The notes under the pieces were generated by a model that worked only from the letters and a program-made list of their open reading frames with translations, did no database searches and was not told the DNA's origin. From contig CAIWCD010000003.1 of the NCBI GenBank assembly GCA_903911145.1, positions 642 to 64,641 of the forward strand: a stretch of 64,000 nt of DNA. Direction: 5' to 3'. This document shows, one piece after another, positions 1 to 64,000 of the stretch. The translations under genes and the position numbers were made by a program. This DNA comes from an uncultured delta proteobacterium (lineage in GTDB: Bacteria; Myxococcota; Myxococcia; Myxococcales; 40CM-4-68-19). Positions within the stretch are counted from its first letter, which is position 1, and each line of letters starts with the position of its first letter.

Positions 1-1135
1 GTCGAATGGTGCGTCCGGAATCAACGCTCCGCAGAGCGGATCCATCCAGTATTCCGGTGCGGCATACCTGTTCCGTTATTCCGGAACAGCATGGTCGCAA
101 GAGGCCTATTTCAAGGCCTCGAATCCAGATATCAACGCCTATTTCGGCGATTCACTCGCCTTGTCTGCCGATGGCAACACGCTGGCGGTCGGCTCGGTCT
201 ACGAGTCTGGGATTTCGACCGGTATCAACGGAAATGAGACGACAGCCACCTCGAGCCCCATCTATTACAACTCGGGAGCGGTGTATCTGTTTCGATATGC
301 AAACAACAGCTGGTCGCAGCAGGCCTATATCAAGGCATCAAATGCGACGGACAACCAGTTCTTCGGGTGGTCTGTCGCGCTCTCCTCCGATGGCGACACG
401 CTCGCTGTCGGGGCGGAGAGAGAGGCGAGCTCCGCAACGGGAGTGAACGGAGACCAGTCTGACACGTCCCAGCAGAAGGCCGGTGCGGTCTATGTCTTCC
501 GTTTCGCTTCCTCTGCCTGGACTCAAGAGGCCTATATCAAGGCATCGAATACCCTGGGTTCGCAATTCTTCGGATACGCGGTCTCTCTCGCTTCCGATGG
601 CAATACCCTTGCGGTTGGTGGCTATGGCGAGTCGAGCAATGCCATTGGAATCAATGGCGGCGAGTTCGATACTTCCGTCTCCCTGGCGGGCGCGGCGTAC
701 CTGTTCCGTTGCGCGAACGGCCACTGGTCGCAAGAGGCCTATATCAAGCCGGCCAATACGAACACAGAACAGTACTTCGGCATTTCGGCCAAGCTCTCCG
801 CGGATGGGAACATCCTCGCGGTTGGCGCTTATCGGGAGTCGGGGAACGCGACAGGGATCAACGGCGGAGACCCCGCCAATACCAGCGCGACATATGCCGG
901 TGCCGCATATGTCTTCCGATACGATGGTTCGTGGGTGCAGGATGATTATGTCAAGGCGACGAATACAAAAGCAGGTCAGTATTTCGGCTATTCGCTGGGG
1001 CTGACCTCCGACGGCAGTACCCTTGCGGCAGGAGCATTCCAGGAAGCGAGCAACGCGACAGGTATCGGGGGGGATCAGACGAACACAGCCGAGCCCGGCG
1101 CAGGAGCTGTCTATCTCTTTCCGACGGGAGAGTGA
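1..1135 (+). CDS. FG-GAP repeat (integrin-alpha-like beta-propeller) protein, 5'-truncated at window edge
   Basis: Frame 2 is open from nt 2 with no stop. It carries about 6 tandem ~65-aa repeats with the pattern FGxSxALSxDGNTLAVGA...TGINGxxxDxS..AGAVYxFR..W.Q.AYIKAxN, typical of FG-GAP. Third codon positions are GC-rich. Alternative-frame ORFs 6..446, 338..1162 and 483..1004 are Arg-rich and were rejected. Confidence 0.75.
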   Translation, partial: SNGASGINAPQSGSIQYSGAAYLFRYSGTAWSQEAYFKASNPDINAYFGDSLALSADGNTLAVGSVYESGISTGINGNETTATSSPIYYNSGAVYLFRYANNSWSQQAYIKASNATDNQFFGWSVALSSDGDTLAVGAEREASSATGVNGDQSDTSQQKAGAVYVFRFASSAWTQEAYIKASNTLGSQFFGYAVSLASDGNTLAVGGYGESSNAIGINGGEFDTSVSLAGAAYLFRCANGHWSQEAYIKPANTNTEQYFGISAKLSADGNILAVGAYRESGNATGINGGDPANTSATYAGAAYVFRYDGSWVQDDYVKATNTKAGQYFGYSLGLTSDGSTLAAGAFQEASNATGIGGDQTNTAEPGAGAVYLFPTGE

Positions 1136-1208
1136 CGCCCCCCCAGTCGTGACTTGAGGCACACTGCGCGATGGAGGACCGAGTCGGGCGCAGCGGGCGA
1201 GAACGGCT

Positions 1209-1715
1209 TCAGGATGACTTCACCCGTCTTGTCAGCAGTTCGCGGAGCTGATCCGGTGCTGGCACCGCGCTCTTGGGAAGGAGCACGAGGGTGAAGCCGG
1301 AGCAGATGACGAATAAGTCCTTCAGCTCAAACCAGCGCTTGAAGTTCGACCACTCCAGTTGTGCTTGTCCGCGTGGTCCAGACGCGGTCAAGCCGGTTTC
1401 TGAGAGGTGATAGCTGATTCCCCTCTCGCAAAGCTCACGGATCACAGGGCCGTTGATCCCGGCGAAAGCAATTCCGAACGGGAGCAAGAGAACCGGGATG
1501 GCGCACGCCAGCCAGAGCTGAAACGGCAGATCCGAGAGCCTGAGCGCCGGAGCGTGAAGAGGAAGGGAAGCGCGATGCCGGCAGCGATTGCCAGTTGTGC
1601 CCACGTCGAGGCGAAATACAGCGTCAACCGTGCACGAATGATTTGGCTCTTGGTCGGTCGCGCTTCGATGTCCATCGATTCCTCGTTGGTTCCGGATAGC
1701 ACAGTGGTCCTGCAT
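1209..1715 (-). CDS. hypothetical small membrane protein (start ambiguous: 1715 or 1760)
   Basis: GC3-rich frame on the minus strand. A hydrophobic segment (LWLACAIPVLLLPFGIAFAGI) is followed by a charged C-terminus. The N-terminus runs into repeat unit A, so the start is unclear. No recognisable family. Confidence 0.4.
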   Translation of the reverse strand: MQDHCAIRNQRGIDGHRSATDQEPNHSCTVDAVFRLDVGTTGNRCRHRASLPLHAPALRLSDLPFQLWLACAIPVLLLPFGIAFAGINGPVIRELCERGISYHLSETGLTASGPRGQAQLEWSNFKRWFELKDLFVICSGFTLVLLPKSAVPAPDQLRELLTRRVKSS

Positions 1716-1716
1716 C

Positions 1717-1975
1717 GGGAACGTAATCGGTGGGCTGTTCGGTGCTTCCGCGAGCGTCACTCCCCTCGGGAAAAGGCGCGCCTGACAGGAGTCGAACCTG
1801 TGGCCCGCGGCTTCGAAGGCCGCTGCTCTATTGGCTGGGCTCGGGAATATCTCAGAACAGGAAGGCCGCGTTGGACGCGGGCTCTCGAATCTCAGAATAT
1901 TTGGCGCCAGGCTCGCCGCCTAAGTCCCAAATATTTCGGGAACGTAAAACGTAAGAGGAACGTAATCGAGGGGGT
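1717..1975. repeat. repeat unit A (long form): gggaacgtaa motif + tRNA-Arg 3' fragment (1775-1831) + ~140-bp extension ending in (g)ggaacgtaa..ggaacgtaatcga
   Basis: Positions 1775-1831 are identical to tRNA positions ~21-76 (ggcgcgcctgacaggagtcgaacctgtggcccgcggcttcgaaggccgctgctctat). The sequence then diverges from the tRNA (ttggctgggctcgggaatatctcagaac...). Units B and D share the same extension. Confidence 0.8.
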
Positions 1976-2058
1976 TGGAACGGGTCGCGCCCCCCCCCAG
2001 AGAGGCTGGCCCGCTGCCTCCCTTGACGACAACGTAGCCTACGGGATACATTGTTCTT

Positions 2059-2349
2059 GTGTTGGAAATTCGCAAAACTCAGGTCTTTGCCAGTTGGCTC
2101 GATGGGCTCCGAGACCTTCACGGACGCGCGCGAGTCCAGGCTCGGATCGAACGCCTCGCAGCAGGGAACGCCGGGGACGTGAAGCCGGTAGGCGAAGGCG
2201 TTTCCGAGATGCGGATCAAGACCGGGCCTGGCTATCGCGTCTACTTCATCAAGCGCGGGCGCGAGGTGATCGTTCTGTTAGCCGGCGGCGACAAGAGCAC
2301 GCAGCCCGCCGATATCGAGACCGCCAAGCAGCTCGCACGGAACCTATAG
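2059..2349 (+). CDS. type II toxin, RelE/ParE-superfamily 'addiction module killer protein' (HigB-like); GTG start
   Basis: The 96-aa product MLEIRKTQVFASWLDGLRD...DVKPVGEGVSEMRIKTGPGYRVYFIKRGREVIVLLAGGDKSTQPADIETAK matches the conserved killer-protein family that pairs with the downstream antidote. Confidence 0.85.
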   Translation: MLEIRKTQVFASWLDGLRDLHGRARVQARIERLAAGNAGDVKPVGEGVSEMRIKTGPGYRVYFIKRGREVIVLLAGGDKSTQPADIETAKQLARNL

Positions 2350-2357
2350 GAGCACTT

Positions 2358-2657
2358 ATGAGGAAGACGAAGACCACCACGACTAAGTACGACGTCGCCG
2401 AGCACCTTCGCACACCGGAAGAGATGGCGGCTTATCTGGAGGCGTGTCTCGAGGAAGCGGACGGCGACGCGGCCTTCATCGCGAAGGCGCTGGGGGACAT
2501 CGCGCGTGCGAAAGGCATGAGCCAAGTGGCGCGCGATTCAGGCCTGTCGCGGGAGAGCCTATACAAGGCGCTGTCGGGCGAACGCAGTCCCGACTTCGCC
2601 ACCATCCTTAAAGTCGTGGGCGCCCTGGGCTTGAAGCTTCACGCTGCGCACGGTTGA
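2358..2657 (+). CDS. type II antitoxin, 'addiction module antidote protein' (HigA-like HTH)
   Basis: The 99-aa product has DVAEHLRTPEEMAAYLEACLEE and a C-terminal HTH (MSQVARDSGLSRESLYKALSGERSPDFATILKVVGALGLKL). It lies 8 nt downstream of the toxin. A long Arg-rich upstream extension (ORF 1407..) was rejected. Confidence 0.85.
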   Translation: MRKTKTTTTKYDVAEHLRTPEEMAAYLEACLEEADGDAAFIAKALGDIARAKGMSQVARDSGLSRESLYKALSGERSPDFATILKVVGALGLKLHAAHG

Positions 2658-2661
2658 TCTG

Positions 2662-3225
2662 ATGGCTCATCACAAGCGGCGGCGGCCGAAGCACCAGCGA
2701 GCAGGTTGTCTACTCTGTAAGCCGTGGAAGGACGAGCGCGCGAAGAGCACGGGCTCGAGCGGTCACGTCTCGTTCAGCGTGTCCAATGCATCGACGTGCA
2801 TTACGGACATATCGAACGCGAGCTGCGAACAGACTGTCTCCACCATGCCGAGCAGCTGCGGGGGTGTACTTGTCGGCAAGTTGGCGAACGGCAGCGCCTG
2901 CCAGTTTGGTGTCGAGTGCGAGAGCACGCTCTGCCTGAACGAAACCAATGCGGGGACCAGCCTCGCGACGCCCGGAACCTGCGCAGCACAGGCATCCGCG
3001 GGGCAGGCCTGCACCCCACCTTTGTCAATGGATACCTGGGTCCAATACCGAACGCTGGGAGGCTCAATCTGCGCGGCGGGATCGTATCCGAGCACAGACA
3101 TCACGGGGACCGGCTCGGGCGCGCCGTGCACTTGTGTCGCGTTGACCTCGACCGGCACGGCATGCCCGGCCAGCACTCCCCTCGACGCGCAGACCTGCAG
3201 CTCGTTCTTCAATCCGCGGCAATAG
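2662..3225 (+). CDS. Cys/Thr/Ser-rich small protein with basic N-terminus (MAHHKRRRPKHQRAGCLLCKPWK), unknown function
   Basis: The frame has strong GC3 bias, low Arg content and 17 Cys. Competing frames (2724..3236 +, 2763..3494 -) are Arg-rich and antisense-like. There is no SD sequence, and the start is 4 nt after the antitoxin stop. There is no obvious signal peptide. Confidence 0.4.
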   Translation: MAHHKRRRPKHQRAGCLLCKPWKDERAKSTGSSGHVSFSVSNASTCITDISNASCEQTVSTMPSSCGGVLVGKLANGSACQFGVECESTLCLNETNAGTSLATPGTCAAQASAGQACTPPLSMDTWVQYRTLGGSICAAGSYPSTDITGTGSGAPCTCVALTSTGTACPASTPLDAQTCSSFFNPRQ

Positions 3226-3337
3226 TTCTGGAGTAGGGATCTCCAGGCGCGTCTTCCAGCCCGAGGAGGACGGAGCCATTCGTGCGCACGCTGCCTCGCT
3301 TGACAAAAGTGCCAGGGGGGGGGTAGCCGCCCGCGCC

Positions 3338-4642
3338 ATGCACAAACCCTCCCGACTTGTCTTCGCTGGGCTGCTCTCGTGCCTCGCGGTCGGCTCCGCC
3401 GCGAACAGCGCTCCCGTCGTGTCGTCGGGCACCGATGATTTCGCCGCTCTTGATGAACCCGAACCGAACGGCGTGAACACGCATTGCCAGACACTGCATG
3501 ACGTTCCCGTTGGCCGCCTCCGCCTCTTTTACGTGCGCGGGTTCGATGGCTTCTTCAAGATCTGGCTCCCTGAAGCAGCAGATTGGACGATCCAGTGCGA
3601 CCAAGGAGAGCTCTTCCACGCGCTCTCGAAGTCGCTTCGCCTCGAGGCGAACCTGCGCATGTATAAGCCGAAGCCAGGCGAGGACACATCACCAGCGAAA
3701 TATCTGGCGATGGTCGGCGCGCGGTTCAAGAACGGGATCGAGGCAAGTGGCGCGCGCGTGACCCATAGCGATGTCGCCGCGCTGACCCAGGGAGAGGATA
3801 ACGGCCCACTCGGCCTCGACATGACGATCGACGCGCCAGCGGGCCATTCGGCGCCGCTCTTCCCGCAAGATTCGTTCTACGCGACGCACGCCGGACCGGA
3901 TGGAGTGCAGTTCGACCTGCATCTCCGCGCCTATTTCCGCACTCCCGCGGAGCAGGCGCAGTTGCGCTTCAAGGCTCACATTGCGCTCACCTCGTTCATC
4001 GTCTCGGGAATCGATCCTTCGGCCGTCGCGAAAATGAATTCTGCCGCCGCGGAGATCGCAACTCCAAGTCGACCCCCGGCAGGATTCGCCGGCGTCTCGG
4101 CGACGAATTTCTCCGAGAAGACACTCTCTGCGATGAAGGCCGTGCTCGATTGCACGCGAGACGCAATGATGGCGCGCTATTGCGCAGCGCTCGATCGTTT
4201 CAGCGCCGCCAAGCCGCTCTCTCCCACGACGAGCGGCGCCTGGGCCGGCAGCACACTCGAGCTCGAAGCGGGGCGGAAGACCAAGATTTCCGACGTCGGC
4301 GAAGGCATTCACGCTCTCTACCTGAAGCAAAGCAAAGGCTCGTTCAAGTCCATGAGAGCCTCGAACGCCTCCGAGTCGGTGGACATGCACAAGGCTCTCA
4401 ACGAGCTGCACGCGGGGTACGCGCCAAGCCCGTCGGGCGGGCTGATGAAGCGCATCGTGGAGCTCACGCCGTCGGAGATGAAAGCGCTTGAGCAGAAGAC
4501 GGAAACCCTATCGTTCATCATCGAGGAGGATTCCGACAGTGTGACGCGCGCGTTCGTCCGCGAGAACGAGAAGGAGATCCTCGTCGTGGAGATCTGGGGG
4601 GACGGCTACGAGATGGAGGTAGGCATCTTCCCGAAGCCGTAA
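3338..4642 (+). CDS. secreted hypothetical protein (N-terminal signal peptide)
   Basis: The 434-aa product starts MHKPSRLVFAGLLSCLAVGSAANSAP, a signal-peptide-like N-terminus. The composition is protein-like. No recognisable domain. Confidence 0.6.
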   Translation: MHKPSRLVFAGLLSCLAVGSAANSAPVVSSGTDDFAALDEPEPNGVNTHCQTLHDVPVGRLRLFYVRGFDGFFKIWLPEAADWTIQCDQGELFHALSKSLRLEANLRMYKPKPGEDTSPAKYLAMVGARFKNGIEASGARVTHSDVAALTQGEDNGPLGLDMTIDAPAGHSAPLFPQDSFYATHAGPDGVQFDLHLRAYFRTPAEQAQLRFKAHIALTSFIVSGIDPSAVAKMNSAAAEIATPSRPPAGFAGVSATNFSEKTLSAMKAVLDCTRDAMMARYCAALDRFSAAKPLSPTTSGAWAGSTLELEAGRKTKISDVGEGIHALYLKQSKGSFKSMRASNASESVDMHKALNELHAGYAPSPSGGLMKRIVELTPSEMKALEQKTETLSFIIEEDSDSVTRAFVRENEKEILVVEIWGDGYEMEVGIFPKP

Positions 4643-4700
4643 CGCGGCAGTGCGCAAGAGCGTGCGAACGCCGCCAGCGTGCACCCTCCCCGAGGTAGAC

Positions 4701-4936
4701 GGGAACGCAACGGGAACGTAATCGTCGGTCCCGGAAGTCTTGAGAAAGGCGCGCCTGACAGGAGTCGAACCTGTGGCCCACGGCTTCGAAGGCCGCTGCT
4801 CTATTGGCTGGGCTCGGGAATATCTCAGAACACGAAGGCCGCGTCCGACGCGGGCTCTCGCACCGCAGAGTATCTGGCGAGAAGTTGGCCGCCTGGGTCC
4901 CGGATATGTCGGGAACGTAAGAGGAACGTAATCGGT
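4701..4936. repeat. repeat unit B (long form) with tRNA-Arg 3' fragment at 4748-4804
   Basis: It is bounded by gggaacgcaacgggaacgtaatcg on the left and gggaacgtaagaggaacgtaatcgg on the right. The tRNA fragment carries one mismatch (cccacggc). Confidence 0.8.
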
Positions 4937-4991
4937 GGAGGTTAGAGATACTCCGGAGAATATCCAGACAGACCGGACGAAGGAGGTTCGG

Positions 4992-5297
4992 TCATTGCCG
5001 CCCGCGCCAGTACCCTGGTCGACGGCGAACGTGTGCGACAGCGAGAACACGAAACTCGTCGGCTAACTCGACGAAGTACAACGCGTAGGGGAAGCGCTCA
5101 ACGGGGCAGCGACGGATACCAGTACTCGGCCTCACTCCCGGTGCCAGCGGGAACGAGCTGGGGCGGTCGGAGATCTGCTGGGCAGCGACACGAACCGCAT
5201 GGACAAGGTCGACTCCCAGGCCAGCGTTCTCTTCGTACCAGTCCTCAGCCGCGGACAGCTCTTCTTGGGCGGCTCGCGCAAGACGAACAGGCTTCAT
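4992..5297 (-). CDS. parE: ParE/RelE-family toxin
   Basis: The 101-aa product carries RFPYALYFVELADEFRVLAVAHVRRRP, the ParE signature. Its start overlaps the upstream antitoxin stop (ATGA at 5294-5297). Confidence 0.85.
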   Translation of the reverse strand: MKPVRLARAAQEELSAAEDWYEENAGLGVDLVHAVRVAAQQISDRPSSFPLAPGVRPSTGIRRCPVERFPYALYFVELADEFRVLAVAHVRRRPGYWRGRQ

Positions 5298-5536
5298 CGG
5301 CCCCCGCCGCGACGCTTGGCCTCAAGCTCGTCGCACGCGGTGTTAAGGTCGACACCCGCCTCGGCATGAACGTCACTCGCCCGTCGCTCCAGCTCCTGAG
5401 CCCACGCTGTTTCGACAGCGCCCGTGGGCTCGTCATTCGCCGCATCGAGACTGTCAATCAACTCGTGGATGATCTGACCGCGCTCGGAAACGGGCAACTT
5501 GAGCGCTTCCTGGAGGATCGCGGCGGCAGGAGACAT
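5294..5536 (-). CDS. small antitoxin ('putative addiction module component' family) partner of ParE
   Basis: The 80-aa product is MSPAAAILQEALKLPVSERGQIIHELIDSLD...AWAQELERRASDV. The ATG maps to cat at 5534-5536. The longer ORF up to 5791 is an Arg-rich extension and was rejected. Confidence 0.8.
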   Translation of the reverse strand: MSPAAAILQEALKLPVSERGQIIHELIDSLDAANDEPTGAVETAWAQELERRASDVHAEAGVDLNTACDELEAKRRGGGR

Positions 5537-5632
5537 GATGGCAGAATAACCCAGCCGCGCCCCCTCCGTCGAGTGCGGGGCCTGGGGAACTGTTCCGAGA
5601 AACCCAGTCCCGATAGAATTCCTGAGACGGGG

Positions 5633-5998
5633 ATGCCGATGCGAGCACTGAAACTGATCCGAACGAAGAGTGACTACGAGGAGGCTCTGGGTGAAGTGGA
5701 GCAGCTGTGGGGTGCGCGTCGCGGCACGCCGAAGGGAGATCGCCTCGACGTCTTGGCAACGTTGATCGACGTCTACGAGAACGAGCACCACCCGATCGAT
5801 CCTCCCGACCCGATCGACGCCATCAAGTTTCGGATGGAGCAGCAGGGGTTGGTGCGCAAAGACCTCGAGGGGATTATCGGAACGAGGACGCGAGTCGCCG
5901 AAGTGTTGAACCGGCGGCGACCGCTATCGATTGGGATGATCCGGCGGCTGCACGCGAAGCTTGGTGTGCCGGCAGAGATCCTGATCCACGCGACGTAG
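5633..5998 (+). CDS. higA: HigA-like antitoxin / XRE-family HTH regulator (no cognate toxin adjacent)
   Basis: The 121-aa product has an N-terminal HigA-type domain plus a C-terminal HTH (QGLVRKDLEGIIGTRTRVAEVLNRRRPLSIGMIRRLHAKLGVPAEILI). The architecture is the same as E. coli HigA. The start was moved to the internal ATG at 5633. Confidence 0.8.
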   Translation: MPMRALKLIRTKSDYEEALGEVEQLWGARRGTPKGDRLDVLATLIDVYENEHHPIDPPDPIDAIKFRMEQQGLVRKDLEGIIGTRTRVAEVLNRRRPLSIGMIRRLHAKLGVPAEILIHAT

Positions 5999-6067
5999 AG
6001 GCACCGAGAGCACTGACGAAGAAGACGAAGGCCAGTTCGCTCATCGGCTGTTCTGGGCAGCGCTCAG

Positions 6068-7504
6068 CTATCCATAGTTCGTGGGCAAGGCCGACCGATA
6101 CTCCTCAACGGCCCCACGCATGGCCCAACCCGCCGACCCGATCTCAAGCGCACGCCCGAGGAGTACGTCTGCCTCTCTGTGCTCCCCTTGATTGGCAAGT
6201 TGCTCCGCAAGATCGGCGAGGCTGCCCGCGTGCTGGTCCCGGTTGAAATTCGGGAGAGAGACCGAGACTCGCATTGAATCGATCGCTTCTGCGAATCTGC
6301 CAAGGTCGACGAGTGCGCGCGAACGCCAGTAGGGAGCGCGTTGGGAGTCCGGAGCTATCGTCACAAGTTCTTCTACCGCGACGAGCGCCGCCTCGTTCTC
6401 GCCGGACCGGCGCAGTGCCACAACCCTGTTTCCCGCCGCATTCTCGTCATCACTCTCGCCTTGTGTATTTGACGTACGCCGGATGAGCTCCTGCGCCGCC
6501 TCAAGAAAGTCCTCGTTGTGCTCGATTCGCGTCGATTCGCTCTTCGCGAGGAGCATCGATTCAATCTGTTTCCACTTCTTCGGCGCGGGAACGGTGACGC
6601 GCGAGAAGGCATCATCGACCGGTTTCACGAAGGCCTTCATCGCGATTAAGAACTGAGAAGCTGGTATCGCTGCCCAATCACCGTTCCCTGATTGCAGCGC
6701 GACAAAGTCGGCGTTCGGAAGCAGGCACTCCTCGCGAGGTAAATAGCAGGTGAAATGCGTATCTGCCTGCACACGCCTCAGCGCCGCGATATCGGCAATC
6801 GTCGGCGTGAGCAGCGTGGCAAGCGGCATATGCGGCAGCGGACGAAGCAGAGGGAGGAGCGCACTCGTGAAGAGCGGTCTGATGGGCAGCGCGGCGAGCC
6901 CTGGATCCTGCGCTGCGACGAGAGCCTCAGCGAAACGATGGCCGTCACCGCTGCGGAATGGGGACGTTTCGAGAAGCGCGCGATCTGCAAACACTCGAGC
7001 CAAGAACCCTTCACCAACCGCAGTGGCATGATGAGGTCCAGAGAATAGGAAGAGACTGTTGCGCGCGACCTCCGGCTCGACTTTGTCCCAGAACATCTCG
7101 TCGTTCTGAATGTCGTGCCAACCTCGAGGCCACGCACGAACCTGCTTGGGAGTGAAATACTGGCCAGGTCTTCCCGGCGGAAAGCCCGTTGGCGCGCTTG
7201 GCGCTGTCAACTCGTCCCAGGTCCCCGGCGGATCCTCCTCGACATCGACGGGAACTCGGTGCCTCGCGGCCCAGGCTGTCGCTAAGTCAACCGCGAGCGA
7301 AACGTCATCATTCGAAGCGAAAACAGGGATACGAATCCGCGTGCCGTCCTCAGTATCGTCGAAGAAGACGCCGCGGGACGGATTCCCGCGCCAGGCGAGC
7401 CAACTCCGCAATCCGCGCAGCCGAACTGGTTTGTACGAGACGGCACTGTCTCGCAAGAACTGTGGCTGCGCCGCAATGCCCGGGATGAGAAAGCTGTAGC
7501 TCAC
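6068..7504 (-). CDS. hypothetical protein (478 aa), helical/TPR-like C-terminus
   Basis: A long GC3-biased ORF that ends 28 nt before repeat unit C. No family is recognised by eye. Confidence 0.6.
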   Translation of the reverse strand: MSYSFLIPGIAAQPQFLRDSAVSYKPVRLRGLRSWLAWRGNPSRGVFFDDTEDGTRIRIPVFASNDDVSLAVDLATAWAARHRVPVDVEEDPPGTWDELTAPSAPTGFPPGRPGQYFTPKQVRAWPRGWHDIQNDEMFWDKVEPEVARNSLFLFSGPHHATAVGEGFLARVFADRALLETSPFRSGDGHRFAEALVAAQDPGLAALPIRPLFTSALLPLLRPLPHMPLATLLTPTIADIAALRRVQADTHFTCYLPREECLLPNADFVALQSGNGDWAAIPASQFLIAMKAFVKPVDDAFSRVTVPAPKKWKQIESMLLAKSESTRIEHNEDFLEAAQELIRRTSNTQGESDDENAAGNRVVALRRSGENEAALVAVEELVTIAPDSQRAPYWRSRALVDLGRFAEAIDSMRVSVSLPNFNRDQHAGSLADLAEQLANQGEHREADVLLGRALEIGSAGWAMRGAVEEYRSALPTNYG

Positions 7505-7531
7505 TTGTTGTCTCCAGACTTGGAGTCGATC

Positions 7532-7628
7532 GGGAACGTAACGGGAACGTAATCGGAGGGCTCGCGGGCGTTTCCGACCCGGTGCAAAGGCGCGCCTGAC
7601 AGGAGTCGAACCTGTGGCCCGCGGCTTC
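7532..7628. repeat. repeat unit C (short form): gggaacgtaacgggaacgtaatcg + flank + tRNA-Arg 3' fragment 7589-7628 ending in anticodon-loop position
   Basis: Identity to the tRNA stops at ...cccgcggcttc, then gives way to unique sequence. Confidence 0.8.
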
Positions 7629-7673
7629 TTGCGGTTGTCCCATTCCTCATCGGGTCTAACCGTTGCAAGGCGG

Positions 7674-8816
7674 TTAGCCTTTGCGACCTAATATCCTCGA
7701 CCAGAAGCTCGGCGTCTTCTCCTCAGCGCCTGGCTCCATATTTTTGCGCGGAAGCATGACAGCCGACTCGGCGTTTATCTCGAATGCAGCGTCGGCGCCT
7801 TCGCCGGCAGCATCCCCCTCATTGTCACCGTCATCCGCATCCTCGGGCCAGCCGATCTTGATAAGGCAGAACGTGCCATCTTCCCCGCGCGCGCCAGCGA
7901 TCGACGTGTTGCCATCACCGCCCATCCCCGCGACGTACCCCCGCCCGAGGATGTCTCCGCCTTCCTCCATCTTGCGGCGATACCGGCGATCGGCGCAGAT
8001 CTCCTGATCGGCGACGTGGAGCGAGCCGCCCTCGACAGGAACCTCTCCGAGCGGCTCGAGTTTCGCCAGCAACTCGACAACTCGCCCAGCCGCGTCACGG
8101 GTCAGAACAAGGTGCTCGTACGCTTCATTATTGTTGCGAAAGAGCGCGAACCACTCGCCACTCGGGCACGGTGCGATCACGTTGAGAAAGAGGTTCTCCT
8201 CCAGCGCGGATTCAGACTCGCCGCTCGGGTACTCGCCAATCGCGAGCTTTCCGCTGAAGACTCGAAATGAGCCTTCAGTCTCCCAGCCGGGGGGCGCTGT
8301 TGAGAGCGGCTCAATTGGCCCGTCGTCGTCGCGATCCGGCGCTTGGTACCCAAACGCGGGCTGGCCCTTGTGCAGCTGGCCGCGCAGTGTGCCCTTCTTC
8401 TTCTTCAGCGAGAGAGCCAGCTCCGGCAGCAGTAGATCTTCGAGCTTGTTGAGTGCGAGGAGCTGCGTCTCCTCTGGCTTCGAGACGCGATAGAGCTGCT
8501 GCAGGATCGCTGCTTGCTCGTTAGGCGTGCCGGATCGCAGCGCCATCTGCAGATCAAGATACTGATCGCCCCAATCACGGACATCGGGCTCGCCACTCTT
8601 CTGCATCAGTAGCTTGTGCACGTCGTTCGCGGTGTCGCGGTCCATGGCCGGACGCAGCAGCGCATCGAGCTTCTCCACCTTGATCTCGACGACGTCAGGA
8701 CGGTCATCTACCGTGGCGAGCTTCCATCGATCGCCTTCAGTGGACGTCACGGTACACAAGCCGAATCCACGGACAACGACTGCCTCGCCGACCTTCACTG
8801 AGTTCGCGATCGCCAT
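7674..8816 (-). CDS. CarD/CdnL/TRCF-family RNA-polymerase-interacting domain protein fused to unknown ~230-aa C-terminal region with acidic tail
   Basis: The N-terminal 150 aa (VKVGEAVVVRGFGLCTV...VEIKVEKLDALLRPAM...VRDWGDQYLDLQMALRSGTPNEQAAILQQLY) align by eye to CdnL/CarD N-domains. The C-terminus is acidic (EDADDGDNEGDAAGEGADA) and lacks AT-hooks. Confidence 0.7.
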   Translation of the reverse strand: MAIANSVKVGEAVVVRGFGLCTVTSTEGDRWKLATVDDRPDVVEIKVEKLDALLRPAMDRDTANDVHKLLMQKSGEPDVRDWGDQYLDLQMALRSGTPNEQAAILQQLYRVSKPEETQLLALNKLEDLLLPELALSLKKKKGTLRGQLHKGQPAFGYQAPDRDDDGPIEPLSTAPPGWETEGSFRVFSGKLAIGEYPSGESESALEENLFLNVIAPCPSGEWFALFRNNNEAYEHLVLTRDAAGRVVELLAKLEPLGEVPVEGGSLHVADQEICADRRYRRKMEEGGDILGRGYVAGMGGDGNTSIAGARGEDGTFCLIKIGWPEDADDGDNEGDAAGEGADAAFEINAESAVMLPRKNMEPGAEEKTPSFWSRILGRKG

Positions 8817-8899
8817 GTAGAATCCTCCAAAACAAACGGGCGATAGGAACCCCGCCCGCTACGCTGCTCGAACGAGTCGAACAATCGCACGCATTCCTC

Positions 8900-9146
8900 G
8901 AGGAACGTAACGGGAACGTAATCGATGGGCGTGAGGACGTTTCCGACCCGGTACAAAGGCGCGCCTGACAGGAGTCGAACCTGTGGCCCGCGGCTTCGAA
9001 GGCGGCTGCTCTATTGGCTGGGCTCGGGAATATCTCAGAGCAGGAAGGCCGCGTCGGACGCGGGCTCTCGCACCGCAGAGTATCTGGCGAGAAGTTGGCC
9101 GCCTGGGTCCCGGATATGTCGGGAACGTAAGAGGAACGTAATCGAA
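8900..9146. repeat. repeat unit D (long form) with tRNA-Arg 3' fragment at 8958-9014
   Basis: Same structure as units A and B. ORFs 8859..9200 and 8925..9443 lie entirely within the repeat and are spurious. Confidence 0.8.
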
Positions 9147-9196
9147 GGGGTTGGACGGACTCCGGATAAACTCGGAGGCAGCCAAAGTGACTCGCT

Positions 9197-9604
9197 TCAC
9201 GCAGGCTTCAGCACGAAGTCTCTACCGGTCACGATAGAAAGGAGCTTCTGTAGCTTGTCGACAGTAGGAACGGATGCGCCTTGCTCGTACCGGGCGTACG
9301 CATTCCTCGACGACTGCCCGAGCCGTTTCGATACCTCGGCCAACGACAGACCGTGCGCCTCTCGCTGCCGACGCAACATCAGCGCAGTGAGGGTAGCAGT
9401 ATCGGAAGATCCAACCTCGATCGACTCCCCCGCGAGGCCGTAAACCATCGCTCGAAACCCCTTCTGATCGGTGAGGGACTCGATCGCGTCAACGATCATA
9501 GCAAGAGCCTCCTTGCGAGATCGGCCTTGCGTCATCAAGTCCAGCATCGGTACTTCGACGAGCCAGAACTTGCCGTCCTTCCAGACGCGTCCTTCGAACC
9601 TCAT
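9197..9604 (-). CDS. hicB: HicB-family antitoxin
   Basis: The 135-aa product MRFEGRVWKDGKFWLVEVPMLDLMTQGRSRKEALAMIVDAIESL has the HicB N-domain and a C-terminal DNA-binding region (LSLAEVSKRLGQSSRNAYARYEQG). It overlaps hicA by 4 nt. Confidence 0.8.
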   Translation of the reverse strand: MRFEGRVWKDGKFWLVEVPMLDLMTQGRSRKEALAMIVDAIESLTDQKGFRAMVYGLAGESIEVGSSDTATLTALMLRRQREAHGLSLAEVSKRLGQSSRNAYARYEQGASVPTVDKLQKLLSIVTGRDFVLKPA

Positions 9605-9774
9605 TTGGCACCTGCCTTCTTCAAGATTTTCCGAGCGAGAAGCTCGTTGATTTCCGCGTGACGAGGGATCGGCTCTTCCTCTTTCCCGTTGGTCCAGATG
9701 TCATGGTTCCCGCCGTGACGAAGGAAGTGCCATCCAGCTTGGGTGAGCTTTCGCTCGAGTTCTCGCCTCTTCAC
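9601..9774 (-). CDS. hicA: HicA-family toxin (GTG start)
   Basis: The 57-aa product VKRRELERKLTQAGWHFLRHGGNHDIWTNGKEEEPIPRHAEINELLARKILKKAGAK is HicA/YcfA-like. The GTG maps to cac at 9772-9774. The longer ORF to 9894 was rejected. Confidence 0.75.
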   Translation of the reverse strand: MKRRELERKLTQAGWHFLRHGGNHDIWTNGKEEEPIPRHAEINELLARKILKKAGAK

Positions 9775-9964
9775 GGAAGCAGTGTACACGGATCGGTGTT
9801 CACCTACAACCAGGAACCACCGAACCGCCGTCGAGAGCAGGGCTCGGGACGGCGGGGCTGTCGGGACCGAGCGAGTTGCCCACGAGGGAAACACAACGTC
9901 GTCGGGTCGGCGGCGACGGCTGGTCAGTACTCAACCCGATACCGAGAACTAACACTCTAACTGG

Positions 9965-10014
9965 ACGGGAACGGGGGCAGGTCAACAGGAGTCGAACCTG
10001 TGGCCCGCGGCTTC
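9965..10014. repeat. repeat unit E (degenerate short form) with tRNA-Arg fragment 9986-10014
   Basis: Contains gacgggaacgggggcag followed by caggagtcgaacctgtggcccgcggcttc, then diverges. Confidence 0.65.
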
Positions 10015-10031
10015 TTGCTGGCCGCTTGCTT

Positions 10032-10634
10032 CTAATCCCCCCTCACTTGAACGTCTTTGAACTGTTCGCTCGCAGCCAACGCAGCGCGAATCGCTTCGAC
10101 CAGCGACCGGAACTCGCTGGATGCCCGACGAGGCGGCCTGGTGTCTGGCGAGAGCTTCCGCACGAGGAGCGGCGCAGCGAAGATGACGAGAACCGCCATG
10201 ACAAGCATTCCAATCAGGAACGACCAGAACCAGCGCATTGCTAGCGCTGCACCGTGCATCCCGTGACCTCCGCGAACCCCGAAGATGCACGCACCGAGCA
10301 TGGCAATGCAGACCGCCCCAGCGAATATGGAATTGACGATGAGTCCATGGGCGCGACTTGGCCTTGCCTCCTCGGTGACCTCGATATTCCAGAGCAGGGA
10401 TCGGGGCAGGGTCTGACTCTGGAGTGTCGTGGCCAACCAGATGCTCTGCGTCGCGCCAGCGGCGGTGCGGGTTGCTTGCCAGCCAAACTCTTCGCCGTCA
10501 TGCACGGGTTCAACCGTCCAACTGCTCCTGCCGTCGACAAGCAGCGCATCGATGAGTGTCAACTCCTCGAGTTGCGCCCATTCCATCACCGACGGCGGAG
10601 TCAGGCTGGTCGCGCGGAATGATCTCGAAGACAT
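10032..10634 (-). CDS. hypothetical membrane protein (~200 aa, two or more TM helices)
   Basis: The start was moved to the ATG at 10632-10634, just outside repeat F. TM segments include IVNSIFAGAVCIAMLGACIFGV and WFWSFLIGMLVMAVLVIFAAPLLV. Confidence 0.55.
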   Translation of the reverse strand: MSSRSFRATSLTPPSVMEWAQLEELTLIDALLVDGRSSWTVEPVHDGEEFGWQATRTAAGATQSIWLATTLQSQTLPRSLLWNIEVTEEARPSRAHGLIVNSIFAGAVCIAMLGACIFGVRGGHGMHGAALAMRWFWSFLIGMLVMAVLVIFAAPLLVRKLSPDTRPPRRASSEFRSLVEAIRAALAASEQFKDVQVRGD

Positions 10635-10643
10635 CGTGCTCTC

Positions 10644-10740
10644 GGGAACGTAACGGGAACGTAATCGGTGGGCTCGCGGGCGTTTCCGAGCTGATGAAAA
10701 GGCGCGCCTGACAGGAGTCGAACCTGTGGCCCGCGGCTTC
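10644..10740. repeat. repeat unit F (short form) with tRNA-Arg 3' fragment 10701-10740
   Basis: Contains gggaacgtaacgggaacgtaatcggtgggctcgcgggcgtttccga and the tRNA 3' part down to the anticodon-loop position. Confidence 0.8.
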
Positions 10741-10868
10741 GGCGTGGCGACATCTCGCCTGGCCACAACTCCGAGGAGCTGGCTCGTGGTTGACTGGACT
10801 TCGAGTATTCGTTTCTCGATCAACGCCCCAACTGGTCCCGGCACGCGGAGTTGACGGCTGCGACGCAG

Positions 10869-11801
10869 CTACTCCGGGTCCGACGTCTTCCGCGCAAGTT
10901 GAGCAAGCTGCTGTTCGTTCACGCGACCACTGTCGAGGTTGAACTCCAACTCGACTGCGAACCGAACCTGAGTGACGTCGGATCTTCTGCCTCCCTGAAC
11001 GAATTCGATGAAGGCAGGTGGCCGCGACGGTGCACCGCCTGTGGATAGCTCGGCGAAGCAGGGCGAGACGTAGCCGTTCGTCGCGAGTTCGACGTAGCCA
11101 AAGCGTGCGTCGCGCGCGATGACGCCCTCGGTGATCCGTCGGAGATCGAGATACTGCACCTTCCAAGACGAGTCGTCACCCCAGTAGCAACCCCATACGA
11201 AGCCGAAATCGCCCACAGGCCACTCGTGTCGAGCGTCCCAGTATTCACTCCCGGGGATGATCGAGTCGTCGTGCAGATCCCACCAGTCCGGAACGTAGAA
11301 GCCGACTGGACAGAACCCGCTCCCGGGCGTCTCTTCTGTCTCCTCTGCGATCACTTCACCCGAGGCCAGGTCGAGGACTGCTGTCCTTGTATAGTCGCGT
11401 GAGATAAGCGCGAACTCCCGATTCCCTCGACGGAACGGCTCGAACGTCTGCAGCGTTGAGTAGTTGCGTTCGTAAGCGCAGATCTGCTCAGGCTCCTTCC
11501 CTGGCAGACGGCGAAAGACCTCGACGAGGGAAGAAACCCATTCGCCGGACGCCTTGGATCGGTTTGTATCTCGGACGAGGTAGCGGTCGCGTGGTTTCGA
11601 GCGTGACGGGATCTCGAAGTCCGTCTCGACAACGTGCTCGCGAATGACGAAGCCCTTGTCGTGCCGCGCGGCCCAGTTCTGTGCAGCAAGCTTTACGACT
11701 GCGGCCTCGGCTTTCTCGCGGGAGTAATACGCGCCGAAGTAGGCGTCCGTCTCGCGGCCGCCGTGTATCCCGTACACCCGAAAGATCACGTCGCCGCGCA
11801 T
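10869..11801 (-). CDS. hypothetical protein (310 aa), Trp/Tyr-rich, no recognisable domain
   Basis: A GC3-biased ORF. Its translation is not Arg-rich, unlike the antisense frames. Confidence 0.55.
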   Translation of the reverse strand: MRGDVIFRVYGIHGGRETDAYFGAYYSREKAEAAVVKLAAQNWAARHDKGFVIREHVVETDFEIPSRSKPRDRYLVRDTNRSKASGEWVSSLVEVFRRLPGKEPEQICAYERNYSTLQTFEPFRRGNREFALISRDYTRTAVLDLASGEVIAEETEETPGSGFCPVGFYVPDWWDLHDDSIIPGSEYWDARHEWPVGDFGFVWGCYWGDDSSWKVQYLDLRRITEGVIARDARFGYVELATNGYVSPCFAELSTGGAPSRPPAFIEFVQGGRRSDVTQVRFAVELEFNLDSGRVNEQQLAQLARKTSDPE

Positions 11802-11931
11802 TCGCGCATCATAGACAGAAGCGATAGGAAAGTGAACGCGCCTTGACGGGAGTCATGCAGTCAAATTTTCGCCGGGAACGTAACGGGAACGTAATCGGTG
11901 GGCTCGCGGGCGTTTCCGACCCGGTGAAAGG

Positions 11932-12005
11932 CGCGCCTGACAGGAGTCGAACCTGTGGCCCGCGGCTTCGAAGGCCGCTGCTCTATCCAGCTGAGCTACA
12001 GGCGC
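11932..12005 (-). tRNA. tRNA-Arg (anticodon TCG), intact
   Basis: Manual cloverleaf fold: 7-bp acceptor GCGCCTG/CAGGCGC, D-stem GCTC/GAGC, anticodon stem GCGGC/GCCGC with loop CTTCGAA (anticodon TCG, C35, A20), T-arm ACAGG-TTCGACT-CCTGT, G73. The 3' flank (11874-11931) carries the gggaacgtaacgggaacgtaatcg motif shared by all repeat units. Confidence 0.9.
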
Positions 12006-12277
12006 GTGCGGCTATTGTTCAGAGGGGGATGCGTAGCGTCAAGAACCTTCGGCGAGGACTGCGTTTGCCCATCGAGGAGATGAGCCGCGCGCCGCGGTCG
12101 TTCGGGGTGCTCCAGCGAGGCTCGATCGATCGCGCAATTCGCACGGCGGCCGCGACGGGTTCATTGCGAGATGCAATTCGGCGAAGGTGCAGCGCAACCG
12201 CTCTCGAGGGCGCGCGGCGAACCCTGCGTGGCACGGCGGGTGCTTTTCGAACGGAGTCGAGAAACGAGATCGCCCCG

Positions 12278-13207
12278 ATGAAACCCGGACACCCGCTCAA
12301 GACGCTCCTGCTCATGCTGCCGACGGCAGCTCTGTTTGCTCTTCTGGTCTTCGTCGCGCTTCGATCGCGCAGCGATGAGGCGCGGGCCGAGCAGCTCTCG
12401 TCCCGACTTCGCCGAATCGATCTGACGGAGAGTATGCGCCTCGCGCTGGTGACGGCCTCGGACGCGGAGCGCAGCGCGGTCTTGGCAGTCACGGATGAAG
12501 AGTCTCAGACGTATGCAGATCGAGCGCGCAGTTCGCTGGCGACAGTGGAGCGGCTGCGCGGCGAACTCTCGCCCCTCGTCGCGGCGGGCGAGCCTGCGAC
12601 AGGGAAGGCACTCCTCGACAGATTCGCATCCGCCTTTGAGACTTTCCGGAAACTCGACTCTGAGATCCTGAGCCTCTCCGTCAAGAATACAAATCTCAAG
12701 GCCTATGGTCTTGCGCATGGTCCTGCGGCCCAATCGGTTGCGGAGATGGACGCGGCACTCTCTCGGCTGATCGACAACACGGGCAGTTCGAGGGAGATTC
12801 TTCTGGGCGCGTCTCAGACCCTGATTGGAATCTTGAGAATCCAGGCGCTGCTTGCCCCGCACATCGCAGAAGAGAACGACCAGAAGATGGATGAATTGGA
12901 AGCGAGCATGACCCGGGAAGACGTGCGCGTTCGACAGCAACTCAGCGCGCTCTCGGCACTGCCGCCGCTGCGCAACGATGCTGCCTTAGCGGCCGTCCGC
13001 GCGAACTATGAGCGGTTCAGTGAACTGCGCGCGCAAATTCTCAAGCTCTCCCGGGAGAACACCAACGTACGTTCGCTGTCGCTTGCCCTCGACCCGAATC
13101 GCGCGCGGTCCATGGCATCGTGTCAGGACGCGCTGGCCGCGTTGAAGCAGGCCTTCACGGAAACAGCGGCGATTCCGCCCGCGCCGACCAACCCGCGGCA
13201 TCTTTAG
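12278..13207 (+). CDS. membrane-anchored helical sensor-like protein (possible 4-helix-bundle MCP-type ligand-binding domain), no output domain
   Basis: An N-terminal TM helix (MKPGHPLKTLLLMLPTAALFALLVFVAL) is followed by about 280 aa of amphipathic helices. The upstream Arg-rich extension across the tRNA (ORF 11843..) was rejected. An alternative ATG lies at 12029. Confidence 0.45.
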   Translation: MKPGHPLKTLLLMLPTAALFALLVFVALRSRSDEARAEQLSSRLRRIDLTESMRLALVTASDAERSAVLAVTDEESQTYADRARSSLATVERLRGELSPLVAAGEPATGKALLDRFASAFETFRKLDSEILSLSVKNTNLKAYGLAHGPAAQSVAEMDAALSRLIDNTGSSREILLGASQTLIGILRIQALLAPHIAEENDQKMDELEASMTREDVRVRQQLSALSALPPLRNDAALAAVRANYERFSELRAQILKLSRENTNVRSLSLALDPNRARSMASCQDALAALKQAFTETAAIPPAPTNPRHL

Positions 13208-13246
13208 TTCACTGTCGTGTAACGTCCAGGCATCCAGGGAGCGTGC

Positions 13247-15116
13247 ATGGCCGTATTGGATTGGCTGATCGGACGACATCTCTCCTCGCACGAGGAGGAT
13301 GAGCAGCATATCGGTCTGGCTGCCGGGATCCCCGTGCTCGGCCTCGACGCACTCTCCTCTGCGGCCTACGGCCCCGAGGCCGCGCTGACGCTGCTGTTGC
13401 CGCTCGGCGCGCTGGGGCTTGCGTATATCGGTCCCATCAGCGCGCTCATCAGCGTCATTCTGCTCGTCGTCTTCTTCTCCTATCGGCAGACGATCTCGGC
13501 ATATCCCGGCGGAGGCGGCTCCTATACCGTCGCGAAGGAGAACCTGGGACCGCGCTTTGCCCTGCTGGCCGGGGCCGCGCTGGCGCTCGATTACACCCTG
13601 AACGTCGCGGTTGGAATCTCAGCCGGCGTCGGCGCGCTGGTCTCGGCAATTCCGGAACTATTGCCTCACACCGTGATGCTGTGCCTGCTGACCTTACTCG
13701 TCCTGACCATCGTGAACCTGCGTGGAATCCGGGAGTCCGGGTTTGTATTCATGGCGCCGACCTATCTGTTCATCGCGGCGCTGGGCATTGTGCTCGCGAT
13801 TGGAATTGCCAAGTCCGTCGTGAGCGGCGGACATCCCATACCGGTCGATCCTCCTCCATCGCTGCCACTCCCCACCGAGGCCTTGAGCATCTGGATCGTG
13901 GTGCGCGCCTTCGCAAGCGGATGCACCGCGATGACCGGCGTGGAAGCCGTATCGAATGCAGTGCCTATATTCCGCAAGCCGACGATCCAGGTCGCGCAGC
14001 GCACGCTGACGGCAATCATCCTGATCCTGATTGCTCTCCTGGGAGGGATTGCCTACCTGTCTACGACCTATCGAATCGGCGCAACGGCGCCAGGCGAAGC
14101 GGGATATCAGAGTGTGCTGTCAATGCTGGTGGGTGCAGTCATCGGTCGCGGTCCATTCTACTATGTGACCATTGGATCGGTCGTCGCCGTGCTCGCGCTC
14201 TCCGCCAATACCAGTTTCGCGGACTTCCCCCGGCTCTGCCGTGTGCTCGCAGAAGATCGATTTCTCCCCGGCGGATTCGTCGAACGAGGGCGCCGCCTTG
14301 TCTACTCCTGGGGAATCATCTCGTTGGCCCTGCTCGCGGCGCTGCTGCTCATCGCGTTCGACGGAATCACCGATCGATTAATCCCCCTGTTTGCAATCGG
14401 AGCATTCCTCGCATTCACGGTGTCCCAGGCGGGCATGGTGATCTATTGGAGGCGTGTCGGCGGCCGCGAGTCCCGCGTTTCCATGCCACTCAGCGCTGCC
14501 GGTGCAATCGCGACGGGGTTGACGCTGATCGTCGTCGCTGTTTCCAAATTCTCCGACGGCGCCTGGTTGACCCTCGTATTTGTCCCGCTGCTGACATTCC
14601 TCTTCATGCGGGTCAATCGCCATTACCGGGGCATCTCAGAACAGATCGCCACCATAGAACCGCTGGAGATGCCGGCACCACAGAGTCCGATCGCGGTCCT
14701 CGCTGCCGCGTCGTGGAACAAGATGACCCAGCACGGGCTCAAGTTCGCGATCCGCCTCTCGCCGGAAGTCTATGTCGTGCAGATCAAGACCGAGCGCGAC
14801 AACACTGAAGACCTCTCAGATAACTGGACGCTCCTCGTCGGAAGCCGCGCGCGCCGCAGGGATCGCCGAACCCAGGCTCGTCGTCCTCTCCTCGAACTAT
14901 CGACAGTTCTTTACCCCGTTCGTCGATTTCGTCATCGCGCTCGAGAGGGACAATCCCGGGCGCGATATCGTCGTCGTCGTACCGGATCTGGTCATGACCC
15001 GTTGGTATGAAGGCATCCTGCACAACAACCGCGGCGCAATCTTGAGAACCCTGCTGCGGCGACAGTGCGGTTCGCGCGTCGTTGTCGTCGACACGCCCTA
15101 CCACCTTCATTCCTGA
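13247..15116 (+). pseudogene. APC-family amino-acid permease with apparent +1 frameshift near 14835-14850 (reading frame continues in ORF 14772..15116)
   Basis: The product has 12 or more TM helices with APC-type composition. The C-terminal cytoplasmic domain (PRLVVLSSNYRQFFTPFVDFVIALERDNPGRDIVVVVPDLV...) is in a different frame, and the original frame decays into Arg-rich text after ...DNWTLLV. The shift site lies in a gcgcgcgcc run. Confidence 0.6.
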
Positions 15117-15138
15117 ACGCGGGGTTCGCAACGGGCCC

Positions 15139-18100
15139 TTATCGGCCGAGCACCACCGCAGCGCTCGCTCCGCCGTAATTGGTGATCGCGATGTCCGGCT
15201 TTCCGTCGCCGTCGAGATCCCCGACGGCGACTCCGATCGCAACGCTCGAGCCCACAGGATATTGCGACGCGCCGGAAAAGGTTCCATCTCCGACGCCATA
15301 GAGAATCGAGAGGCTGCCGCTCGCAACCACGAGATCGGGCTTACCATCTCCATTCATATCCTTCACTGCAATCGCCGAGGGACCGGAGCCGACCTGGTAT
15401 GTCGCGGGTGACGCATTCACGAATGTGCCGTGGCCCGTGCCGAGCAGAATCGAAACCGTCGCATCGCCGCTGTTGCAGACCGCGAGATCGGGTTTCCCAT
15501 CGCCATTCAGATCGGCGATGGCAACGCCCATTGGAGCGGCCCCGACCGGATAGAGCGTGACACTCGGGAAGGTTCCATCGCCATTGCCAAGCAGGACCGA
15601 GATCGTCTGATTCCCCGACGCGCCACCGCCGCTGTTCACCACCACGAGGTCGAGCTTTCCATCGCCATTCAGATCGGCAGCCTCGACGGAGACCGGCCAG
15701 TTTCCTTGCGTGGCATAGCTGACCGCAGACGCGAAGGTTCCGTTTCCATTCCCCAACAGAATCGACAGACCTTCATTATTGCCATTCACGTTCACCACCG
15801 CGAGGTCACTCTTTCCGTCGCCATTGAAATCACCGATCGTGATTCCGGTTGGCGTGACCGGCACGGTGTATTTCACCGCAGGAAAATAGGTTCCATTCGA
15901 CCGGCCCAGGAGTACCGACACGGACTGATCGTTGTAATCACTCACCGCAAGATCAGGGATCCCATCGCCATTCAGATCTCCGACGGCAACGCCCGAGGGA
16001 ACGGCGCCGACCGCAGCGTTCACTGCGGCCGCGAACGTACCATCACCATTTCCATGCAGAATCGAAACGCTGCTGCTGTTGGAGTTGGCGACAACCAGGT
16101 CGAGCTTTCCATCGCCATTCAGGTCGGCCATCGCCAGCGCGTCCGGCGCGGAGCCGGTTGCGAAACTGGAGACCGTCGCGAAGGTGCCGTGGCCTTCACC
16201 GAGCACGACAGAGACGATATCCACGCCATGATTCGCGACAAGAAAATCCATCTTCCCATCACCGTTGATATCCGCGAGGGCAACTGAATAGGGCCGAGGC
16301 CCGGACGCGAGCACCGCGGCTGCGCCGAACGTTCCATTCCCCACGCCGTCGAGCACGGAGATATCTCCATTGAACTCATCGGCGACAACCAGATCGGGAA
16401 CGCCGTCGCCGTTCATATCCGCGATTGCAATCGACCAGAGCACACCCTGGACGGTGTAATCGACCGCATCGGTCACCGTACCGTCTCCACGGCCACGCAG
16501 GACAGAGACGGTATTGCCCTGCTGGTTCGCGACGGCGATATCGGGGATACCATCGCCATTCAGATCGGCAATCGCGATCGACATCGGAGTATTGCCAACG
16601 GGATGGGTCACCTGCGCGGCGTATCCCCCTGCCCCATCGCTGATCAAGATCGAGATGGAATTATCGGCCGAGTTCGCGACGATGATATCGGGGATTCCAT
16701 CCTCATTCAGATCCGCGAGCGCGACTGCGTCCGGCGATCTCCCGACGGGAAAGGGGCCGATATAGTTGAACGGCCCGGTTCCCGCGATACCCTTGAAGAT
16801 GACGACGTTGTTATCGCCGGAATTCGCCACCACGATATCGCTGATGCCGTCGCCGTCGATATCTCCCGCCGCGACCGCGACGCCGCCATTTCCGCTCGTC
16901 GACGTGATCGCGCCGGAGAAGGTGCCGTCGCCGCGACCGGAGAGGAACGAAAAGTCGCCGCTGGCACCTTCCACGGCCACCAGATCGAGCTTGCCGTCGC
17001 CGTCGAAGTCGCCCGCCACAAGCTGCATCGGCGTTCCATTGACCGCGAGGCTTGAGGCCGCGAAGAACCTTCCGTTGCCTTCACCGAGCAGCACAGCGAG
17101 CGTCGGTTGCCCCGCGTTGGCGACGACCGCGTCGGGCTTACCGTCGCCGTTGAAATCGGCCACCAGCACGGCCGAGGGAGACGAGCCGACGCGTTCAGAG
17201 AGCGGCGCGGCGAGCGAACTCTCGCAGGCGGCGGGTTCCTGGTTGAGCAATACCGAGACGGAATTATTGGATAGATTCGCGAACACGATATCGAGCTTCC
17301 CGTCGCGATTCACGTCGGCCACGGTCATCGCCGTCGAATCGCTCACGGGATAGGTGACGGGAGCAGCAAATCCGCCACCAGCAAGGCCGAGCATCACCGA
17401 AGCACCGGCGATGAGATCGGGAATACCATCGTGGTTCATATCCGCGATTGCGGCCGACTGCGGAAAGTTCCCCGACGGGTAATCGATATGGGCCTGGAAC
17501 GTTCCATCTCCGTTGCCGAGGAGAATCGAAACCGTGTTGTCCGAGGCGTTCGAAGCGGCAATGTCGGGCCTGCCGTCACCATTGATATCCCCGATGGTGA
17601 CCGCCTGAGAGAACGAACCGACCGCATAGTTCACCGCCTGCCCGAACGAACCGTCGCCGCGGCCGAGGAGGACGGAGACGTTGTGGGTCGAGCGATTGAC
17701 GACCACCGCGTCGAGCTTGCCATCGCCGTTGAGATCGCCCAGGACGACCGACTGCGACGCGCCTCCAGCGGTGTCGAAGTTGGTCGCGGCCGCGAACGTG
17801 CCGTCGCCGCGGCCGAGCATCACGGAGAGCGTGTTGTCGTAGAAGTTGCAGACGACGAGATCGGGCTTGCCATCATTGTCGAGATCTCCGATCGCCACCG
17901 ATTCCGGTCCGTTGCCGGCTGCGTAGTTGACGGCCGCGGCAAGACCGCCATCGCCCAGACCGAGAAAGACCGAGACGTTGTTGCCGGTGTTGTTGGCGGT
18001 GACGACATCGAGCTTGCCATCGCGGTTCAGATCGCCCAGCGCGAGTCCGAATGGAAACGTTCCCGCGTCATACGAGGCGGCCAGGCCGAAGGAGCCAGTG

Positions 18101-21100
18101 CCGTCGCCGAGCAGCACGGAGATGTTGCTGCTGTCGCTGTTGGTTGCGACGAGATCGGGCTTTCCATCGCCGTTGAGATCGCCGACCCGAACCTGGCGCG
18201 GCTTCGCGCCGGCACCGTAAAGCGCCGCGGTTGCGAATGAGAGTCCGTCGGCGACCGCGATGTTGGTCGAGGCCTGCGTCGCGCTTCCGAACTGCCCGTC
18301 GATCGCCGCGCGCACGCGCAGCGAGACGCTGGCATTGGTGTGCGGGCCGAAATCGGACGTCGTGTTCCAGAGGAAGGTGTGCGCGACTCCCGCCGGACTC
18401 GTCGTCACTCCAGAGACGCCTGCGCTCGCTCCCAACGCGCTTCCACTCTGCGTCGCACGCGGGTATGGCCCGACGCCGGCGAACCCGTTTCCCGAAGCGT
18501 CGTACTCGATGATGACGTCGACCGGCCACGACTGCCCCTGGCTCACCGTGTAGCTGATCGGCGCGCAGCCGCTCGCGCTGTTTCCCGCGACGGCGAAGCT
18601 CGCGACGTGCGGCGGCCCGAGGATGAACAGAGGGTTTCCACTCGTCGCCAGGCCACCCGGCGTCGTCACCGCGATTGTTCCACTCGTCGCCCCCGCAGGG
18701 ACGGTCGTGCGGATCTGCGTCGCGCTGTCGATGGTGAATGACGTCGCCGAGGTGCCGTGGAACGAGAGCACCGTCGCGCCGCTCAAGTGCGTGCCGTTGA
18801 CGGTGATCGGTGCGCCGACGGGAAGAGCGCTCGCGCTGAAGCGAGTCAGCGATGGCGAAGGAGTGCCGCCGCCCGAACCGCCTGCGCTGCCGCCGCCGGC
18901 CCCGCCGCCACTGCCTCCCCCCGGGCTTCCGCCGCCCGAACCGCCTCCGCTCCCGCCGCCCGGATTCGCCGCGATGAACTTCACGCTGGTCGAGACGGTG
19001 AATGCGTTCTGGCCCGCGCCGATGGTGGCGACGACCGTCTTGCTCTCCGCATCGGTGGAGACGAGCGACGAATCGAACAGCCCCGTCGGGTCGGTCGCTC
19101 CGCCGGCAGGCGTGAATGTGTCGTCCTTGCCGTTCTGCGCGTCGATGATCGAGAGCTGGACTGGCCAATTCCCGACGACGTTGAGGAACCGATCGCAGGC
19201 AGTCACAACGAGGAGCGCGGCGCTGCTCCCGTCAGCGGGGAATGTCTGCCCCCCGTTCGTGCAGATGACGCTTGAGCAGTTCGCAGACGGAGGACCAGCA
19301 ACAAACGGGGCGCTCGCTGTGGCGACGAACGACGAGCTGCCGCTTGCGAGGAGTAGCTCACTCTGCGCCTGAATCACGTTGTCGCCCGCCAGCGTGCTCT
19401 TCACCTCAGAGACGAAGAGCCCGTTCAGATCGGTCACGCCCAACGCTTGCGCGACGCCATTGCTCAGAGAGTCGGACACGAGCACGAGCTGCCCGCTCGC
19501 CGGATTTCCCTGCGCGTCCTCGAGTTGCACGGTCACGGTGTAGTGCGACGAACCATCGGCGATGACCGGACTGCTCGAGCCGGTCACCGTCATGTGCGAT
19601 CTGCTCTGGTCGGGAGGACCGGCGACGAACGTCACCGCCGCAGTCGCGTTGCTCGCCTGCGCGATCGCCGAGACGATCTTGGTCTCCGCCGTCGTCGAGG
19701 AGAGCGTCGCGCTGAAGCTGCCGTTGACGTCCGTGATGCTGCTGATCGTGTTCTTGCCGTTCGCGGCGAAGCTGTCGTGCGCGCCGCTCGCGTTCAGCGT
19801 CACGGCCATTCCAGACACCGGAGTTCCGCTCGCGCTCTTCACCTGCGCGGTCACGACTGCGGTCGCGACTCCATCGGCGACGACCTGCGTGGGCGAGGCG
19901 GAGAGCGTGAGTTGCAGTGAGCTCGCGGTCGGCGTGAAGACGACGGTCGCGCTCGCGATCGCGCTGCTGGCTCCCGCCAGCCCCACGGAAACCGTCTCGC
20001 TCTGCGCCGTCGCCGAGGTGAGCAGAGCGATGAAGATGCCGCCCGCGTTGGTCTGGCCGCTCACCGTGCTGCCGCTATGACCTCCAGCGGAGAACGTGTT
20101 GCCCGTACCGCTCGCAGAGAGCGTCACCGATTGGTTCGCAATCGGATTTCCATTCGAATCGGAGAGCACGACCAGGAGCGAGATGGTTCCGCCGGCCGAC
20201 ACGCTCGACGGGCTCGCGCTGATCGACGATTGAGTCGCGCTCGCCGTACCTGCAATGAAGCTGATGGCCAGAGACGCGGTGAGCGCGCCCGCACTTGCCG
20301 TGACGATCTCGACGCCTGCGCGCCGAGACGAGAGCGCGAGGGAGAACTGGCCCGACGAATCGCTCGTACCGCTGCTGGTCGCGTTCGCGCCATTGCCGCT
20401 CGTGCCCAGCGTGATCGCCTGATTCGCGATCGCGTTGCCGGCCGTGTCCTGCAGCGTCGCCGTCACGGTCGTGGTGGTGCTCCCATCGGCGATGAGCTGG
20501 CTCGGCGATGCCGTGATCGTGAGTCGCTCACCGCCCGGCGAACTGGAGAACGAAACAGGCGCAGAGACGAGCGCACTCGACGCGTTGCCGAGCGTCGCGA
20601 ACACGGTCTCGTTCTGCACCGCGGATGACGTGAGCTGCGCGATGAAGAGCCCGCCGAGATTGGTGCTGCCGCTCACCGTGGCGCCGCTGGCGCTGCCGGC
20701 GTGAAAGGTGTTCGCGGTCCCGGTCGCGGAGAGTGTGAGCGGCTGGCCGGCGAGCGGATTTCCATTCGCGTCGGCGACGATCACCAGGAGCGACACGGTC
20801 CCGCCAGCGGAAACACTCGGCGGACTCACCGTGATCGACGACTGCGTTGCGCTCGCAGGTCCCGCGATGAAGGTCACCACTGTCGACAGCGTCGAAGTGC
20901 TCGCGCCCGCGCCCAGCGTGGCCGTGACGATCTTCGTCTCCGCGCGCAGCGACGCCAGGCTCGCGTGGAATGCGCCGTTCGCGTCGGTCGTCCCACTGCT
21001 GGTCACGCCCGCGTCAGCCTCGCCCGGCGCGAAGAGATTCTCACTGCCGGAGACGCTCAGTTGCACGGTCGCGCCAGAAAAGACGTTGCCGTCGAGATCG

Positions 21101-22527
21101 CGTGCGACGACGTCGATCGAAGCCACCGTCACGCCGTCGGCCACCAGCGCGCTCGGCGTCGCGATGATCGACGACGCGCTGCCGCTCGGTGCACCGGGCG
21201 TGAAGGTGACGATGGTGGAGAGAGAGAGCGACACGGTGCCGCTGATCACCGAGGCGGTGACGGTCTTGTCTCCCGCGACCGTCGACGCGAGCGTCGAGGA
21301 GAACGCACCGTTCAGATCGGTCGCGCCGCTCAAGCTGCTGACCTGGTTGCCCACGCCCGTCACCGAGAGCGCGACCGACTCACCCGTCAGCCGATCTCCC
21401 GCGCAGTCGCGCACCGTTACCGCCAACTGGATGTGCGAGATCCCGTCGGCCTTGGCGATGCTTGGAGTCGCAACGATCGACGACTGGGCCGCGCAGGGTG
21501 CGCCCGGGTTGATGTCGAACGGCGCGCTGGAGGTGCCGGCAAATCCCGCAGCGGTGGCCACCAGCGTGCATCCGCGCGCGGCGCGATCGAGCACGAGATC
21601 AGAGAAGATCGCGATGCCCGCGACGGCACTGATCGCGAGCGTCCCGGAAAGCAGCGCCGCGCCGCTCTGGCCGCTGCAGCCCGCGCCCAGCGCGACCGAG
21701 ACGGTGCCGGTTGCATGCGTGTTGAGATTTCCCTGCGCGTCGTTGAGCGCGACCTGCACGCCCGGCGCGACCGCGATGCCATTGACGACGCCGCTGGGCT
21801 GCACCGCAAACGAGAGTGACGCCGGAGGCCCGGTTGTCACATCGAACGCGGGGCTGTTGACCGCGGCCAATCCATTCGCCGTCGCACCGAGGACGTACCC
21901 CTGCGCGGCCTGCGCGATCGACAGATTCGGAAAGCTCGCGATCCCGTTCACCGCCGCGCTGGTCAAGGTCCCGCCCAGCGTCCCGGCCCGACCCGGCGCG
22001 AGCGCGACCGAGATGGAGGTTCCCGCATCCGCGACCACGTTGCCGAACGAATCCTGGATCGACAGTTCGATCGGCGGCGCGATCACCGTGCCGGCCTGCG
22101 CGCTCGAGGGGGGAATGTTGAACGCAAGCTTCGCCCCCGGCCCGGAGATGAACTCGAGCGAGAGCGGGTGCGCGAGCGCGCTGCCACCGACGATGGTTGC
22201 CGTCACGCTCTTCACGCCCGCGCTGGTGGCGGTCACGCGCGCTGTCGTCCTGCCGCTCGCATCGGTCGCCGCCGCCTGCGTGATCGAGACGCCGGTGCCA
22301 GTCGCGGCCACGGCCACGTGCATCCCCGCGAGCGGCTTCGACTGAGCGTTCACGATCGTCACCGTGATCACCGCGTCGTCAGAGCCGTTCGCGATCAGGC
22401 CGCGCAGGCGATCGCTCGTCACGGTCGACTTGCCAGGATCGGGCGACGGCGACGTCGGCGACGAGCTGCTCGAGCAGGCGACCAGCACCGCGAGCGACAG
22501 AAAGAGAACGAGACGGACGTGCGCCAT
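15139..22527 (-). CDS. giant surface lipoprotein (~2462 aa): tandem Ig-like (Big-type) domains, Gly/Ser linker, IPT/TIG domain, ~20 FG-GAP/VCBS repeats
   Basis: The start was moved to the ATG at 22525-22527 (MAHVRLVLFLSLAVLVACSSS lipobox, SD gaggag 8 nt upstream). Repeated (D/N)xNxDGxxD(L/I)VVAN motifs and repeated ~100-aa T/S/A/V-rich beta domains are present. The 200-aa upstream extension overlaps the divergent gene and was rejected. Confidence 0.9.
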   Translation of the reverse strand: MAHVRLVLFLSLAVLVACSSSSSPTSPSPDPGKSTVTSDRLRGLIANGSDDAVITVTIVNAQSKPLAGMHVAVAATGTGVSITQAAATDASGRTTARVTATSAGVKSVTATIVGGSALAHPLSLEFISGPGAKLAFNIPPSSAQAGTVIAPPIELSIQDSFGNVVADAGTSISVALAPGRAGTLGGTLTSAAVNGIASFPNLSIAQAAQGYVLGATANGLAAVNSPAFDVTTGPPASLSFAVQPSGVVNGIAVAPGVQVALNDAQGNLNTHATGTVSVALGAGCSGQSGAALLSGTLAISAVAGIAIFSDLVLDRAARGCTLVATAAGFAGTSSAPFDINPGAPCAAQSSIVATPSIAKADGISHIQLAVTVRDCAGDRLTGESVALSVTGVGNQVSSLSGATDLNGAFSSTLASTVAGDKTVTASVISGTVSLSLSTIVTFTPGAPSGSASSIIATPSALVADGVTVASIDVVARDLDGNVFSGATVQLSVSGSENLFAPGEADAGVTSSGTTDANGAFHASLASLRAETKIVTATLGAGASTSTLSTVVTFIAGPASATQSSITVSPPSVSAGGTVSLLVIVADANGNPLAGQPLTLSATGTANTFHAGSASGATVSGSTNLGGLFIAQLTSSAVQNETVFATLGNASSALVSAPVSFSSSPGGERLTITASPSQLIADGSTTTTVTATLQDTAGNAIANQAITLGTSGNGANATSSGTSDSSGQFSLALSSRRAGVEIVTASAGALTASLAISFIAGTASATQSSISASPSSVSAGGTISLLVVLSDSNGNPIANQSVTLSASGTGNTFSAGGHSGSTVSGQTNAGGIFIALLTSATAQSETVSVGLAGASSAIASATVVFTPTASSLQLTLSASPTQVVADGVATAVVTAQVKSASGTPVSGMAVTLNASGAHDSFAANGKNTISSITDVNGSFSATLSSTTAETKIVSAIAQASNATAAVTFVAGPPDQSRSHMTVTGSSSPVIADGSSHYTVTVQLEDAQGNPASGQLVLVSDSLSNGVAQALGVTDLNGLFVSEVKSTLAGDNVIQAQSELLLASGSSSFVATASAPFVAGPPSANCSSVICTNGGQTFPADGSSAALLVVTACDRFLNVVGNWPVQLSIIDAQNGKDDTFTPAGGATDPTGLFDSSLVSTDAESKTVVATIGAGQNAFTVSTSVKFIAANPGGGSGGGSGGGSPGGGSGGGAGGGSAGGSGGGTPSPSLTRFSASALPVGAPITVNGTHLSGATVLSFHGTSATSFTIDSATQIRTTVPAGATSGTIAVTTPGGLATSGNPLFILGPPHVASFAVAGNSASGCAPISYTVSQGQSWPVDVIIEYDASGNGFAGVGPYPRATQSGSALGASAGVSGVTTSPAGVAHTFLWNTTSDFGPHTNASVSLRVRAAIDGQFGSATQASTNIAVADGLSFATAALYGAGAKPRQVRVGDLNGDGKPDLVATNSDSSNISVLLGDGTGSFGLAASYDAGTFPFGLALGDLNRDGKLDVVTANNTGNNVSVFLGLGDGGLAAAVNYAAGNGPESVAIGDLDNDGKPDLVVCNFYDNTLSVMLGRGDGTFAAATNFDTAGGASQSVVLGDLNGDGKLDAVVVNRSTHNVSVLLGRGDGSFGQAVNYAVGSFSQAVTIGDINGDGRPDIAASNASDNTVSILLGNGDGTFQAHIDYPSGNFPQSAAIADMNHDGIPDLIAGASVMLGLAGGGFAAPVTYPVSDSTAMTVADVNRDGKLDIVFANLSNNSVSVLLNQEPAACESSLAAPLSERVGSSPSAVLVADFNGDGKPDAVVANAGQPTLAVLLGEGNGRFFAASSLAVNGTPMQLVAGDFDGDGKLDLVAVEGASGDFSFLSGRGDGTFSGAITSTSGNGGVAVAAGDIDGDGISDIVVANSGDNNVVIFKGIAGTGPFNYIGPFPVGRSPDAVALADLNEDGIPDIIVANSADNSISILISDGAGGYAAQVTHPVGNTPMSIAIADLNGDGIPDIAVANQQGNTVSVLRGRGDGTVTDAVDYTVQGVLWSIAIADMNGDGVPDLVVADEFNGDISVLDGVGNGTFGAAAVLASGPRPYSVALADINGDGKMDFLVANHGVDIVSVVLGEGHGTFATVSSFATGSAPDALAMADLNGDGKLDLVVANSNSSSVSILHGNGDGTFAAAVNAAVGAVPSGVAVGDLNGDGIPDLAVSDYNDQSVSVLLGRSNGTYFPAVKYTVPVTPTGITIGDFNGDGKSDLAVVNVNGNNEGLSILLGNGNGTFASAVSYATQGNWPVSVEAADLNGDGKLDLVVVNSGGGASGNQTISVLLGNGDGTFPSVTLYPVGAAPMGVAIADLNGDGKPDLAVCNSGDATVSILLGTGHGTFVNASPATYQVGSGPSAIAVKDMNGDGKPDLVVASGSLSILYGVGDGTFSGASQYPVGSSVAIGVAVGDLDGDGKPDIAITNYGGASAAVVLGR
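18838..18965. repeat. simple-sequence (ccgccgcc / gcc) tract encoding a (GGGS)n-like flexible linker in the giant gene
   Basis: The minus-strand translation is NPGGGSGGGSGGGSPGGGSGGGAGGGSAGGSGGGTPS. Confidence 0.7.
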
Positions 22528-22665
22528 GGTGGCTCCTCGCGTGAGCTTTCGCCGCGGTTGCGCGCGGAGCTTGGGCCATCCGGGTGGAACGGCGTCAAGC
22601 GCAATGAGCAGGTCTCGCTCCCCCGTTGACGCCTCGGGCGTAGGGGAGGAGTGTTTCCGGTCGCG
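22528..22665. promoter_or_regulatory. divergent intergenic region between giant FG-GAP gene and small-paralog array; presumed divergent promoters
   Basis: A 138-bp non-coding gap separates two divergently oriented first codons. It contains TTGACG on the minus strand and a near-miss sigma-54-like TGGAAC-N..GC on the plus strand. Neither is convincing. Confidence 0.3.
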
Positions 22666-23145
22666 ATGATCGATCTGGATACCAGCGCGTGGGCCCGCAT
22701 CGGCGAAACCACCAACACCGAATACTTTGTGATCGAACCGGGCATCGTCGCGGTGGTGCCCCGCAAGGGCGCCATCGACGTGTTCGAGACGGCGCAGGAG
22801 AACGTCAACTTCGTCAATGAGCACGGCCGCCGCGAAGGTCGCCCGGTGGTGATGGTCGTCTTCTTTGATCGGCTTGCGGCGCAGGACAGCTCTGCCCGCA
22901 AGGTCTACAGCGCTGGCCCGGATCCAACCGCCGTCTGTGGAGGCGCGATGCTCGGAGGCGGCCTGCTCGGCCGCGCGGTCGCGAGTGTCTTCCTCGCCAT
23001 CGTCAAGCCCAAGGTCGTGTTCCGGATGTTCGGGGCCTACGATGAAGCGCTCGCGTGGGCGCGATCTCTTCACGCCGCCCAGAGGCCGACGTCCAACCCG
23101 CCCAGCGCGGTCCCCACTCATGATCAAGATCGGCGGCGCGCATGA
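22666..23145 (+). CDS. small paralog A1 of unrecognised ~145-aa family (possibly STAS/SpoIIAA-like fold)
   Basis: MIDLDTSAWARIGETTNTEYFVIEPGIVAVVPRKGAIDVFETAQENVNFVNEHGRREGRPVVMVVFFDRLAAQDSSARKVYSAGPDPTAVCGGAMLGGGLLGRAVASVFLAIVKPKVVFRMFGAYDEALAWARSL. The start context cgcgATGATCG is shared by all copies. The stop overlaps the next start (ATGA). Confidence 0.7.
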   Translation: MIDLDTSAWARIGETTNTEYFVIEPGIVAVVPRKGAIDVFETAQENVNFVNEHGRREGRPVVMVVFFDRLAAQDSSARKVYSAGPDPTAVCGGAMLGGGLLGRAVASVFLAIVKPKVVFRMFGAYDEALAWARSLHAAQRPTSNPPSAVPTHDQDRRRA

Positions 23146-23582
23146 TCGTCGCCGACACCAGCGGCTGGAAGTTCATTGGCGACACGGCCAACGCGAAGCT
23201 CTTCGAGGTGGAGCCCCGGATCGTCGCCGTCGACCCGCGCATCGGCGCGCATGACACAGTCGCGACCGCGACGACGAACCTGGAAGTTGGCTCGCGATAC
23301 CTCGCAAGCTGCGGCGGCGGCATCGTGCTCGTCTACTTCGACCAGCTCGCAGGCCAGGAGTGGGCGGCCCGGCGGGTCTACCGACGCTACGACCCAGCGG
23401 TCTGCTTCGGCCTGGGCCTGATCGGCGGAACCCCTCTCGCCCGCGCGATGATGTCGTTCTTCCTCGGCCTTGCACGCGTCCCGAATCTTCCCACCAAGGT
23501 GTTCGGGAGCGCAGAGGAGGCCGTGCAGTGGGCCCGCGCCAGCATCGGAGCACGCAGCGTGCGCGCGGCGGCGGCCTCGTAG
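23142..23582 (+). CDS. small paralog B1 (subtype B) of same family
   Basis: MIVADTSGWKFIGDTANAKLFEVEPRIVAVDPRIGAHDTVATATTNLEVGSRYLASCGGGIVLVYFDQLAGQEWAARRVYRRYDPAVCFGLGLIGGTPLARAMMSFFLGLARVPNLPTKVFGSAEEAVQWARA. Confidence 0.7.
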   Translation: MIVADTSGWKFIGDTANAKLFEVEPRIVAVDPRIGAHDTVATATTNLEVGSRYLASCGGGIVLVYFDQLAGQEWAARRVYRRYDPAVCFGLGLIGGTPLARAMMSFFLGLARVPNLPTKVFGSAEEAVQWARASIGARSVRAAAAS

Positions 23583-23641
23583 ACCGGACGAGGCGCCTGG
23601 GTTGACGGCTCGTTCGCGAGGGAGGAGTCTCGTCACTCACG

Positions 23642-24088
23642 ATGATCGTTCCGGACACCAGCGGATGGACGCGCGTCGGCGAAACCTCCAACGTCGATTA
23701 CTTCTCCATCGAGCCGGGGCTCCTCGCGATGGTGCCCCACCAGGGAGGCATCGACGGGCGAGAGACGGCGCAGGCCAACTCTCGCTTCGTCAATGAGTAT
23801 GGCCGCCGCGCTGGTCGGCCCATCGTCCTCGTCTCCTACTTTGATGGGACTGCGTCGCTCGATAGCGCAGCCCGCAAGGTCTACAACGACGAGGCAGACC
23901 CCACCAACGTCTGCGGAGCCGCGCTGATCGGCGGCAGCATGCTCGGCCGGGCGATCGCGAACGTCTTTCTCGCCCTCGTCAAGCCGAAGGGCATGGTGTT
24001 TCGCGTGTTCGGGAACTCCAGCGAGGCGCTCGCCTGGGCGCGAAGGCTCTACGCCGCCCAGCATCCCGACGAGCGTGCGTCCGCTTGA
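23642..24088 (+). CDS. small paralog A2
   Basis: MIVPDTSGWTRVGETSNVDYFSIEPGLLAMVPHQGGIDGRETAQANSRFVNEYGRRAGRPIVLVSYFDGTASLDSAARKVYNDEADPTNVCGAALIGGSMLGRAIANVFLALVKPKGMVFRVFGNSSEALAWARRL. The upstream leader is gggaggagtctcgtcactcacgATGATCG. Confidence 0.7.
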   Translation: MIVPDTSGWTRVGETSNVDYFSIEPGLLAMVPHQGGIDGRETAQANSRFVNEYGRRAGRPIVLVSYFDGTASLDSAARKVYNDEADPTNVCGAALIGGSMLGRAIANVFLALVKPKGMVFRVFGNSSEALAWARRLYAAQHPDERASA

Positions 24089-24177
24089 CGTCCGTTGCGA
24101 TGGGGCGCACTCGCGGCGCGGAAGCTCTGGCTGCGCTGGTTGACGCCACATTCGGGAGCGCGGATTCTCCAATCACG

Positions 24178-24609
24178 ATGATCGAGCCCGACATCAGTGG
24201 ATGGACTCGCGTCGGCGCGACCTCCAACGCGGACTACTTCACCGTCGAGCCAGGGATCCTCGCGCTCGTTCCGCACAAGGGCGCCGTGGACGTGCGCGCG
24301 ACCGCGCTCGACAATGCGAACGTCATCAACGACTACGGCCGCCGCGCCGGTCGACCCGTGGCCGTGATTGCCTTCTTTGATCGAATTGGCTCGCTCGATA
24401 GCGCGGCACGCAGGACCTACAGCGAAGAGGCGGATCCAACGACTGTCTGCGCAGTGGCGATGGTCGGCGGCGCCCTGCTCGGCCGCGCGATGGCGAGCGT
24501 ATTCCTCGCCATCGTCAGGCCGCCGGGCCTGCAGTTCCGATTGTTCGGGACCTATGACGAAGCAGTCGCCTGGGGTCGAACGCTCGTCGCAGAACACGGG
24601 GCCGGTTGA
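24178..24609 (+). CDS. small paralog A3
   Basis: MIEPDISGWTRVGATSNADYFTVEPGILALVPHKGAVDVRATALDNANVINDYGRRAGRPVAVIAFFDRIGSLDSAARRTYSEEADPTTVCAVAMVGGALLGRAMASVFLAIVRPPGLQFRLFGTYDEAVAWGRTL. The start was moved to the internal ATG at 24178, matching the other copies. Confidence 0.65.
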   Translation: MIEPDISGWTRVGATSNADYFTVEPGILALVPHKGAVDVRATALDNANVINDYGRRAGRPVAVIAFFDRIGSLDSAARRTYSEEADPTTVCAVAMVGGALLGRAMASVFLAIVRPPGLQFRLFGTYDEAVAWGRTLVAEHGAG

Positions 24610-24645
24610 CCCGTCGATCGCACGGAAGGAGGCTGCTCAATCACG

Positions 24646-24968
24646 ATGATCGACCTGGACACCAGCGGATGGCCGCGGGTCGGCCCGTCGTCGTCGTCGC
24701 CTTCTTCGACCGGACCGCTTCAGGCGATAGCGCTGCCCGCAAGGTCTACAACACCGAGGCGGATCCAACGACCGTGTGCGCAGCCGCGCTGCTGGGCGGA
24801 AGCATGCTCGGCCGCGCGGTCGCAAACGTCTTCCTGGCCATCGTCAAGCCCACGGGAATTCAGTTCCGCGTCTTCGGGGAGTACGACGAGGCACTTGCCT
24901 GGGCGCGAAAGATCTATCTCTCGCAGGGACCGGTCTCGCGCCCGCCGCGCGCTGTCGTTCACCCGTGA
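24646..24968 (+). pseudogene. small paralog A4, disrupted (internal deletion of ~40 codons plus frameshift)
   Basis: It starts MIDLDTSGWPRVG, then shifts frame. The conserved C-terminal half (RPVVVVAFFDRTASGDSAARKVYNTEADPTTVCAAALLGGSMLGRAVANVFLAIVKPTGIQFRVFGEYDEALAWARKI) is read in the frame of ORF 24606. Confidence 0.5.
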
Positions 24969-24986
24969 TCAGGATCGGCGACGCGG

Positions 24987-25427
24987 ATGATCGTTCCTGA
25001 AACCACCGGCTGGAAATTCCTCGTCGAGACGGCCAACGCCAGGCTGTTCGAACCCGAGCCCCGGATCGTCGCGGTCGAGCCGCACCGTGGCGCGCAGGAC
25101 ACGGTTGTGACGGCGACGGCAAATCTGGAAGCGGGCTCACGCCACCTCGCGAGCTGCGGCGGCGGAATCGTGCTCGTCTACTTCGATCTGCTCACGGGCC
25201 AGGAGTGGGGCGCCCGGCGCGTCTACCGCTGCACGGACGCGTCGATCTGCTTCGGGCTGGCGCTGATCGGCGGCACTCCGCTCGCACGCGCGATGATGTC
25301 GTTCTTCCTCGGCCTCGCCCGCGACACGAAGCTTCCAACCAAGGTGTTCGGGAACACGGAGGACGCAGTGAAGTGGGGCCGCGCACTGATCGAGGCGCGC
25401 AGCCAGATGGCAACTGCGTCCACGTAG
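24987..25427 (+). CDS. small paralog B2 (subtype B)
   Basis: MIVPETTGWKFLVETANARLFEPEPRIVAVEPHRGAQDTVVTATANLEAGSRHLASCGGGIVLVYFDLLTGQEWGARRVYRCTDASICFGLALIGGTPLARAMMSFFLGLARDTKLPTKVFGNTEDAVKWGRA. It is about 85% identical to B1. Confidence 0.7.
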   Translation: MIVPETTGWKFLVETANARLFEPEPRIVAVEPHRGAQDTVVTATANLEAGSRHLASCGGGIVLVYFDLLTGQEWGARRVYRCTDASICFGLALIGGTPLARAMMSFFLGLARDTKLPTKVFGNTEDAVKWGRALIEARSQMATAST

Positions 25428-25454
25428 CGAGGTCGCGTCGTTTCGACGAGCCGC

Positions 25455-25910
25455 TCACTGCAGGCAGAGGCGCTCGAGGCGCGCGGCCAATTCGGTCATG
25501 CTCTCACTGCTCGACGAGATCTCGAGCGGAGCAAGCTCCTCGCGCAGCCGCTGCTCCCTCGCCGCATTGTCGAGATCCGCGCAGAGCAGGGCCGGCAGCA
25601 GCTCGCCGCGCAGGCGCAGCGCACGCAGCATCACCAGCCCCTGAACCGGAGCGAGCTGCGCGGCCGTCTCGGCAAGCGCGGGCGCGCCGTCCACATCGAC
25701 GAGCGCAGCAGCGGGCGTTCGGGAAAAGTCGAGATCGAAGACCAGCATAGAGGGTCGCACGCCGCTCTCCGGAGCGAGCTTCGCGAGCAGCTCGGCGAAC
25801 GAGCCGGCCCGCTCGAACTGGAAATGCGCGCCGAGCAAGCGGCTGAACCGTTCGCTGTACTCGTCGCCATCTTCGGCGATCAGCACGCGCGGCAACCTGC
25901 TCTCGCTCAT
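25455..25910 (-). CDS. stand-alone response-regulator receiver domain protein
   Basis: The 151-aa product MSESRLPRVLIAEDGDEYSERFSRLLGAHFQFERAGSFAELLAKL...SMLVFDLDF is receiver-like. Its start overlaps the kinase stop (ATGA at 25907-25910). The start was moved from 25991. Confidence 0.7.
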   Translation of the reverse strand: MSESRLPRVLIAEDGDEYSERFSRLLGAHFQFERAGSFAELLAKLAPESGVRPSMLVFDLDFSRTPAAALVDVDGAPALAETAAQLAPVQGLVMLRALRLRGELLPALLCADLDNAAREQRLREELAPLEISSSSESMTELAARLERLCLQ

Positions 25911-28900
25911 GCGCCGTCTCGAGGAAAGCAGAGGATGACCGACTTGCAGAGCGGCGCCGCCTCCTGCGCGATGCGGACGTGGCCTTGCCACTCGCGGACG
26001 AGATCGCGCACCAGCGCCAGCCCCCGTCCTCCCTCTCGGGCTGCGATCGCCTCGAGCGTCAGCGGCAGCGGCGAGGAGTCAGCGATGTGCAGCTCCGCCA
26101 CGATCCGACCCGCAGCGTCCTCCACTTCGCGCACGCGGACGAGCAGGTGTGGCGCGGGCGAGCGCGCGGCGGCCGCTTCGGCATTGCGCAGCAGATTCGC
26201 GAACAGACCAGAGAGCGCTTCCTCCGAGACGGGAAACGCGACCTCGAGACCTTGCAGCTCGAGCGCGGGCGCGACGAAGGGAGAACCGGATGCGCGAAGC
26301 TCGGCCTCGATGCCGCGGATCCAGTCGGTCAGCCTGCGACCATCGAGTTGCGTGCGCGGCCCCATCCGCAGAAGCGCGCCGAGCCGCTCCCCGTGCGTAC
26401 GAACGCGCGAGGCCACCGCGCGGATGCGCGCATCGCCCGGCCCTTCCGGCTTCTCGAGCTGCGCCTCGGCCAGTCGCAGATCGCGCCAGAGCGCGCCAAA
26501 CACCGGCTCGCGCCAGAGTGGACGCAGCGCGAGCCGACTCGCCTTCATCACGTTCGAGTAGGCGTCGGAGATCTGCTGCGACGCTGGCCGACCGCCGGCG
26601 AGCGAACGCGCGATCTCCGCTCTGGGCGCGGTCCCCAGCATCGCCAGCGCACTCGCGCGGTGCTTGAGCGCGTCGTGGCGAACCTCGGCCACCGCGCGCA
26701 CCACTGCAGGAAACAGAGAGGGATCGCGCAAGAGCGCCTTCTCGAGTGTGGAGCCGCGAACGAGCAGGAGGAAGAGTGCGGCCATCGCGGCGAGCACCAA
26801 CGCGGCCGCGCCGAACAGGCGCGTGCGCCGCTTCTCGGCGGCGACCAGATGAACTGCGTCGAGCCGCTGCTGCAGCGCGCGCGCGCCGGCGAGACCTGGC
26901 TCGATGAAGCCGGGCGCGGCTGGCGCGGACAGAAAGGCAGTCACTGCCGCGAGCGCCTCGTCGTTGCGACCAGCGGCCGCGAGAACACGGGCCTGCGCGA
27001 GCTGTGCCGCGGGGATCTCTGCGTGCGCTGCGCTCTCGAGAAGTGCTGCCGTGCGCGCCGGACCGATGAGCGCGTCGACCGGCGCACGCGCGGCCGCGCG
27101 GGAGAAGCGCAGCAGCGTTTCGCGCTCGCCGGGGGCGCGCTCCAGTGCAGCCTGGTAACAGCCGAGAGCGAGAACAATCTCGCCGTGCAGATCATTGGCG
27201 ATGCCGAGCGCGAGCAGCTCGTCGGCATCGGCCGGCGCAGAAGCACCAATGCAGGCGCCGCCCAGCGACGCGAGCAGCTGCGCAGGCTGGCCGTCTGCGA
27301 GCTGCGCGCGCGCGAGCCGCATCGCCGGACTCTCTGCCTGCGCGGAGACCAATCGCGCGCGCAGCGCCTGCACCTCATCGGGATGATCGAGCGCCTCGCC
27401 CGCAGCGACCGCAGCCGAGAGATCCTCCAGAGCCAGGGCCGCGCTCCCTTCGCTTGCCCGCAGTCGTGCGCGCAGCAGACGCGCCTCTGCGTTTCCCAGT
27501 TCGGCCGCTCGCTCAATCCAGTGGCGGGCCAGCGCTGCAGCCGCAGAAGCGTCTCGCGCCTCCTTTGCGTCGCTCCCCGCGTCGGAGCCCACCCTCCCGT
27601 CTCGCGCGGACTCCGGCGACTCCGCACTCTCTGGCGAGCGGAGCGATTCACGGAGCGCTGCGCCTTGCACCGCCGCTGCAAGCCGCACCAGCCCCGCGCC
27701 ATCCGCGTCGAGTGCACGCGCGGTCTCGTCGGGAGCCGGCCCACCGAGCACCCAGCGCAGCGCCGCCGCCTCGACCAGCGTGGGTGAATCGATCAGCGCG
27801 CGCTCGAGCAGGCCCAGCGCGGCCGAGCGATTTCCCGCCGCCTCCTGCTCCTTTGCCTCGCGCATCAACTGGCGACCCAGCGGAGTCGGTTCCGGTGCAG
27901 CCGTCCGCTCCTCGGGAGCCGTCTCCTGCTGCGTGCGGGCAGTGGCGAGAAGCGCGGAGAGTGGCGCGGGGAGCGGCTCTGCGCGCGCGGCGAGTTCGCG
28001 CTGCACATTCCCCAGTGCACGCAGAGCCTCCTGCGAATGGCCTGCTCTCAAGAGCAGCCGCGCACGGGCAGCCCACAGCTCGCTCCACGCCGGCTCGAGC
28101 GCGAGTGCACGCTGCAGCGCCTCGTCCGCACGCTGCGCCTCGAAGGGTCCACCGTGCTCGGCCAGCGTCTCGCCCAGAAGCCGCCACGCGCCGGCGTGCA
28201 GCGGGTCGAGCCGCAGCAGCGACTCAAGCGCCGCGACTGCGTCGTCGAGGCGGCCCTGGGCGATCAGCGCGCGCGAGGCCAGCCAGCGCGGACCGCGCCA
28301 TCCTGGATGCAGAGAGGAGAGGCGGCGCGCCTCGGCGAGAGCGGTCGACGGATCGCGCGCGAGTTCGCGCTCAGCTTGATCGAGCGCGGTCGCGAACTCG
28401 ACGCTGATCGAGGGCTCTGGCCACGCGTCAATCGCGCTCGACCGGGTGCGCTCCGCCTCGCCCGCATCGATCGACTGCGTAAGCGCCTGCGCCCGGCGCG
28501 CCTGTGCCGCAGAGAGCGAAAGGCCTCTCGCCGCATCGATGCGGGCACGCGCCGCCGCGTGATTCCCTGCACTCTCCTCGACGCCAGCGAGTGCGAGCAG
28601 AATTCCCGCGCGCCCGTTGCGCCCGTTCGGCGTGCTCTTCGCCTGGCGTGCGAGTCCGCTCTCCAGCAGCCGCACCAGACCCTCCTTCTCCTCGCGCGAG
28701 AGCGGATGCGCGCTCTTCATCGCGGCGAGATTTGCGTAGGCATACCAGCGCGCGGGCTCAAGTTTGATGGCCCGCCGGAACATCTGCTCGGCGTCAACTG
28801 CGCGGCCAAGCCGCTGGTAGGCGATGCCAAGATCAGTGGCGATCGCCGCATTCGTCGGCGCGTGCGTGAGCTCTCCTTCGAGCAGCGCCGCAGCCTCGCC

Positions 28901-29017
28901 CGGCTTGCCGCTTCCAAGCAGCCGCACCGCTCGCGCAGCCGCGGGACTTGCGCGCACCATGACTGGCGCGATGGCCACCAGCGCGGCCGCGAGAGCGATC
29001 GATCGCGCACGCATCAC
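25907..29017 (-). CDS. TPR-repeat sensor histidine kinase (signal peptide, long TPR region, one TM, C-terminal HATPase_c)
   Basis: The N-terminus MMRARSIALAAALVAIAPVMVRASPAAA is signal-like. It has about 700 aa of Ala/Leu/Arg-rich TPR-like helices, a TM helix LFGAAALVLAAMAALFLLLV, an H-box-like EVRHDALKHRASALAML, an N-box LFANLLRNA and a G-box GGRGLALVRDLV. Confidence 0.8.
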   Translation of the reverse strand: MMRARSIALAAALVAIAPVMVRASPAAARAVRLLGSGKPGEAAALLEGELTHAPTNAAIATDLGIAYQRLGRAVDAEQMFRRAIKLEPARWYAYANLAAMKSAHPLSREEKEGLVRLLESGLARQAKSTPNGRNGRAGILLALAGVEESAGNHAAARARIDAARGLSLSAAQARRAQALTQSIDAGEAERTRSSAIDAWPEPSISVEFATALDQAERELARDPSTALAEARRLSSLHPGWRGPRWLASRALIAQGRLDDAVAALESLLRLDPLHAGAWRLLGETLAEHGGPFEAQRADEALQRALALEPAWSELWAARARLLLRAGHSQEALRALGNVQRELAARAEPLPAPLSALLATARTQQETAPEERTAAPEPTPLGRQLMREAKEQEAAGNRSAALGLLERALIDSPTLVEAAALRWVLGGPAPDETARALDADGAGLVRLAAAVQGAALRESLRSPESAESPESARDGRVGSDAGSDAKEARDASAAAALARHWIERAAELGNAEARLLRARLRASEGSAALALEDLSAAVAAGEALDHPDEVQALRARLVSAQAESPAMRLARAQLADGQPAQLLASLGGACIGASAPADADELLALGIANDLHGEIVLALGCYQAALERAPGERETLLRFSRAAARAPVDALIGPARTAALLESAAHAEIPAAQLAQARVLAAAGRNDEALAAVTAFLSAPAAPGFIEPGLAGARALQQRLDAVHLVAAEKRRTRLFGAAALVLAAMAALFLLLVRGSTLEKALLRDPSLFPAVVRAVAEVRHDALKHRASALAMLGTAPRAEIARSLAGGRPASQQISDAYSNVMKASRLALRPLWREPVFGALWRDLRLAEAQLEKPEGPGDARIRAVASRVRTHGERLGALLRMGPRTQLDGRRLTDWIRGIEAELRASGSPFVAPALELQGLEVAFPVSEEALSGLFANLLRNAEAAAARSPAPHLLVRVREVEDAAGRIVAELHIADSSPLPLTLEAIAAREGGRGLALVRDLVREWQGHVRIAQEAAPLCKSVILCFPRDGA

Positions 29018-30765
29018 GAGCCGGCTCCGCGAAGATCGCGCACGCGGATGCCGAGCTGGTTCATCCGCAAATGCACCTGCCGCGCCGTTGCGCCCGCGCC
29101 GAGCAGCTCCCTCCCCACCGCCTCCAGATCGCCCTCGTGCTCATCGAAAAGCGCGCGCAGATACTGCCGCTCCACTTCTGCCGAGACCTCGGCGAACGAC
29201 GTCTGCGCCGCGAGCTGAACCTCGACCGCGCGACCACCACCGGACCGCGCACGCGTCTTGAGCCGTGCACCCGAGGCCCGCCGCGGCGCGATGAGCTGGG
29301 CAATCAGAGCATCGGAGAGCTGGAGGATCGCGGGCGCGCGTGGCGAGAGATCAGCGCGCGGCCTGTCTGGGCGCGGCTGCGCGCTGTCGGGCTCGGTCGC
29401 ATCGAGCGCGAGCGAGAGCGCCGAGACGAGCGCATTGATCGCGAGCAGGCGCAGCTCGCGGTGATTGCCGGGCCAGGCGTGCCGCTCGAGGTGCTGCAAC
29501 GAATCGCGAGAGAGAAAGACCGCGAACGCATCGCGCGGAGCGACGCGCACCGAGGGCCGGCCGAACGCGACGAGGCTGTGCTCCTCGACGAAATCCTCCG
29601 GCGTCGGACAGCGCGCGAGGTACTGGCGCACCAGCGGCCGCAGCGCCTGGCTGCGCAGCGCCTCGAGAAGCGCAAAGCGAAGCAGCTCTGGAAGATCCTC
29701 GCGCCGCTCACGCAGCGGCGGCACATGCAGCCGCATCGCCGGGTTCAGGCGCATGTAGAGGTCCTGCCGAAACCGTCCCTGCGCAACCAGCGCTGCGAGA
29801 TCCTGGTTGGTGGCGGCGATCAATCTCGGCTGTGCACTGCGTGGCTTTGCGTCACCCAGCCGCACAACCGTTCCGCGCTCGAGGACGAGGAGCAGTTGCC
29901 GCTGCAGGTCGAGATCGAGGTTGCCGATCTCGTCGAGAAAGAGCGTTCCCTCGTGGGCCTGCTCGAAGACGCCAGCGTGATCCTCGGTCGCTCCGGTGTA
30001 GGCGCCGCGCCGCGCGCCGAACAGGTGCGCAGGCAGCAGGTCCGCAGGAACAGTCGAGAGGTCGGTCACGACGAGCGGCCCCCGCACACCCGAGCGTGCG
30101 TGCAGCACATGCTCCGCGAGGAAGCTCTTGCCGCATCCGGTCTCGCCCTCGATCAGCACCGGCAGCGGCGAGCGCACGAGCAGCCGCATCTGGCGGCGCA
30201 GCTCGGCCATCGCGCGGCTCTTGCCCCAGAAGACCTCGCCGTCCTGCGCGCGGTGGTGCAGTTCGAGCGCGCGCGTGATCTCGGCGGCGAGCGTGCGGCT
30301 GTCGACCACCTCGTTCTCGCAGAGATAGACGAGCGGATCGCGCGCATCGGCGTGCCCGAGTTCCTCCGCGGTGGTCGTCAGCAGCACCACCGGCAGCGCT
30401 GGAAAACGAGTGCGCAGCCTCTCCAGAATGTAGAGTCCCTGCCTCCGCCGCAGTTGCTCGATCGCCTGCGCGCGCGCCCGTCCTGCGCCAAGGAGCGACT
30501 TGTCGTCGGGCAGCAGCCGCTCTTCTGGCAGCGCAAAATGGAGGTCGAGCACCACCAGATCGGGCAGCGGCCCCTGCGCCGCGAGCGCACTCTCGGCCTC
30601 CTGCCAGTCGTGCGCGCAGCGCAGCGTGCAGCCGCGCTCACGTTCTTCGCAGACCTGGCAAGGAATGCTCTTTCCGCAGCGGGTGACGGTGTCGAACTGC
30701 GGCAGGCGGCGCTGCAGCATATCGATGGTCTGGTCGCGATCGTCGATGACAAAGAGGCGCGGCAT
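29014..30765 (-). CDS. sigma-54-dependent transcriptional activator (NtrC family) with Cys-cluster-containing receiver-like N-domain
   Basis: The AAA+ core has GETGCGKS, DEIGNLDLDLQRQLLLVL and ESELFG-like GAFTGA-region motifs (FGARRGAYTGATEDHAGVFEQA). A C-terminal HTH is present. The N-domain carries C-x5-C-x2-C-x6-C-x3-C. The stop overlaps the kinase start. Confidence 0.9.
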   Translation of the reverse strand: MPRLFVIDDRDQTIDMLQRRLPQFDTVTRCGKSIPCQVCEERERGCTLRCAHDWQEAESALAAQGPLPDLVVLDLHFALPEERLLPDDKSLLGAGRARAQAIEQLRRRQGLYILERLRTRFPALPVVLLTTTAEELGHADARDPLVYLCENEVVDSRTLAAEITRALELHHRAQDGEVFWGKSRAMAELRRQMRLLVRSPLPVLIEGETGCGKSFLAEHVLHARSGVRGPLVVTDLSTVPADLLPAHLFGARRGAYTGATEDHAGVFEQAHEGTLFLDEIGNLDLDLQRQLLLVLERGTVVRLGDAKPRSAQPRLIAATNQDLAALVAQGRFRQDLYMRLNPAMRLHVPPLRERREDLPELLRFALLEALRSQALRPLVRQYLARCPTPEDFVEEHSLVAFGRPSVRVAPRDAFAVFLSRDSLQHLERHAWPGNHRELRLLAINALVSALSLALDATEPDSAQPRPDRPRADLSPRAPAILQLSDALIAQLIAPRRASGARLKTRARSGGGRAVEVQLAAQTSFAEVSAEVERQYLRALFDEHEGDLEAVGRELLGAGATARQVHLRMNQLGIRVRDLRGAGS

Positions 30766-30768
30766 CGC

Positions 30769-31155
30769 TCAGCCCCGCTTCGCAGGCGTGGGTCCGGAAA
30801 GCTCCGCGGTGAGCGCGGCAAAGAGCGCCTCGAGGCGCAGAACCTTGCCCAGCGCGGGCGCGAGCGGATGAGGAGCCGACGCGGCGGCCATCGCCTCCTC
30901 CAGCGCGTGGGCGAACTGGTCGAGGGAAGCTGCGGAGAGCGCCGCTGGCGCGCTGGTGCGCAACTCGGCGAAGAGCGCGCGCGCATCGCAGCGGCTTCCA
31001 TCCTCAGCGCAGAGCGCGAACAGGCCCTCGCGCAGCGCCTGCAGATCGCGCGGAGTCGGTGACCTTGCGCTCTCTAGCAACTCGGAAATGTCGCGCGCCG
31101 GCCAGAGAGCCCGCTTGAGCAGATCGTGCCGCAGCCGCGAAAGCCAGGGGTGCAT
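30769..31155 (-). CDS. hypothetical protein (128 aa) immediately upstream of the activator gene
   Basis: GC3-biased. It ends 3 nt before the activator start. No domain recognised. Confidence 0.4.
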   Translation of the reverse strand: MHPWLSRLRHDLLKRALWPARDISELLESARSPTPRDLQALREGLFALCAEDGSRCDARALFAELRTSAPAALSAASLDQFAHALEEAMAAASAPHPLAPALGKVLRLEALFAALTAELSGPTPAKRG

Positions 31156-31421
31156 GGCTCACGACTCTACTCTTTATAGACTTTGATTCATAGCCTTCCT
31201 GGCTTCCGGCACTGCCGCGCGGCGCCCCATCTCTCGGCACGCGCTTTCCCGTCGCTGCGTCCGGAAGTGGCACGGGCCGTGAAGAAGAGCTTCGGCGTCC
31301 CCTCGTGCTTCCCTTCCCTCGGAGTCATCCCGTGCTGCGTCGAATCCTCGCCTCGCTCAGTTCCTCCACCCGCTCACTCGCATCCGCTCTTCACACCCGC
31401 GCCACCGTCGCTGCGCTGGCG

Positions 31422-32669
31422 ATGCACAGCGCTCTCTCGTCGCCCTGGAGTCGCGCGCTGCTGCTCGGCGCGGCGCTCATCGGCGGGCTGCTTTTCAAGC
31501 CTCCCGTCCGCACGCTGATGCCCGGCGAAGTCGCGCTGCGCATCAGCCGGCTCACTGGCGATCTGCGCCTCTTTCGCGAAGGGGCGGTGCTCTGCGTTCC
31601 GCTCATCCACGAGCTGCGCCGCTACTCGCTGCGCGATCAGATCTCGCGCCTCGACAAGGCCGCGAGCGCGACCTCGCAGGAGCCGTTCCAGTCGATCGAG
31701 GGGCTGCCCATCGGAATGCGCGTGACCGCGCGCTGGGCGCTCGACCCCGATCGCATCCTCGCCTCGGCGCGGCGGCTTCCCGAGAACATCGGCGTCGATC
31801 TGATCGAGCCGGAGGTCGACGAAGTGCTGCGTCGCTCACTCGCGAAGAGCACCGTGCGCGAGATCTTCGCCGGCAAGCGGCTCGAACTGGAGATGGCCGC
31901 ACTCGATGAAGTCCGCGCCCGGCTTGCGCCGGAAGGGATCCAGCTCAAGTCGCTCTCGCTCGGCTCGATCGATCTGCCAGACGAGTATCGAAAAGGGCTG
32001 CAGGGTCTGCTCACCGATGAGCTGGCCGTCGATCGCACGAAGGAGACGCTCGCGCTCAAGAAGTCGGAGATCGAGCAGAGCCTGCTCGAGGCGAGGGCGG
32101 AGAAGGCGCGGCGCGAGACGACTGCCGAGGCGGCGGCGGCCGAAGAGATGATCGCGGCGCGCTCGCACGCGGAGGCGATGAAGCACGTCCTGCCTCTCAA
32201 GCAGAAGGAGATCGAGCAGCGGCGGCTCGAGGCCGAGGCGCGCGGCGTGGAGAAGAAGCGCGACGCGCAGTCGAGCGCGGAGGCGCGGCTGATCGAGGCG
32301 GGCGCTGAGTCGTCGGCGCGCAAGCAGCTCGCGGAGGCGGACGCGTACAAGATCGAGGTGACCGGCAAGGTGCAGAGCGAGCAGTACGAGCGCGATGCGG
32401 CGGTGCTCACGCGCAATCCGCTGCTGGTGCAGAAGGCGTTCGCCGAGAAGATGGGCGAGCACCTCCAGGTCGTGGTCGCGCCGCCTTCGATGGGAGGGTT
32501 CTTCGCGGCGAACCTTCTCGGCGGCGCAGCGGCCAGAGCTGCACCGCGGGAACGAGGCGGCTCAGCGGCGAGGGGACTGGCAGACGCAGGATCCGCGGAT
32601 GATGATGAGTATGACAACGGGTACGACAACGCGACGGATGGTCCGGTCGCGCGCGGAGACAAGCGATGA
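31422..32669 (+). CDS. SPFH/band-7 (prohibitin/HflK-like) membrane protein
   Basis: An N-terminal TM helix (SRALLLGAALIGGLLF) is followed by an SPFH core (VALRISRLTGDLRLFREGAVLCVPLIHELRRYSLRDQ...) and a long charged coiled-coil tail. The start was moved to the ATG at 31422. Confidence 0.85.
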   Translation: MHSALSSPWSRALLLGAALIGGLLFKPPVRTLMPGEVALRISRLTGDLRLFREGAVLCVPLIHELRRYSLRDQISRLDKAASATSQEPFQSIEGLPIGMRVTARWALDPDRILASARRLPENIGVDLIEPEVDEVLRRSLAKSTVREIFAGKRLELEMAALDEVRARLAPEGIQLKSLSLGSIDLPDEYRKGLQGLLTDELAVDRTKETLALKKSEIEQSLLEARAEKARRETTAEAAAAEEMIAARSHAEAMKHVLPLKQKEIEQRRLEAEARGVEKKRDAQSSAEARLIEAGAESSARKQLAEADAYKIEVTGKVQSEQYERDAAVLTRNPLLVQKAFAEKMGEHLQVVVAPPSMGGFFAANLLGGAAARAAPRERGGSAARGLADAGSADDDEYDNGYDNATDGPVARGDKR

Positions 32670-34258
32670 GCCCGCGCGCAATCTGGATGGCCGCGACGAT
32701 CGCCGTCTCCCTTCTCGGCGCGAATCCGCTGCATGCCGAAGAGCGCGCGTCTTTTCTGGGCACGGACGAGGAGCTCGCCATCGTCGTTGACCCCGCGATC
32801 GCGCTGCGCGCCTCTGCCCGCGCCGCCGCGCCCGTCCAGGCCCAGCTTGCACGCGGCGATCTCCTCGAGGTGCGCGGCGCGGTTCCCGGCTACCTGCGCG
32901 TCTACGATCATCGCCGCGAGCGGCCGGGCTTCGTGCGGCCGTCGCAGGTGCGCCGCTACCCGCGCGGTCCGGCGGCGATCCCGCAGCTCACAGCCGTGGC
33001 GCTCTTCCTGCGCGATCAGCCCGGCAGCGAGGAGCTGGGGATCGCCTACGCGACGCTCGCCCGCACGCTCGGCGCCGACGCCTTGTCGGCAGGTGCAAGC
33101 GATGCCGGAGTCACGCGGCCCGCACTGGGCGCGGCCGATCCGCTCGACGATGCAATCGCAGCGATGACCGATCGCCTCGCTCGGCGGGCGTCGCAGGCGC
33201 GGGCTGTTCCCGATCCATCTCTCGCGATCGCGCTCGATTCGGTGGCGGCGCACGGCGTGAAGCTCGTCGCACTCGAGCGCGACGGCCATGTCGTCTACTG
33301 CAGCGAGGGTGAGGCCGAGGCGCGTGCGTTGGCGCATGGCGATGCGAGCGAGCGTGCCCGCGCGGCGCTCCTTCTCACGCAGGCCCGCTGCGGAGATCCG
33401 AGCGCACCGCCAAATCGGCAGCTGGAGTGGAACGAGTGGCGCGCGCGCATCGCGTGCAGCACGGAGGCCTCCGAGGCCGCGCCAGAGCTGGGCGTGAAGC
33501 TGCGCCTGCGTCGCGCCGAGATCTGGTCGCAGCTCGCATTTCTGCGCGCGAGCGATGAGCAGATCGAGGCGGCCCTCTCTGCGCAGCGTGAGCTCGCGCT
33601 GGCCGATCGCACGCTGCTTGCCGAAGACGATCAGGCGCAGTTCGACGAGGCCTCCGTTCGAGTTTCCGCCGCGCGTTGGCCGGCAGCGAACGAACTCTCA
33701 ACCGCACACGACTCCGGTGCGCTCGGCTTGGCCGAGGCACGAACTCCTGGATTTCGCCTGCGGCGAGCGCCCAGCCTTGGCCGTGGCGGCGTCGAACTGT
33801 TCACCCAGAGCGCTGCCAACGCAGACGCAGGCCGGGCGCTGGTCTCGACGCCGAGCAGCGCGGTGCCGCAGCTCTCCTCATTCGACTCAAGCCCCGGCGG
33901 CCACGCGGCCGCGCTCGTCGTGCAGCCGCTCGCATCGTGGAGCGAACTGTGGGTCTTCCACCCGGTCAAGCTGGGCCGCGGCAAGAGCGCGACGACTTCG
34001 TGGGTGCGCTCCGTGCTGGTGCCCGCCGCCATTGAACCCGGCGTCGGCTCTGTCGAGTGCGCGGGCTTCACGCCGAAGGGGAAGTCGATGCTGGTGGTGC
34101 GCCAGGCGATGGTGAACGGGAAGCTTCAGCGCAGTTTCCAGGAGCTCTCGCTCGACACGCTGCGCGTGGTTGCGCAGTCCGATCACGTCGAAGGGGTGCG
34201 CGCGTTCGGACGCTGGGCCTCGCCGCAGTGGCGCGCGCAGACCACGGCGCTTCGCTGA
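32666..34258 (+). CDS. secreted hypothetical protein (530 aa, signal peptide), translationally coupled to SPFH gene
   Basis: The N-terminus MSPRAIWMAATIAVSLLGANPLHA is signal-like. ATGA overlaps at 32666-32669. Confidence 0.6.
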   Translation: MSPRAIWMAATIAVSLLGANPLHAEERASFLGTDEELAIVVDPAIALRASARAAAPVQAQLARGDLLEVRGAVPGYLRVYDHRRERPGFVRPSQVRRYPRGPAAIPQLTAVALFLRDQPGSEELGIAYATLARTLGADALSAGASDAGVTRPALGAADPLDDAIAAMTDRLARRASQARAVPDPSLAIALDSVAAHGVKLVALERDGHVVYCSEGEAEARALAHGDASERARAALLLTQARCGDPSAPPNRQLEWNEWRARIACSTEASEAAPELGVKLRLRRAEIWSQLAFLRASDEQIEAALSAQRELALADRTLLAEDDQAQFDEASVRVSAARWPAANELSTAHDSGALGLAEARTPGFRLRRAPSLGRGGVELFTQSAANADAGRALVSTPSSAVPQLSSFDSSPGGHAAALVVQPLASWSELWVFHPVKLGRGKSATTSWVRSVLVPAAIEPGVGSVECAGFTPKGKSMLVVRQAMVNGKLQRSFQELSLDTLRVVAQSDHVEGVRAFGRWASPQWRAQTTALR

Positions 34259-34324
34259 AGAACGCGCCGCGAGAATTGGGTTACAACGCCGCGTGCAGAG
34301 TGCCGCGACGGAGCCGACGACACG

Positions 34325-35530
34325 ATGGATGAGAGCGCGGCGACACGCCCAGACCTGCGTCGCGACGCCTTGCGACGAGCGCTGCTCATCACCGCGCTCT
34401 CGCTTGTCGCCTGGCTGACGTGGAACGGCCTGCGCACCTTCAAGCATCCCTGGGGAGATCTCTCCGGCGGCACCTATACCGATCACCTCTCGCATATGAA
34501 CGCTGCGCGCGCGTTTCCTCGCGTCGGGATCGACATCTGGCGAAAGCCGGCGATCGAGCTCTCGCGCGCGCCCAGTGCGGCCGAGCGCGCCGCGTGGCCC
34601 GCGGATGTGCACCCCGGCGGGAGCTGGAGGGGCGGCGCAACTGTCGTCGATGGCTGGCCGGCCGACAAGCCGTGGGTGACGAGCTGGGGCCAGATCCCGC
34701 GGCTCTATCCGCCCGGCGACATGCTGCTCGTCGCGCCGGTCGCGTGGCTCTACCACCAGACGAATCTCACTCTCACCGAGGCCAATCGCTGGCTCTTCGC
34801 GCTCTTCCTCATCTACGCGCACCTCGGCGTCTTCTTCATCGTGCGCGGCCTGCTCGAGGAGAATCCGCGCTCGATGCCGCTGCTCGATATCGCCGCGCTC
34901 GCCACGTACATCTACGCGCTCTTCTGGACGATGCAGGGCTTCTACGACGCGGCCGCGATCGCGCCTCTTCTCCTCTGCGCGCGATGCTTGCGAGAGCGGC
35001 GCGGCCTCGCTGCGGGCGTCGCGTACTGCGTCGCTGCGTTCCTCCATTTCCGCGCACTCTTCCTCGCCCCGTGGGCGATCTATGCGGCCTGGATCTTCAT
35101 CCACGATCGGCAGTGGCGCGACCTGCGCGCTCGCGATCTGCTCGCGCTCTTCCTCGGCCTGTTCTGCGCGGCGGCATCGCTGACTGCGCTCAAGCTTGTC
35201 TCTCCGACGCTCGCGCAGCAGGAGATCAACAACAGCGTGAACCTCTCGATCGCATCACACCACGTTGGAGCGCTCATGCTCTTCGCGCTGGTGGTGAGCA
35301 TCGCGGCCTGCGCGCTCAGCTACGCGCGCGCCTGGTTCGATCTCGCCACGCTGGCGTGGCTCACGATGATGATGCTGATGGTCAAGGAAGCGCACGAGTG
35401 GCACGTGGTGATTCTGCTCGCGTGGCTCGTCGCGCCGGTGCTGATGGTGCGCGAGAAGCGCGCGGAGCTTGTGCGCGCGGCCCGGCTCGTCTCGCTCGTC
35501 TACCTGGCCTTCATGGTCATGGTGAACTGA
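34325..35530 (+). CDS. polytopic integral membrane protein (401 aa, ~9-10 TM), unknown family
   Basis: Multiple hydrophobic helices rich in W, F and Y. The overlapping alternative frame 34420..37224 was rejected for this stretch. Confidence 0.65.
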   Translation: MDESAATRPDLRRDALRRALLITALSLVAWLTWNGLRTFKHPWGDLSGGTYTDHLSHMNAARAFPRVGIDIWRKPAIELSRAPSAAERAAWPADVHPGGSWRGGATVVDGWPADKPWVTSWGQIPRLYPPGDMLLVAPVAWLYHQTNLTLTEANRWLFALFLIYAHLGVFFIVRGLLEENPRSMPLLDIAALATYIYALFWTMQGFYDAAAIAPLLLCARCLRERRGLAAGVAYCVAAFLHFRALFLAPWAIYAAWIFIHDRQWRDLRARDLLALFLGLFCAAASLTALKLVSPTLAQQEINNSVNLSIASHHVGALMLFALVVSIAACALSYARAWFDLATLAWLTMMMLMVKEAHEWHVVILLAWLVAPVLMVREKRAELVRAARLVSLVYLAFMVMVN

Positions 35531-35532
35531 CG

Positions 35533-37224
35533 ATGCGCGGAAAGCCGCTCTCAACACGAATCGCGATCTTCTCCGCGCTGCTCGTGCTCCATTCGCTCGC
35601 CGCGACCCGCTTCTGGGGCGAGCTGCGCCAGCTCTTCGACGGACGCTCCTTCGCGCAGCGGCTCACGGACGACGCGTTTCACGGCCTGCCGATCTCGGAG
35701 GCGGCGCTGTCGCTCGATGCGGCGATGCCGGCGGACCGCCCGGTGCGCCTCTCTCCGGAGTTGGCGCAGGATGATTTCGCACTCCAGCGAATCACGGAGG
35801 CGCTCTATCCGCGGCCGATCGATCCCGCCGCCATCGATGTGGTGGGCTTCACTCCCGCCCATCGCGTGGTGCTCGACAGCGTGGTTCTCCCTCGGCTCAC
35901 CGCCGCGCAGCTTGCCGACGGCGATTCCCGCGTCGCTCTCCATCCCGTGCAGATGCTTCTCTCGTTTCTCGGTGCGCTTGGTCTCGGACTGTCGCTCCTG
36001 CTGGCGGCGTCGCGGCTGCTTCCCTCTTTGCGCAGCAGCTCCCCCGGAATGATCGCAGCGCTCTCGACGATCCTCGGCGCGACCGTGGTGGGCGCGGCCG
36101 GGATGCTCGCCAGCTGGCTGCAGCTCCCTCTGCTGGCGTGGCCGCTGCGCGCGGTCGGAGTCGCGCTCTTGCCGTTTTCGCTCGCAGCCTGCGTGGCGAC
36201 GAGGCTGATTCGACGGCCCACACGTGCGCCCACGCCCGAGTCGCTCGGCCTGGCGCTGTTGCTTGCGGCGATGCTCGTGCGCACACTCGCGCTGCCAATC
36301 TCCCTCTGGGACGGCCGCTCGATCTGGCTGCTGCATGCCCACCAGCTCTTCGCGCACGGGATGATGCCGCTCGGCGAACTGACGCGCGCGCCGCTGGTCT
36401 GGTCGCATCCCGACTATCCGCTCCTCGACTCCTCGTGGCTCGCCTTCTTCTCGCTGGGCAGCGGCCTGTTCAACGAGCGGATGGCGGCGGTTGGGATCGT
36501 CGCGCTCTGGTCCGCGCTGCTCGCGCTGGTCTGGAAGCTTTCGCGGGCGCGGCTCGGGCGCTGGCCGGGAGCGGCGCTGACGTTCGCGATCTTCCTGCAG
36601 CTCGAGTGGTGCACGGCGGGCGCATATGTCGACGGGCTGCTCGCGACCAGCCTGACGATCATGCTGCTCGCGCTGGCGAACGACGAGTCGGCACCGATCG
36701 GTTGGCTCGCCGCACTGCTGGCGTCGAATCTGAAAGCCGAGGGTCTGCTGCTCGCGCTACTCGTGGCGGGCGCAAGCGCGCTCGTCCGCCGCCCGCGCAG
36801 GTTTGCGGGATTCGCGGTCTTCCTCCCCGCGCTCATTCACACCGCGTGGGTCCACGCATCCGGCGTCGATTCAATCCGGGAACACGGCACGGTTGCGCTC
36901 GGTGAACTGCCCGCGCGCTTCAACGCAATCTTCGCCGCGCTCCCGGTGTTGATCGAGCCAGGATACGTCGGCGTGCGCGGATTGCTCTGGGATGGAATTG
37001 CCGCGTCGATGCTCATCGTCGCCGCCGCCGCTCGACGCAAGCTCATCCCCGGCATCGGCACATACTCCGCGGCCGCGCTGCTCGCGGTCTGCTTCGCGTT
37101 CGGCTCCATCGCAATGTTGCCGAGAGACCCGACCTGGTTCGTGAACGTCACGCTCGATCGGCTGCTGATCCATCCCGCGCTGCTCTTGCTGTTGCTCGGG
37201 CTGGGCGCGGAAGAGGCGAGTTGA
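35533..37224 (+). CDS. polytopic integral membrane protein (563 aa, >10 TM), possibly glycosyltransferase-like (speculative)
   Basis: The ATG at 35533 lies 3 nt after the previous stop. The product is very hydrophobic, with a periplasmic loop near the N-terminus. Confidence 0.65.
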   Translation: MRGKPLSTRIAIFSALLVLHSLAATRFWGELRQLFDGRSFAQRLTDDAFHGLPISEAALSLDAAMPADRPVRLSPELAQDDFALQRITEALYPRPIDPAAIDVVGFTPAHRVVLDSVVLPRLTAAQLADGDSRVALHPVQMLLSFLGALGLGLSLLLAASRLLPSLRSSSPGMIAALSTILGATVVGAAGMLASWLQLPLLAWPLRAVGVALLPFSLAACVATRLIRRPTRAPTPESLGLALLLAAMLVRTLALPISLWDGRSIWLLHAHQLFAHGMMPLGELTRAPLVWSHPDYPLLDSSWLAFFSLGSGLFNERMAAVGIVALWSALLALVWKLSRARLGRWPGAALTFAIFLQLEWCTAGAYVDGLLATSLTIMLLALANDESAPIGWLAALLASNLKAEGLLLALLVAGASALVRRPRRFAGFAVFLPALIHTAWVHASGVDSIREHGTVALGELPARFNAIFAALPVLIEPGYVGVRGLLWDGIAASMLIVAAAARRKLIPGIGTYSAAALLAVCFAFGSIAMLPRDPTWFVNVTLDRLLIHPALLLLLLGLGAEEAS

Positions 37225-37440
37225 GGCAGGCGCGCCCGCGATCCGTGCCATCGGCCGGCGGCCCCCCGAAAATAAAGATGTGATGCGCCGTGACGGATTC
37301 GCCAGGCAACCCCAAACACTGTCGTGGGCTCAGCACCGACCGACTCCGCGCAGGGAATGCCACCTCGGCGGTATGACTGGGCCTTCCAATCTCACGTCGC
37401 GGAACAGAACCAACCATCCTGATCGTCAACGAGGGAAACG

Positions 37441-40400
37441 ATGACATCGAGCCAGGACACCGAGGGAGCCTCTGCGGCCGACGACAACCGCGCAGCCAGG
37501 CGGCCGCGGATGGTCGCTCTCACGCGCAGCGCGATTGTCCTTCTATCGCTTGTCACATTGGCGGGATGCAATGGCTGCGGCAAGAACCGCCTCGCCAATC
37601 TTCCCGCGCCGGTGATCCTCGCGTGCACGCCGGAGAGAGGCGTGGTTGGAACGGTGGTCACCTGCACGGGCAACTATCTCCTCAACCCGATCGCGGTGAC
37701 GTTCAATGGGGTATCAGCAACGCAGTTTTCCGGAGACGCGCAAGGGATCCAGTTCACTGCAACGGTCCCCGTCAGCGCAACCACCGGACTCATTCATCTG
37801 ACGACAGATCACGGCACCGCAGACTCCCCTGCTCCTTTTGTAGTCATCGGCCCCCCAGCTCAGTTGGCTTTCGTCCAGCAACCGTCGGATGCCGGCTCCG
37901 GGGTCCCATTCAACCCCGCCGTATCGGTCGCGGTTGAAGATGATGCTGGATATATCGTTCCAAATGCCACCAATGAAATCTCCCTCACGTCGAACGCCGG
38001 GACGCTGAGCCAGGCGGGGATGGACGGGGGAACCGTCGATGGCGGCGTGACGACGTTTAATGCCCTCGCGCTCAACGCGATCGCGGACGGCGGATATATC
38101 CTCACCGCGACGTCGCCCAGCGGGAACATTGCACCGGCAAAGAGCGCGCCCTTCTCAATCGATACAGGCCCGGCTTATCAACTCGTCTTCGTGCAACAAC
38201 CCACAGACCTCCGCTCGGGAGACCCCTTTTCGCCAACCGTCAGCGTTGCGGTCGTCGACAGCGGCCGCAATATCGTTCCAACCGGGACCATCCAGATCAG
38301 CCTGGGCCTGTCACCGAATACGGGGCTGTTGGCGCAGACCAACGGCCAGTCACCAGTCATCGTCAATACGCTCTCGGGGGTCGCGACATTTACGGGAGTC
38401 ACGGCGACCGCCATCGCGAATAGCGGATATACGCTGACGGCAACAGCGGTCGGCACGACCTTGCTCGAAGCGACCAGCCAGCCGTTCGCGATTGCGCCCG
38501 GAGAGCCGACCCAACTCTTCTTTTCCGGGCCGCCCTCCGATACCCAGTCGGGCCATGGAATGGTGCCCATCGTCGTTGTCAGCATCGAAGATTCGGCTGG
38601 CAATATCGTACCGACAAGCAACACCATTACATTAACCCCCGAGCCACATTTCCTCGGCGGAACTGTTCTGCCGAGCCTCAACAACGTCGAAGCTCCGGTC
38701 AACAACAGCGGCATCGCGAGCTTTCCGGGATTAACGCTGGCGGGGACGGTCGGGCAGTACACATTGATTGCAACGAGCGGGCCCCTGACAGGAACAAGCA
38801 CGCCGTTCGCCATCACGGCGGGAGACGCAGCTCAGTTCTCCTTCTCTGTTGAGCCCGCCAATTCAGCCTCGGGGCAGGTGGTCGGAGGCCCCGTCACCAT
38901 CGTGGCCGAGGATACGGCAGGAAATCTGGCGACCTCGTTTACCGACAGCGTGACGGTTGCGCTGGCGTCCAACTCGCCGATGGGAACACTCTCAAACACG
39001 TCGGCAACGAGCGTATCTGGACGCGCCACGTTCGACACGCTCTCTCTCGTCGCGCAGCCTGCGAGCAACTACGCCCTCGTGGCCTTCGCCCCCACGAACA
39101 GCGCGATCCCAGAAGCCAATAGCACCACGTTCGCGATCTCCGCCGGAACGGCGACCCAGCTCGTCTTTATCGTGCCGCCGCCGCAATGGCCCAACACCGT
39201 TCAGTCCGGAGTCGCGATCGGCAATCCCGCAGTCGCGGTGCAGTTCGAAGATGCGAGCGGCAATCCTGTCTATTACAACGGCTCGTCGGTCGTCCTCACT
39301 CTGACGAGCGCCGCCGGAACCGCTCAGAGCACCGGCTCGTTGATAACCCCGACGATCGGCTGCGGCGCCTCCTGCTTGTCGGCCGGCGGCGTCGCGACGT
39401 TTAATGGACTCACGGTCTCCGCATTGGCGGGCACCTATACGTTAACGGCGACCGCGATGATCAATGGGAACCCGCTGACCGTCACCTCCATGCAATTCAC
39501 GGTGGTTCCCGGCCTCGCGAGCAAGCTCGCGTTCGCACCGGCAACAACGCTCAACGCGCACTCCGGGATTGCGATGGGGCAACTGGCCGTCAATGTCGAA
39601 GACTTCGCAGGCAACGTCGTCACGACATCAACTGCGGCGGTCACATTAAGCGCCCCCCCTGGCTCAATCTCGGGTGCTTCCGCGTCGGCAACCAGTGGCG
39701 TCGCAAGATTGAATCCGACATTAACCGGGTCGGCGAGCGCGTCGCCCTACACCTTAATCGCCGCCAGTTCGGGACTGACTTCGGCGACGCGACAGGTGAA
39801 TCTCTCGTATGGCAATGCAAGCAGGTTGGCCATTATCTCCACGACCCCGATCAGCGCGCAGTCAGGCTTGTCGATGCCCACGGTTACTGTGGCAGTGGAG
39901 GATTCGGCCAACAATATCGTCAGCTCGCCGAGTTATCAGATCTCGCTCGCCGTCTCTGGCGCGATTGCCTTTGCTGGCGGCGCGGCGCAGGCCACCGACA
40001 ACAGCGGCACCGCATCGTTTAATCCGACGCTGACGGGCCTCGTCTCGCTCTCCCCCTTTACGCTGACCGCCTCGAGCAGCGCGACCAATCCGTCACTGAC
40101 ACCAGCGACCGCGCAGATTAACCTGAGCGCAGGAGCGCCGCTCCAGCTCGCGTTCGCGGAGGCAACAACGCTCAACGCGCGCTCAGGGATTGCGATGGGG
40201 CCACTGGCCGTCAATGTCGAAGACTCCGCAGGCAACGTCGTCACGACGTCATCTGCGGCGATCACATTAAGCGCACCCCCTGGCTCAGTCTCGAGCGCTT
40301 CCGCGTCAGCAACCAGTGGCGTCGCAACGTTGAATCCGACATTAACCGGATCGGCGAGCGCATCGCCCTATACCTTAATCGCCGCGAGCTCGGGACTCAC

Positions 40401-43400
40401 TTCGGCCACGCGGCAGGTGAATCTCTCGTATGGCAATGCAAGCAAGTTGGCCATTACCTCCACGACCCCGATCAGCGCGCAGTCAGGCCTGTCGATGCCC
40501 GCGGTTAATGTGGCAGTGGAGGATTCGGCCAACAATATCGTCAGCTCGCCGAGTTATCAGATCTCGCTTGCCGTCTCTGGGGCGACTGCATTCACGGGCG
40601 GAGACATATCGGGAACCGACAGCCACGGAATCGCCACCTTTCTTACACCGACCCTGACCGGCCTGGTTGCCAACTCCCCCTTTACGCTGACCGCTTCGAG
40701 CAGCGCGACCAATCCGTCACTGACACCAGCGACCGCGCAGATTAACCTGAGCGCAGGAACGCCGAGCCAGCTCGCCTTTGCACCGGCGACGATGCTCAGC
40801 GAGCACTCTGGCATTGCAATGGCCCAGGTGAAGGTCGATGTCGAGGACTCAGCAGGCAACGTCGTCACGACGTCGTCAGCGGCAATTACATTAAGCGCGA
40901 ACGCTGGCGCGTTGACGGGCACTTCGGCGTCAGCAACGAATGGCGTCGCGTCGTTGAATCCGACATTAACCGGGTCGGCGAGCGCGTCGCCCTATACGCT
41001 GACTGCCGCAAGCTCGGGCCTCACGTCGGCGACAAGGCAGGTGACTCTCTCGTATGGCAATGCAAGCAAGTTGGCCATTACCTCCTCGACCCCGATCAGC
41101 GCGCAGTCAGGCCTGCCGATGCCCGCGGTGACCGTGGCGGTGGAGGACTCTGCCAACAATATCGTCAGCTCGCCGAGTTATCAGATCTCGCTCGCCGTCT
41201 CTGGCGCGATTGCCTTTGCTGGTGGCGCGGCGCAGGCGACCGACAACAGCGGCACCGCATCGTTTAATCCGACGCTGACGGGCCTCGTCACGCTCTCCCC
41301 CTTTACGCTGACCGCCACGAGCAGCGCGACCAACCCGTCACTGACACCAGCGACCGCGCAGATTAACCTGAGCGCAGGAACGCCGAGCCAACTCGGAGTG
41401 ACCATCCAGCCCGCGACGCCAACGGCCGGAGTTGCCTTCACCGTCACGGTCGCCGTCGAAGACGCCAGCGGAAACGTCGTGACCAACAGTCCTCCCGCGG
41501 TCACGATCATGCTTGGCCAGAACGGGGGAGCGGGAATTCTCTCTGGAACAGGGAGTCCGTCAGTCAATGCCGGTATCACGACCTTTGCAAATGTCATCCT
41601 CGACAGATCCGGCTGCGGGTACTCCATCAATGCAGCGACCGCCTCCCCTCTATTAAGCGGCACATCTCCACTCTTCGACGTGGCCCCCGGTCCGCTCGCG
41701 ACCAACGGAACGACGGGAGTGCTCACGCAGGGCTCGAGCGGCGATTACACCTGCGCTGTCGCAAACGGCGGCGCCTGGTGCTGGGGCGACAACAGCCAGG
41801 GCCAACTCGGCAACAACACCACGGTCTCCTGCTCTCTCCCTGTTCACGTCGTCGGCCTGCCAGCCGGCGTTCAATCGATTGCCGCGGGATATGAGCATAC
41901 CTGCGCGGTCGCGAACGGGGACGTGTTCTGCTGGGGCGCCGGAATCAGCGGCGGCCTCGGGAATAGCTCCTTCACCGGCAGCAACGTTGCCGTCCCCGTA
42001 TCGGGCATTGCGGGCGGTGCCTCTTCCGTGTCAGCGGGCGGCGCGGGCAATTCCTCAACGTGCGCGATCATCAACGGCGGAGTGCAATGCTGGGGCGCCT
42101 TCGACGACGGCGGCACCGCCTCGGCACACTCCGGATATATCGAAGCCGACGCGCTCGTTCCGCAAGGTATCGCCGGGCTTGGCAGCGGAGTCCAGGCAAT
42201 CGCCGTCGGAGGAACCCACTCCTGCGCGTTAATCAATGGAGGGGTTGAATGCTGGGGTGACAACACCTACGACGCACTCGGCAGCAACAACGACGCTGCC
42301 AACGGCTCTGCCTGGAGCAGCTCCACTCCCGTGCCCGTCTATGGTCTCAGCGCCGGCGTACAAGCGATCACTTCTGGCGCCGACCAGTCGTGCGCCCTCG
42401 TGAATGGCGGCGTGCAGTGCTGGGGATATAACGCTGACGGAGAGCTGGGAGATAACTTCACGACGCCTTCGCTCATTCCGGTGCCGGTCGGCGGACTCTC
42501 CGGCGGCGTGCAGGCAATCGCGGCCGGCGGACACCAGACCTGCGCGCTCATCAACGGCGGCGTTCAATGCTGGGGAAGCAGTGCCAGCGGCCAATTAGGG
42601 ACCGGCGCGATCCTGAGTGTCTGCGGCATGGATATCCATCCCTGCTCGCTCGTGCCCGTTTCCGTTCCCGGCATGACCTCCGGCGTGCAGGCAATCAGTG
42701 GCGGGGATAGTTCGGTCTGCGCGCTCGTCAATGATGGCGTTCAGTGCTGGGGCGATAATTCGTTCGGGGAACTGGGTAATCACTCAGACGCAGGCAGTCC
42801 GACGCCAGTGCAAGCCCAATCGATCACGCGCGGGATCGCTGGTATGTCGTTGGGAAGCAAGGGGACGTGCGCGATGGTCAATGGCGGCGTGAAGTGCTGG
42901 GGCTATGGCGCCGACGGAGAGCTCGGAAATGGAGCAGTCGCGGGCAGTGCAACGGCGGTGCAGGTTCAGGGGCTCGCCAGCGGAGTCCAAAGCATTGTCA
43001 GCAATCTGGACCACACCTGCGCGCTGGTGGGCGGCGGGGTCTGGTGCTGGGGCGGGAACAAGTATGGCAATACCATCGTCGGGGAAACGGCGCCGATTGA
43101 CGCAGGTATGAGCGACGTCCCGCACCCGATTCCGGGCCTCGGCAGCGGAGTTCAAGCAATCGCAACTGGGGCCTACGATAGCTGTGCCATCGTGAACGGT
43201 GCGATTGATTGCTGGGGATACAACAGCGGATATGGCCTCCTCGGAACAGGCGTCTCTGGGACAATCGTAGGCTCCTCATCGCCTGCCCTGATCAACGGAT
43301 TGGACGCGGGCGCTCAGGCTGTCGCAGTCGGTGGCTTTCAGGCATGTGCGCTCGTCAACGGCGGCGTCGATTGCTGGGGCGGAAACGCGTCAGGTCAGCT

Positions 43401-44004
43401 CGGATATAATTCGCCGAGCTATGCCTCGAGCACGCCCCACCCGGTCGCCGGTCTCGATGCAGGGGTCCAGGCGATCGCCACCGAAGGGGAGACCAGTTGC
43501 GCGCTCGCGAACGGCGGCGTCTACTGCTGGGGCAGCAACATATACGGTCAGCTGGGGAATAATTCGATCTATGTCAATCCCTTCGATGGTGGGTCGACAT
43601 ATCCCGGCAACTACAATTTGAATGTGCCCGCCCCGTCGCAGGTCTATCCGGCAGATGCTGGTGTCTCGGCGATTGCCGCGGGCGTGGCATTCGCCTGCGC
43701 GCTCATCAATGGCGGCGTGCAGTGCTGGGGCGAAAACGAATCGGGTGAATTGGGGATCCCACTCGACGCTGGTGTCGCGAATTGCAGCGGATCGCCGTGC
43801 AGCCCAGTGCCGGTCAGCGTGACCAATCTCGGACCCGGCGCTGGCGTGCAGGCGATCTATGCGGGCAGCGCGCATGCCTGCGCGCTGGTGAATGGCCAGC
43901 TCTTCTGCTGGGGTGCGAATCAGTCGAACGAGCTCGGCAACAACGGCGCAACAAACAACGGCTATAGCGCTATTCCGGTGCCGGTGAATGCGCTCACCTA
44001 TTAA
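37441..44004 (+). CDS. giant surface (lipo)protein (~2187 aa): IPT/TIG + tandem Ig-like repeats + C-terminal 7-bladed RCC1-repeat beta-propeller
   Basis: A signal/lipobox LVTLAGC is present. Repeated ~100-aa beta domains include three near-identical 207-aa copies. The C-terminus carries repeated CAL(V/I)NGGVxCWGxNxxGQLG RCC1 motifs. An alternative start lies at 37510. Confidence 0.9.
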   Translation: MTSSQDTEGASAADDNRAARRPRMVALTRSAIVLLSLVTLAGCNGCGKNRLANLPAPVILACTPERGVVGTVVTCTGNYLLNPIAVTFNGVSATQFSGDAQGIQFTATVPVSATTGLIHLTTDHGTADSPAPFVVIGPPAQLAFVQQPSDAGSGVPFNPAVSVAVEDDAGYIVPNATNEISLTSNAGTLSQAGMDGGTVDGGVTTFNALALNAIADGGYILTATSPSGNIAPAKSAPFSIDTGPAYQLVFVQQPTDLRSGDPFSPTVSVAVVDSGRNIVPTGTIQISLGLSPNTGLLAQTNGQSPVIVNTLSGVATFTGVTATAIANSGYTLTATAVGTTLLEATSQPFAIAPGEPTQLFFSGPPSDTQSGHGMVPIVVVSIEDSAGNIVPTSNTITLTPEPHFLGGTVLPSLNNVEAPVNNSGIASFPGLTLAGTVGQYTLIATSGPLTGTSTPFAITAGDAAQFSFSVEPANSASGQVVGGPVTIVAEDTAGNLATSFTDSVTVALASNSPMGTLSNTSATSVSGRATFDTLSLVAQPASNYALVAFAPTNSAIPEANSTTFAISAGTATQLVFIVPPPQWPNTVQSGVAIGNPAVAVQFEDASGNPVYYNGSSVVLTLTSAAGTAQSTGSLITPTIGCGASCLSAGGVATFNGLTVSALAGTYTLTATAMINGNPLTVTSMQFTVVPGLASKLAFAPATTLNAHSGIAMGQLAVNVEDFAGNVVTTSTAAVTLSAPPGSISGASASATSGVARLNPTLTGSASASPYTLIAASSGLTSATRQVNLSYGNASRLAIISTTPISAQSGLSMPTVTVAVEDSANNIVSSPSYQISLAVSGAIAFAGGAAQATDNSGTASFNPTLTGLVSLSPFTLTASSSATNPSLTPATAQINLSAGAPLQLAFAEATTLNARSGIAMGPLAVNVEDSAGNVVTTSSAAITLSAPPGSVSSASASATSGVATLNPTLTGSASASPYTLIAASSGLTSATRQVNLSYGNASKLAITSTTPISAQSGLSMPAVNVAVEDSANNIVSSPSYQISLAVSGATAFTGGDISGTDSHGIATFLTPTLTGLVANSPFTLTASSSATNPSLTPATAQINLSAGTPSQLAFAPATMLSEHSGIAMAQVKVDVEDSAGNVVTTSSAAITLSANAGALTGTSASATNGVASLNPTLTGSASASPYTLTAASSGLTSATRQVTLSYGNASKLAITSSTPISAQSGLPMPAVTVAVEDSANNIVSSPSYQISLAVSGAIAFAGGAAQATDNSGTASFNPTLTGLVTLSPFTLTATSSATNPSLTPATAQINLSAGTPSQLGVTIQPATPTAGVAFTVTVAVEDASGNVVTNSPPAVTIMLGQNGGAGILSGTGSPSVNAGITTFANVILDRSGCGYSINAATASPLLSGTSPLFDVAPGPLATNGTTGVLTQGSSGDYTCAVANGGAWCWGDNSQGQLGNNTTVSCSLPVHVVGLPAGVQSIAAGYEHTCAVANGDVFCWGAGISGGLGNSSFTGSNVAVPVSGIAGGASSVSAGGAGNSSTCAIINGGVQCWGAFDDGGTASAHSGYIEADALVPQGIAGLGSGVQAIAVGGTHSCALINGGVECWGDNTYDALGSNNDAANGSAWSSSTPVPVYGLSAGVQAITSGADQSCALVNGGVQCWGYNADGELGDNFTTPSLIPVPVGGLSGGVQAIAAGGHQTCALINGGVQCWGSSASGQLGTGAILSVCGMDIHPCSLVPVSVPGMTSGVQAISGGDSSVCALVNDGVQCWGDNSFGELGNHSDAGSPTPVQAQSITRGIAGMSLGSKGTCAMVNGGVKCWGYGADGELGNGAVAGSATAVQVQGLASGVQSIVSNLDHTCALVGGGVWCWGGNKYGNTIVGETAPIDAGMSDVPHPIPGLGSGVQAIATGAYDSCAIVNGAIDCWGYNSGYGLLGTGVSGTIVGSSSPALINGLDAGAQAVAVGGFQACALVNGGVDCWGGNASGQLGYNSPSYASSTPHPVAGLDAGVQAIATEGETSCALANGGVYCWGSNIYGQLGNNSIYVNPFDGGSTYPGNYNLNVPAPSQVYPADAGVSAIAAGVAFACALINGGVQCWGENESGELGIPLDAGVANCSGSPCSPVPVSVTNLGPGAGVQAIYAGSAHACALVNGQLFCWGANQSNELGNNGATNNGYSAIPVPVNALTY
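39520..41385. repeat. three tandem near-identical 621-bp repeats inside the RCC1 giant gene
   Basis: The period is 621 bp (starts at about 39520, 40141 and 40762). Identity is above 90%. Each copy encodes one double Ig-like module (PSLTPATAQINLSAG...QISLAVSGA). Confidence 0.85.
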
Positions 44005-44080
44005 CCGCGCCGGATCCCAATACAACACGATCAAGAGCGGCGTTGGCGTGGCTCCAACTCCATTGACGAGGCGAACCACC

Positions 44081-47000
44081 ATGCGTGATGCATTCGAACT
44101 GCCCGTATTGAACGCTGCACCATCAATGCGGTGCATCCACTTCGCGCCCGCCGCAATCGCCGCCGCGCTGATTTCCGCGCTCGCGGGCTGCCACGGCCCT
44201 GGAGCAATCAACGGGGAGCCACCGACGATCAGCAGCGTCACCCCCGCAAGCGGCCTCACTGGCGCCGCCGTGACGATCGCGGGCGCACATCTGGACAGCG
44301 CGACGGTTGTATTTGGTGCAACCCCCGCGGTGATTAACGCGGATACCAGCGCCCAGATCACCACGAACGTTCCGGTCGGCGCTGCGCCCGGTCCCGAGCT
44401 CATCACGATAACGACGCCGCACGGGTCAGCGACCGCGTCATTCACGGTGATCGCGCAGCCCGCGCCCATGACCATCGCCCTCCATTCCGGCGACGGCCAG
44501 ACCGGTCTGGTTGGTATGCCGTTGAACTCGCCGCTCAGCGTCCTGGTGACCGATTCGCAGCAGCACGGGATGAGCGGAGTGAGCGTTGCGTGGGCCACCG
44601 CCGCGGGAGGGAGCAGCGACGGCGACAGCGGCGCGAGCGTCTCGCAATCGACGAGCGTGACCGGCGCGGATGGTATCGCGTCCATATCAGCGACGCTCGG
44701 CCCCCGCGGCGGAACCAACGAGTTCACGGCGACGATCAGCGGCGCGACCGGCTCTCCGGTCCGCTTCTCCGCGCGGGCCGCGGTCGGGATGACGCTCGTA
44801 TCCGGCAATGCGCAGACGGGTGTCGTCGGCAATCCGCTCTCTGCGCCGCTCAAGGTGCTCGTCGTTGATGACAACCAGCTTGGCGTCGCGGGAATCGCCG
44901 TGAACTGGGCGACGACCGGCGGAACCTTTGGCGCCTCGAGCAGCACCGCAGCAAGCATTTCGGACGCAAATGGATTTGCAACTCCTCCGTCGCTCGCGTC
45001 GCTCGGTATGTCCGGAGGTATCGACTCATATACGGCGTCATTCACCGATTCACCGACGTTATCGCCCATCACGTTCACTGCGCAGGCCGCCGCCGCGCTC
45101 GCGATCAATGCGGGGAATGGGCAGGTTGGAATCGTCGGAGCGCCCCTGGCGCAACCGCTCAGCGTCTTCATCAGCGATGGCAATGCAAATGGAATCTCCG
45201 GGATTCAAGTCAATTGGACCGCTGCGGGCGGCGGCCTCGGCCTTCCCGGCTCCTCGAGCGCTTCCGCGAGCAGCGTCAGCGATATCAACGGAATTGCTTC
45301 AACTCCTGCGATCCTCGGAGCCATCGCGACCACCGATACCTTCACGGCGACCGTCGATGGCCTCAGCGGGTCGCCCGCGATCTTCACCGCGAGCGCTGCT
45401 GGCGCGGTCCGGATGAGCAGCGGCGACCAGCAGACCGGCGTCGCCGGGCAGGCGCTCGCGAATCTTCTCGCCGTTCAGGTGGTCGATAGCAACGATGCCG
45501 GAATATCCGGCATTGCCGTCAACTGGGCGATTGGCGCAGCCGACGCGGGGGCCGCAGGATTGGGCGACACCACGGGCGCCATCGATCCCACGCCGAGCGT
45601 GACGAACTACGATGGGATTGCCTCAGTCGCAGCGACACTGGGCGCACGCGGCGGTCCGAACTACTTCACCGCGAGCGTTGCAGGATTAACCAGCTCGCCC
45701 GTTGTCTTTAATGCCGAGGCCGCGTCTGGAGTCTCGCTGATCTCCGGCAATGCACAGACAGGCTGGGCCGGGGAACCGCTGGCCAATCCGCTCGTGGCGC
45801 AGGCGGTCGATAACAACGACGCAGGGGTCGCGGGGATTGTCGTGAACTGGCTCGTCGCGGACGCAGGCGATCAAACGGCCACTGTCGATTCAATCACGAA
45901 TACAACCAGCGTGACGACGGCAGGTGATGGCACGACGTCGATCAATCCGACGCTCGGCGCGGTGGGGGGCGCGAATCTCTATATCGCCATGATTCCCGGC
46001 CTCGCTTCGTCGGTGCGCTTCTCCGCACAGGCTGCGACAGCGATCATCGCGGACGACGGCGGCGCGCAGACCGCCATCTCCGGCGCGCCGCTTGCTCAAG
46101 CGCTCGTCGTGCGCGTGGTCGATAACCTCGATGCAGGCGTTGCGGGGATTCCGATCAACTGGTCGACGAGCGGAAACAAGTTCGGCATCGCCATTACTCC
46201 CGCGGCCAACACCACCGATTCCACCGGAACAGCGATAGCGCAGGCCACGCTCGGCGCCGGCGGCGGCACGGATACCTTCACGGCCACGGTCGCAACGCAG
46301 CCCAATCCGGCAGTCACGTTCGGCGCGCTCGCGGCCGGCGCGATCATGATCAGTCCAATCGATGGCGGTAATGCGCAGAACGCGGATGCAGGCGCGCAAC
46401 TGCCGCGGCCCCTCGTGGCACTGGTCACGGACGGAACGGTATTGAGCGATGGCGGATATATCCCTGTATCCGGAATCACCGTGAATTGGACGGCGACCGG
46501 AGGCGGCCCCGGCGTCGCTGTCAATCCCGCGACGGTGGTCACTGGCGCAGATGGCCTCGCGCAGACGACCGCGACGCTCGGCGCCACCGGCGGAACCAAT
46601 ACGTTCAAGGCCTCGCTCGCCGGTATACCCGGCGTCGCTTCATATACAGCCACCGCGAACGGCGGAACCTGTCCCGCATCGGCGACACCGACGATCAACC
46701 AGTTCACGCCAACCGACGGCGGCGTGGGCACGGTCGTGACGATCCAGGGCAATAACCTCTGCTCGACGACAGGGGTCTTCTTCTCCAACAACGCCGCCGC
46801 GGTCTTCACTCCAACAGGCTCCCCGACCGCGCTGGTGGCCGTTCTCCCGGCGCAGGCCGTCACCGGTCCAATCAAGGTTGTCACCACCGGCGGAACCGTG
46901 ATCTCCGCCAACCCCTTCACCGTGATTGCCGTGCCGACCATCAGCAGCGTGGCTCCAGTCAACGGCGCCGGCGTCGGCGTGACCGTCACCATCAAGGGAA

Positions 47001-50000
47001 CAAACCTGACCGGCACCAGCGCCGTTTCGTTTAATGGCGCTGCCGCGACGATCCAATCGGTGTCGGCCACGCAGATCGTCACGACGGTGCCCGCCGGTGC
47101 AACCACGGGACCGATCCAGGTCACGACGCCGGGAGGAGTCGCGACGTCGGGCAGATATACGATTCTCCCTTCGCCGACGTTAACCAGCTTCTCCCCTGCG
47201 GGCGGAGCGGGCGTTGGCGCACCGATTACACTGGTCGGAACCAACCTAATCGGAGCCACGTCGCTCCTGTTTAATGGCGGCACCCTGCTCGCTCCAGTCA
47301 GCGCAGTCTTCCTCGGGGCCACCGTCACGGGCGCCATTCCGGCTGGAGCAGTGACCGGTCCTGTCGGCGTGGTGACTCCAGGAGGCACGGCCTATACCAG
47401 CCTGCCCTTCACGATTCTGGCAGCGCCGTCGATTGCGTCGATATCACCGAGCAGCGCCTATGCCGGGACCGGCGCGCTCGTCACCATCAGCGGCTCCCAG
47501 CTTGCGAATGCCACTTCGCTCGCGTTCAATGGTACGGCCGCGCTCATTGAAAGCAATACCTCGGGCCTGATTACAACGACAGTACCGCCCGGCGCAACAA
47601 CAGGTCCCGTCACCGTCGCTACGCCAGGAGGAATTGCCAGCGCCGCCTTTACCGTTCTGACGGTCGGTGCGCCCGCGCCAGTCGGCCCGGCTCCCCTGGT
47701 GATTACGCGGCAGGCGCTGGCGCACGTCGGTGCAGTCGATCGAATGGTCGCGGGCCCCGATATCATCGCCGCCGGAGGCATGCACCAGCGCAATATCTAC
47801 CTCGGGCAGGTGAACTCCAAAGATGCCTGGGCTGACAATCTGCAGGTCGTCACCCTCGATGAGAGCGGCAATCTCCTCGCGGATCGGGTCTATCCGGACA
47901 GCACGCTGCCGATGAATGGAGCCGGCCAGCGCAGCATCGCGGGCCTCGCGCTCGACCCGGCGAAAGAGCGGCTCTATCTGGCCCTGCACGAATATGTTGC
48001 CGTGAATCAATCCCTCTTATCGGTCTGGGCGCTCGATGGTGGCGCGCCGACAGGAGCACCCGCGAGTTATGCGACGGGCAGTTGTTATAAGGCGACGGGA
48101 ACGACGCCGATCTCGATCGCGCTCAATCCAACGCTGCCGATTCTCTATATCGCCTGCAGCAACGGCCCGACGGTCTATGCGGTCGCGTTGAACGCAGCCG
48201 GCGATCCGGCCGGAGATGCGGGAACGTTCCTCGTGGGAGACGCCGGCCTCTCCGACGTGCAGGTCAGCCACGATGGCGCGCATCTCTATCTCGGAACGAA
48301 CAGTGATCAACTGGAGATCGTCGATCTCGATCCGCACAGCGGAATTCCAACGTCTGGTTTGCCGCGGATCTATCTTGCCGGCCCGGATCCACTGACCCAG
48401 ACCGTGGGTCCATTGCGATTTGAATTGGGCGGACACGCGCTCTATCGCGAGCACCAACCGCTCACGCTCGGCAGCAGCGCCACTCTCGAGGTTCCTCCGC
48501 CATCGTGGCCGCTGGAGGTCTGGCCGCTCAACGCAGCGGGAAACCCTGGCCAGCAGACGTGGAGCACGCCGCTGCCGCAGTTCACGGGCAGCGCGTTTGC
48601 CGCCTCTCCCGACGGTGGATATCTCCTGCTCGCCGCCGATCAATATGCGGTTGATCCATTCAACGGAAATCGTTTCTACGAGGGATATGCTCCCTGGCTC
48701 TATGCGACCGATAGCAGCGGAGCTCCCAATGCAACTGGAACCATCTATGCGACGAGCGGCGATAGCCGGCCCCTGCTGGCAACGATCGCTTCCGATGGCC
48801 AATCGGTGCTGCTCGTCGACCAGACGGCACCCGCGGGGAATCTCTCCTCGAATCTCTGGCTACGCACCACAGTCACTGCTGCGCGGACCAATGCCGACGC
48901 GGGCCTGAATACCGTTCCCTATTCGCTCTACGGTTCGGGGGTGACGGGCGTGCTCACCACCGATGGCGGCACGCCGTCCGCGTGGTTCCCGCTCGATCCG
49001 CTGCTCGCCGGCCGCAATGGGCAACTGCTGGTGACGCTCACGTTTGGTCCGATCACGACCGTGGCCAACAATCACGCACCAACCGCGCTCGGTCCGCTCT
49101 CCGCGACCATCGAAGTTGCGCAGGGGGATATCTCGAATCTGACGACCATCGCGTCGTTGCACGAGACAGTGCTCGGCGACACCATCGATCTCATGCTGCC
49201 TGGATATGAAGAGTGGCAGCCTGGAATCAACGGCCCCATCGAGCTCTTGAGCACGCATATCCGGCGCGTCTATCTGAATACCGCGGAGGCCGCCGTCGCC
49301 GCACTCTCCCCCGCGCTCAAGAACTCCGCGACGCCGAAGCAGTTGATTGTCTCCTGCTCGGGAATGGCCGGCGGGCAGGGAGAAGAGCAGCAACTCCTCG
49401 ACGAGGCGACGACGCTGCAGTTGCTCGGTTGCAATACCGTCGGCGCGAGCAACTGGGGCGCGATCCCATATACGGAACTCAGACAGGTATTGCTCGACGC
49501 CGGACTCCCCGGACGCGGCATGACGATCTTCCGCGGCGTCCCCTACCTCCCCAACTTCGATTATGAATATGGTGCGCCGGGATATACTCCGGACCCGGCG
49601 ACGCTCGTCTCCCAGTGGCTCGACTCGACGGTCTTCGCCGCGAATGGAACGTTACCGATCTTCAGCGGCGAGACGCTGGCGAACGTGGTGGATATCAAGC
49701 TCGCCGACGAGCCGGCCTGGAGCTATCCGGGCGAACTGAATCTGCTTGCCGCGTCTGATGCGGGGTTGGCGTTGTTTCACGCAGCACTCGCGGACGCGGG
49801 CTGGCAACCGGGCGATCTCGTCGCGGGCGCACCCAACAGCCCGACCGGTTGGGCCGAGGTATTGCCGCGCAGCTATCCGGGGCTCGATGCAGGAACCGAG
49901 ACGCGCACGCTCTATCGCGAGACGATGCGTTACTTCCCCGCGGCCGCAACGCGCGCCTATAGCGAGGCCGCGGATATGCTGCAGGCCGCATTTGCCGACG

Positions 50001-51556
50001 CTGGCGCGGATACCAATGCACGCGTCGTCAACATCGACGTCAATTGGGCGACGTCCCCCTGGTATGGCAATCAATCGATTGCCGCGAATCCGCCGACTGC
50101 ATTCGGCCAGTTTGATTGGCTGGAGGTCGGCCGCGACGGCCATTTCACTCCGTGGACGGAGGATTGGGCATTCTTCAATCCGGAGGATTGGACCACGGCC
50201 GCCGATCAACTGCGCTCGGCGGCAATGCTCGCGCCCGCTCCTGGCACCACAAGGCTTCCGCGCAATTTCGGTGGATATATCGTCGGCAATCATCTTCTCT
50301 ATAGTCATCCCGAGGCCGCGAGCTTCAATGCTCTCTCGCTGGTTGCGAAAGGATCCAAGACCGTCGAGCTCTATTCCTTTGGCCCTGGGCAGGTCGATGG
50401 ATTGTCATTCTATGATCAGGGCAACACCTGGTCGGAGGATACCGGCATCTATGGATCGATCGCGCGCGCCACCCGGCGCATCGGCGCGGCCGAGTCGGTG
50501 CTCTATCCGGGCATTCCTGCACGCGGCAAAGTCGCGCTGCAGTTCCACTCCTCCAGCCCGCTCTGGGAGCCGTCGCAGGGACACCTGTACGAATTGGAGT
50601 CGGCGGCACTGCACTACGCGCTGGCGCACGCGGGATATACCGTTGATTACATCGACGACGTGGATATGGAGAGCGGCGCACTCACTGCGCGTGGATATTC
50701 GGCGCTCTATCTGACCGAGCCCGATCTGACGACCAAGGCGCAGTTGGCGATCGTGGATTGGGTCAATGCGGGAGGGACGCTGGCCGTGGTGCTCGCGGGA
50801 GGAATCAACAACGAACTCGACCAACCCAGCGCCATCCTCGATCCCGTGCTGGGCTTGAGCCGGACGACGATTCGAAGTTTCCGCAGTCCGAGCACCGCCG
50901 CGAACATCTTCGCGCGCCAACCCGGCAGCATCGATTACTCGGTCTATCAAGGAACGCTCGCGACGCTCCAGCCGACGGGCGTCGATTCCGCCGCGTTCGG
51001 CGATGCTGGCGTAACGATTGTTGGGACATATCTGCCGCTCGATGGATATCTCAATGGTGGCGCGACGACCGTGGCGACCATTCCAGACGGGGGAGTCCAC
51101 AGCATGCCGGGCCCCGCGATCGCCGTGAACAGCTATGGCAGCGGAACCGCCGTCACCTATGGATTCTATCCGGGCCAGGAGTATCGAATGGCCTCCGATA
51201 ACAGCGGGTATCCCGATCAGCTGCCGCAGCATTACAATCCGAGCCTGCGCCAGCTCGCTGTCGGCGCGGCCCGCCTCGCCAACACTCCCCAGCCGGTGAT
51301 TCTCGATCACGCGGTGGTTGAGGCCGACCTGCTCCAATCCCCGGCGGGTCTGGCGGTGGCGCTCCTCAATTGGACCGACCAATATATCCCGCTGCTCCAG
51401 GTCACCATTCCCAATGCCTGTTACAGCGGGACCCCGTGCACCATCAGCAGCGTCACCTCGTCGGAACATCCCGCGCCGCTCGACTTCGCCCAGGCGGGGA
51501 CGCAGCTGACCGTGACGTTGCCGATCGACAAGGTCGATGTGCTCATCATCAAATGA
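44081..51556 (+). CDS. giant surface protein (~2491 aa): IPT/TIG domains, ~9 Ig-like repeats, 5 more IPT domains, large C-terminal region with beta-propeller-like and GH42-middle-domain-like segments
   Basis: The start is at the ATG at 44081 (MRDAFELP..., signal ALISALAGC). The Ig-like repeats follow GxPLxxPLxVxVxD...GxxGIxVNW. The C-terminus has ALYLTEPDLTTKAQLAIVDWVNAGGTLAVV. Confidence 0.9.
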   Translation: MRDAFELPVLNAAPSMRCIHFAPAAIAAALISALAGCHGPGAINGEPPTISSVTPASGLTGAAVTIAGAHLDSATVVFGATPAVINADTSAQITTNVPVGAAPGPELITITTPHGSATASFTVIAQPAPMTIALHSGDGQTGLVGMPLNSPLSVLVTDSQQHGMSGVSVAWATAAGGSSDGDSGASVSQSTSVTGADGIASISATLGPRGGTNEFTATISGATGSPVRFSARAAVGMTLVSGNAQTGVVGNPLSAPLKVLVVDDNQLGVAGIAVNWATTGGTFGASSSTAASISDANGFATPPSLASLGMSGGIDSYTASFTDSPTLSPITFTAQAAAALAINAGNGQVGIVGAPLAQPLSVFISDGNANGISGIQVNWTAAGGGLGLPGSSSASASSVSDINGIASTPAILGAIATTDTFTATVDGLSGSPAIFTASAAGAVRMSSGDQQTGVAGQALANLLAVQVVDSNDAGISGIAVNWAIGAADAGAAGLGDTTGAIDPTPSVTNYDGIASVAATLGARGGPNYFTASVAGLTSSPVVFNAEAASGVSLISGNAQTGWAGEPLANPLVAQAVDNNDAGVAGIVVNWLVADAGDQTATVDSITNTTSVTTAGDGTTSINPTLGAVGGANLYIAMIPGLASSVRFSAQAATAIIADDGGAQTAISGAPLAQALVVRVVDNLDAGVAGIPINWSTSGNKFGIAITPAANTTDSTGTAIAQATLGAGGGTDTFTATVATQPNPAVTFGALAAGAIMISPIDGGNAQNADAGAQLPRPLVALVTDGTVLSDGGYIPVSGITVNWTATGGGPGVAVNPATVVTGADGLAQTTATLGATGGTNTFKASLAGIPGVASYTATANGGTCPASATPTINQFTPTDGGVGTVVTIQGNNLCSTTGVFFSNNAAAVFTPTGSPTALVAVLPAQAVTGPIKVVTTGGTVISANPFTVIAVPTISSVAPVNGAGVGVTVTIKGTNLTGTSAVSFNGAAATIQSVSATQIVTTVPAGATTGPIQVTTPGGVATSGRYTILPSPTLTSFSPAGGAGVGAPITLVGTNLIGATSLLFNGGTLLAPVSAVFLGATVTGAIPAGAVTGPVGVVTPGGTAYTSLPFTILAAPSIASISPSSAYAGTGALVTISGSQLANATSLAFNGTAALIESNTSGLITTTVPPGATTGPVTVATPGGIASAAFTVLTVGAPAPVGPAPLVITRQALAHVGAVDRMVAGPDIIAAGGMHQRNIYLGQVNSKDAWADNLQVVTLDESGNLLADRVYPDSTLPMNGAGQRSIAGLALDPAKERLYLALHEYVAVNQSLLSVWALDGGAPTGAPASYATGSCYKATGTTPISIALNPTLPILYIACSNGPTVYAVALNAAGDPAGDAGTFLVGDAGLSDVQVSHDGAHLYLGTNSDQLEIVDLDPHSGIPTSGLPRIYLAGPDPLTQTVGPLRFELGGHALYREHQPLTLGSSATLEVPPPSWPLEVWPLNAAGNPGQQTWSTPLPQFTGSAFAASPDGGYLLLAADQYAVDPFNGNRFYEGYAPWLYATDSSGAPNATGTIYATSGDSRPLLATIASDGQSVLLVDQTAPAGNLSSNLWLRTTVTAARTNADAGLNTVPYSLYGSGVTGVLTTDGGTPSAWFPLDPLLAGRNGQLLVTLTFGPITTVANNHAPTALGPLSATIEVAQGDISNLTTIASLHETVLGDTIDLMLPGYEEWQPGINGPIELLSTHIRRVYLNTAEAAVAALSPALKNSATPKQLIVSCSGMAGGQGEEQQLLDEATTLQLLGCNTVGASNWGAIPYTELRQVLLDAGLPGRGMTIFRGVPYLPNFDYEYGAPGYTPDPATLVSQWLDSTVFAANGTLPIFSGETLANVVDIKLADEPAWSYPGELNLLAASDAGLALFHAALADAGWQPGDLVAGAPNSPTGWAEVLPRSYPGLDAGTETRTLYRETMRYFPAAATRAYSEAADMLQAAFADAGADTNARVVNIDVNWATSPWYGNQSIAANPPTAFGQFDWLEVGRDGHFTPWTEDWAFFNPEDWTTAADQLRSAAMLAPAPGTTRLPRNFGGYIVGNHLLYSHPEAASFNALSLVAKGSKTVELYSFGPGQVDGLSFYDQGNTWSEDTGIYGSIARATRRIGAAESVLYPGIPARGKVALQFHSSSPLWEPSQGHLYELESAALHYALAHAGYTVDYIDDVDMESGALTARGYSALYLTEPDLTTKAQLAIVDWVNAGGTLAVVLAGGINNELDQPSAILDPVLGLSRTTIRSFRSPSTAANIFARQPGSIDYSVYQGTLATLQPTGVDSAAFGDAGVTIVGTYLPLDGYLNGGATTVATIPDGGVHSMPGPAIAVNSYGSGTAVTYGFYPGQEYRMASDNSGYPDQLPQHYNPSLRQLAVGAARLANTPQPVILDHAVVEADLLQSPAGLAVALLNWTDQYIPLLQVTIPNACYSGTPCTISSVTSSEHPAPLDFAQAGTQLTVTLPIDKVDVLIIK

Positions 51557-51596
51557 CGGTCGATGAATACGTGGCTCCAATGACCGTCGAAGAGTT

Positions 51597-52316
51597 ATGA
51601 ACACAGCCATGAGAAACAAGCTCGCGCTGCTGCTGGCGGCCTGCTCTGCGGCCTGTCTCTATGGACCGCGGATGGGTGAAGCCGATTCGGTCGACTCGTA
51701 TTCGCGCGCGGGCTGGGCCGCCCCCGCGACTGAATTTCCGCCCCGTGCGGCGCCGGAACAGGCGCGGGCTGGACGCGCAGGAGGGCCGATCAACCTCGGC
51801 GCAGAGCTCGGCCACGTCGATATCCTGCCGGTCGTGCCGCGCCTGCCGACGCAGGTGATCAACCGCTCGACCTTCCACGTGCAGCAGAACCGTTTCGCGA
51901 TGAGCGCTCCGGGAAACTCGACGAACTTCGACGTGTCACTCGACGGCGCGGGCTGTCTGCGCGGCTCGATCGGCGCGGCGCTCGCCGAGTTCTGCCCGGC
52001 ATCGCTGGCACGCGGCGACAAGCCCGGCAGCGCGCGCTGGCGCAGCACGAGCAGCGTATCCACCTTTGCGGTTCAACTCAGCCCCGATCAGAACACGCTG
52101 CTGGTCGAGGCCGGCCGCGCCCATGGCGTCTTTGCGCTCGGCCAGGGTGGTGCGATCGATCAGCTCCGTCGTCATCCGGAGATGCTCGGCCTCGCGTTCG
52201 TCGCGGGGCTGATGCCTGCGGCGAAAGGCCATGGCAACGGGCCGGATATCGACTTCGGCTTCGAGGTCGTCGAGCGGCTCGTCGCCAGCGCGGCAGGCGG
52301 ACCCAGTCACGGCTGA
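51597..52316 (+). CDS. hypothetical lipoprotein (239 aa)
   Basis: MNTAMRNKLALLLAACSAAC has a lipobox. Confidence 0.55.
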   Translation: MNTAMRNKLALLLAACSAACLYGPRMGEADSVDSYSRAGWAAPATEFPPRAAPEQARAGRAGGPINLGAELGHVDILPVVPRLPTQVINRSTFHVQQNRFAMSAPGNSTNFDVSLDGAGCLRGSIGAALAEFCPASLARGDKPGSARWRSTSSVSTFAVQLSPDQNTLLVEAGRAHGVFALGQGGAIDQLRRHPEMLGLAFVAGLMPAAKGHGNGPDIDFGFEVVERLVASAAGGPSHG

Positions 52317-52361
52317 GGCTGCGTCGATCCGCGCCAGAGACACGCGCGGAGGGTAGCAGCT

Positions 52362-55109
52362 ATGGTCGCGCGCGCTACCCTCCGCGATATGCGCACAACC
52401 TGCCTGACAGAAGATGAGTTCGCGCTGCTGGCCGAGGGACGGCTGGAGGGGGGCGCCGCGGCCGAAGCAGAGCTGCACGCTCGCGATTGCGGCAATTGCA
52501 ATCGCTTGATGACCAGCATCGGTGACGCGGTCACGCGGAGATCGGGGCTGGGCAGGCCGCGTGGCGAGTCGTCGAACGCAGGCGCCGCGCTGGAGCCAGG
52601 TGCGCGCGTCGGACGATTCGTGCTGACGCGACTGCTCGGCACGGGCGGGATGGGTGCAGTCTGGGCGGCGCACGATCCCGAGCTCGGTCGCGACGTCGCG
52701 CTCAAGCTGGTGCGCCCCGGGCCGGGCAGCATTGGTGATTCCGCCCAGAACCGCGATCGCCTGCTGCAGGAAGCCAAGGCGATGGCGAACCTCGCTCATC
52801 CCAACGTGGTGCCGGTCTTCGAGGTCGGGATGCTGGGCGACGAGCTCTTCGTCGTGATGGAGCTCGTCGAGGGAGAGACGCTGCGCAGCTGGATCTCCCG
52901 CCCGCATTCCGTGCCCGAGATCCTGCGCGTGTTCGCCGGGGCGGGACTCGGTCTCGCGGCCGCGCATGCCAAGGGCATCGTGCATCGCGACTTCAAGCCC
53001 GAGAACGTCCTGATGGGGAAGGACGAGAGGCCGCGGGTCACTGACTTCGGGCTCGCACGGATGGTGCCGGGTCCGCGAAAGTTCGCCACGCCCAGGCAGG
53101 CCGCGCTCTCGGAGACTGCTCGCTCAGATGGCACAGAGACGCCTCGGGGCGCGCTGATGGGAACTCCCGCGTACATGGCGCCCGAGCAGTTCGACGGCGG
53201 TGTCGCGAGCGAAGCCTCCGATCTCTTCTCGTTCTGCACCGTGTTCTACGAGGCGCTCTATGGCGTGCGCCCGTTCGTTGGCTCGACCGTCTATGCAGTG
53301 CGGACCGCCATGCGTGCGGGCCGCGCGCGCCTCCCGACCAGACCGCGCCTTCCCGCAGCGGTGCGCAAGCTCCTGCTGCAAGGCCTTCGCTACAACGCCA
53401 CCGAGCGGCCCGCGTCGATGGCCGAGATCGCCGCGGTGCTCTCCCGCGACACTGGCGCACGCGCACTCAAAGTGGCCTTCGTCACCACGCTGGTCGCGAC
53501 CCTCGTGCTCGGTGCGTGGAGCGTCTCGCGCGCACGGATCTGCAAGGACGCAGGCACGCGCCTCGCGGGCGTCTGGGACCCTCCGCGGCAGAGCAAGGTC
53601 GAGAGCGCATTTCTCGCGACCCACCTCGTCTACGCGCCGGATGCCTACCAGCGCGTCGCAGCCGCGTTCGAGCGCTTCCGCACCGGCTGGACGAGCAACT
53701 ACACGAACGCGTGCGAGCAGAGCGCCGCGGCCAGCAAGGACGATCCCGTCGCCTATCTGCGCATGGCATGCCTCACGCAGCAGCTGGCCGCAGCGCAGTC
53801 CAAGAGCGATCTCTTCGCGCAGGCCGATGAGAAGGTGGTCGAGGTGGCCGCCGCGATCGCCTCGAGTCTCGACGATCCGGCGTCCTGCGCGAGCGCCGCT
53901 GGTCGCAGCGCGCCGCCGCCGCCGAATCTCACCGACCGTCTCGCGGTCGAACATCTGCGCGAGAAGCTCGTGCGTGCCCGCGCGCTCGGGGAGGCCGGCC
54001 GATTCGCGGAGTCGCTCTCTCTCGCGAATGCTGCGGTTGACGAGTCGCGCGCGACCCATTGGCCGCCGATGCGCGCCGAGGCGCTCTTCACTCTCGCGCA
54101 GACGCAGCGCGAGATGGACGACGCACAGCCTGCGCTCGAGACGGCCACCGACGCGGCGCTCGCCGCCGAGGGCACCCGGCACGACGGCATCGCCGCGAGG
54201 GCCTGGGTGCTGGCTGTGCATCTCTGCGGCGGGCAGCTCAACCGTGCACAGCAAGGTCGGGAGCTCATGCGCCACGCCCGCGCCGCGGTGGAACGCCTCG
54301 GCAGCGACGATGATCTCGCCGCGCAGCTGGAGAACGCTGAGGGAAACCTGCTCGGCCGCGAGGGGAAGCTGATCGAGTCGGAGCAGGCGCAGCGACGCGC
54401 GCTCGCGTTCTATGAGGCGACCGGCAAGCAGGACCAGTTCTATACGTGGCTGCTCAACGATGAAGCAGTGTCGCTCAGCTACCTTGGCCGCGACGACGAG
54501 GCCGCACCGCTCTTCAAGCGGACCGCGGAGATCAAGGAGCGCGTGCTCGGTCCGCACCACCCGGATGTCGGGCTCACCCTCTCAAATCTCGCAAACTCGC
54601 TCACCCTCCTCGGTCGCTACGACGAGTCGCAGGCCGCGCTCGACCGGGCCGCGGAGATCCTCGGCGCCTCGCTGAGGCCGGACCATGCCTGGACCATGGC
54701 GCTCGACAACAACCTCGGCGATCTCGCGCATGCGAAGGGAGATCATCCGACGGCGCTACGTTGGTACGAGCGCGCGATGGAGGCCAACGAGGCAGGCGTG
54801 CGCTCCGGTCACGCCTTCTCTCTCACGGGCGTCACCGGGGTCGCGAACACGCTGGTGGCGCTCGGCAAGCCGCTTGAGGCAATCGCGCTGCAGGAGAAGG
54901 CGCTCGACACCGGCCATCCATTCGATCCGGCCGAGCGCGCGATCGCGCAGTTCGTTCTCGCCAAAGCGCGCGTGGCCGCGGGCGGCGATTCGGCTGCACC
55001 CCTGGCGCTTGCGGAGCAGGCGCGCGCGACCCTTCTCCTCAATCCGCTGCCCAACCGTGCCGCGCTCAGCGAACTGAACGCGTGGGTGCAGAAGCAGGCG
55101 CCGCACTAG
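52362..55109 (+). CDS. Ser/Thr protein kinase with N-terminal zf-HC2-like (anti-sigma-type) motif and C-terminal TPR repeats
   Basis: It contains GTGGMGAVWAAHD (P-loop), VALK, HRDFKPENVLM and DFGLAR, plus HARDCGNCNRLM near the N-terminus. The TPR-like tail ends ...LGRYDESQAALDRAAEIL. Confidence 0.9.
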   Translation: MVARATLRDMRTTCLTEDEFALLAEGRLEGGAAAEAELHARDCGNCNRLMTSIGDAVTRRSGLGRPRGESSNAGAALEPGARVGRFVLTRLLGTGGMGAVWAAHDPELGRDVALKLVRPGPGSIGDSAQNRDRLLQEAKAMANLAHPNVVPVFEVGMLGDELFVVMELVEGETLRSWISRPHSVPEILRVFAGAGLGLAAAHAKGIVHRDFKPENVLMGKDERPRVTDFGLARMVPGPRKFATPRQAALSETARSDGTETPRGALMGTPAYMAPEQFDGGVASEASDLFSFCTVFYEALYGVRPFVGSTVYAVRTAMRAGRARLPTRPRLPAAVRKLLLQGLRYNATERPASMAEIAAVLSRDTGARALKVAFVTTLVATLVLGAWSVSRARICKDAGTRLAGVWDPPRQSKVESAFLATHLVYAPDAYQRVAAAFERFRTGWTSNYTNACEQSAAASKDDPVAYLRMACLTQQLAAAQSKSDLFAQADEKVVEVAAAIASSLDDPASCASAAGRSAPPPPNLTDRLAVEHLREKLVRARALGEAGRFAESLSLANAAVDESRATHWPPMRAEALFTLAQTQREMDDAQPALETATDAALAAEGTRHDGIAARAWVLAVHLCGGQLNRAQQGRELMRHARAAVERLGSDDDLAAQLENAEGNLLGREGKLIESEQAQRRALAFYEATGKQDQFYTWLLNDEAVSLSYLGRDDEAAPLFKRTAEIKERVLGPHHPDVGLTLSNLANSLTLLGRYDESQAALDRAAEILGASLRPDHAWTMALDNNLGDLAHAKGDHPTALRWYERAMEANEAGVRSGHAFSLTGVTGVANTLVALGKPLEAIALQEKALDTGHPFDPAERAIAQFVLAKARVAAGGDSAAPLALAEQARATLLLNPLPNRAALSELNAWVQKQAPH

Positions 55110-55191
55110 CAGGGTGTTGACTTTCGCCGACCGAGCCGGCCCGTTGTGTACGGCGACGAGGAGGGACGCGGGTTTGCACTGTTGAAGCGGG

Positions 55192-56211
55192 TTACTCGAC
55201 GCTCGCGGCGATCTCCACCAACTCCGGATAGGTCAGGTTGGACAGCAGCATCAGACTGGTCCCGTGTCGTCGCCAACTGAGCGTCGTGTAGCTGCCGAGA
55301 AGGTTCATATACCCAGTGCAGTCACCAACCGTCACCTGCTTGCCCGTGGCTGGCACGACGTCCACCGATTGGCGCATCTCCGTCAGCGAGAGCCAGTGCG
55401 GCCCGCTTCCCATGACCAGGGTTGCGTTCGGGACTGCCTCGTGATCCAGAATCACGCGCTGAACTTCATACCCATCCGGGAGCGATCGAGGAGCGACCAG
55501 CGTGAGGTCGAGTTGCTTGTTGGCCTCGTCGAGCGTCACGCCCTTCCCGGTGAGATTCCAGTCGAGAACCGTTGCGTCCGCTGGATAGTCCAATGTGAAT
55601 CCGCGCGCGGGAAGTGGAACGTCATAGTCGACTGACTCGTACTGCATCTCATACCAGGGCGTTCCAGGGGATTCGAAGACCGTGAGCCTGAGTGGAATGC
55701 CGCGCTCCTGATCCATCCAGGAGTCATAACCATACCGGTAAGGTGCAGCATCGCGCGGCTCGACTACCCAGCGCGTCGCCTCATGGCCGGCGACCGTCGC
55801 GTCGCCGATGCGCGAATATCGAAACTGTCTCAGACCAGAAAGCGTCTGCTCGCGCACAAGACTCTTCCAGTCATCCTCGCTCGGCGCAGGAAGTCCGGTG
55901 ATGCGCAGTCCAAAGCGTGTGGCCGGCCACCAGAGAGAGACCGTCTCCCCGTCGTAGACGAACAGCTGGCCCGCCAGGGCAGCCGGCGCAATCACTTCGA
56001 CGCGCACCTTGGAGAGTTTCTGATACCAGACGTCCTTGACCAGATCGGCTTGTGGATCGTCGAGCAGCACATGCCGTTCGACCAGATGGCCATGGAAGCT
56101 TTCGATGGAGAGCTGCTGGTTTGATACCCGCCGCGCCACCATCCGGGCGACCAGCGGTGTGCATCCCGTCAGGAGGAAGACCGCGACCAGCGCAGCTCCG
56201 CTCGCTCTCAT
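55192..56211 (-). CDS. LolA/RseB-like lipoprotein (339 aa)
   Basis: AALVAVFLLTGC has a lipobox. It is a paralog of the next gene, with a LolA-like N-domain. Confidence 0.55.
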   Translation of the reverse strand: MRASGAALVAVFLLTGCTPLVARMVARRVSNQQLSIESFHGHLVERHVLLDDPQADLVKDVWYQKLSKVRVEVIAPAALAGQLFVYDGETVSLWWPATRFGLRITGLPAPSEDDWKSLVREQTLSGLRQFRYSRIGDATVAGHEATRWVVEPRDAAPYRYGYDSWMDQERGIPLRLTVFESPGTPWYEMQYESVDYDVPLPARGFTLDYPADATVLDWNLTGKGVTLDEANKQLDLTLVAPRSLPDGYEVQRVILDHEAVPNATLVMGSGPHWLSLTEMRQSVDVVPATGKQVTVGDCTGYMNLLGSYTTLSWRRHGTSLMLLSNLTYPELVEIAASVE

Positions 56212-57209
56212 CGCGTCGTCGCCGGGTTGAGCTGGGCTGCAATCTTGAGGAGCTCTTCAATGGGGAGATTTCCAAGCAGCGTGTAGTAGCTTCCGTCGCG
56301 GACGAACGCATACGAAGACATCGCACTGCCTGGAATCAGACGCCCCGGCGTCCCGGATCCGATCGGAACTCCATAGGCCGGCACCGAGGCTCCCGCCGAG
56401 GCATTGACGGTCACAAGCAGAACGTGGGGCCCTCTCTCATAGCGAATGCAGAAGGCCGGAATCGGTCCTGCGGCGCGCGCGATCAGTGTGCGCTTGAGGC
56501 CGAGCCGGTTGTCATCAGGAAGCACGACATGAAACGTCGCCTCCTTGCGCATCGCCGCTTCGTCAATCGACGGCATGCCCAGATCCCAGTCTGTAATCAG
56601 AGTCCCCTCAGGAACGATCTCAGAGAACGCCTCCTGCGCGACGGGCTTGTTGAATGCAATGCTGTCCCATTGAAACGCATAGGTAGTATTGGGAAAGTGA
56701 TACTCGCCCGCCATCGCAAACGAGTAAGGGTCGTAGACTTTCGTCCACCCTCGCGCATCGGGGGTCTCTCTGGAGCGGGCCTTGTGGTGCAACGTCAGCG
56801 TGCTCAGACCCGCCACCATCGACGTGCCGTTGATGATGTAGTCATAGGTTCGTTGATTGAGTCCGTACTGGTACTCAACCAGACGATCAAGATCCTTACC
56901 CTCGGGTAGCTTGAGGTTTCGCAAGCGGATCGCCCAACGGACCTGTGGATAGTAGGACTGGAGGGTATGACCGTCATAGATCACGGAGATGCCCGCCCAC
57001 GCCGCCGGCTCAGTGACCCGAGCAGAGAAGAGATCCGGTCGCGCCTGCACCACCGCAGCCTTGACGTCCGCGCCATCGATGATTCCGCTCTGGACGATCA
57101 CGCCATCGACCGAGGTGACCTTCGCACTGTTCCGCAGGATATGCAGAAGCGCGTAATCGGGAACGGCGGATGCAGCAAAGAGTGAAGCAACGAGTAAGGC
57201 ATTCATCAT
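56208..57209 (-). CDS. LolA/RseB-like periplasmic protein (333 aa), paralog of previous
   Basis: A signal peptide is present. The architecture is similar to the previous gene. A 4-nt overlap joins it to the neighbour. Confidence 0.55.
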   Translation of the reverse strand: MMNALLVASLFAASAVPDYALLHILRNSAKVTSVDGVIVQSGIIDGADVKAAVVQARPDLFSARVTEPAAWAGISVIYDGHTLQSYYPQVRWAIRLRNLKLPEGKDLDRLVEYQYGLNQRTYDYIINGTSMVAGLSTLTLHHKARSRETPDARGWTKVYDPYSFAMAGEYHFPNTTYAFQWDSIAFNKPVAQEAFSEIVPEGTLITDWDLGMPSIDEAAMRKEATFHVVLPDDNRLGLKRTLIARAAGPIPAFCIRYERGPHVLLVTVNASAGASVPAYGVPIGSGTPGRLIPGSAMSSYAFVRDGSYYTLLGNLPIEELLKIAAQLNPATTR

Positions 57210-57967
57210 TGTTCCCCTGTGGAAGGGTGCTTGCGAAACAGCTCGAACCAGCCCTGGAGGCCAGCGAGCGGATGATCGATGGAGCGGCCGATGTCGTAGC
57301 GCACAGGCTCGGACGATCCGGTCCAGGTGCGGGAGATCCGATCCCAGACGATCAGTGCGCCGCCAAAGTTCTTGTTGAGATAGGCGTCATTGATGCCGTG
57401 ATGGATGCTGTGGTGCTGCGGTGTATTGAAGACGATCTCAAACATTCCCAGACGTGGAACGCCTTCTGTGTGCGTGAACGATTGGTAGATCAGACTGAAG
57501 AACTGCATCGACATGACCATGAGCGGGTCGAATCCGAGCAGTGGAAGCCAGATCCAGAATGGCAAGGCCACGAATGGTGTCCAGCTCTGCCTGAGACCAA
57601 CCGAAAGATTGAACTGGGTCGAGGCGTGGTGCGTGGAGTGGGCGGCCCAGAGGACGGGTGATGCGTGGCTTGCGCGGTGGAACCAGTAGAAGCTGAAGTC
57701 GTCGAGCAGGAAGAGGGCACACCAACTCAACCAGAAGCGGCCTGAGCCCACGTCGAGCCAATGCGGCCCGAAATCGAAGATCGCATGGTCGCGCGCGAGC
57801 GAATAGAGCTCGAATAGAACCGGGCCCCAGACGAGCGAGATGAGGAGGTAGCCCGCGAAGGTCCAGACGTTGGTCAGCGTATCGGCAGTGCGAAAGCGTC
57901 CAGGAGCACGCAGTCGCTCGACAACGAGGCAGAGCAGGAGCAGTGCGATGAGAAGCCAGCCGATCAC
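57206..57967 (-). CDS. fatty acid hydroxylase / sterol desaturase superfamily membrane protein
   Basis: Histidine boxes HRASH, HSTHH and HHSIHHG are present, with 4 TM helices. Confidence 0.8.
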   Translation of the reverse strand: MIGWLLIALLLLCLVVERLRAPGRFRTADTLTNVWTFAGYLLISLVWGPVLFELYSLARDHAIFDFGPHWLDVGSGRFWLSWCALFLLDDFSFYWFHRASHASPVLWAAHSTHHASTQFNLSVGLRQSWTPFVALPFWIWLPLLGFDPLMVMSMQFFSLIYQSFTHTEGVPRLGMFEIVFNTPQHHSIHHGINDAYLNKNFGGALIVWDRISRTWTGSSEPVRYDIGRSIDHPLAGLQGWFELFRKHPSTGEQ

Positions 57968-58521
57968 TTGCTGCCCCTATGTTTGAGACCGCCTGAGAGA
58001 ATCTTCGCGATCGCCGCGACCGATTTGTCGACGCCGAGGCCGAACGGGCGCGCTCCGAGACAGTGGGTGAGGATGAAGTAGTTGGTGAAGAGCAGATAGG
58101 TCGCGGTGAAGGCGACTGCCGGATCGACGCCGCCCGCGCCGGCGCCGGTCAGCTTCTCGCCGAACAGCGCGCGGAACTTTCCGGCGAGGTCGTCGTAGTG
58201 GGGGCGCGCGTGATGCCCGTCGAACTCCGCGATGTCGACATAGACGAGCGTGAGGCAGTCGCGGTTGCGCACGACCAGTTCGCCGATGGCGTGGCCAAGC
58301 GCCTCGAGATCTCCGGGGAACGTTTCCAGATCAACGAGTGGCACCAGCGACGCGGCGTCGCCAGCGAACGCGATATAGAGGCGCGAAATGAGCGCGGTGA
58401 AGAGCGGCTCTTTGCCTTCGTAGTGATTGTAGATGTTGCCGAGCGCAACACCTGCGCGCGTGGCGATCTCGCGCAGGCCCACACCGTGGAACCCCTGCTT
58501 GAGGAAGAGAGCAAGCGCCAA
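57964..58521 (-). CDS. TetR-family transcriptional regulator (TTG start; N-terminus short)
   Basis: The HTH is GLREIATRAGVALGNIYNHYEGKEPLF. An in-frame stop lies 4 codons upstream of the TTG. Confidence 0.75.
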   Translation of the reverse strand: MALALFLKQGFHGVGLREIATRAGVALGNIYNHYEGKEPLFTALISRLYIAFAGDAASLVPLVDLETFPGDLEALGHAIGELVVRNRDCLTLVYVDIAEFDGHHARPHYDDLAGKFRALFGEKLTGAGAGGVDPAVAFTATYLLFTNYFILTHCLGARPFGLGVDKSVAAIAKILSGGLKHRGSK

Positions 58522-58591
58522 GCGAGCGCCGCTTCACCAGCCCAGACCCGTGCCCTCTCGTGGCGCCGCAGGACCGGATCGATGCGCTCGT

Positions 58592-59152
58592 TCAGCTCTG
58601 GTGCGTGCGCCCGCGCTGGAGGTGATCGACGAGTTGCCGACGGATGGCATGAAACGCTTCGTGCACCGCGGCGTAGGCGTCCTGCCCGATCTCCACGCTC
58701 GGATCTGCAGAGGCGATCAACTCCGCGCCCGGCACGAGGAGAATCACCTCGACGCGAAAGCGCTTCGCGCGGTGGTGCTGGTTCGGCTCATCGATGACGA
58801 TGCGGCATTCGACAATGCGATCCTTGAACTCCTCGAGCGCCAGAACTTGCTGGTGGATGAGCGCGGTCAGCGCCGTCGAGGGGGCAGTGTGGCGATAGGT
58901 GATCTTGGTCGGAGTGGTCCATGCGTGGAGAAGCCCGGCGAGCTTCGCGGGTCTGGTATCGGTGACGACGCCGCATTCATCCACATGCGCGCCGTGCATC
59001 CGATGCAGATGCCCGTCGTGTTCGTAGTCGACGTGACCATCGTGCTGCACCGGCTTGTGGCCGCAGCCCTCGCCATGCTGGTGCGCGTGGTGCTCGTGGA
59101 CGTTGCAGGGATGGTTCACGGATCGGTGCGATTCCGTCTGAGGCATCGGCAT
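58592..59152 (-). CDS. ribosome hibernation factor (HPF/RaiA)-like protein with ~70-aa His/Cys-rich N-terminal extension
   Basis: The C-terminal 100 aa follow the HPF pattern (...EIGQDAYAAVHEAFHAIRRQLVDHLQRGR, compare E. coli EGQDMYAAIDGLIDKLARQL). The N-terminus has 17 His and 3 Cys within 60 aa. Confidence 0.65.
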   Translation of the reverse strand: MPMPQTESHRSVNHPCNVHEHHAHQHGEGCGHKPVQHDGHVDYEHDGHLHRMHGAHVDECGVVTDTRPAKLAGLLHAWTTPTKITYRHTAPSTALTALIHQQVLALEEFKDRIVECRIVIDEPNQHHRAKRFRVEVILLVPGAELIASADPSVEIGQDAYAAVHEAFHAIRRQLVDHLQRGRTHQS

Positions 59153-59633
59153 GGTTTGCTCCAGGAAGGTGTTCGAAGTGGGCTACGGAGCACAGGACGT
59201 GCCATCGCAAATTCCGTGGGCGATCGGGCGGCGCCGCGCCCAGTCAGGCCCAGCGCTTGTGCCGCGAACAGGCGATGAACGGCGACGACCGTTCGCCGAA
59301 CGCTGAACGCCGACCGGGCCGGTCGACGCGTGATCGATGCTGGGGAGGAAGGAGCACCGCGACAGCACCAGCAGTTCACCCGCACCAGGAACGGCAATCG
59401 GCGCGTCACGAATCTAAAACTGCCCCGGAGCAACAAGCTGCGCCGCTTTCATACCAACTCCTGCATCGTGGAAAGTCCACACCTCAAGGGAAGGTCTGAC
59501 TGAGAGAAGGTCTTGAGAATGAGTGGAGCAACATGCGTGCCCTGCGCCTCAGACGTGGTGGGCCATTGCCCCAACGCAACCGACGCGATAGTTCATCCGC
59601 CGCAGCGCGAATCTCCCTCGCGCAAACCCTTCA

Positions 59634-60593
59634 ATGCAGGAACTCCCGATGAATCGACTCCACCTGCTGCTGCTCTCCCTCGCCCTGCCCTGCGTTCTCT
59701 TGTCCAGCTGCTCAAGCAATCCAGTCGCGGCAAGCGATGCAGGCAGCGACGCAGGGACTGGTGCGGGAACCGACGCAGGCAGCAGCGATGCGGGCGATGG
59801 CGGCAGCTGTCTGCCCCGCGCAACCTACGGCGGAGGAGAGGTGAATACCCAGGAAGGCTCCGTTACAGCGTTCATTGTCGACGAGATCGGAGCCCCGATC
59901 GCGGGCGGCCAACCCGTCTATATCTGCGGTCTCAACCTCTGTTCGGCCCCGTCGACGACGAGCGATGCCGGTACCGCAAGCATCACCACCAACCTCTCCA
60001 TGAAGCGCCCAGCATTCAAATATGGGGATGCGATCAACTATGCGGAATTCGCCATTCCACTCACCTCGGGCTCCACGGACTTCACCGCGAACGGCACTGG
60101 AACACTCGGCACGGGGAAACTCTCAGACAAGCCCGGCGCTGCGCTCACGCCTGGCACGAGCGCGATCTCAGGCGACGTCACAGTGGCGCTGGCCGCAGAC
60201 GCGATCGTCGGGATCGACACGCTGACCTACAGCACGGCCGATCAACAGAAGTTCCGCGCAGTGAATATTCCACTCACCAATCTCGCTCCAGTGCTTGGAA
60301 ATGTCACCGTCAGCGGCGCCGCGGCCAACTTCGCACTCGTCTATGGAGTCGCCCCAGCAGAGACGACCCTCTGCCCTCCCGCACAGATCTCGGTGTCTCT
60401 ACCTCAGACTCTGAGATGGGCCGCGGGCGCCGCTGTGGAATTCTGGATCACGACCTCAGACGTATCTCAGACCTATGCTCCGTATGGAGGCTGGGCCTGG
60501 ATGAGCGACGGAGTGGTCAGCCCCGATGGGAAGAGAGTCACCAGCACGCAGGGATTCAACCTCCTCGAGAATTTTGCGATTCGCCTCAAGTAG
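59634..60593 (+). CDS. hypothetical lipoprotein (alt start 59649; LLSSC lipobox)
   Basis: MNRLHLLLLSLALPCVLLSSCSS. The D/A/G-rich linker is followed by a beta-rich domain. Confidence 0.55.
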   Translation: MQELPMNRLHLLLLSLALPCVLLSSCSSNPVAASDAGSDAGTGAGTDAGSSDAGDGGSCLPRATYGGGEVNTQEGSVTAFIVDEIGAPIAGGQPVYICGLNLCSAPSTTSDAGTASITTNLSMKRPAFKYGDAINYAEFAIPLTSGSTDFTANGTGTLGTGKLSDKPGAALTPGTSAISGDVTVALAADAIVGIDTLTYSTADQQKFRAVNIPLTNLAPVLGNVTVSGAAANFALVYGVAPAETTLCPPAQISVSLPQTLRWAAGAAVEFWITTSDVSQTYAPYGGWAWMSDGVVSPDGKRVTSTQGFNLLENFAIRLK

Positions 60594-60631
60594 AATTGAC
60601 ACCCTCGCGAGTTGCAGCGCCGGTTCTATGC

Positions 60632-62725
60632 TCAATGCGGGTCGAGGCTCCTGCGTACGTGCGCGAGCAACTCCGCCCCGCTGAACGGTTTCTGCAGCCA
60701 CTCCGCGCTGCTCGGCTCGATTCCATGCGCCGAGAGAACCTCACCGGGATATCCAGAGACGAAGAGCACACGCAGACGGGGCCGGCTCTGCCTGAGCTGC
60801 TCCAGAAGCTGTCCGCCGTCGAGTCCCGGCATGATGACGTCGGAGAGAAGCAGATCGAACGATGCGTTCGGCTCGCGCGCAAGCACCAGCGCCGCTGCGC
60901 CATTCCCTGCGACGCGCACCTGGTATCCGGCGCCGATAAGCGTCCGCTCGATGAATCGCCGAATCCCCGCATCGTCCTCGACCAGAAGGATTGTCTCCTT
61001 CCCTCCTCGTTTCACCAGTGACGACATCGGCGCGGATTGAGTCGCAGCCGTCGCCGGCGCGCGCGGCAAGCAGATGGAGAACGTGGTTCCTCTACCCTGC
61101 TCGCTCTCGCAGCGGATATATCCACCGCTCTGCTTGACGATGCCGTAGACCGTCGCGAGTCCAAGCCCGGTTCCCTTTCCAACCTCCTTGGTCGTGAAGA
61201 ATGGCTCAAAGAGTCGCGCCTGGACCTCAGCAGACATTCCGATTCCGGAATCGCTGACGGAGAACTGGACATGATCACGGGAGGGCGCGCCCGGATATCG
61301 CCTGAGCCCATCTGAATCGGCGGCGAGATTGGCCGTACGCAGAGTCAGCGCGCCTCCGCGCGGCATCGCGTCCCGCGCATTGACCGCGAAGTTCAATAAG
61401 ACCTGCTCGAACTGGCTCTGATCGCAGAGCACCGGCCAGAGCAGAGCCGCAAGCTCGGTGGTGACCAGGATATCAGCGCCAACCAACCGCCCGAGCATCT
61501 TCTCGATGCCGCGCACCGCCTCGTTGAGATCGAGCACCACGAGAGAGAAGACCTGCCTGCGCGCAAACGTGAGCAGTTGCCGGGTCAGATTGCGAGCGCG
61601 GGTAGCCGCCTCGCCAATCTCCCCGGCCCGCTCGGCCACCAGCGCGGCCCACGGCACATTGGGCGGCGATATGTCTTCGACGTCGGCGAGAATCACCGCG
61701 AGGATATTATTGAAGTCGTGCGCAATCCCGCCCGCGAGCCTTCCGATGCTCTCGAGCTTCTGCGCCTGGACAAGCTGCTGCTGCAGCGACAACTCGACCG
61801 TGACGTCACGCTTGACCGCGAGATAGTTGCAAATCGTCCCGTTGTGATCCCGCACGGGAGCAATCAGCGTCTCCTCGGTAAAGAGCCTCCCGGTCTTGGA
61901 GAGGTTGACCAGCCGGCCTTCCCAGGTCTTCCCCGCGCTGATGGTCGCCCAGAGCTCCCGATAGATCTCGTCGCTCTGCCCGCCGCTCTTGAGGATCCGC
62001 GGATTCTTGCCGAGCGCTTCGGCGCGCGAATACCCCGTGACCAACTCGAACGCGGGATTCACATATTCGATATTCCCGGCGAGATCCGTCATCACCACAC
62101 TGGCGGCCACCTGTTCGACCGCGGTCCCGAGCAGTCGAAGTGACGCGTCGGCCTCAACGCGCTGGGATATATCCGCGACAATCAGCCGAATTTCCTCCTG
62201 GCCATCCATGCACTGCACATCCAGTTCGAGCTGCGCCCAGAACTTCGTCCCATCGGACCGCATGATGCGCAATTCAACCGATTGGGGTGCCCGCGTATCG
62301 GTCAGCAATTGCCGGTGCCGATAGAAGAGGTGCTGGTCCGCATTGAAAATGAACTTGAAGAACGGCTGGCCGATCAACACGCCGCGCGCACGGCCAAGCA
62401 GAGTTGCAAAGCGGAGATTCGATTGGAGGACGAGTCCCTCCGCACTCAAGCTGCAATAGCCGATCGGCGCGAAGTCATAGAGGTCGAGATAACGCGCCCG
62501 CGATTCGCCCAGGCTGACCTGCGAGAGGCGCAGCTCTTCGTTCTGCATCTCGAGTTCGATCTGGTGCACGCGCAGCTCGTGGACCAACCGCTGCGCCGTT
62601 TCCATCGTCATCGCATCCAGCCCGGAGGAGCTGTCGCGATAGACGGCTTCGGCCCGCTCGCGAAGCGAGGGCGCAGACATCGCGGGAGCAGCAGGCCCCA
62701 CCGCGGCCGTTGGCTCGTCGGTCAC
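60632..62725 (-). CDS. hybrid sensor histidine kinase (PAS/PAC domains, HisKA, HATPase_c, C-terminal receiver)
   Basis: The H-box is IAHDFNNILAVI, and DSGIGM and GTGLGLATVYGIVKQSGG are present. The receiver is ILLVEDDAGIRRFIERTL...LLLSDVIMPGLDG. Confidence 0.9.
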   Translation of the reverse strand: MTDEPTAAVGPAAPAMSAPSLRERAEAVYRDSSSGLDAMTMETAQRLVHELRVHQIELEMQNEELRLSQVSLGESRARYLDLYDFAPIGYCSLSAEGLVLQSNLRFATLLGRARGVLIGQPFFKFIFNADQHLFYRHRQLLTDTRAPQSVELRIMRSDGTKFWAQLELDVQCMDGQEEIRLIVADISQRVEADASLRLLGTAVEQVAASVVMTDLAGNIEYVNPAFELVTGYSRAEALGKNPRILKSGGQSDEIYRELWATISAGKTWEGRLVNLSKTGRLFTEETLIAPVRDHNGTICNYLAVKRDVTVELSLQQQLVQAQKLESIGRLAGGIAHDFNNILAVILADVEDISPPNVPWAALVAERAGEIGEAATRARNLTRQLLTFARRQVFSLVVLDLNEAVRGIEKMLGRLVGADILVTTELAALLWPVLCDQSQFEQVLLNFAVNARDAMPRGGALTLRTANLAADSDGLRRYPGAPSRDHVQFSVSDSGIGMSAEVQARLFEPFFTTKEVGKGTGLGLATVYGIVKQSGGYIRCESEQGRGTTFSICLPRAPATAATQSAPMSSLVKRGGKETILLVEDDAGIRRFIERTLIGAGYQVRVAGNGAAALVLAREPNASFDLLLSDVIMPGLDGGQLLEQLRQSRPRLRVLFVSGYPGEVLSAHGIEPSSAEWLQKPFSGAELLAHVRRSLDPH

Positions 62726-64000
62726 GGAACACCTGCTTCGTATCTGCTCTCCGTCGTCGCGATCGCATACATCTGCCCCGCCTCATTCATTAACGCCGTC
62801 GATATGATCGAGACATTCAACACCGCCCCGGCCTTGTTGAATCGGCGAGTCCGATAGGGCTCGAGCACCTCTGCGCGACTCAAGCGATGCAAGGTCGTCA
62901 AGGACTCCTCCTGCAGGGCCGGCGGGATCCGCTCGCGCACGTTCATCTTCATCGCTTCCGATTCCGTCCACCCATACAGACGCTGCGCGCCCGGATTCCA
63001 GGCGAGGATGCGTCCGTCGAGATCCTGGACAGTAATGGCATCGTGAGCGTCGCGCACCACCACCGCAAGGCGGAGCAGTTCATTCGCCTTGCGCAGTGCT
63101 TCGCGAGTCCGCACCACCTCGGTGATATCGATGAATGAAACAACCGCGCCTTCAATCACATTGGTCCGCGTGCGGTAAGGCTGGATCCGCATCGTATAGG
63201 ACTCGCCGTGCGTCGTCTGCACGTCGAGAGCGCGCGGCGCCAGCGTGCGCAGGACGTCTTGAACGTCCGCGACCAGACGATCATATCCAACCAGATTCGA
63301 CGCAATATGCGCGACCGGCCGCCCGAGATCGGTCGAGATGAAATTGAAGATCTCCGTCGCGGCCGGCGTGAAGCGGAGGATATTCAGCGCCGAATCAACG
63401 AAGACAGTTGCAATGCCCGTCCCCGCGAGGAGATTGGCCATATCGTTGTTCGACTGCGACAGCTCGGACACTTTGGAATGCAGCTCCTGGTTGACCGTCG
63501 CGAGCTCTTCATTCACCGACTGCAGCTCTTCCTTCGAGGTCTCGAGCTCCTCATTGGTCGAATGCAGCTCCTCATTCACCGACTGCAGCTCCTCGTTCGC
63601 GGAGGTGAGCTCTTCGTTGGTCGACTCCTGCTGCTCGATCGTGCTGCGGAGATTCTCGTCCTTCGCCTGCAACTCGAGCATCAGCGAGGCGACGCGCGCA
63701 TCGTCGACCGCGCGAGGCTCCGCGGGCTCGGCAGGATTGTTCCCGGCCGCCACTGGAGCGGCCGCGGATATCAACGTGTCTTCGAGGATAACGAGATAGA
63801 GGGGCACCTCCGGCGCGCTCGCCGGGTTGGTCGAGAGCGGCACGACGCTTAGATTCACGGTCGTGAAATCGCCGTTGGTCTTCACGCGCAGCCCCGCAGC
63901 CCGCGTCACCTGCTCGTCACCCATCGCCTTTCGCAGCGTCGCCGTCAGTCCATGCAGCAGACCCTCGCGCGCCATCTTGTAGATATTGCTCACTGTCACT
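62722..64000 (-). CDS. C-terminal part of a CheR/CheB-type PAS-domain signalling protein (N-terminus lies beyond window end)
   Basis: A heptad-repeat coiled coil (NEELTSANEELQSVNEELHSTNEELETSKEELQSVNEEL), typical of CheR/CheB-PAS fusion proteins, is followed by PAS domains. The ORF is still open at nt 63999. ATGA overlap with the downstream kinase. Confidence 0.65.
   Translation of the reverse strand, partial: VTVSNIYKMAREGLLHGLTATLRKAMGDEQVTRAAGLRVKTNGDFTTVNLSVVPLSTNPASAPEVPLYLVILEDTLISAAAPVAAGNNPAEPAEPRAVDDARVASLMLELQAKDENLRSTIEQQESTNEELTSANEELQSVNEELHSTNEELETSKEELQSVNEELATVNQELHSKVSELSQSNNDMANLLAGTGIATVFVDSALNILRFTPAATEIFNFISTDLGRPVAHIASNLVGYDRLVADVQDVLRTLAPRALDVQTTHGESYTMRIQPYRTRTNVIEGAVVSFIDITEVVRTREALRKANELLRLAVVVRDAHDAITVQDLDGRILAWNPGAQRLYGWTESEAMKMNVRERIPPALQEESLTTLHRLSRAEVLEPYRTRRFNKAGAVLNVSIISTALMNEAGQMYAIATTESRYEAGVP

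Follow-up and report, generated by a model that had tools for sequence, protein, structure and literature searches.

Relationship to described stalk-forming surface proteins

The described systems closest to this locus are the Periscope Proteins, the fibrillar adhesins and inverse autotransporters, and the giant RCC1-repeat proteins of bacteria. Periscope Proteins include SasG/Aap with their G5-E repeats, Rib, Sgo_0707 SHIRT and CdrA; candidates were screened by repeats longer than 50 aa with at least 80% protein identity, and extreme length variation accompanies the highest repeat identity, which is near-100% in the most variable cases (Whelan et al. 2021, PMC8201768). Fibrillar adhesins have been surveyed by Monzon et al. 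(2021, PMC8286594), and neither survey mentions RCC1 or propeller domains.

The giant gene described here (37441–44004, forward strand; 2187 aa) was identified from the list of open reading frames and their translations within the window, a 64,000-nucleotide stretch of a short-read metagenome assembly. Its product resembles the Periscope Proteins in that tandem, highly similar folded domains form a predicted rod-like stalk that would link a putative anchor to the functional domain at the far end, and its three repeat units (207/208/207 aa, 81.2–85.5% protein identity) lie within the survey threshold. As in those proteins the folded domains are expected to form an elongated stalk with short linkers, here from an AlphaFold model of the first unit (pLDDT 92.3), which is all-beta with two beta-sandwich domains and no long linker. 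As in the G5-E repeats of SasG, the repeat unit consists of two unlike domains (here A and B, 41–48% identical), such that identical domains are never adjacent. The array differs from the Periscope Proteins in having three units only, with 82–88% DNA identity, and whereas length variation is seen in that group, none has been observed for this array, of which one real allele is known. The Gram-positive LPXTG layout is also reversed, with a predicted N-terminal lipobox anchor and a C-terminal head; the head is probably a pair of RCC1 propellers, and the host is an environmental Polyangia-like bacterium.

Like the fibrillar adhesins and the inverse autotransporters (invasin, intimin and InvD/InvE, with Big_1/Invasin_D3 domains), the protein would project a terminal domain on a single-chain Ig-like (E-set) stalk. 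Foldseek matches the unit model to tandem Ig-like domains of Yersinia InvE and InvD, intimin D0-D1, the S-layer protein SbsC and GH2 enzymes, and there is a weak Pfam match to Invasin_D3 (22.2 bits, under the curated cut-off of 33). Unlike the invasin/intimin group the 2187-aa protein has neither a beta-barrel translocator nor a LysM domain, and unlike the fibrillar adhesins it has an RCC1 head that is not among the known adhesive domain families. The bacterial RCC1-repeat giants (COG5184/ATS1-like, from MAGs of Myxococcota, Planctomycetota and Gemmatimonadota) share with it an Ig-like stalk and a C-terminal RCC1 region (P0001, P0002, P0062, P0094), and many have near-identical internal repeats, but the closest is 37–40% identical, the stalks in this group have 7–24 domains, and positional orthology of the A/B units is lacking.

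Architecture of the giant gene

The ATG of the gene is preceded 6–7 nt upstream by GAGGG, a Shine-Dalgarno-like sequence, and the product is 100% identical to the public protein P0123. The N-terminal signal region (37441–37569, forward strand; translation ...AIVLLSLVTLAGCNGCG) ends with a lipobox, LAGC (L40-A41-G42-C43), which was spotted by eye and is a predicted lipid anchor. The domain order that follows from the N-terminal domain is D1–D5, A1B1A2B2A3B3, D12 and RCC1, with about 13 Ig-like domains in total. D1–D5 (aa 139–692; 37855–39516, forward strand) are five diverged Ig-like stalk domains recognized by hmmsearch with an HMM of the A/B domains, and the identity matrix places them at 31–46% pairwise identity. 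A single diverged Ig-like domain, D12 (aa 1315–1412; 41383–41676, forward strand), was placed with the same HMM, the identity matrix and blastn.

The C-terminal RCC1-like region (41713–44001, forward strand) has 14 blades, with a CWG motif in each. Its Pfam RCC1/WD40_RLD matches exceed the curated cut-offs (PF25390, 405 bits with a cut-off of 150; PF00415, 181 bits with 21.7; PF13540, 98.6 bits with 22) and represent the only non-stalk domains that Pfam assigns to the protein. Glyco_hydro2_C5 reaches 56.2 bits against a cut-off of 32, yet no single stretch passes, and NCBIfam contains no family for either the protein or the repeat unit. The 14 blades are sufficient in number for two seven-bladed propellers, which we infer form a distal head. 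The protein is thus probably a large cell-envelope lipoprotein with a predicted rod-like stalk, whose surface exposure is suggested by the lipobox, and the architecture points to a spacer or length function for the stalk units.

A second giant gene with TIG/Big_1 domains (43988–51556, forward strand, from the ORF list and Pfam) overlaps or abuts the RCC1 gene, and its public call begins at 44081. No terminator-like site was found between the two genes, and they are probably co-transcribed. Exact look-ups of the 2187-aa product, of a version with a shorter start, and of a 2522-aa version of the downstream gene gave no match.

Anatomy of the repeat array

Three tandem in-frame units (39517–41382) make up the array, which ends at 41395 after a 13-nt start of another unit, with a PSQL motif. 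Each unit encodes two Ig-like domains, termed A and B. Copy 1 (39517–40137; 621 nt, 207 codons; A1 and B1) was delimited by an offset scan, self-blastn and the HMM, and copy 2 (40138–40761; 624 nt, 208 codons; A2 and B2) and copy 3 (40762–41382, or to 41395 with the 13-nt unit start; 621 nt; A3 and B3) by a repeat search and self-blastn; all are on the forward strand. These boundaries confirm three tandem in-frame repeats in the RCC1 giant gene, as proposed in a sequence-only reading of this DNA. That reading gave a period of exactly 621 bp, which needs correction to 621/624/621, copy 2 being longer by one codon.

When the gene is scanned against its own sequence, the equivalent of a dot-plot, offsets of 621, 624 and 1245 nt stand out (best 300-nt identities of 0.93, 0.89 and 0.95), as expected from the earlier reading, and all other offsets have identities of 0.55 or less. 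Each of the three is a multiple of 3. The repeat search and self-blastn (E=0) agree on an array at 39518–41395; Tandem Repeats Finder does not report it because its longest period is 500. Whole-unit nucleotide identities are 88.4% for copies 1 and 2, 87.0% for copies 1 and 3, and 82.4% for copies 2 and 3, with unit-to-unit protein identities of 85.5, 85.5 and 81.2%. Identity above 90%, as first described, is therefore a property of sub-segments only, whole units being 82–88% identical.

A fourth, diverged copy had also been proposed to follow the array. At offsets of 1866–1872 the identity is ~0.3, which is background level, blastn with the repeat unit finds nothing past 41395, and D12 and the RCC1 region come next, so that no fourth copy can be detected in the DNA. 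The protein identity of D12 to A and B is 22–36%, and that of the five upstream domains is 24–39%; by these comparisons D12 appears to be a generic stalk domain, no nearer to A/B than D1–D5 are. The units are under purifying selection (whole-unit Ka/Ks 0.24–0.39; 0.15–0.8 by segment), and the two additional units would put four more Ig-like domains into the stalk.

Mosaic divergence and age of the array

Divergence among the copies is strongly segmental, with Ks ranging from 0.05 to 0.97, although short-segment estimates rest on 23–34 synonymous sites. The sister relationships conflict along the unit. In domain A, copies 1 and 2 are close (Ks 0.20 versus 0.57–0.65 against copy 3), whereas in a patch of domain B copies 1 and 3 are close (0.07 versus 0.86–0.97 against copy 2); junction segments have a Ks of 0.05–0.20 in every pair. 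The divergent patch of copy 2, defined from Ks by segment and blastn, spans 37 codons (40573–40686, forward strand; unit codons ~146–183, with one extra codon). Informative sites are clustered into 58 runs, compared with 84 ± 5 expected, and none of 20000 permutations was as low (p<5e-5). This mosaic divergence shows that the copies exchanged sequence in the past, so that homologous recombination between them is a real process over evolutionary time.

The age of the triplication can be gauged against the nearest sampled relative genome, reached via a sigma-54 activator cluster, in which four flanking genes have Ks values of 0.36–0.65 and the syntenic site has no giant genes. Because the Ks of the un-homogenised parts (0.6–0.97) equals or exceeds this yardstick, the data fit a triplication that is old, no younger than the separation from this relative, followed by patchy gene conversion, and do not fit a recent expansion. 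Of the earlier suggestion of a recent in-frame domain expansion, the in-frame duplication of whole domains within the stalk stands, and its recency does not, given Ks values of 0.57–0.69 for A3 and 0.86–0.97 for the copy-2 patch.

We consider it likely that a two-domain A-B Ig-like module in the stalk was triplicated specifically in this lineage, and that the array so formed is old and was then patchily homogenised. Homologous exchange among the copies, by gene conversion or unequal crossing-over, would have re-homogenised tracts of ~75 to 330 nt in varying pairings. The mosaic that this would have produced pairs A1 with A2 and the B1 patch with the B3 patch, and the A/B junction and the unit end agree in all three copies; the same recombination may sometimes alter copy number in frame. 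Part of the mosaic could instead stem from a copy-2 patch brought in from a paralog or allele not yet seen, and not from conversion among the three copies; a blastn search found no donor for the patch elsewhere in the window. A diversity-generating or positively selected loop was also considered for this patch and rejected, as Ka/Ks is ~0.3 and the saturating Ks reflects old divergence.

The most conserved segments coincide in all three copies (unit codons 101–145 and 183–207), as local constraint predicts, and an old but recombinationally inert triplication could in principle owe its near-identical segments to selection at the nucleotide or RNA level or to strong codon constraint. We find this highly improbable, since it leaves the conflicting sisters unexplained, with copy 1 joining copy 2 in domain A but copy 3 in the B patch, and since synonymous sites are conserved too while Ka/Ks stays at 0.15–0.8. 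Nor was any Rfam family or any terminator- or promoter-like signal found within the array.

Assembly of the array

Repeats of this kind invite the question of whether the copy number or the mosaic results from short reads of the repeat, or of co-existing strains, being collapsed or mis-threaded. Public assemblies do falter here. ERZ18667900 scaffold_47 has a 100-N gap at 40514–40568, in copy 2 and within a 60-nt run identical between copies 1 and 2, and Logan contigs of run ERR4194711 (k=31) stop at 39738 and resume at 41361, both in stretches shared between copies. However, the flanks of the scaffold gap overlap by 55 nt and agree with the window at 100%, and a gap-free version is present on four NCBI/ENA contigs, each encoding the identical 2187-aa protein. 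Given that the copies differ from one another at 72–109 positions and that the longest exact run is 71 nt, ordinary paired reads should place uniquely. Moreover, mis-threading permutes segments and cannot yield three distinct A and three distinct B variants. An assembly artefact is thus a rather improbable source of the array. Searching the literature for the accessions of the sample and the run gave no result. As the array breaks short-read assemblies, both in the scaffold gap and in a public record where the gene is mis-called as a 1162-aa product, metagenome annotations of this gene family need care.

Relatives and length variation

The whole protein was searched against 5.8 billion proteins, GTDB genomes and JGI metagenomes, and the 207-aa unit was searched too. 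No homolog closer than 40% identity was found in these proteins, genomes or metagenomes; the best matches are 36–40% identical and mostly cover the RCC1 part alone, and relatives of the 207-aa unit do not exceed 36% identity. Of 120 homologs, 45 contain internal repeats that reach 80% identity or more across 100 aa, with periods of ~104–107, 208–212 or 306–321 aa, corresponding to one, two and three domains. The array is therefore typical of its class, and we regard it as real but ordinary for proteins of this kind. RCC1-headed homologs have 7, 9, 10 and 24 stalk domains. P0002, the best RCC1 homolog, shows no A/B orthology and occupies a locus without synteny to that of the giant gene.

These numbers bear on the proposal, made in the sequence-only reading, that the array expanded recently and is now a RecA-dependent hot spot of copy-number change, with a stalk that varies in length between strains or cells; such a surface protein would be of the Periscope type. 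RecA-mediated exchange in E. coli requires a minimum of ~25–30 nt of identity, and the exact in-register runs common to the copies, at 60–71 nt, exceed this. The copies clearly exchanged sequence in the past, every unit offset is divisible by three, and stalk domain number differs widely among the RCC1-headed homologs. The units also pass the Periscope candidate threshold, being longer than 50 aa with 81–86% protein identity (PMC8201768).

Against this, un-homogenised parts of the array have Ks values of 0.6–0.97, at or above the divergence from a different species, and a DNA identity of 82–88% is low for frequent recombination. An array with 12–18% divergence should be a much weaker recombination substrate than the classical variable-length proteins. 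No variant allele of the gene was found in any collection searched; the 90% cluster of the protein contains one real allele and a gap artefact of that same allele, and the four contig records are identical. In addition, one well-sampled homolog subfamily with internal repeats maintains a constant length of 2148–2165 aa over 60–96% identity. We accordingly doubt that recent expansion together with ongoing length variation describes the array. Variation of its length between strains is in itself plausible. A working Periscope-type length module, kept recombination-competent by gene conversion and represented by 1 to 5 or more units in different strains, is likewise a tentative prospect that we think unlikely; in it the protein would be a fibril with an N-terminal lipid anchor and a double RCC1-propeller head.

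Significance

The array offers a clean case of concerted evolution within a bacterial giant gene, of modest impact, in which duplication in two-domain units prevents identical Ig-like domains from adjoining. If length variation were true of this array, the Periscope concept would extend to free-living, uncultured soil or peat myxobacteria with an RCC1 head, and the RCC1 double propeller would be indicated as the distal ligand-binding head.

Anatomy of the repeat array

The RCC1 giant gene (37441-44004, plus strand) is a 6564-nt open reading frame with a GAGGG motif 5' of its ATG and a product of 2187 aa. When the gene is compared to itself at all offsets from 3 to 3500 nt and scored by the best 300-nt identity, offsets of 1245, 621 and 624 nt stand out (0.95, 0.93 and 0.89 respectively) and the remaining offsets do not exceed 0.55; the off-diagonal signal at 621 nt predicted by the sequence-only reading is thus present. 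A repeat search and self-blastn place the array at 39518-41395, and in the codon register of the reading frame it comprises three units on the plus strand, c1 (39517-40137, 621 nt), c2 (40138-40761, 624 nt) and c3 (40762-41382, 621 nt), followed directly by 13 nt of another unit start. The repeats are therefore in frame, as proposed, and the proposed period of exactly 621 bp gives way to one of 621/624/621 nt, with one codon extra in c2. Tandem Repeats Finder reports no repeat for the array because the longest period it considers is 500.

Over whole units the nucleotide identities are 88.4% (c1-c2), 87.0% (c1-c3) and 82.4% (c2-c3), and the protein identities 85.5%, 85.5% and 81.2%, such that the reported identity of more than 90% between copies holds locally only. 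The fourth, diverged copy reported to follow c3 was not recovered, as offsets of 1866-1872 give only background identity (~0.3) and blastn with the unit finds no match downstream of 41395. The repeat observation is real, yet was over-stated.

Domain composition and predicted architecture

A hidden Markov model built from the repeat halves identifies 12 Ig-like domains of ~100-110 residues each before the RCC1 part, in the order D1-D5, A1, B1, A2, B2, A3, B3, D12, so that each 621-nt unit consists of two unlike domains, A and B. These share 41-48% identity, against 78-93% for domains of the same type, and D12, which stands where the fourth copy was reported, shares 22-36% identity with A and B and is no closer to them than D1-D5 are. 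An AlphaFold model of c1 (alignment of 30 rows; pLDDT 92.3, pTM 0.80) has two all-beta domains, and Foldseek matches it to tandem Ig-like domains in the PDB, those of S-layer SbsC, Yersinia InvE/InvD, intimin (D0-D1), GH2 enzymes (C-terminal domains), cadherins and titin. Pfam matches on the stalk are weak, with Invasin_D3 under the cut-off and Glyco_hydro2_C5 reached by summed score without any single stretch passing. Those on the C-terminus are strong (WD40_RLD 405 bits, RCC1 181 bits, RCC1_2 99 bits), and this region has 14 CWG-motif blades, predicted to be enough for two seven-bladed propellers. The N-terminus (...LLSLVTLAGC), read by eye, is a putative lipobox with Cys43; together with the Ig-like domains and RCC1 blades it predicts an anchor, a rod of ~13 domains and a propeller head.

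Assembly of the array region

The sequence derives from a short-read metagenome assembly, and exact matches of neighboring proteins show that the same DNA is present in ENA ERZ18667900 as the 159-kb BUCK21-1_SAMEA6872997_METAG-scaffold_47 (loci L067, L069 and L070). A run of 100 Ns interrupts this scaffold inside repeat copy 2 (window 40514-40568), one flank ending at 40568 and the other resuming at 40514. The flanks overlap by 55 nt and are 100% identical to the window; as a result of the gap the public giant-gene call is a 1162-aa fragment, with the 5' half uncalled. In run ERR4194711 the Logan contigs break off at 39738 and resume at 41361, both in stretches common to the copies. Four contigs in NCBI and ENA (up to 162.6 kb) encode the identical 2187-aa protein (P0123) without a gap. 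With 72-109 differing sites between copies and shared exact stretches no longer than 71 nt, the three-unit structure is plausible from the short-read assembly.

Mosaic divergence of the copies

Differences between copies are unevenly spread along the unit. Over the first ~330 nt they are mainly sites at which c1 and c2 agree against c3, and over columns ~430-560 sites at which c1 and c3 agree against c2; at the A/B junction and at the end of the unit all three copies are nearly identical. The clustering of site classes is significant, with 58 runs observed versus 84 ± 5 by permutation (0 of 20000 permutations so low). Nei-Gojobori estimates follow the same segments: in domain A the closest pair is c1-c2 (Ks 0.20, versus 0.57-0.65 to c3), in the B patch at unit codons 146-182 it is c1-c3 (0.07, versus 0.86-0.97 to c2), and at codons 101-145 and 183-207 all pairs fall at 0.05-0.20. 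Ka/Ks over the whole unit is 0.24-0.39, and all copies are therefore under purifying selection. A blastn search of the rest of the window found no donor for the c2 patch.

As a yardstick, the nearest relative genome found (JGI 3300030020, contig Ga0311344_10000041) differs from the window by a Ks of 0.36-0.65 in four shared flanking genes. With copy Ks values reaching 0.57-0.97, the parts of the repeats that have not been homogenized are at least as old as a species-level split, and the suggestion of a recent expansion is not supported. The simplest account is that triplication of the A-B module would be an old event, after which the copies may have swapped tracts in differing pairings, by gene conversion or unequal crossing-over (concerted evolution). 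For the reading of the array as a recombination substrate, the mosaic gives historical support. A single unequal crossover in a two-unit ancestor was considered too, and by reasoning would not yield the combination seen (Aα-Bβ, Aα'-Bγ, Aδ-Bβ').

Genomic neighborhood

The giant TIG/Big_1 gene (43988-51556, plus strand; 2491/2522 aa) starts at or just after the RCC1-gene stop and has an internal repeat of its own (942-nt spacing, 71% identity), and 14 kb upstream of the RCC1 gene lies a giant FG-GAP/Big_1 gene (15139-23127, minus strand; 2662 aa) with ~20 FG-GAP repeats and 9 Big_1 domains. The three make up a cluster of genes for predicted giant envelope proteins. Synteny with the relative's locus is limited to an 8-kb block (within ~25.9-34.3 kb) containing a hypothetical 530-aa gene, Band_7, a sigma-54 activator and a TPR gene. 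Between the two genomes the activator is 90% identical; its best named relatives are Polyangia and Myxococcales MAGs (66-67%), and the source organism is therefore probably an uncultured myxococcotan (phylum Myxococcota). The relative's locus lacks the RCC1, TIG and FG-GAP giant genes and has unrelated genes on both sides of the block (GH18, MatE and ACR_tran on one, ADH and a DksA-like gene on the other); the giant genes are therefore sited in variable genome regions.

Upstream of the FG-GAP/Big_1 gene, direct repeats of several hundred nt (~22625-25427, 73-80% identical) coincide with six small paralogs (99-169 aa) lying in tandem in the public gene calls, and three of the six match DUF7793 weakly. 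Three dispersed elements of ~210-270 nt (1772-1979, 4702-4960 and 8902-9169; 87% mutual identity) each contain the 3' ~55 nt of an intact tRNA-Arg(TCG) gene (11930-12005, minus strand) and are flanked by GGAACGTAA(T) motifs. Rfam scores two of the three as partial tRNAs. The pattern suggests that three small mobile elements (~3-4 kb each) integrated one after another at tRNA-Arg and left these copies behind as duplicated att sites; an HI1420-type antitoxin domain is encoded in one of the segments.

Stalk repeats among homologs and Periscope Proteins

Stalk repeats are not unusual. Of 120 homologs retrieved with the whole protein, 45 have internal repeats that reach 80% identity or more over 100 aa, and 104 have repeats of at least 60% identity; the periods are ~104-107, 208-212, 306-321 aa or larger, the lengths of one, two and three Ig-like domains or of more. 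RCC1-headed homologs have 7, 9, 10 and 24 stalk domains, versus 12 here, so the length of the stalk is labile over the long term. One well-sampled subfamily keeps a steady length of 2148-2165 aa across 60-96% identity, so internal repeats alone do not imply rapid length change. The best RCC1 homolog (P0002) has no positional orthologs of the A/B units, and the unit searched alone finds no relative above 36% identity; by these comparisons the triplication is lineage-specific. Far more extreme repeats occur in the distant homologs P0003, P0006, P0071 and P0057, examples being at least 15 copies of a 107-aa domain and a 211-aa unit of two domains present two to three times, both at 99-100% protein identity; for stalks that vary in length, these homologs would be the better candidates.

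The window protein resembles the fibrillar adhesins (PMC8286594), although unlike them it has no known adhesive domain. RCC1 is unmentioned in both that survey and the survey of Periscope Proteins (PMC8201768), which offer the closest concept. Periscope Proteins are defined by a repeat number varying among close relatives, and are screened for repeats of >50 aa with at least 80% identity (PMC8201768). The array units pass this screen and, judging from the c1 model, would consist of folded domains; one allele is known here, the 90% cluster containing no others. The repeated unit pairs two unlike domains, as it does in SasG (G5-E), so that near-identical domains are never adjacent, an arrangement argued to avoid misfolding (PMC8201768). 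The A-B alternation would fit this argument; it is no family rule, since near-identical repeats with a period of one domain occur in several homologs. The most extreme Periscope variation goes with the highest repeat identity (PMC8201768), and an array at 82-88% would be expected among the quieter cases; stalk-length variation in the window protein is an unremarkable hypothesis.
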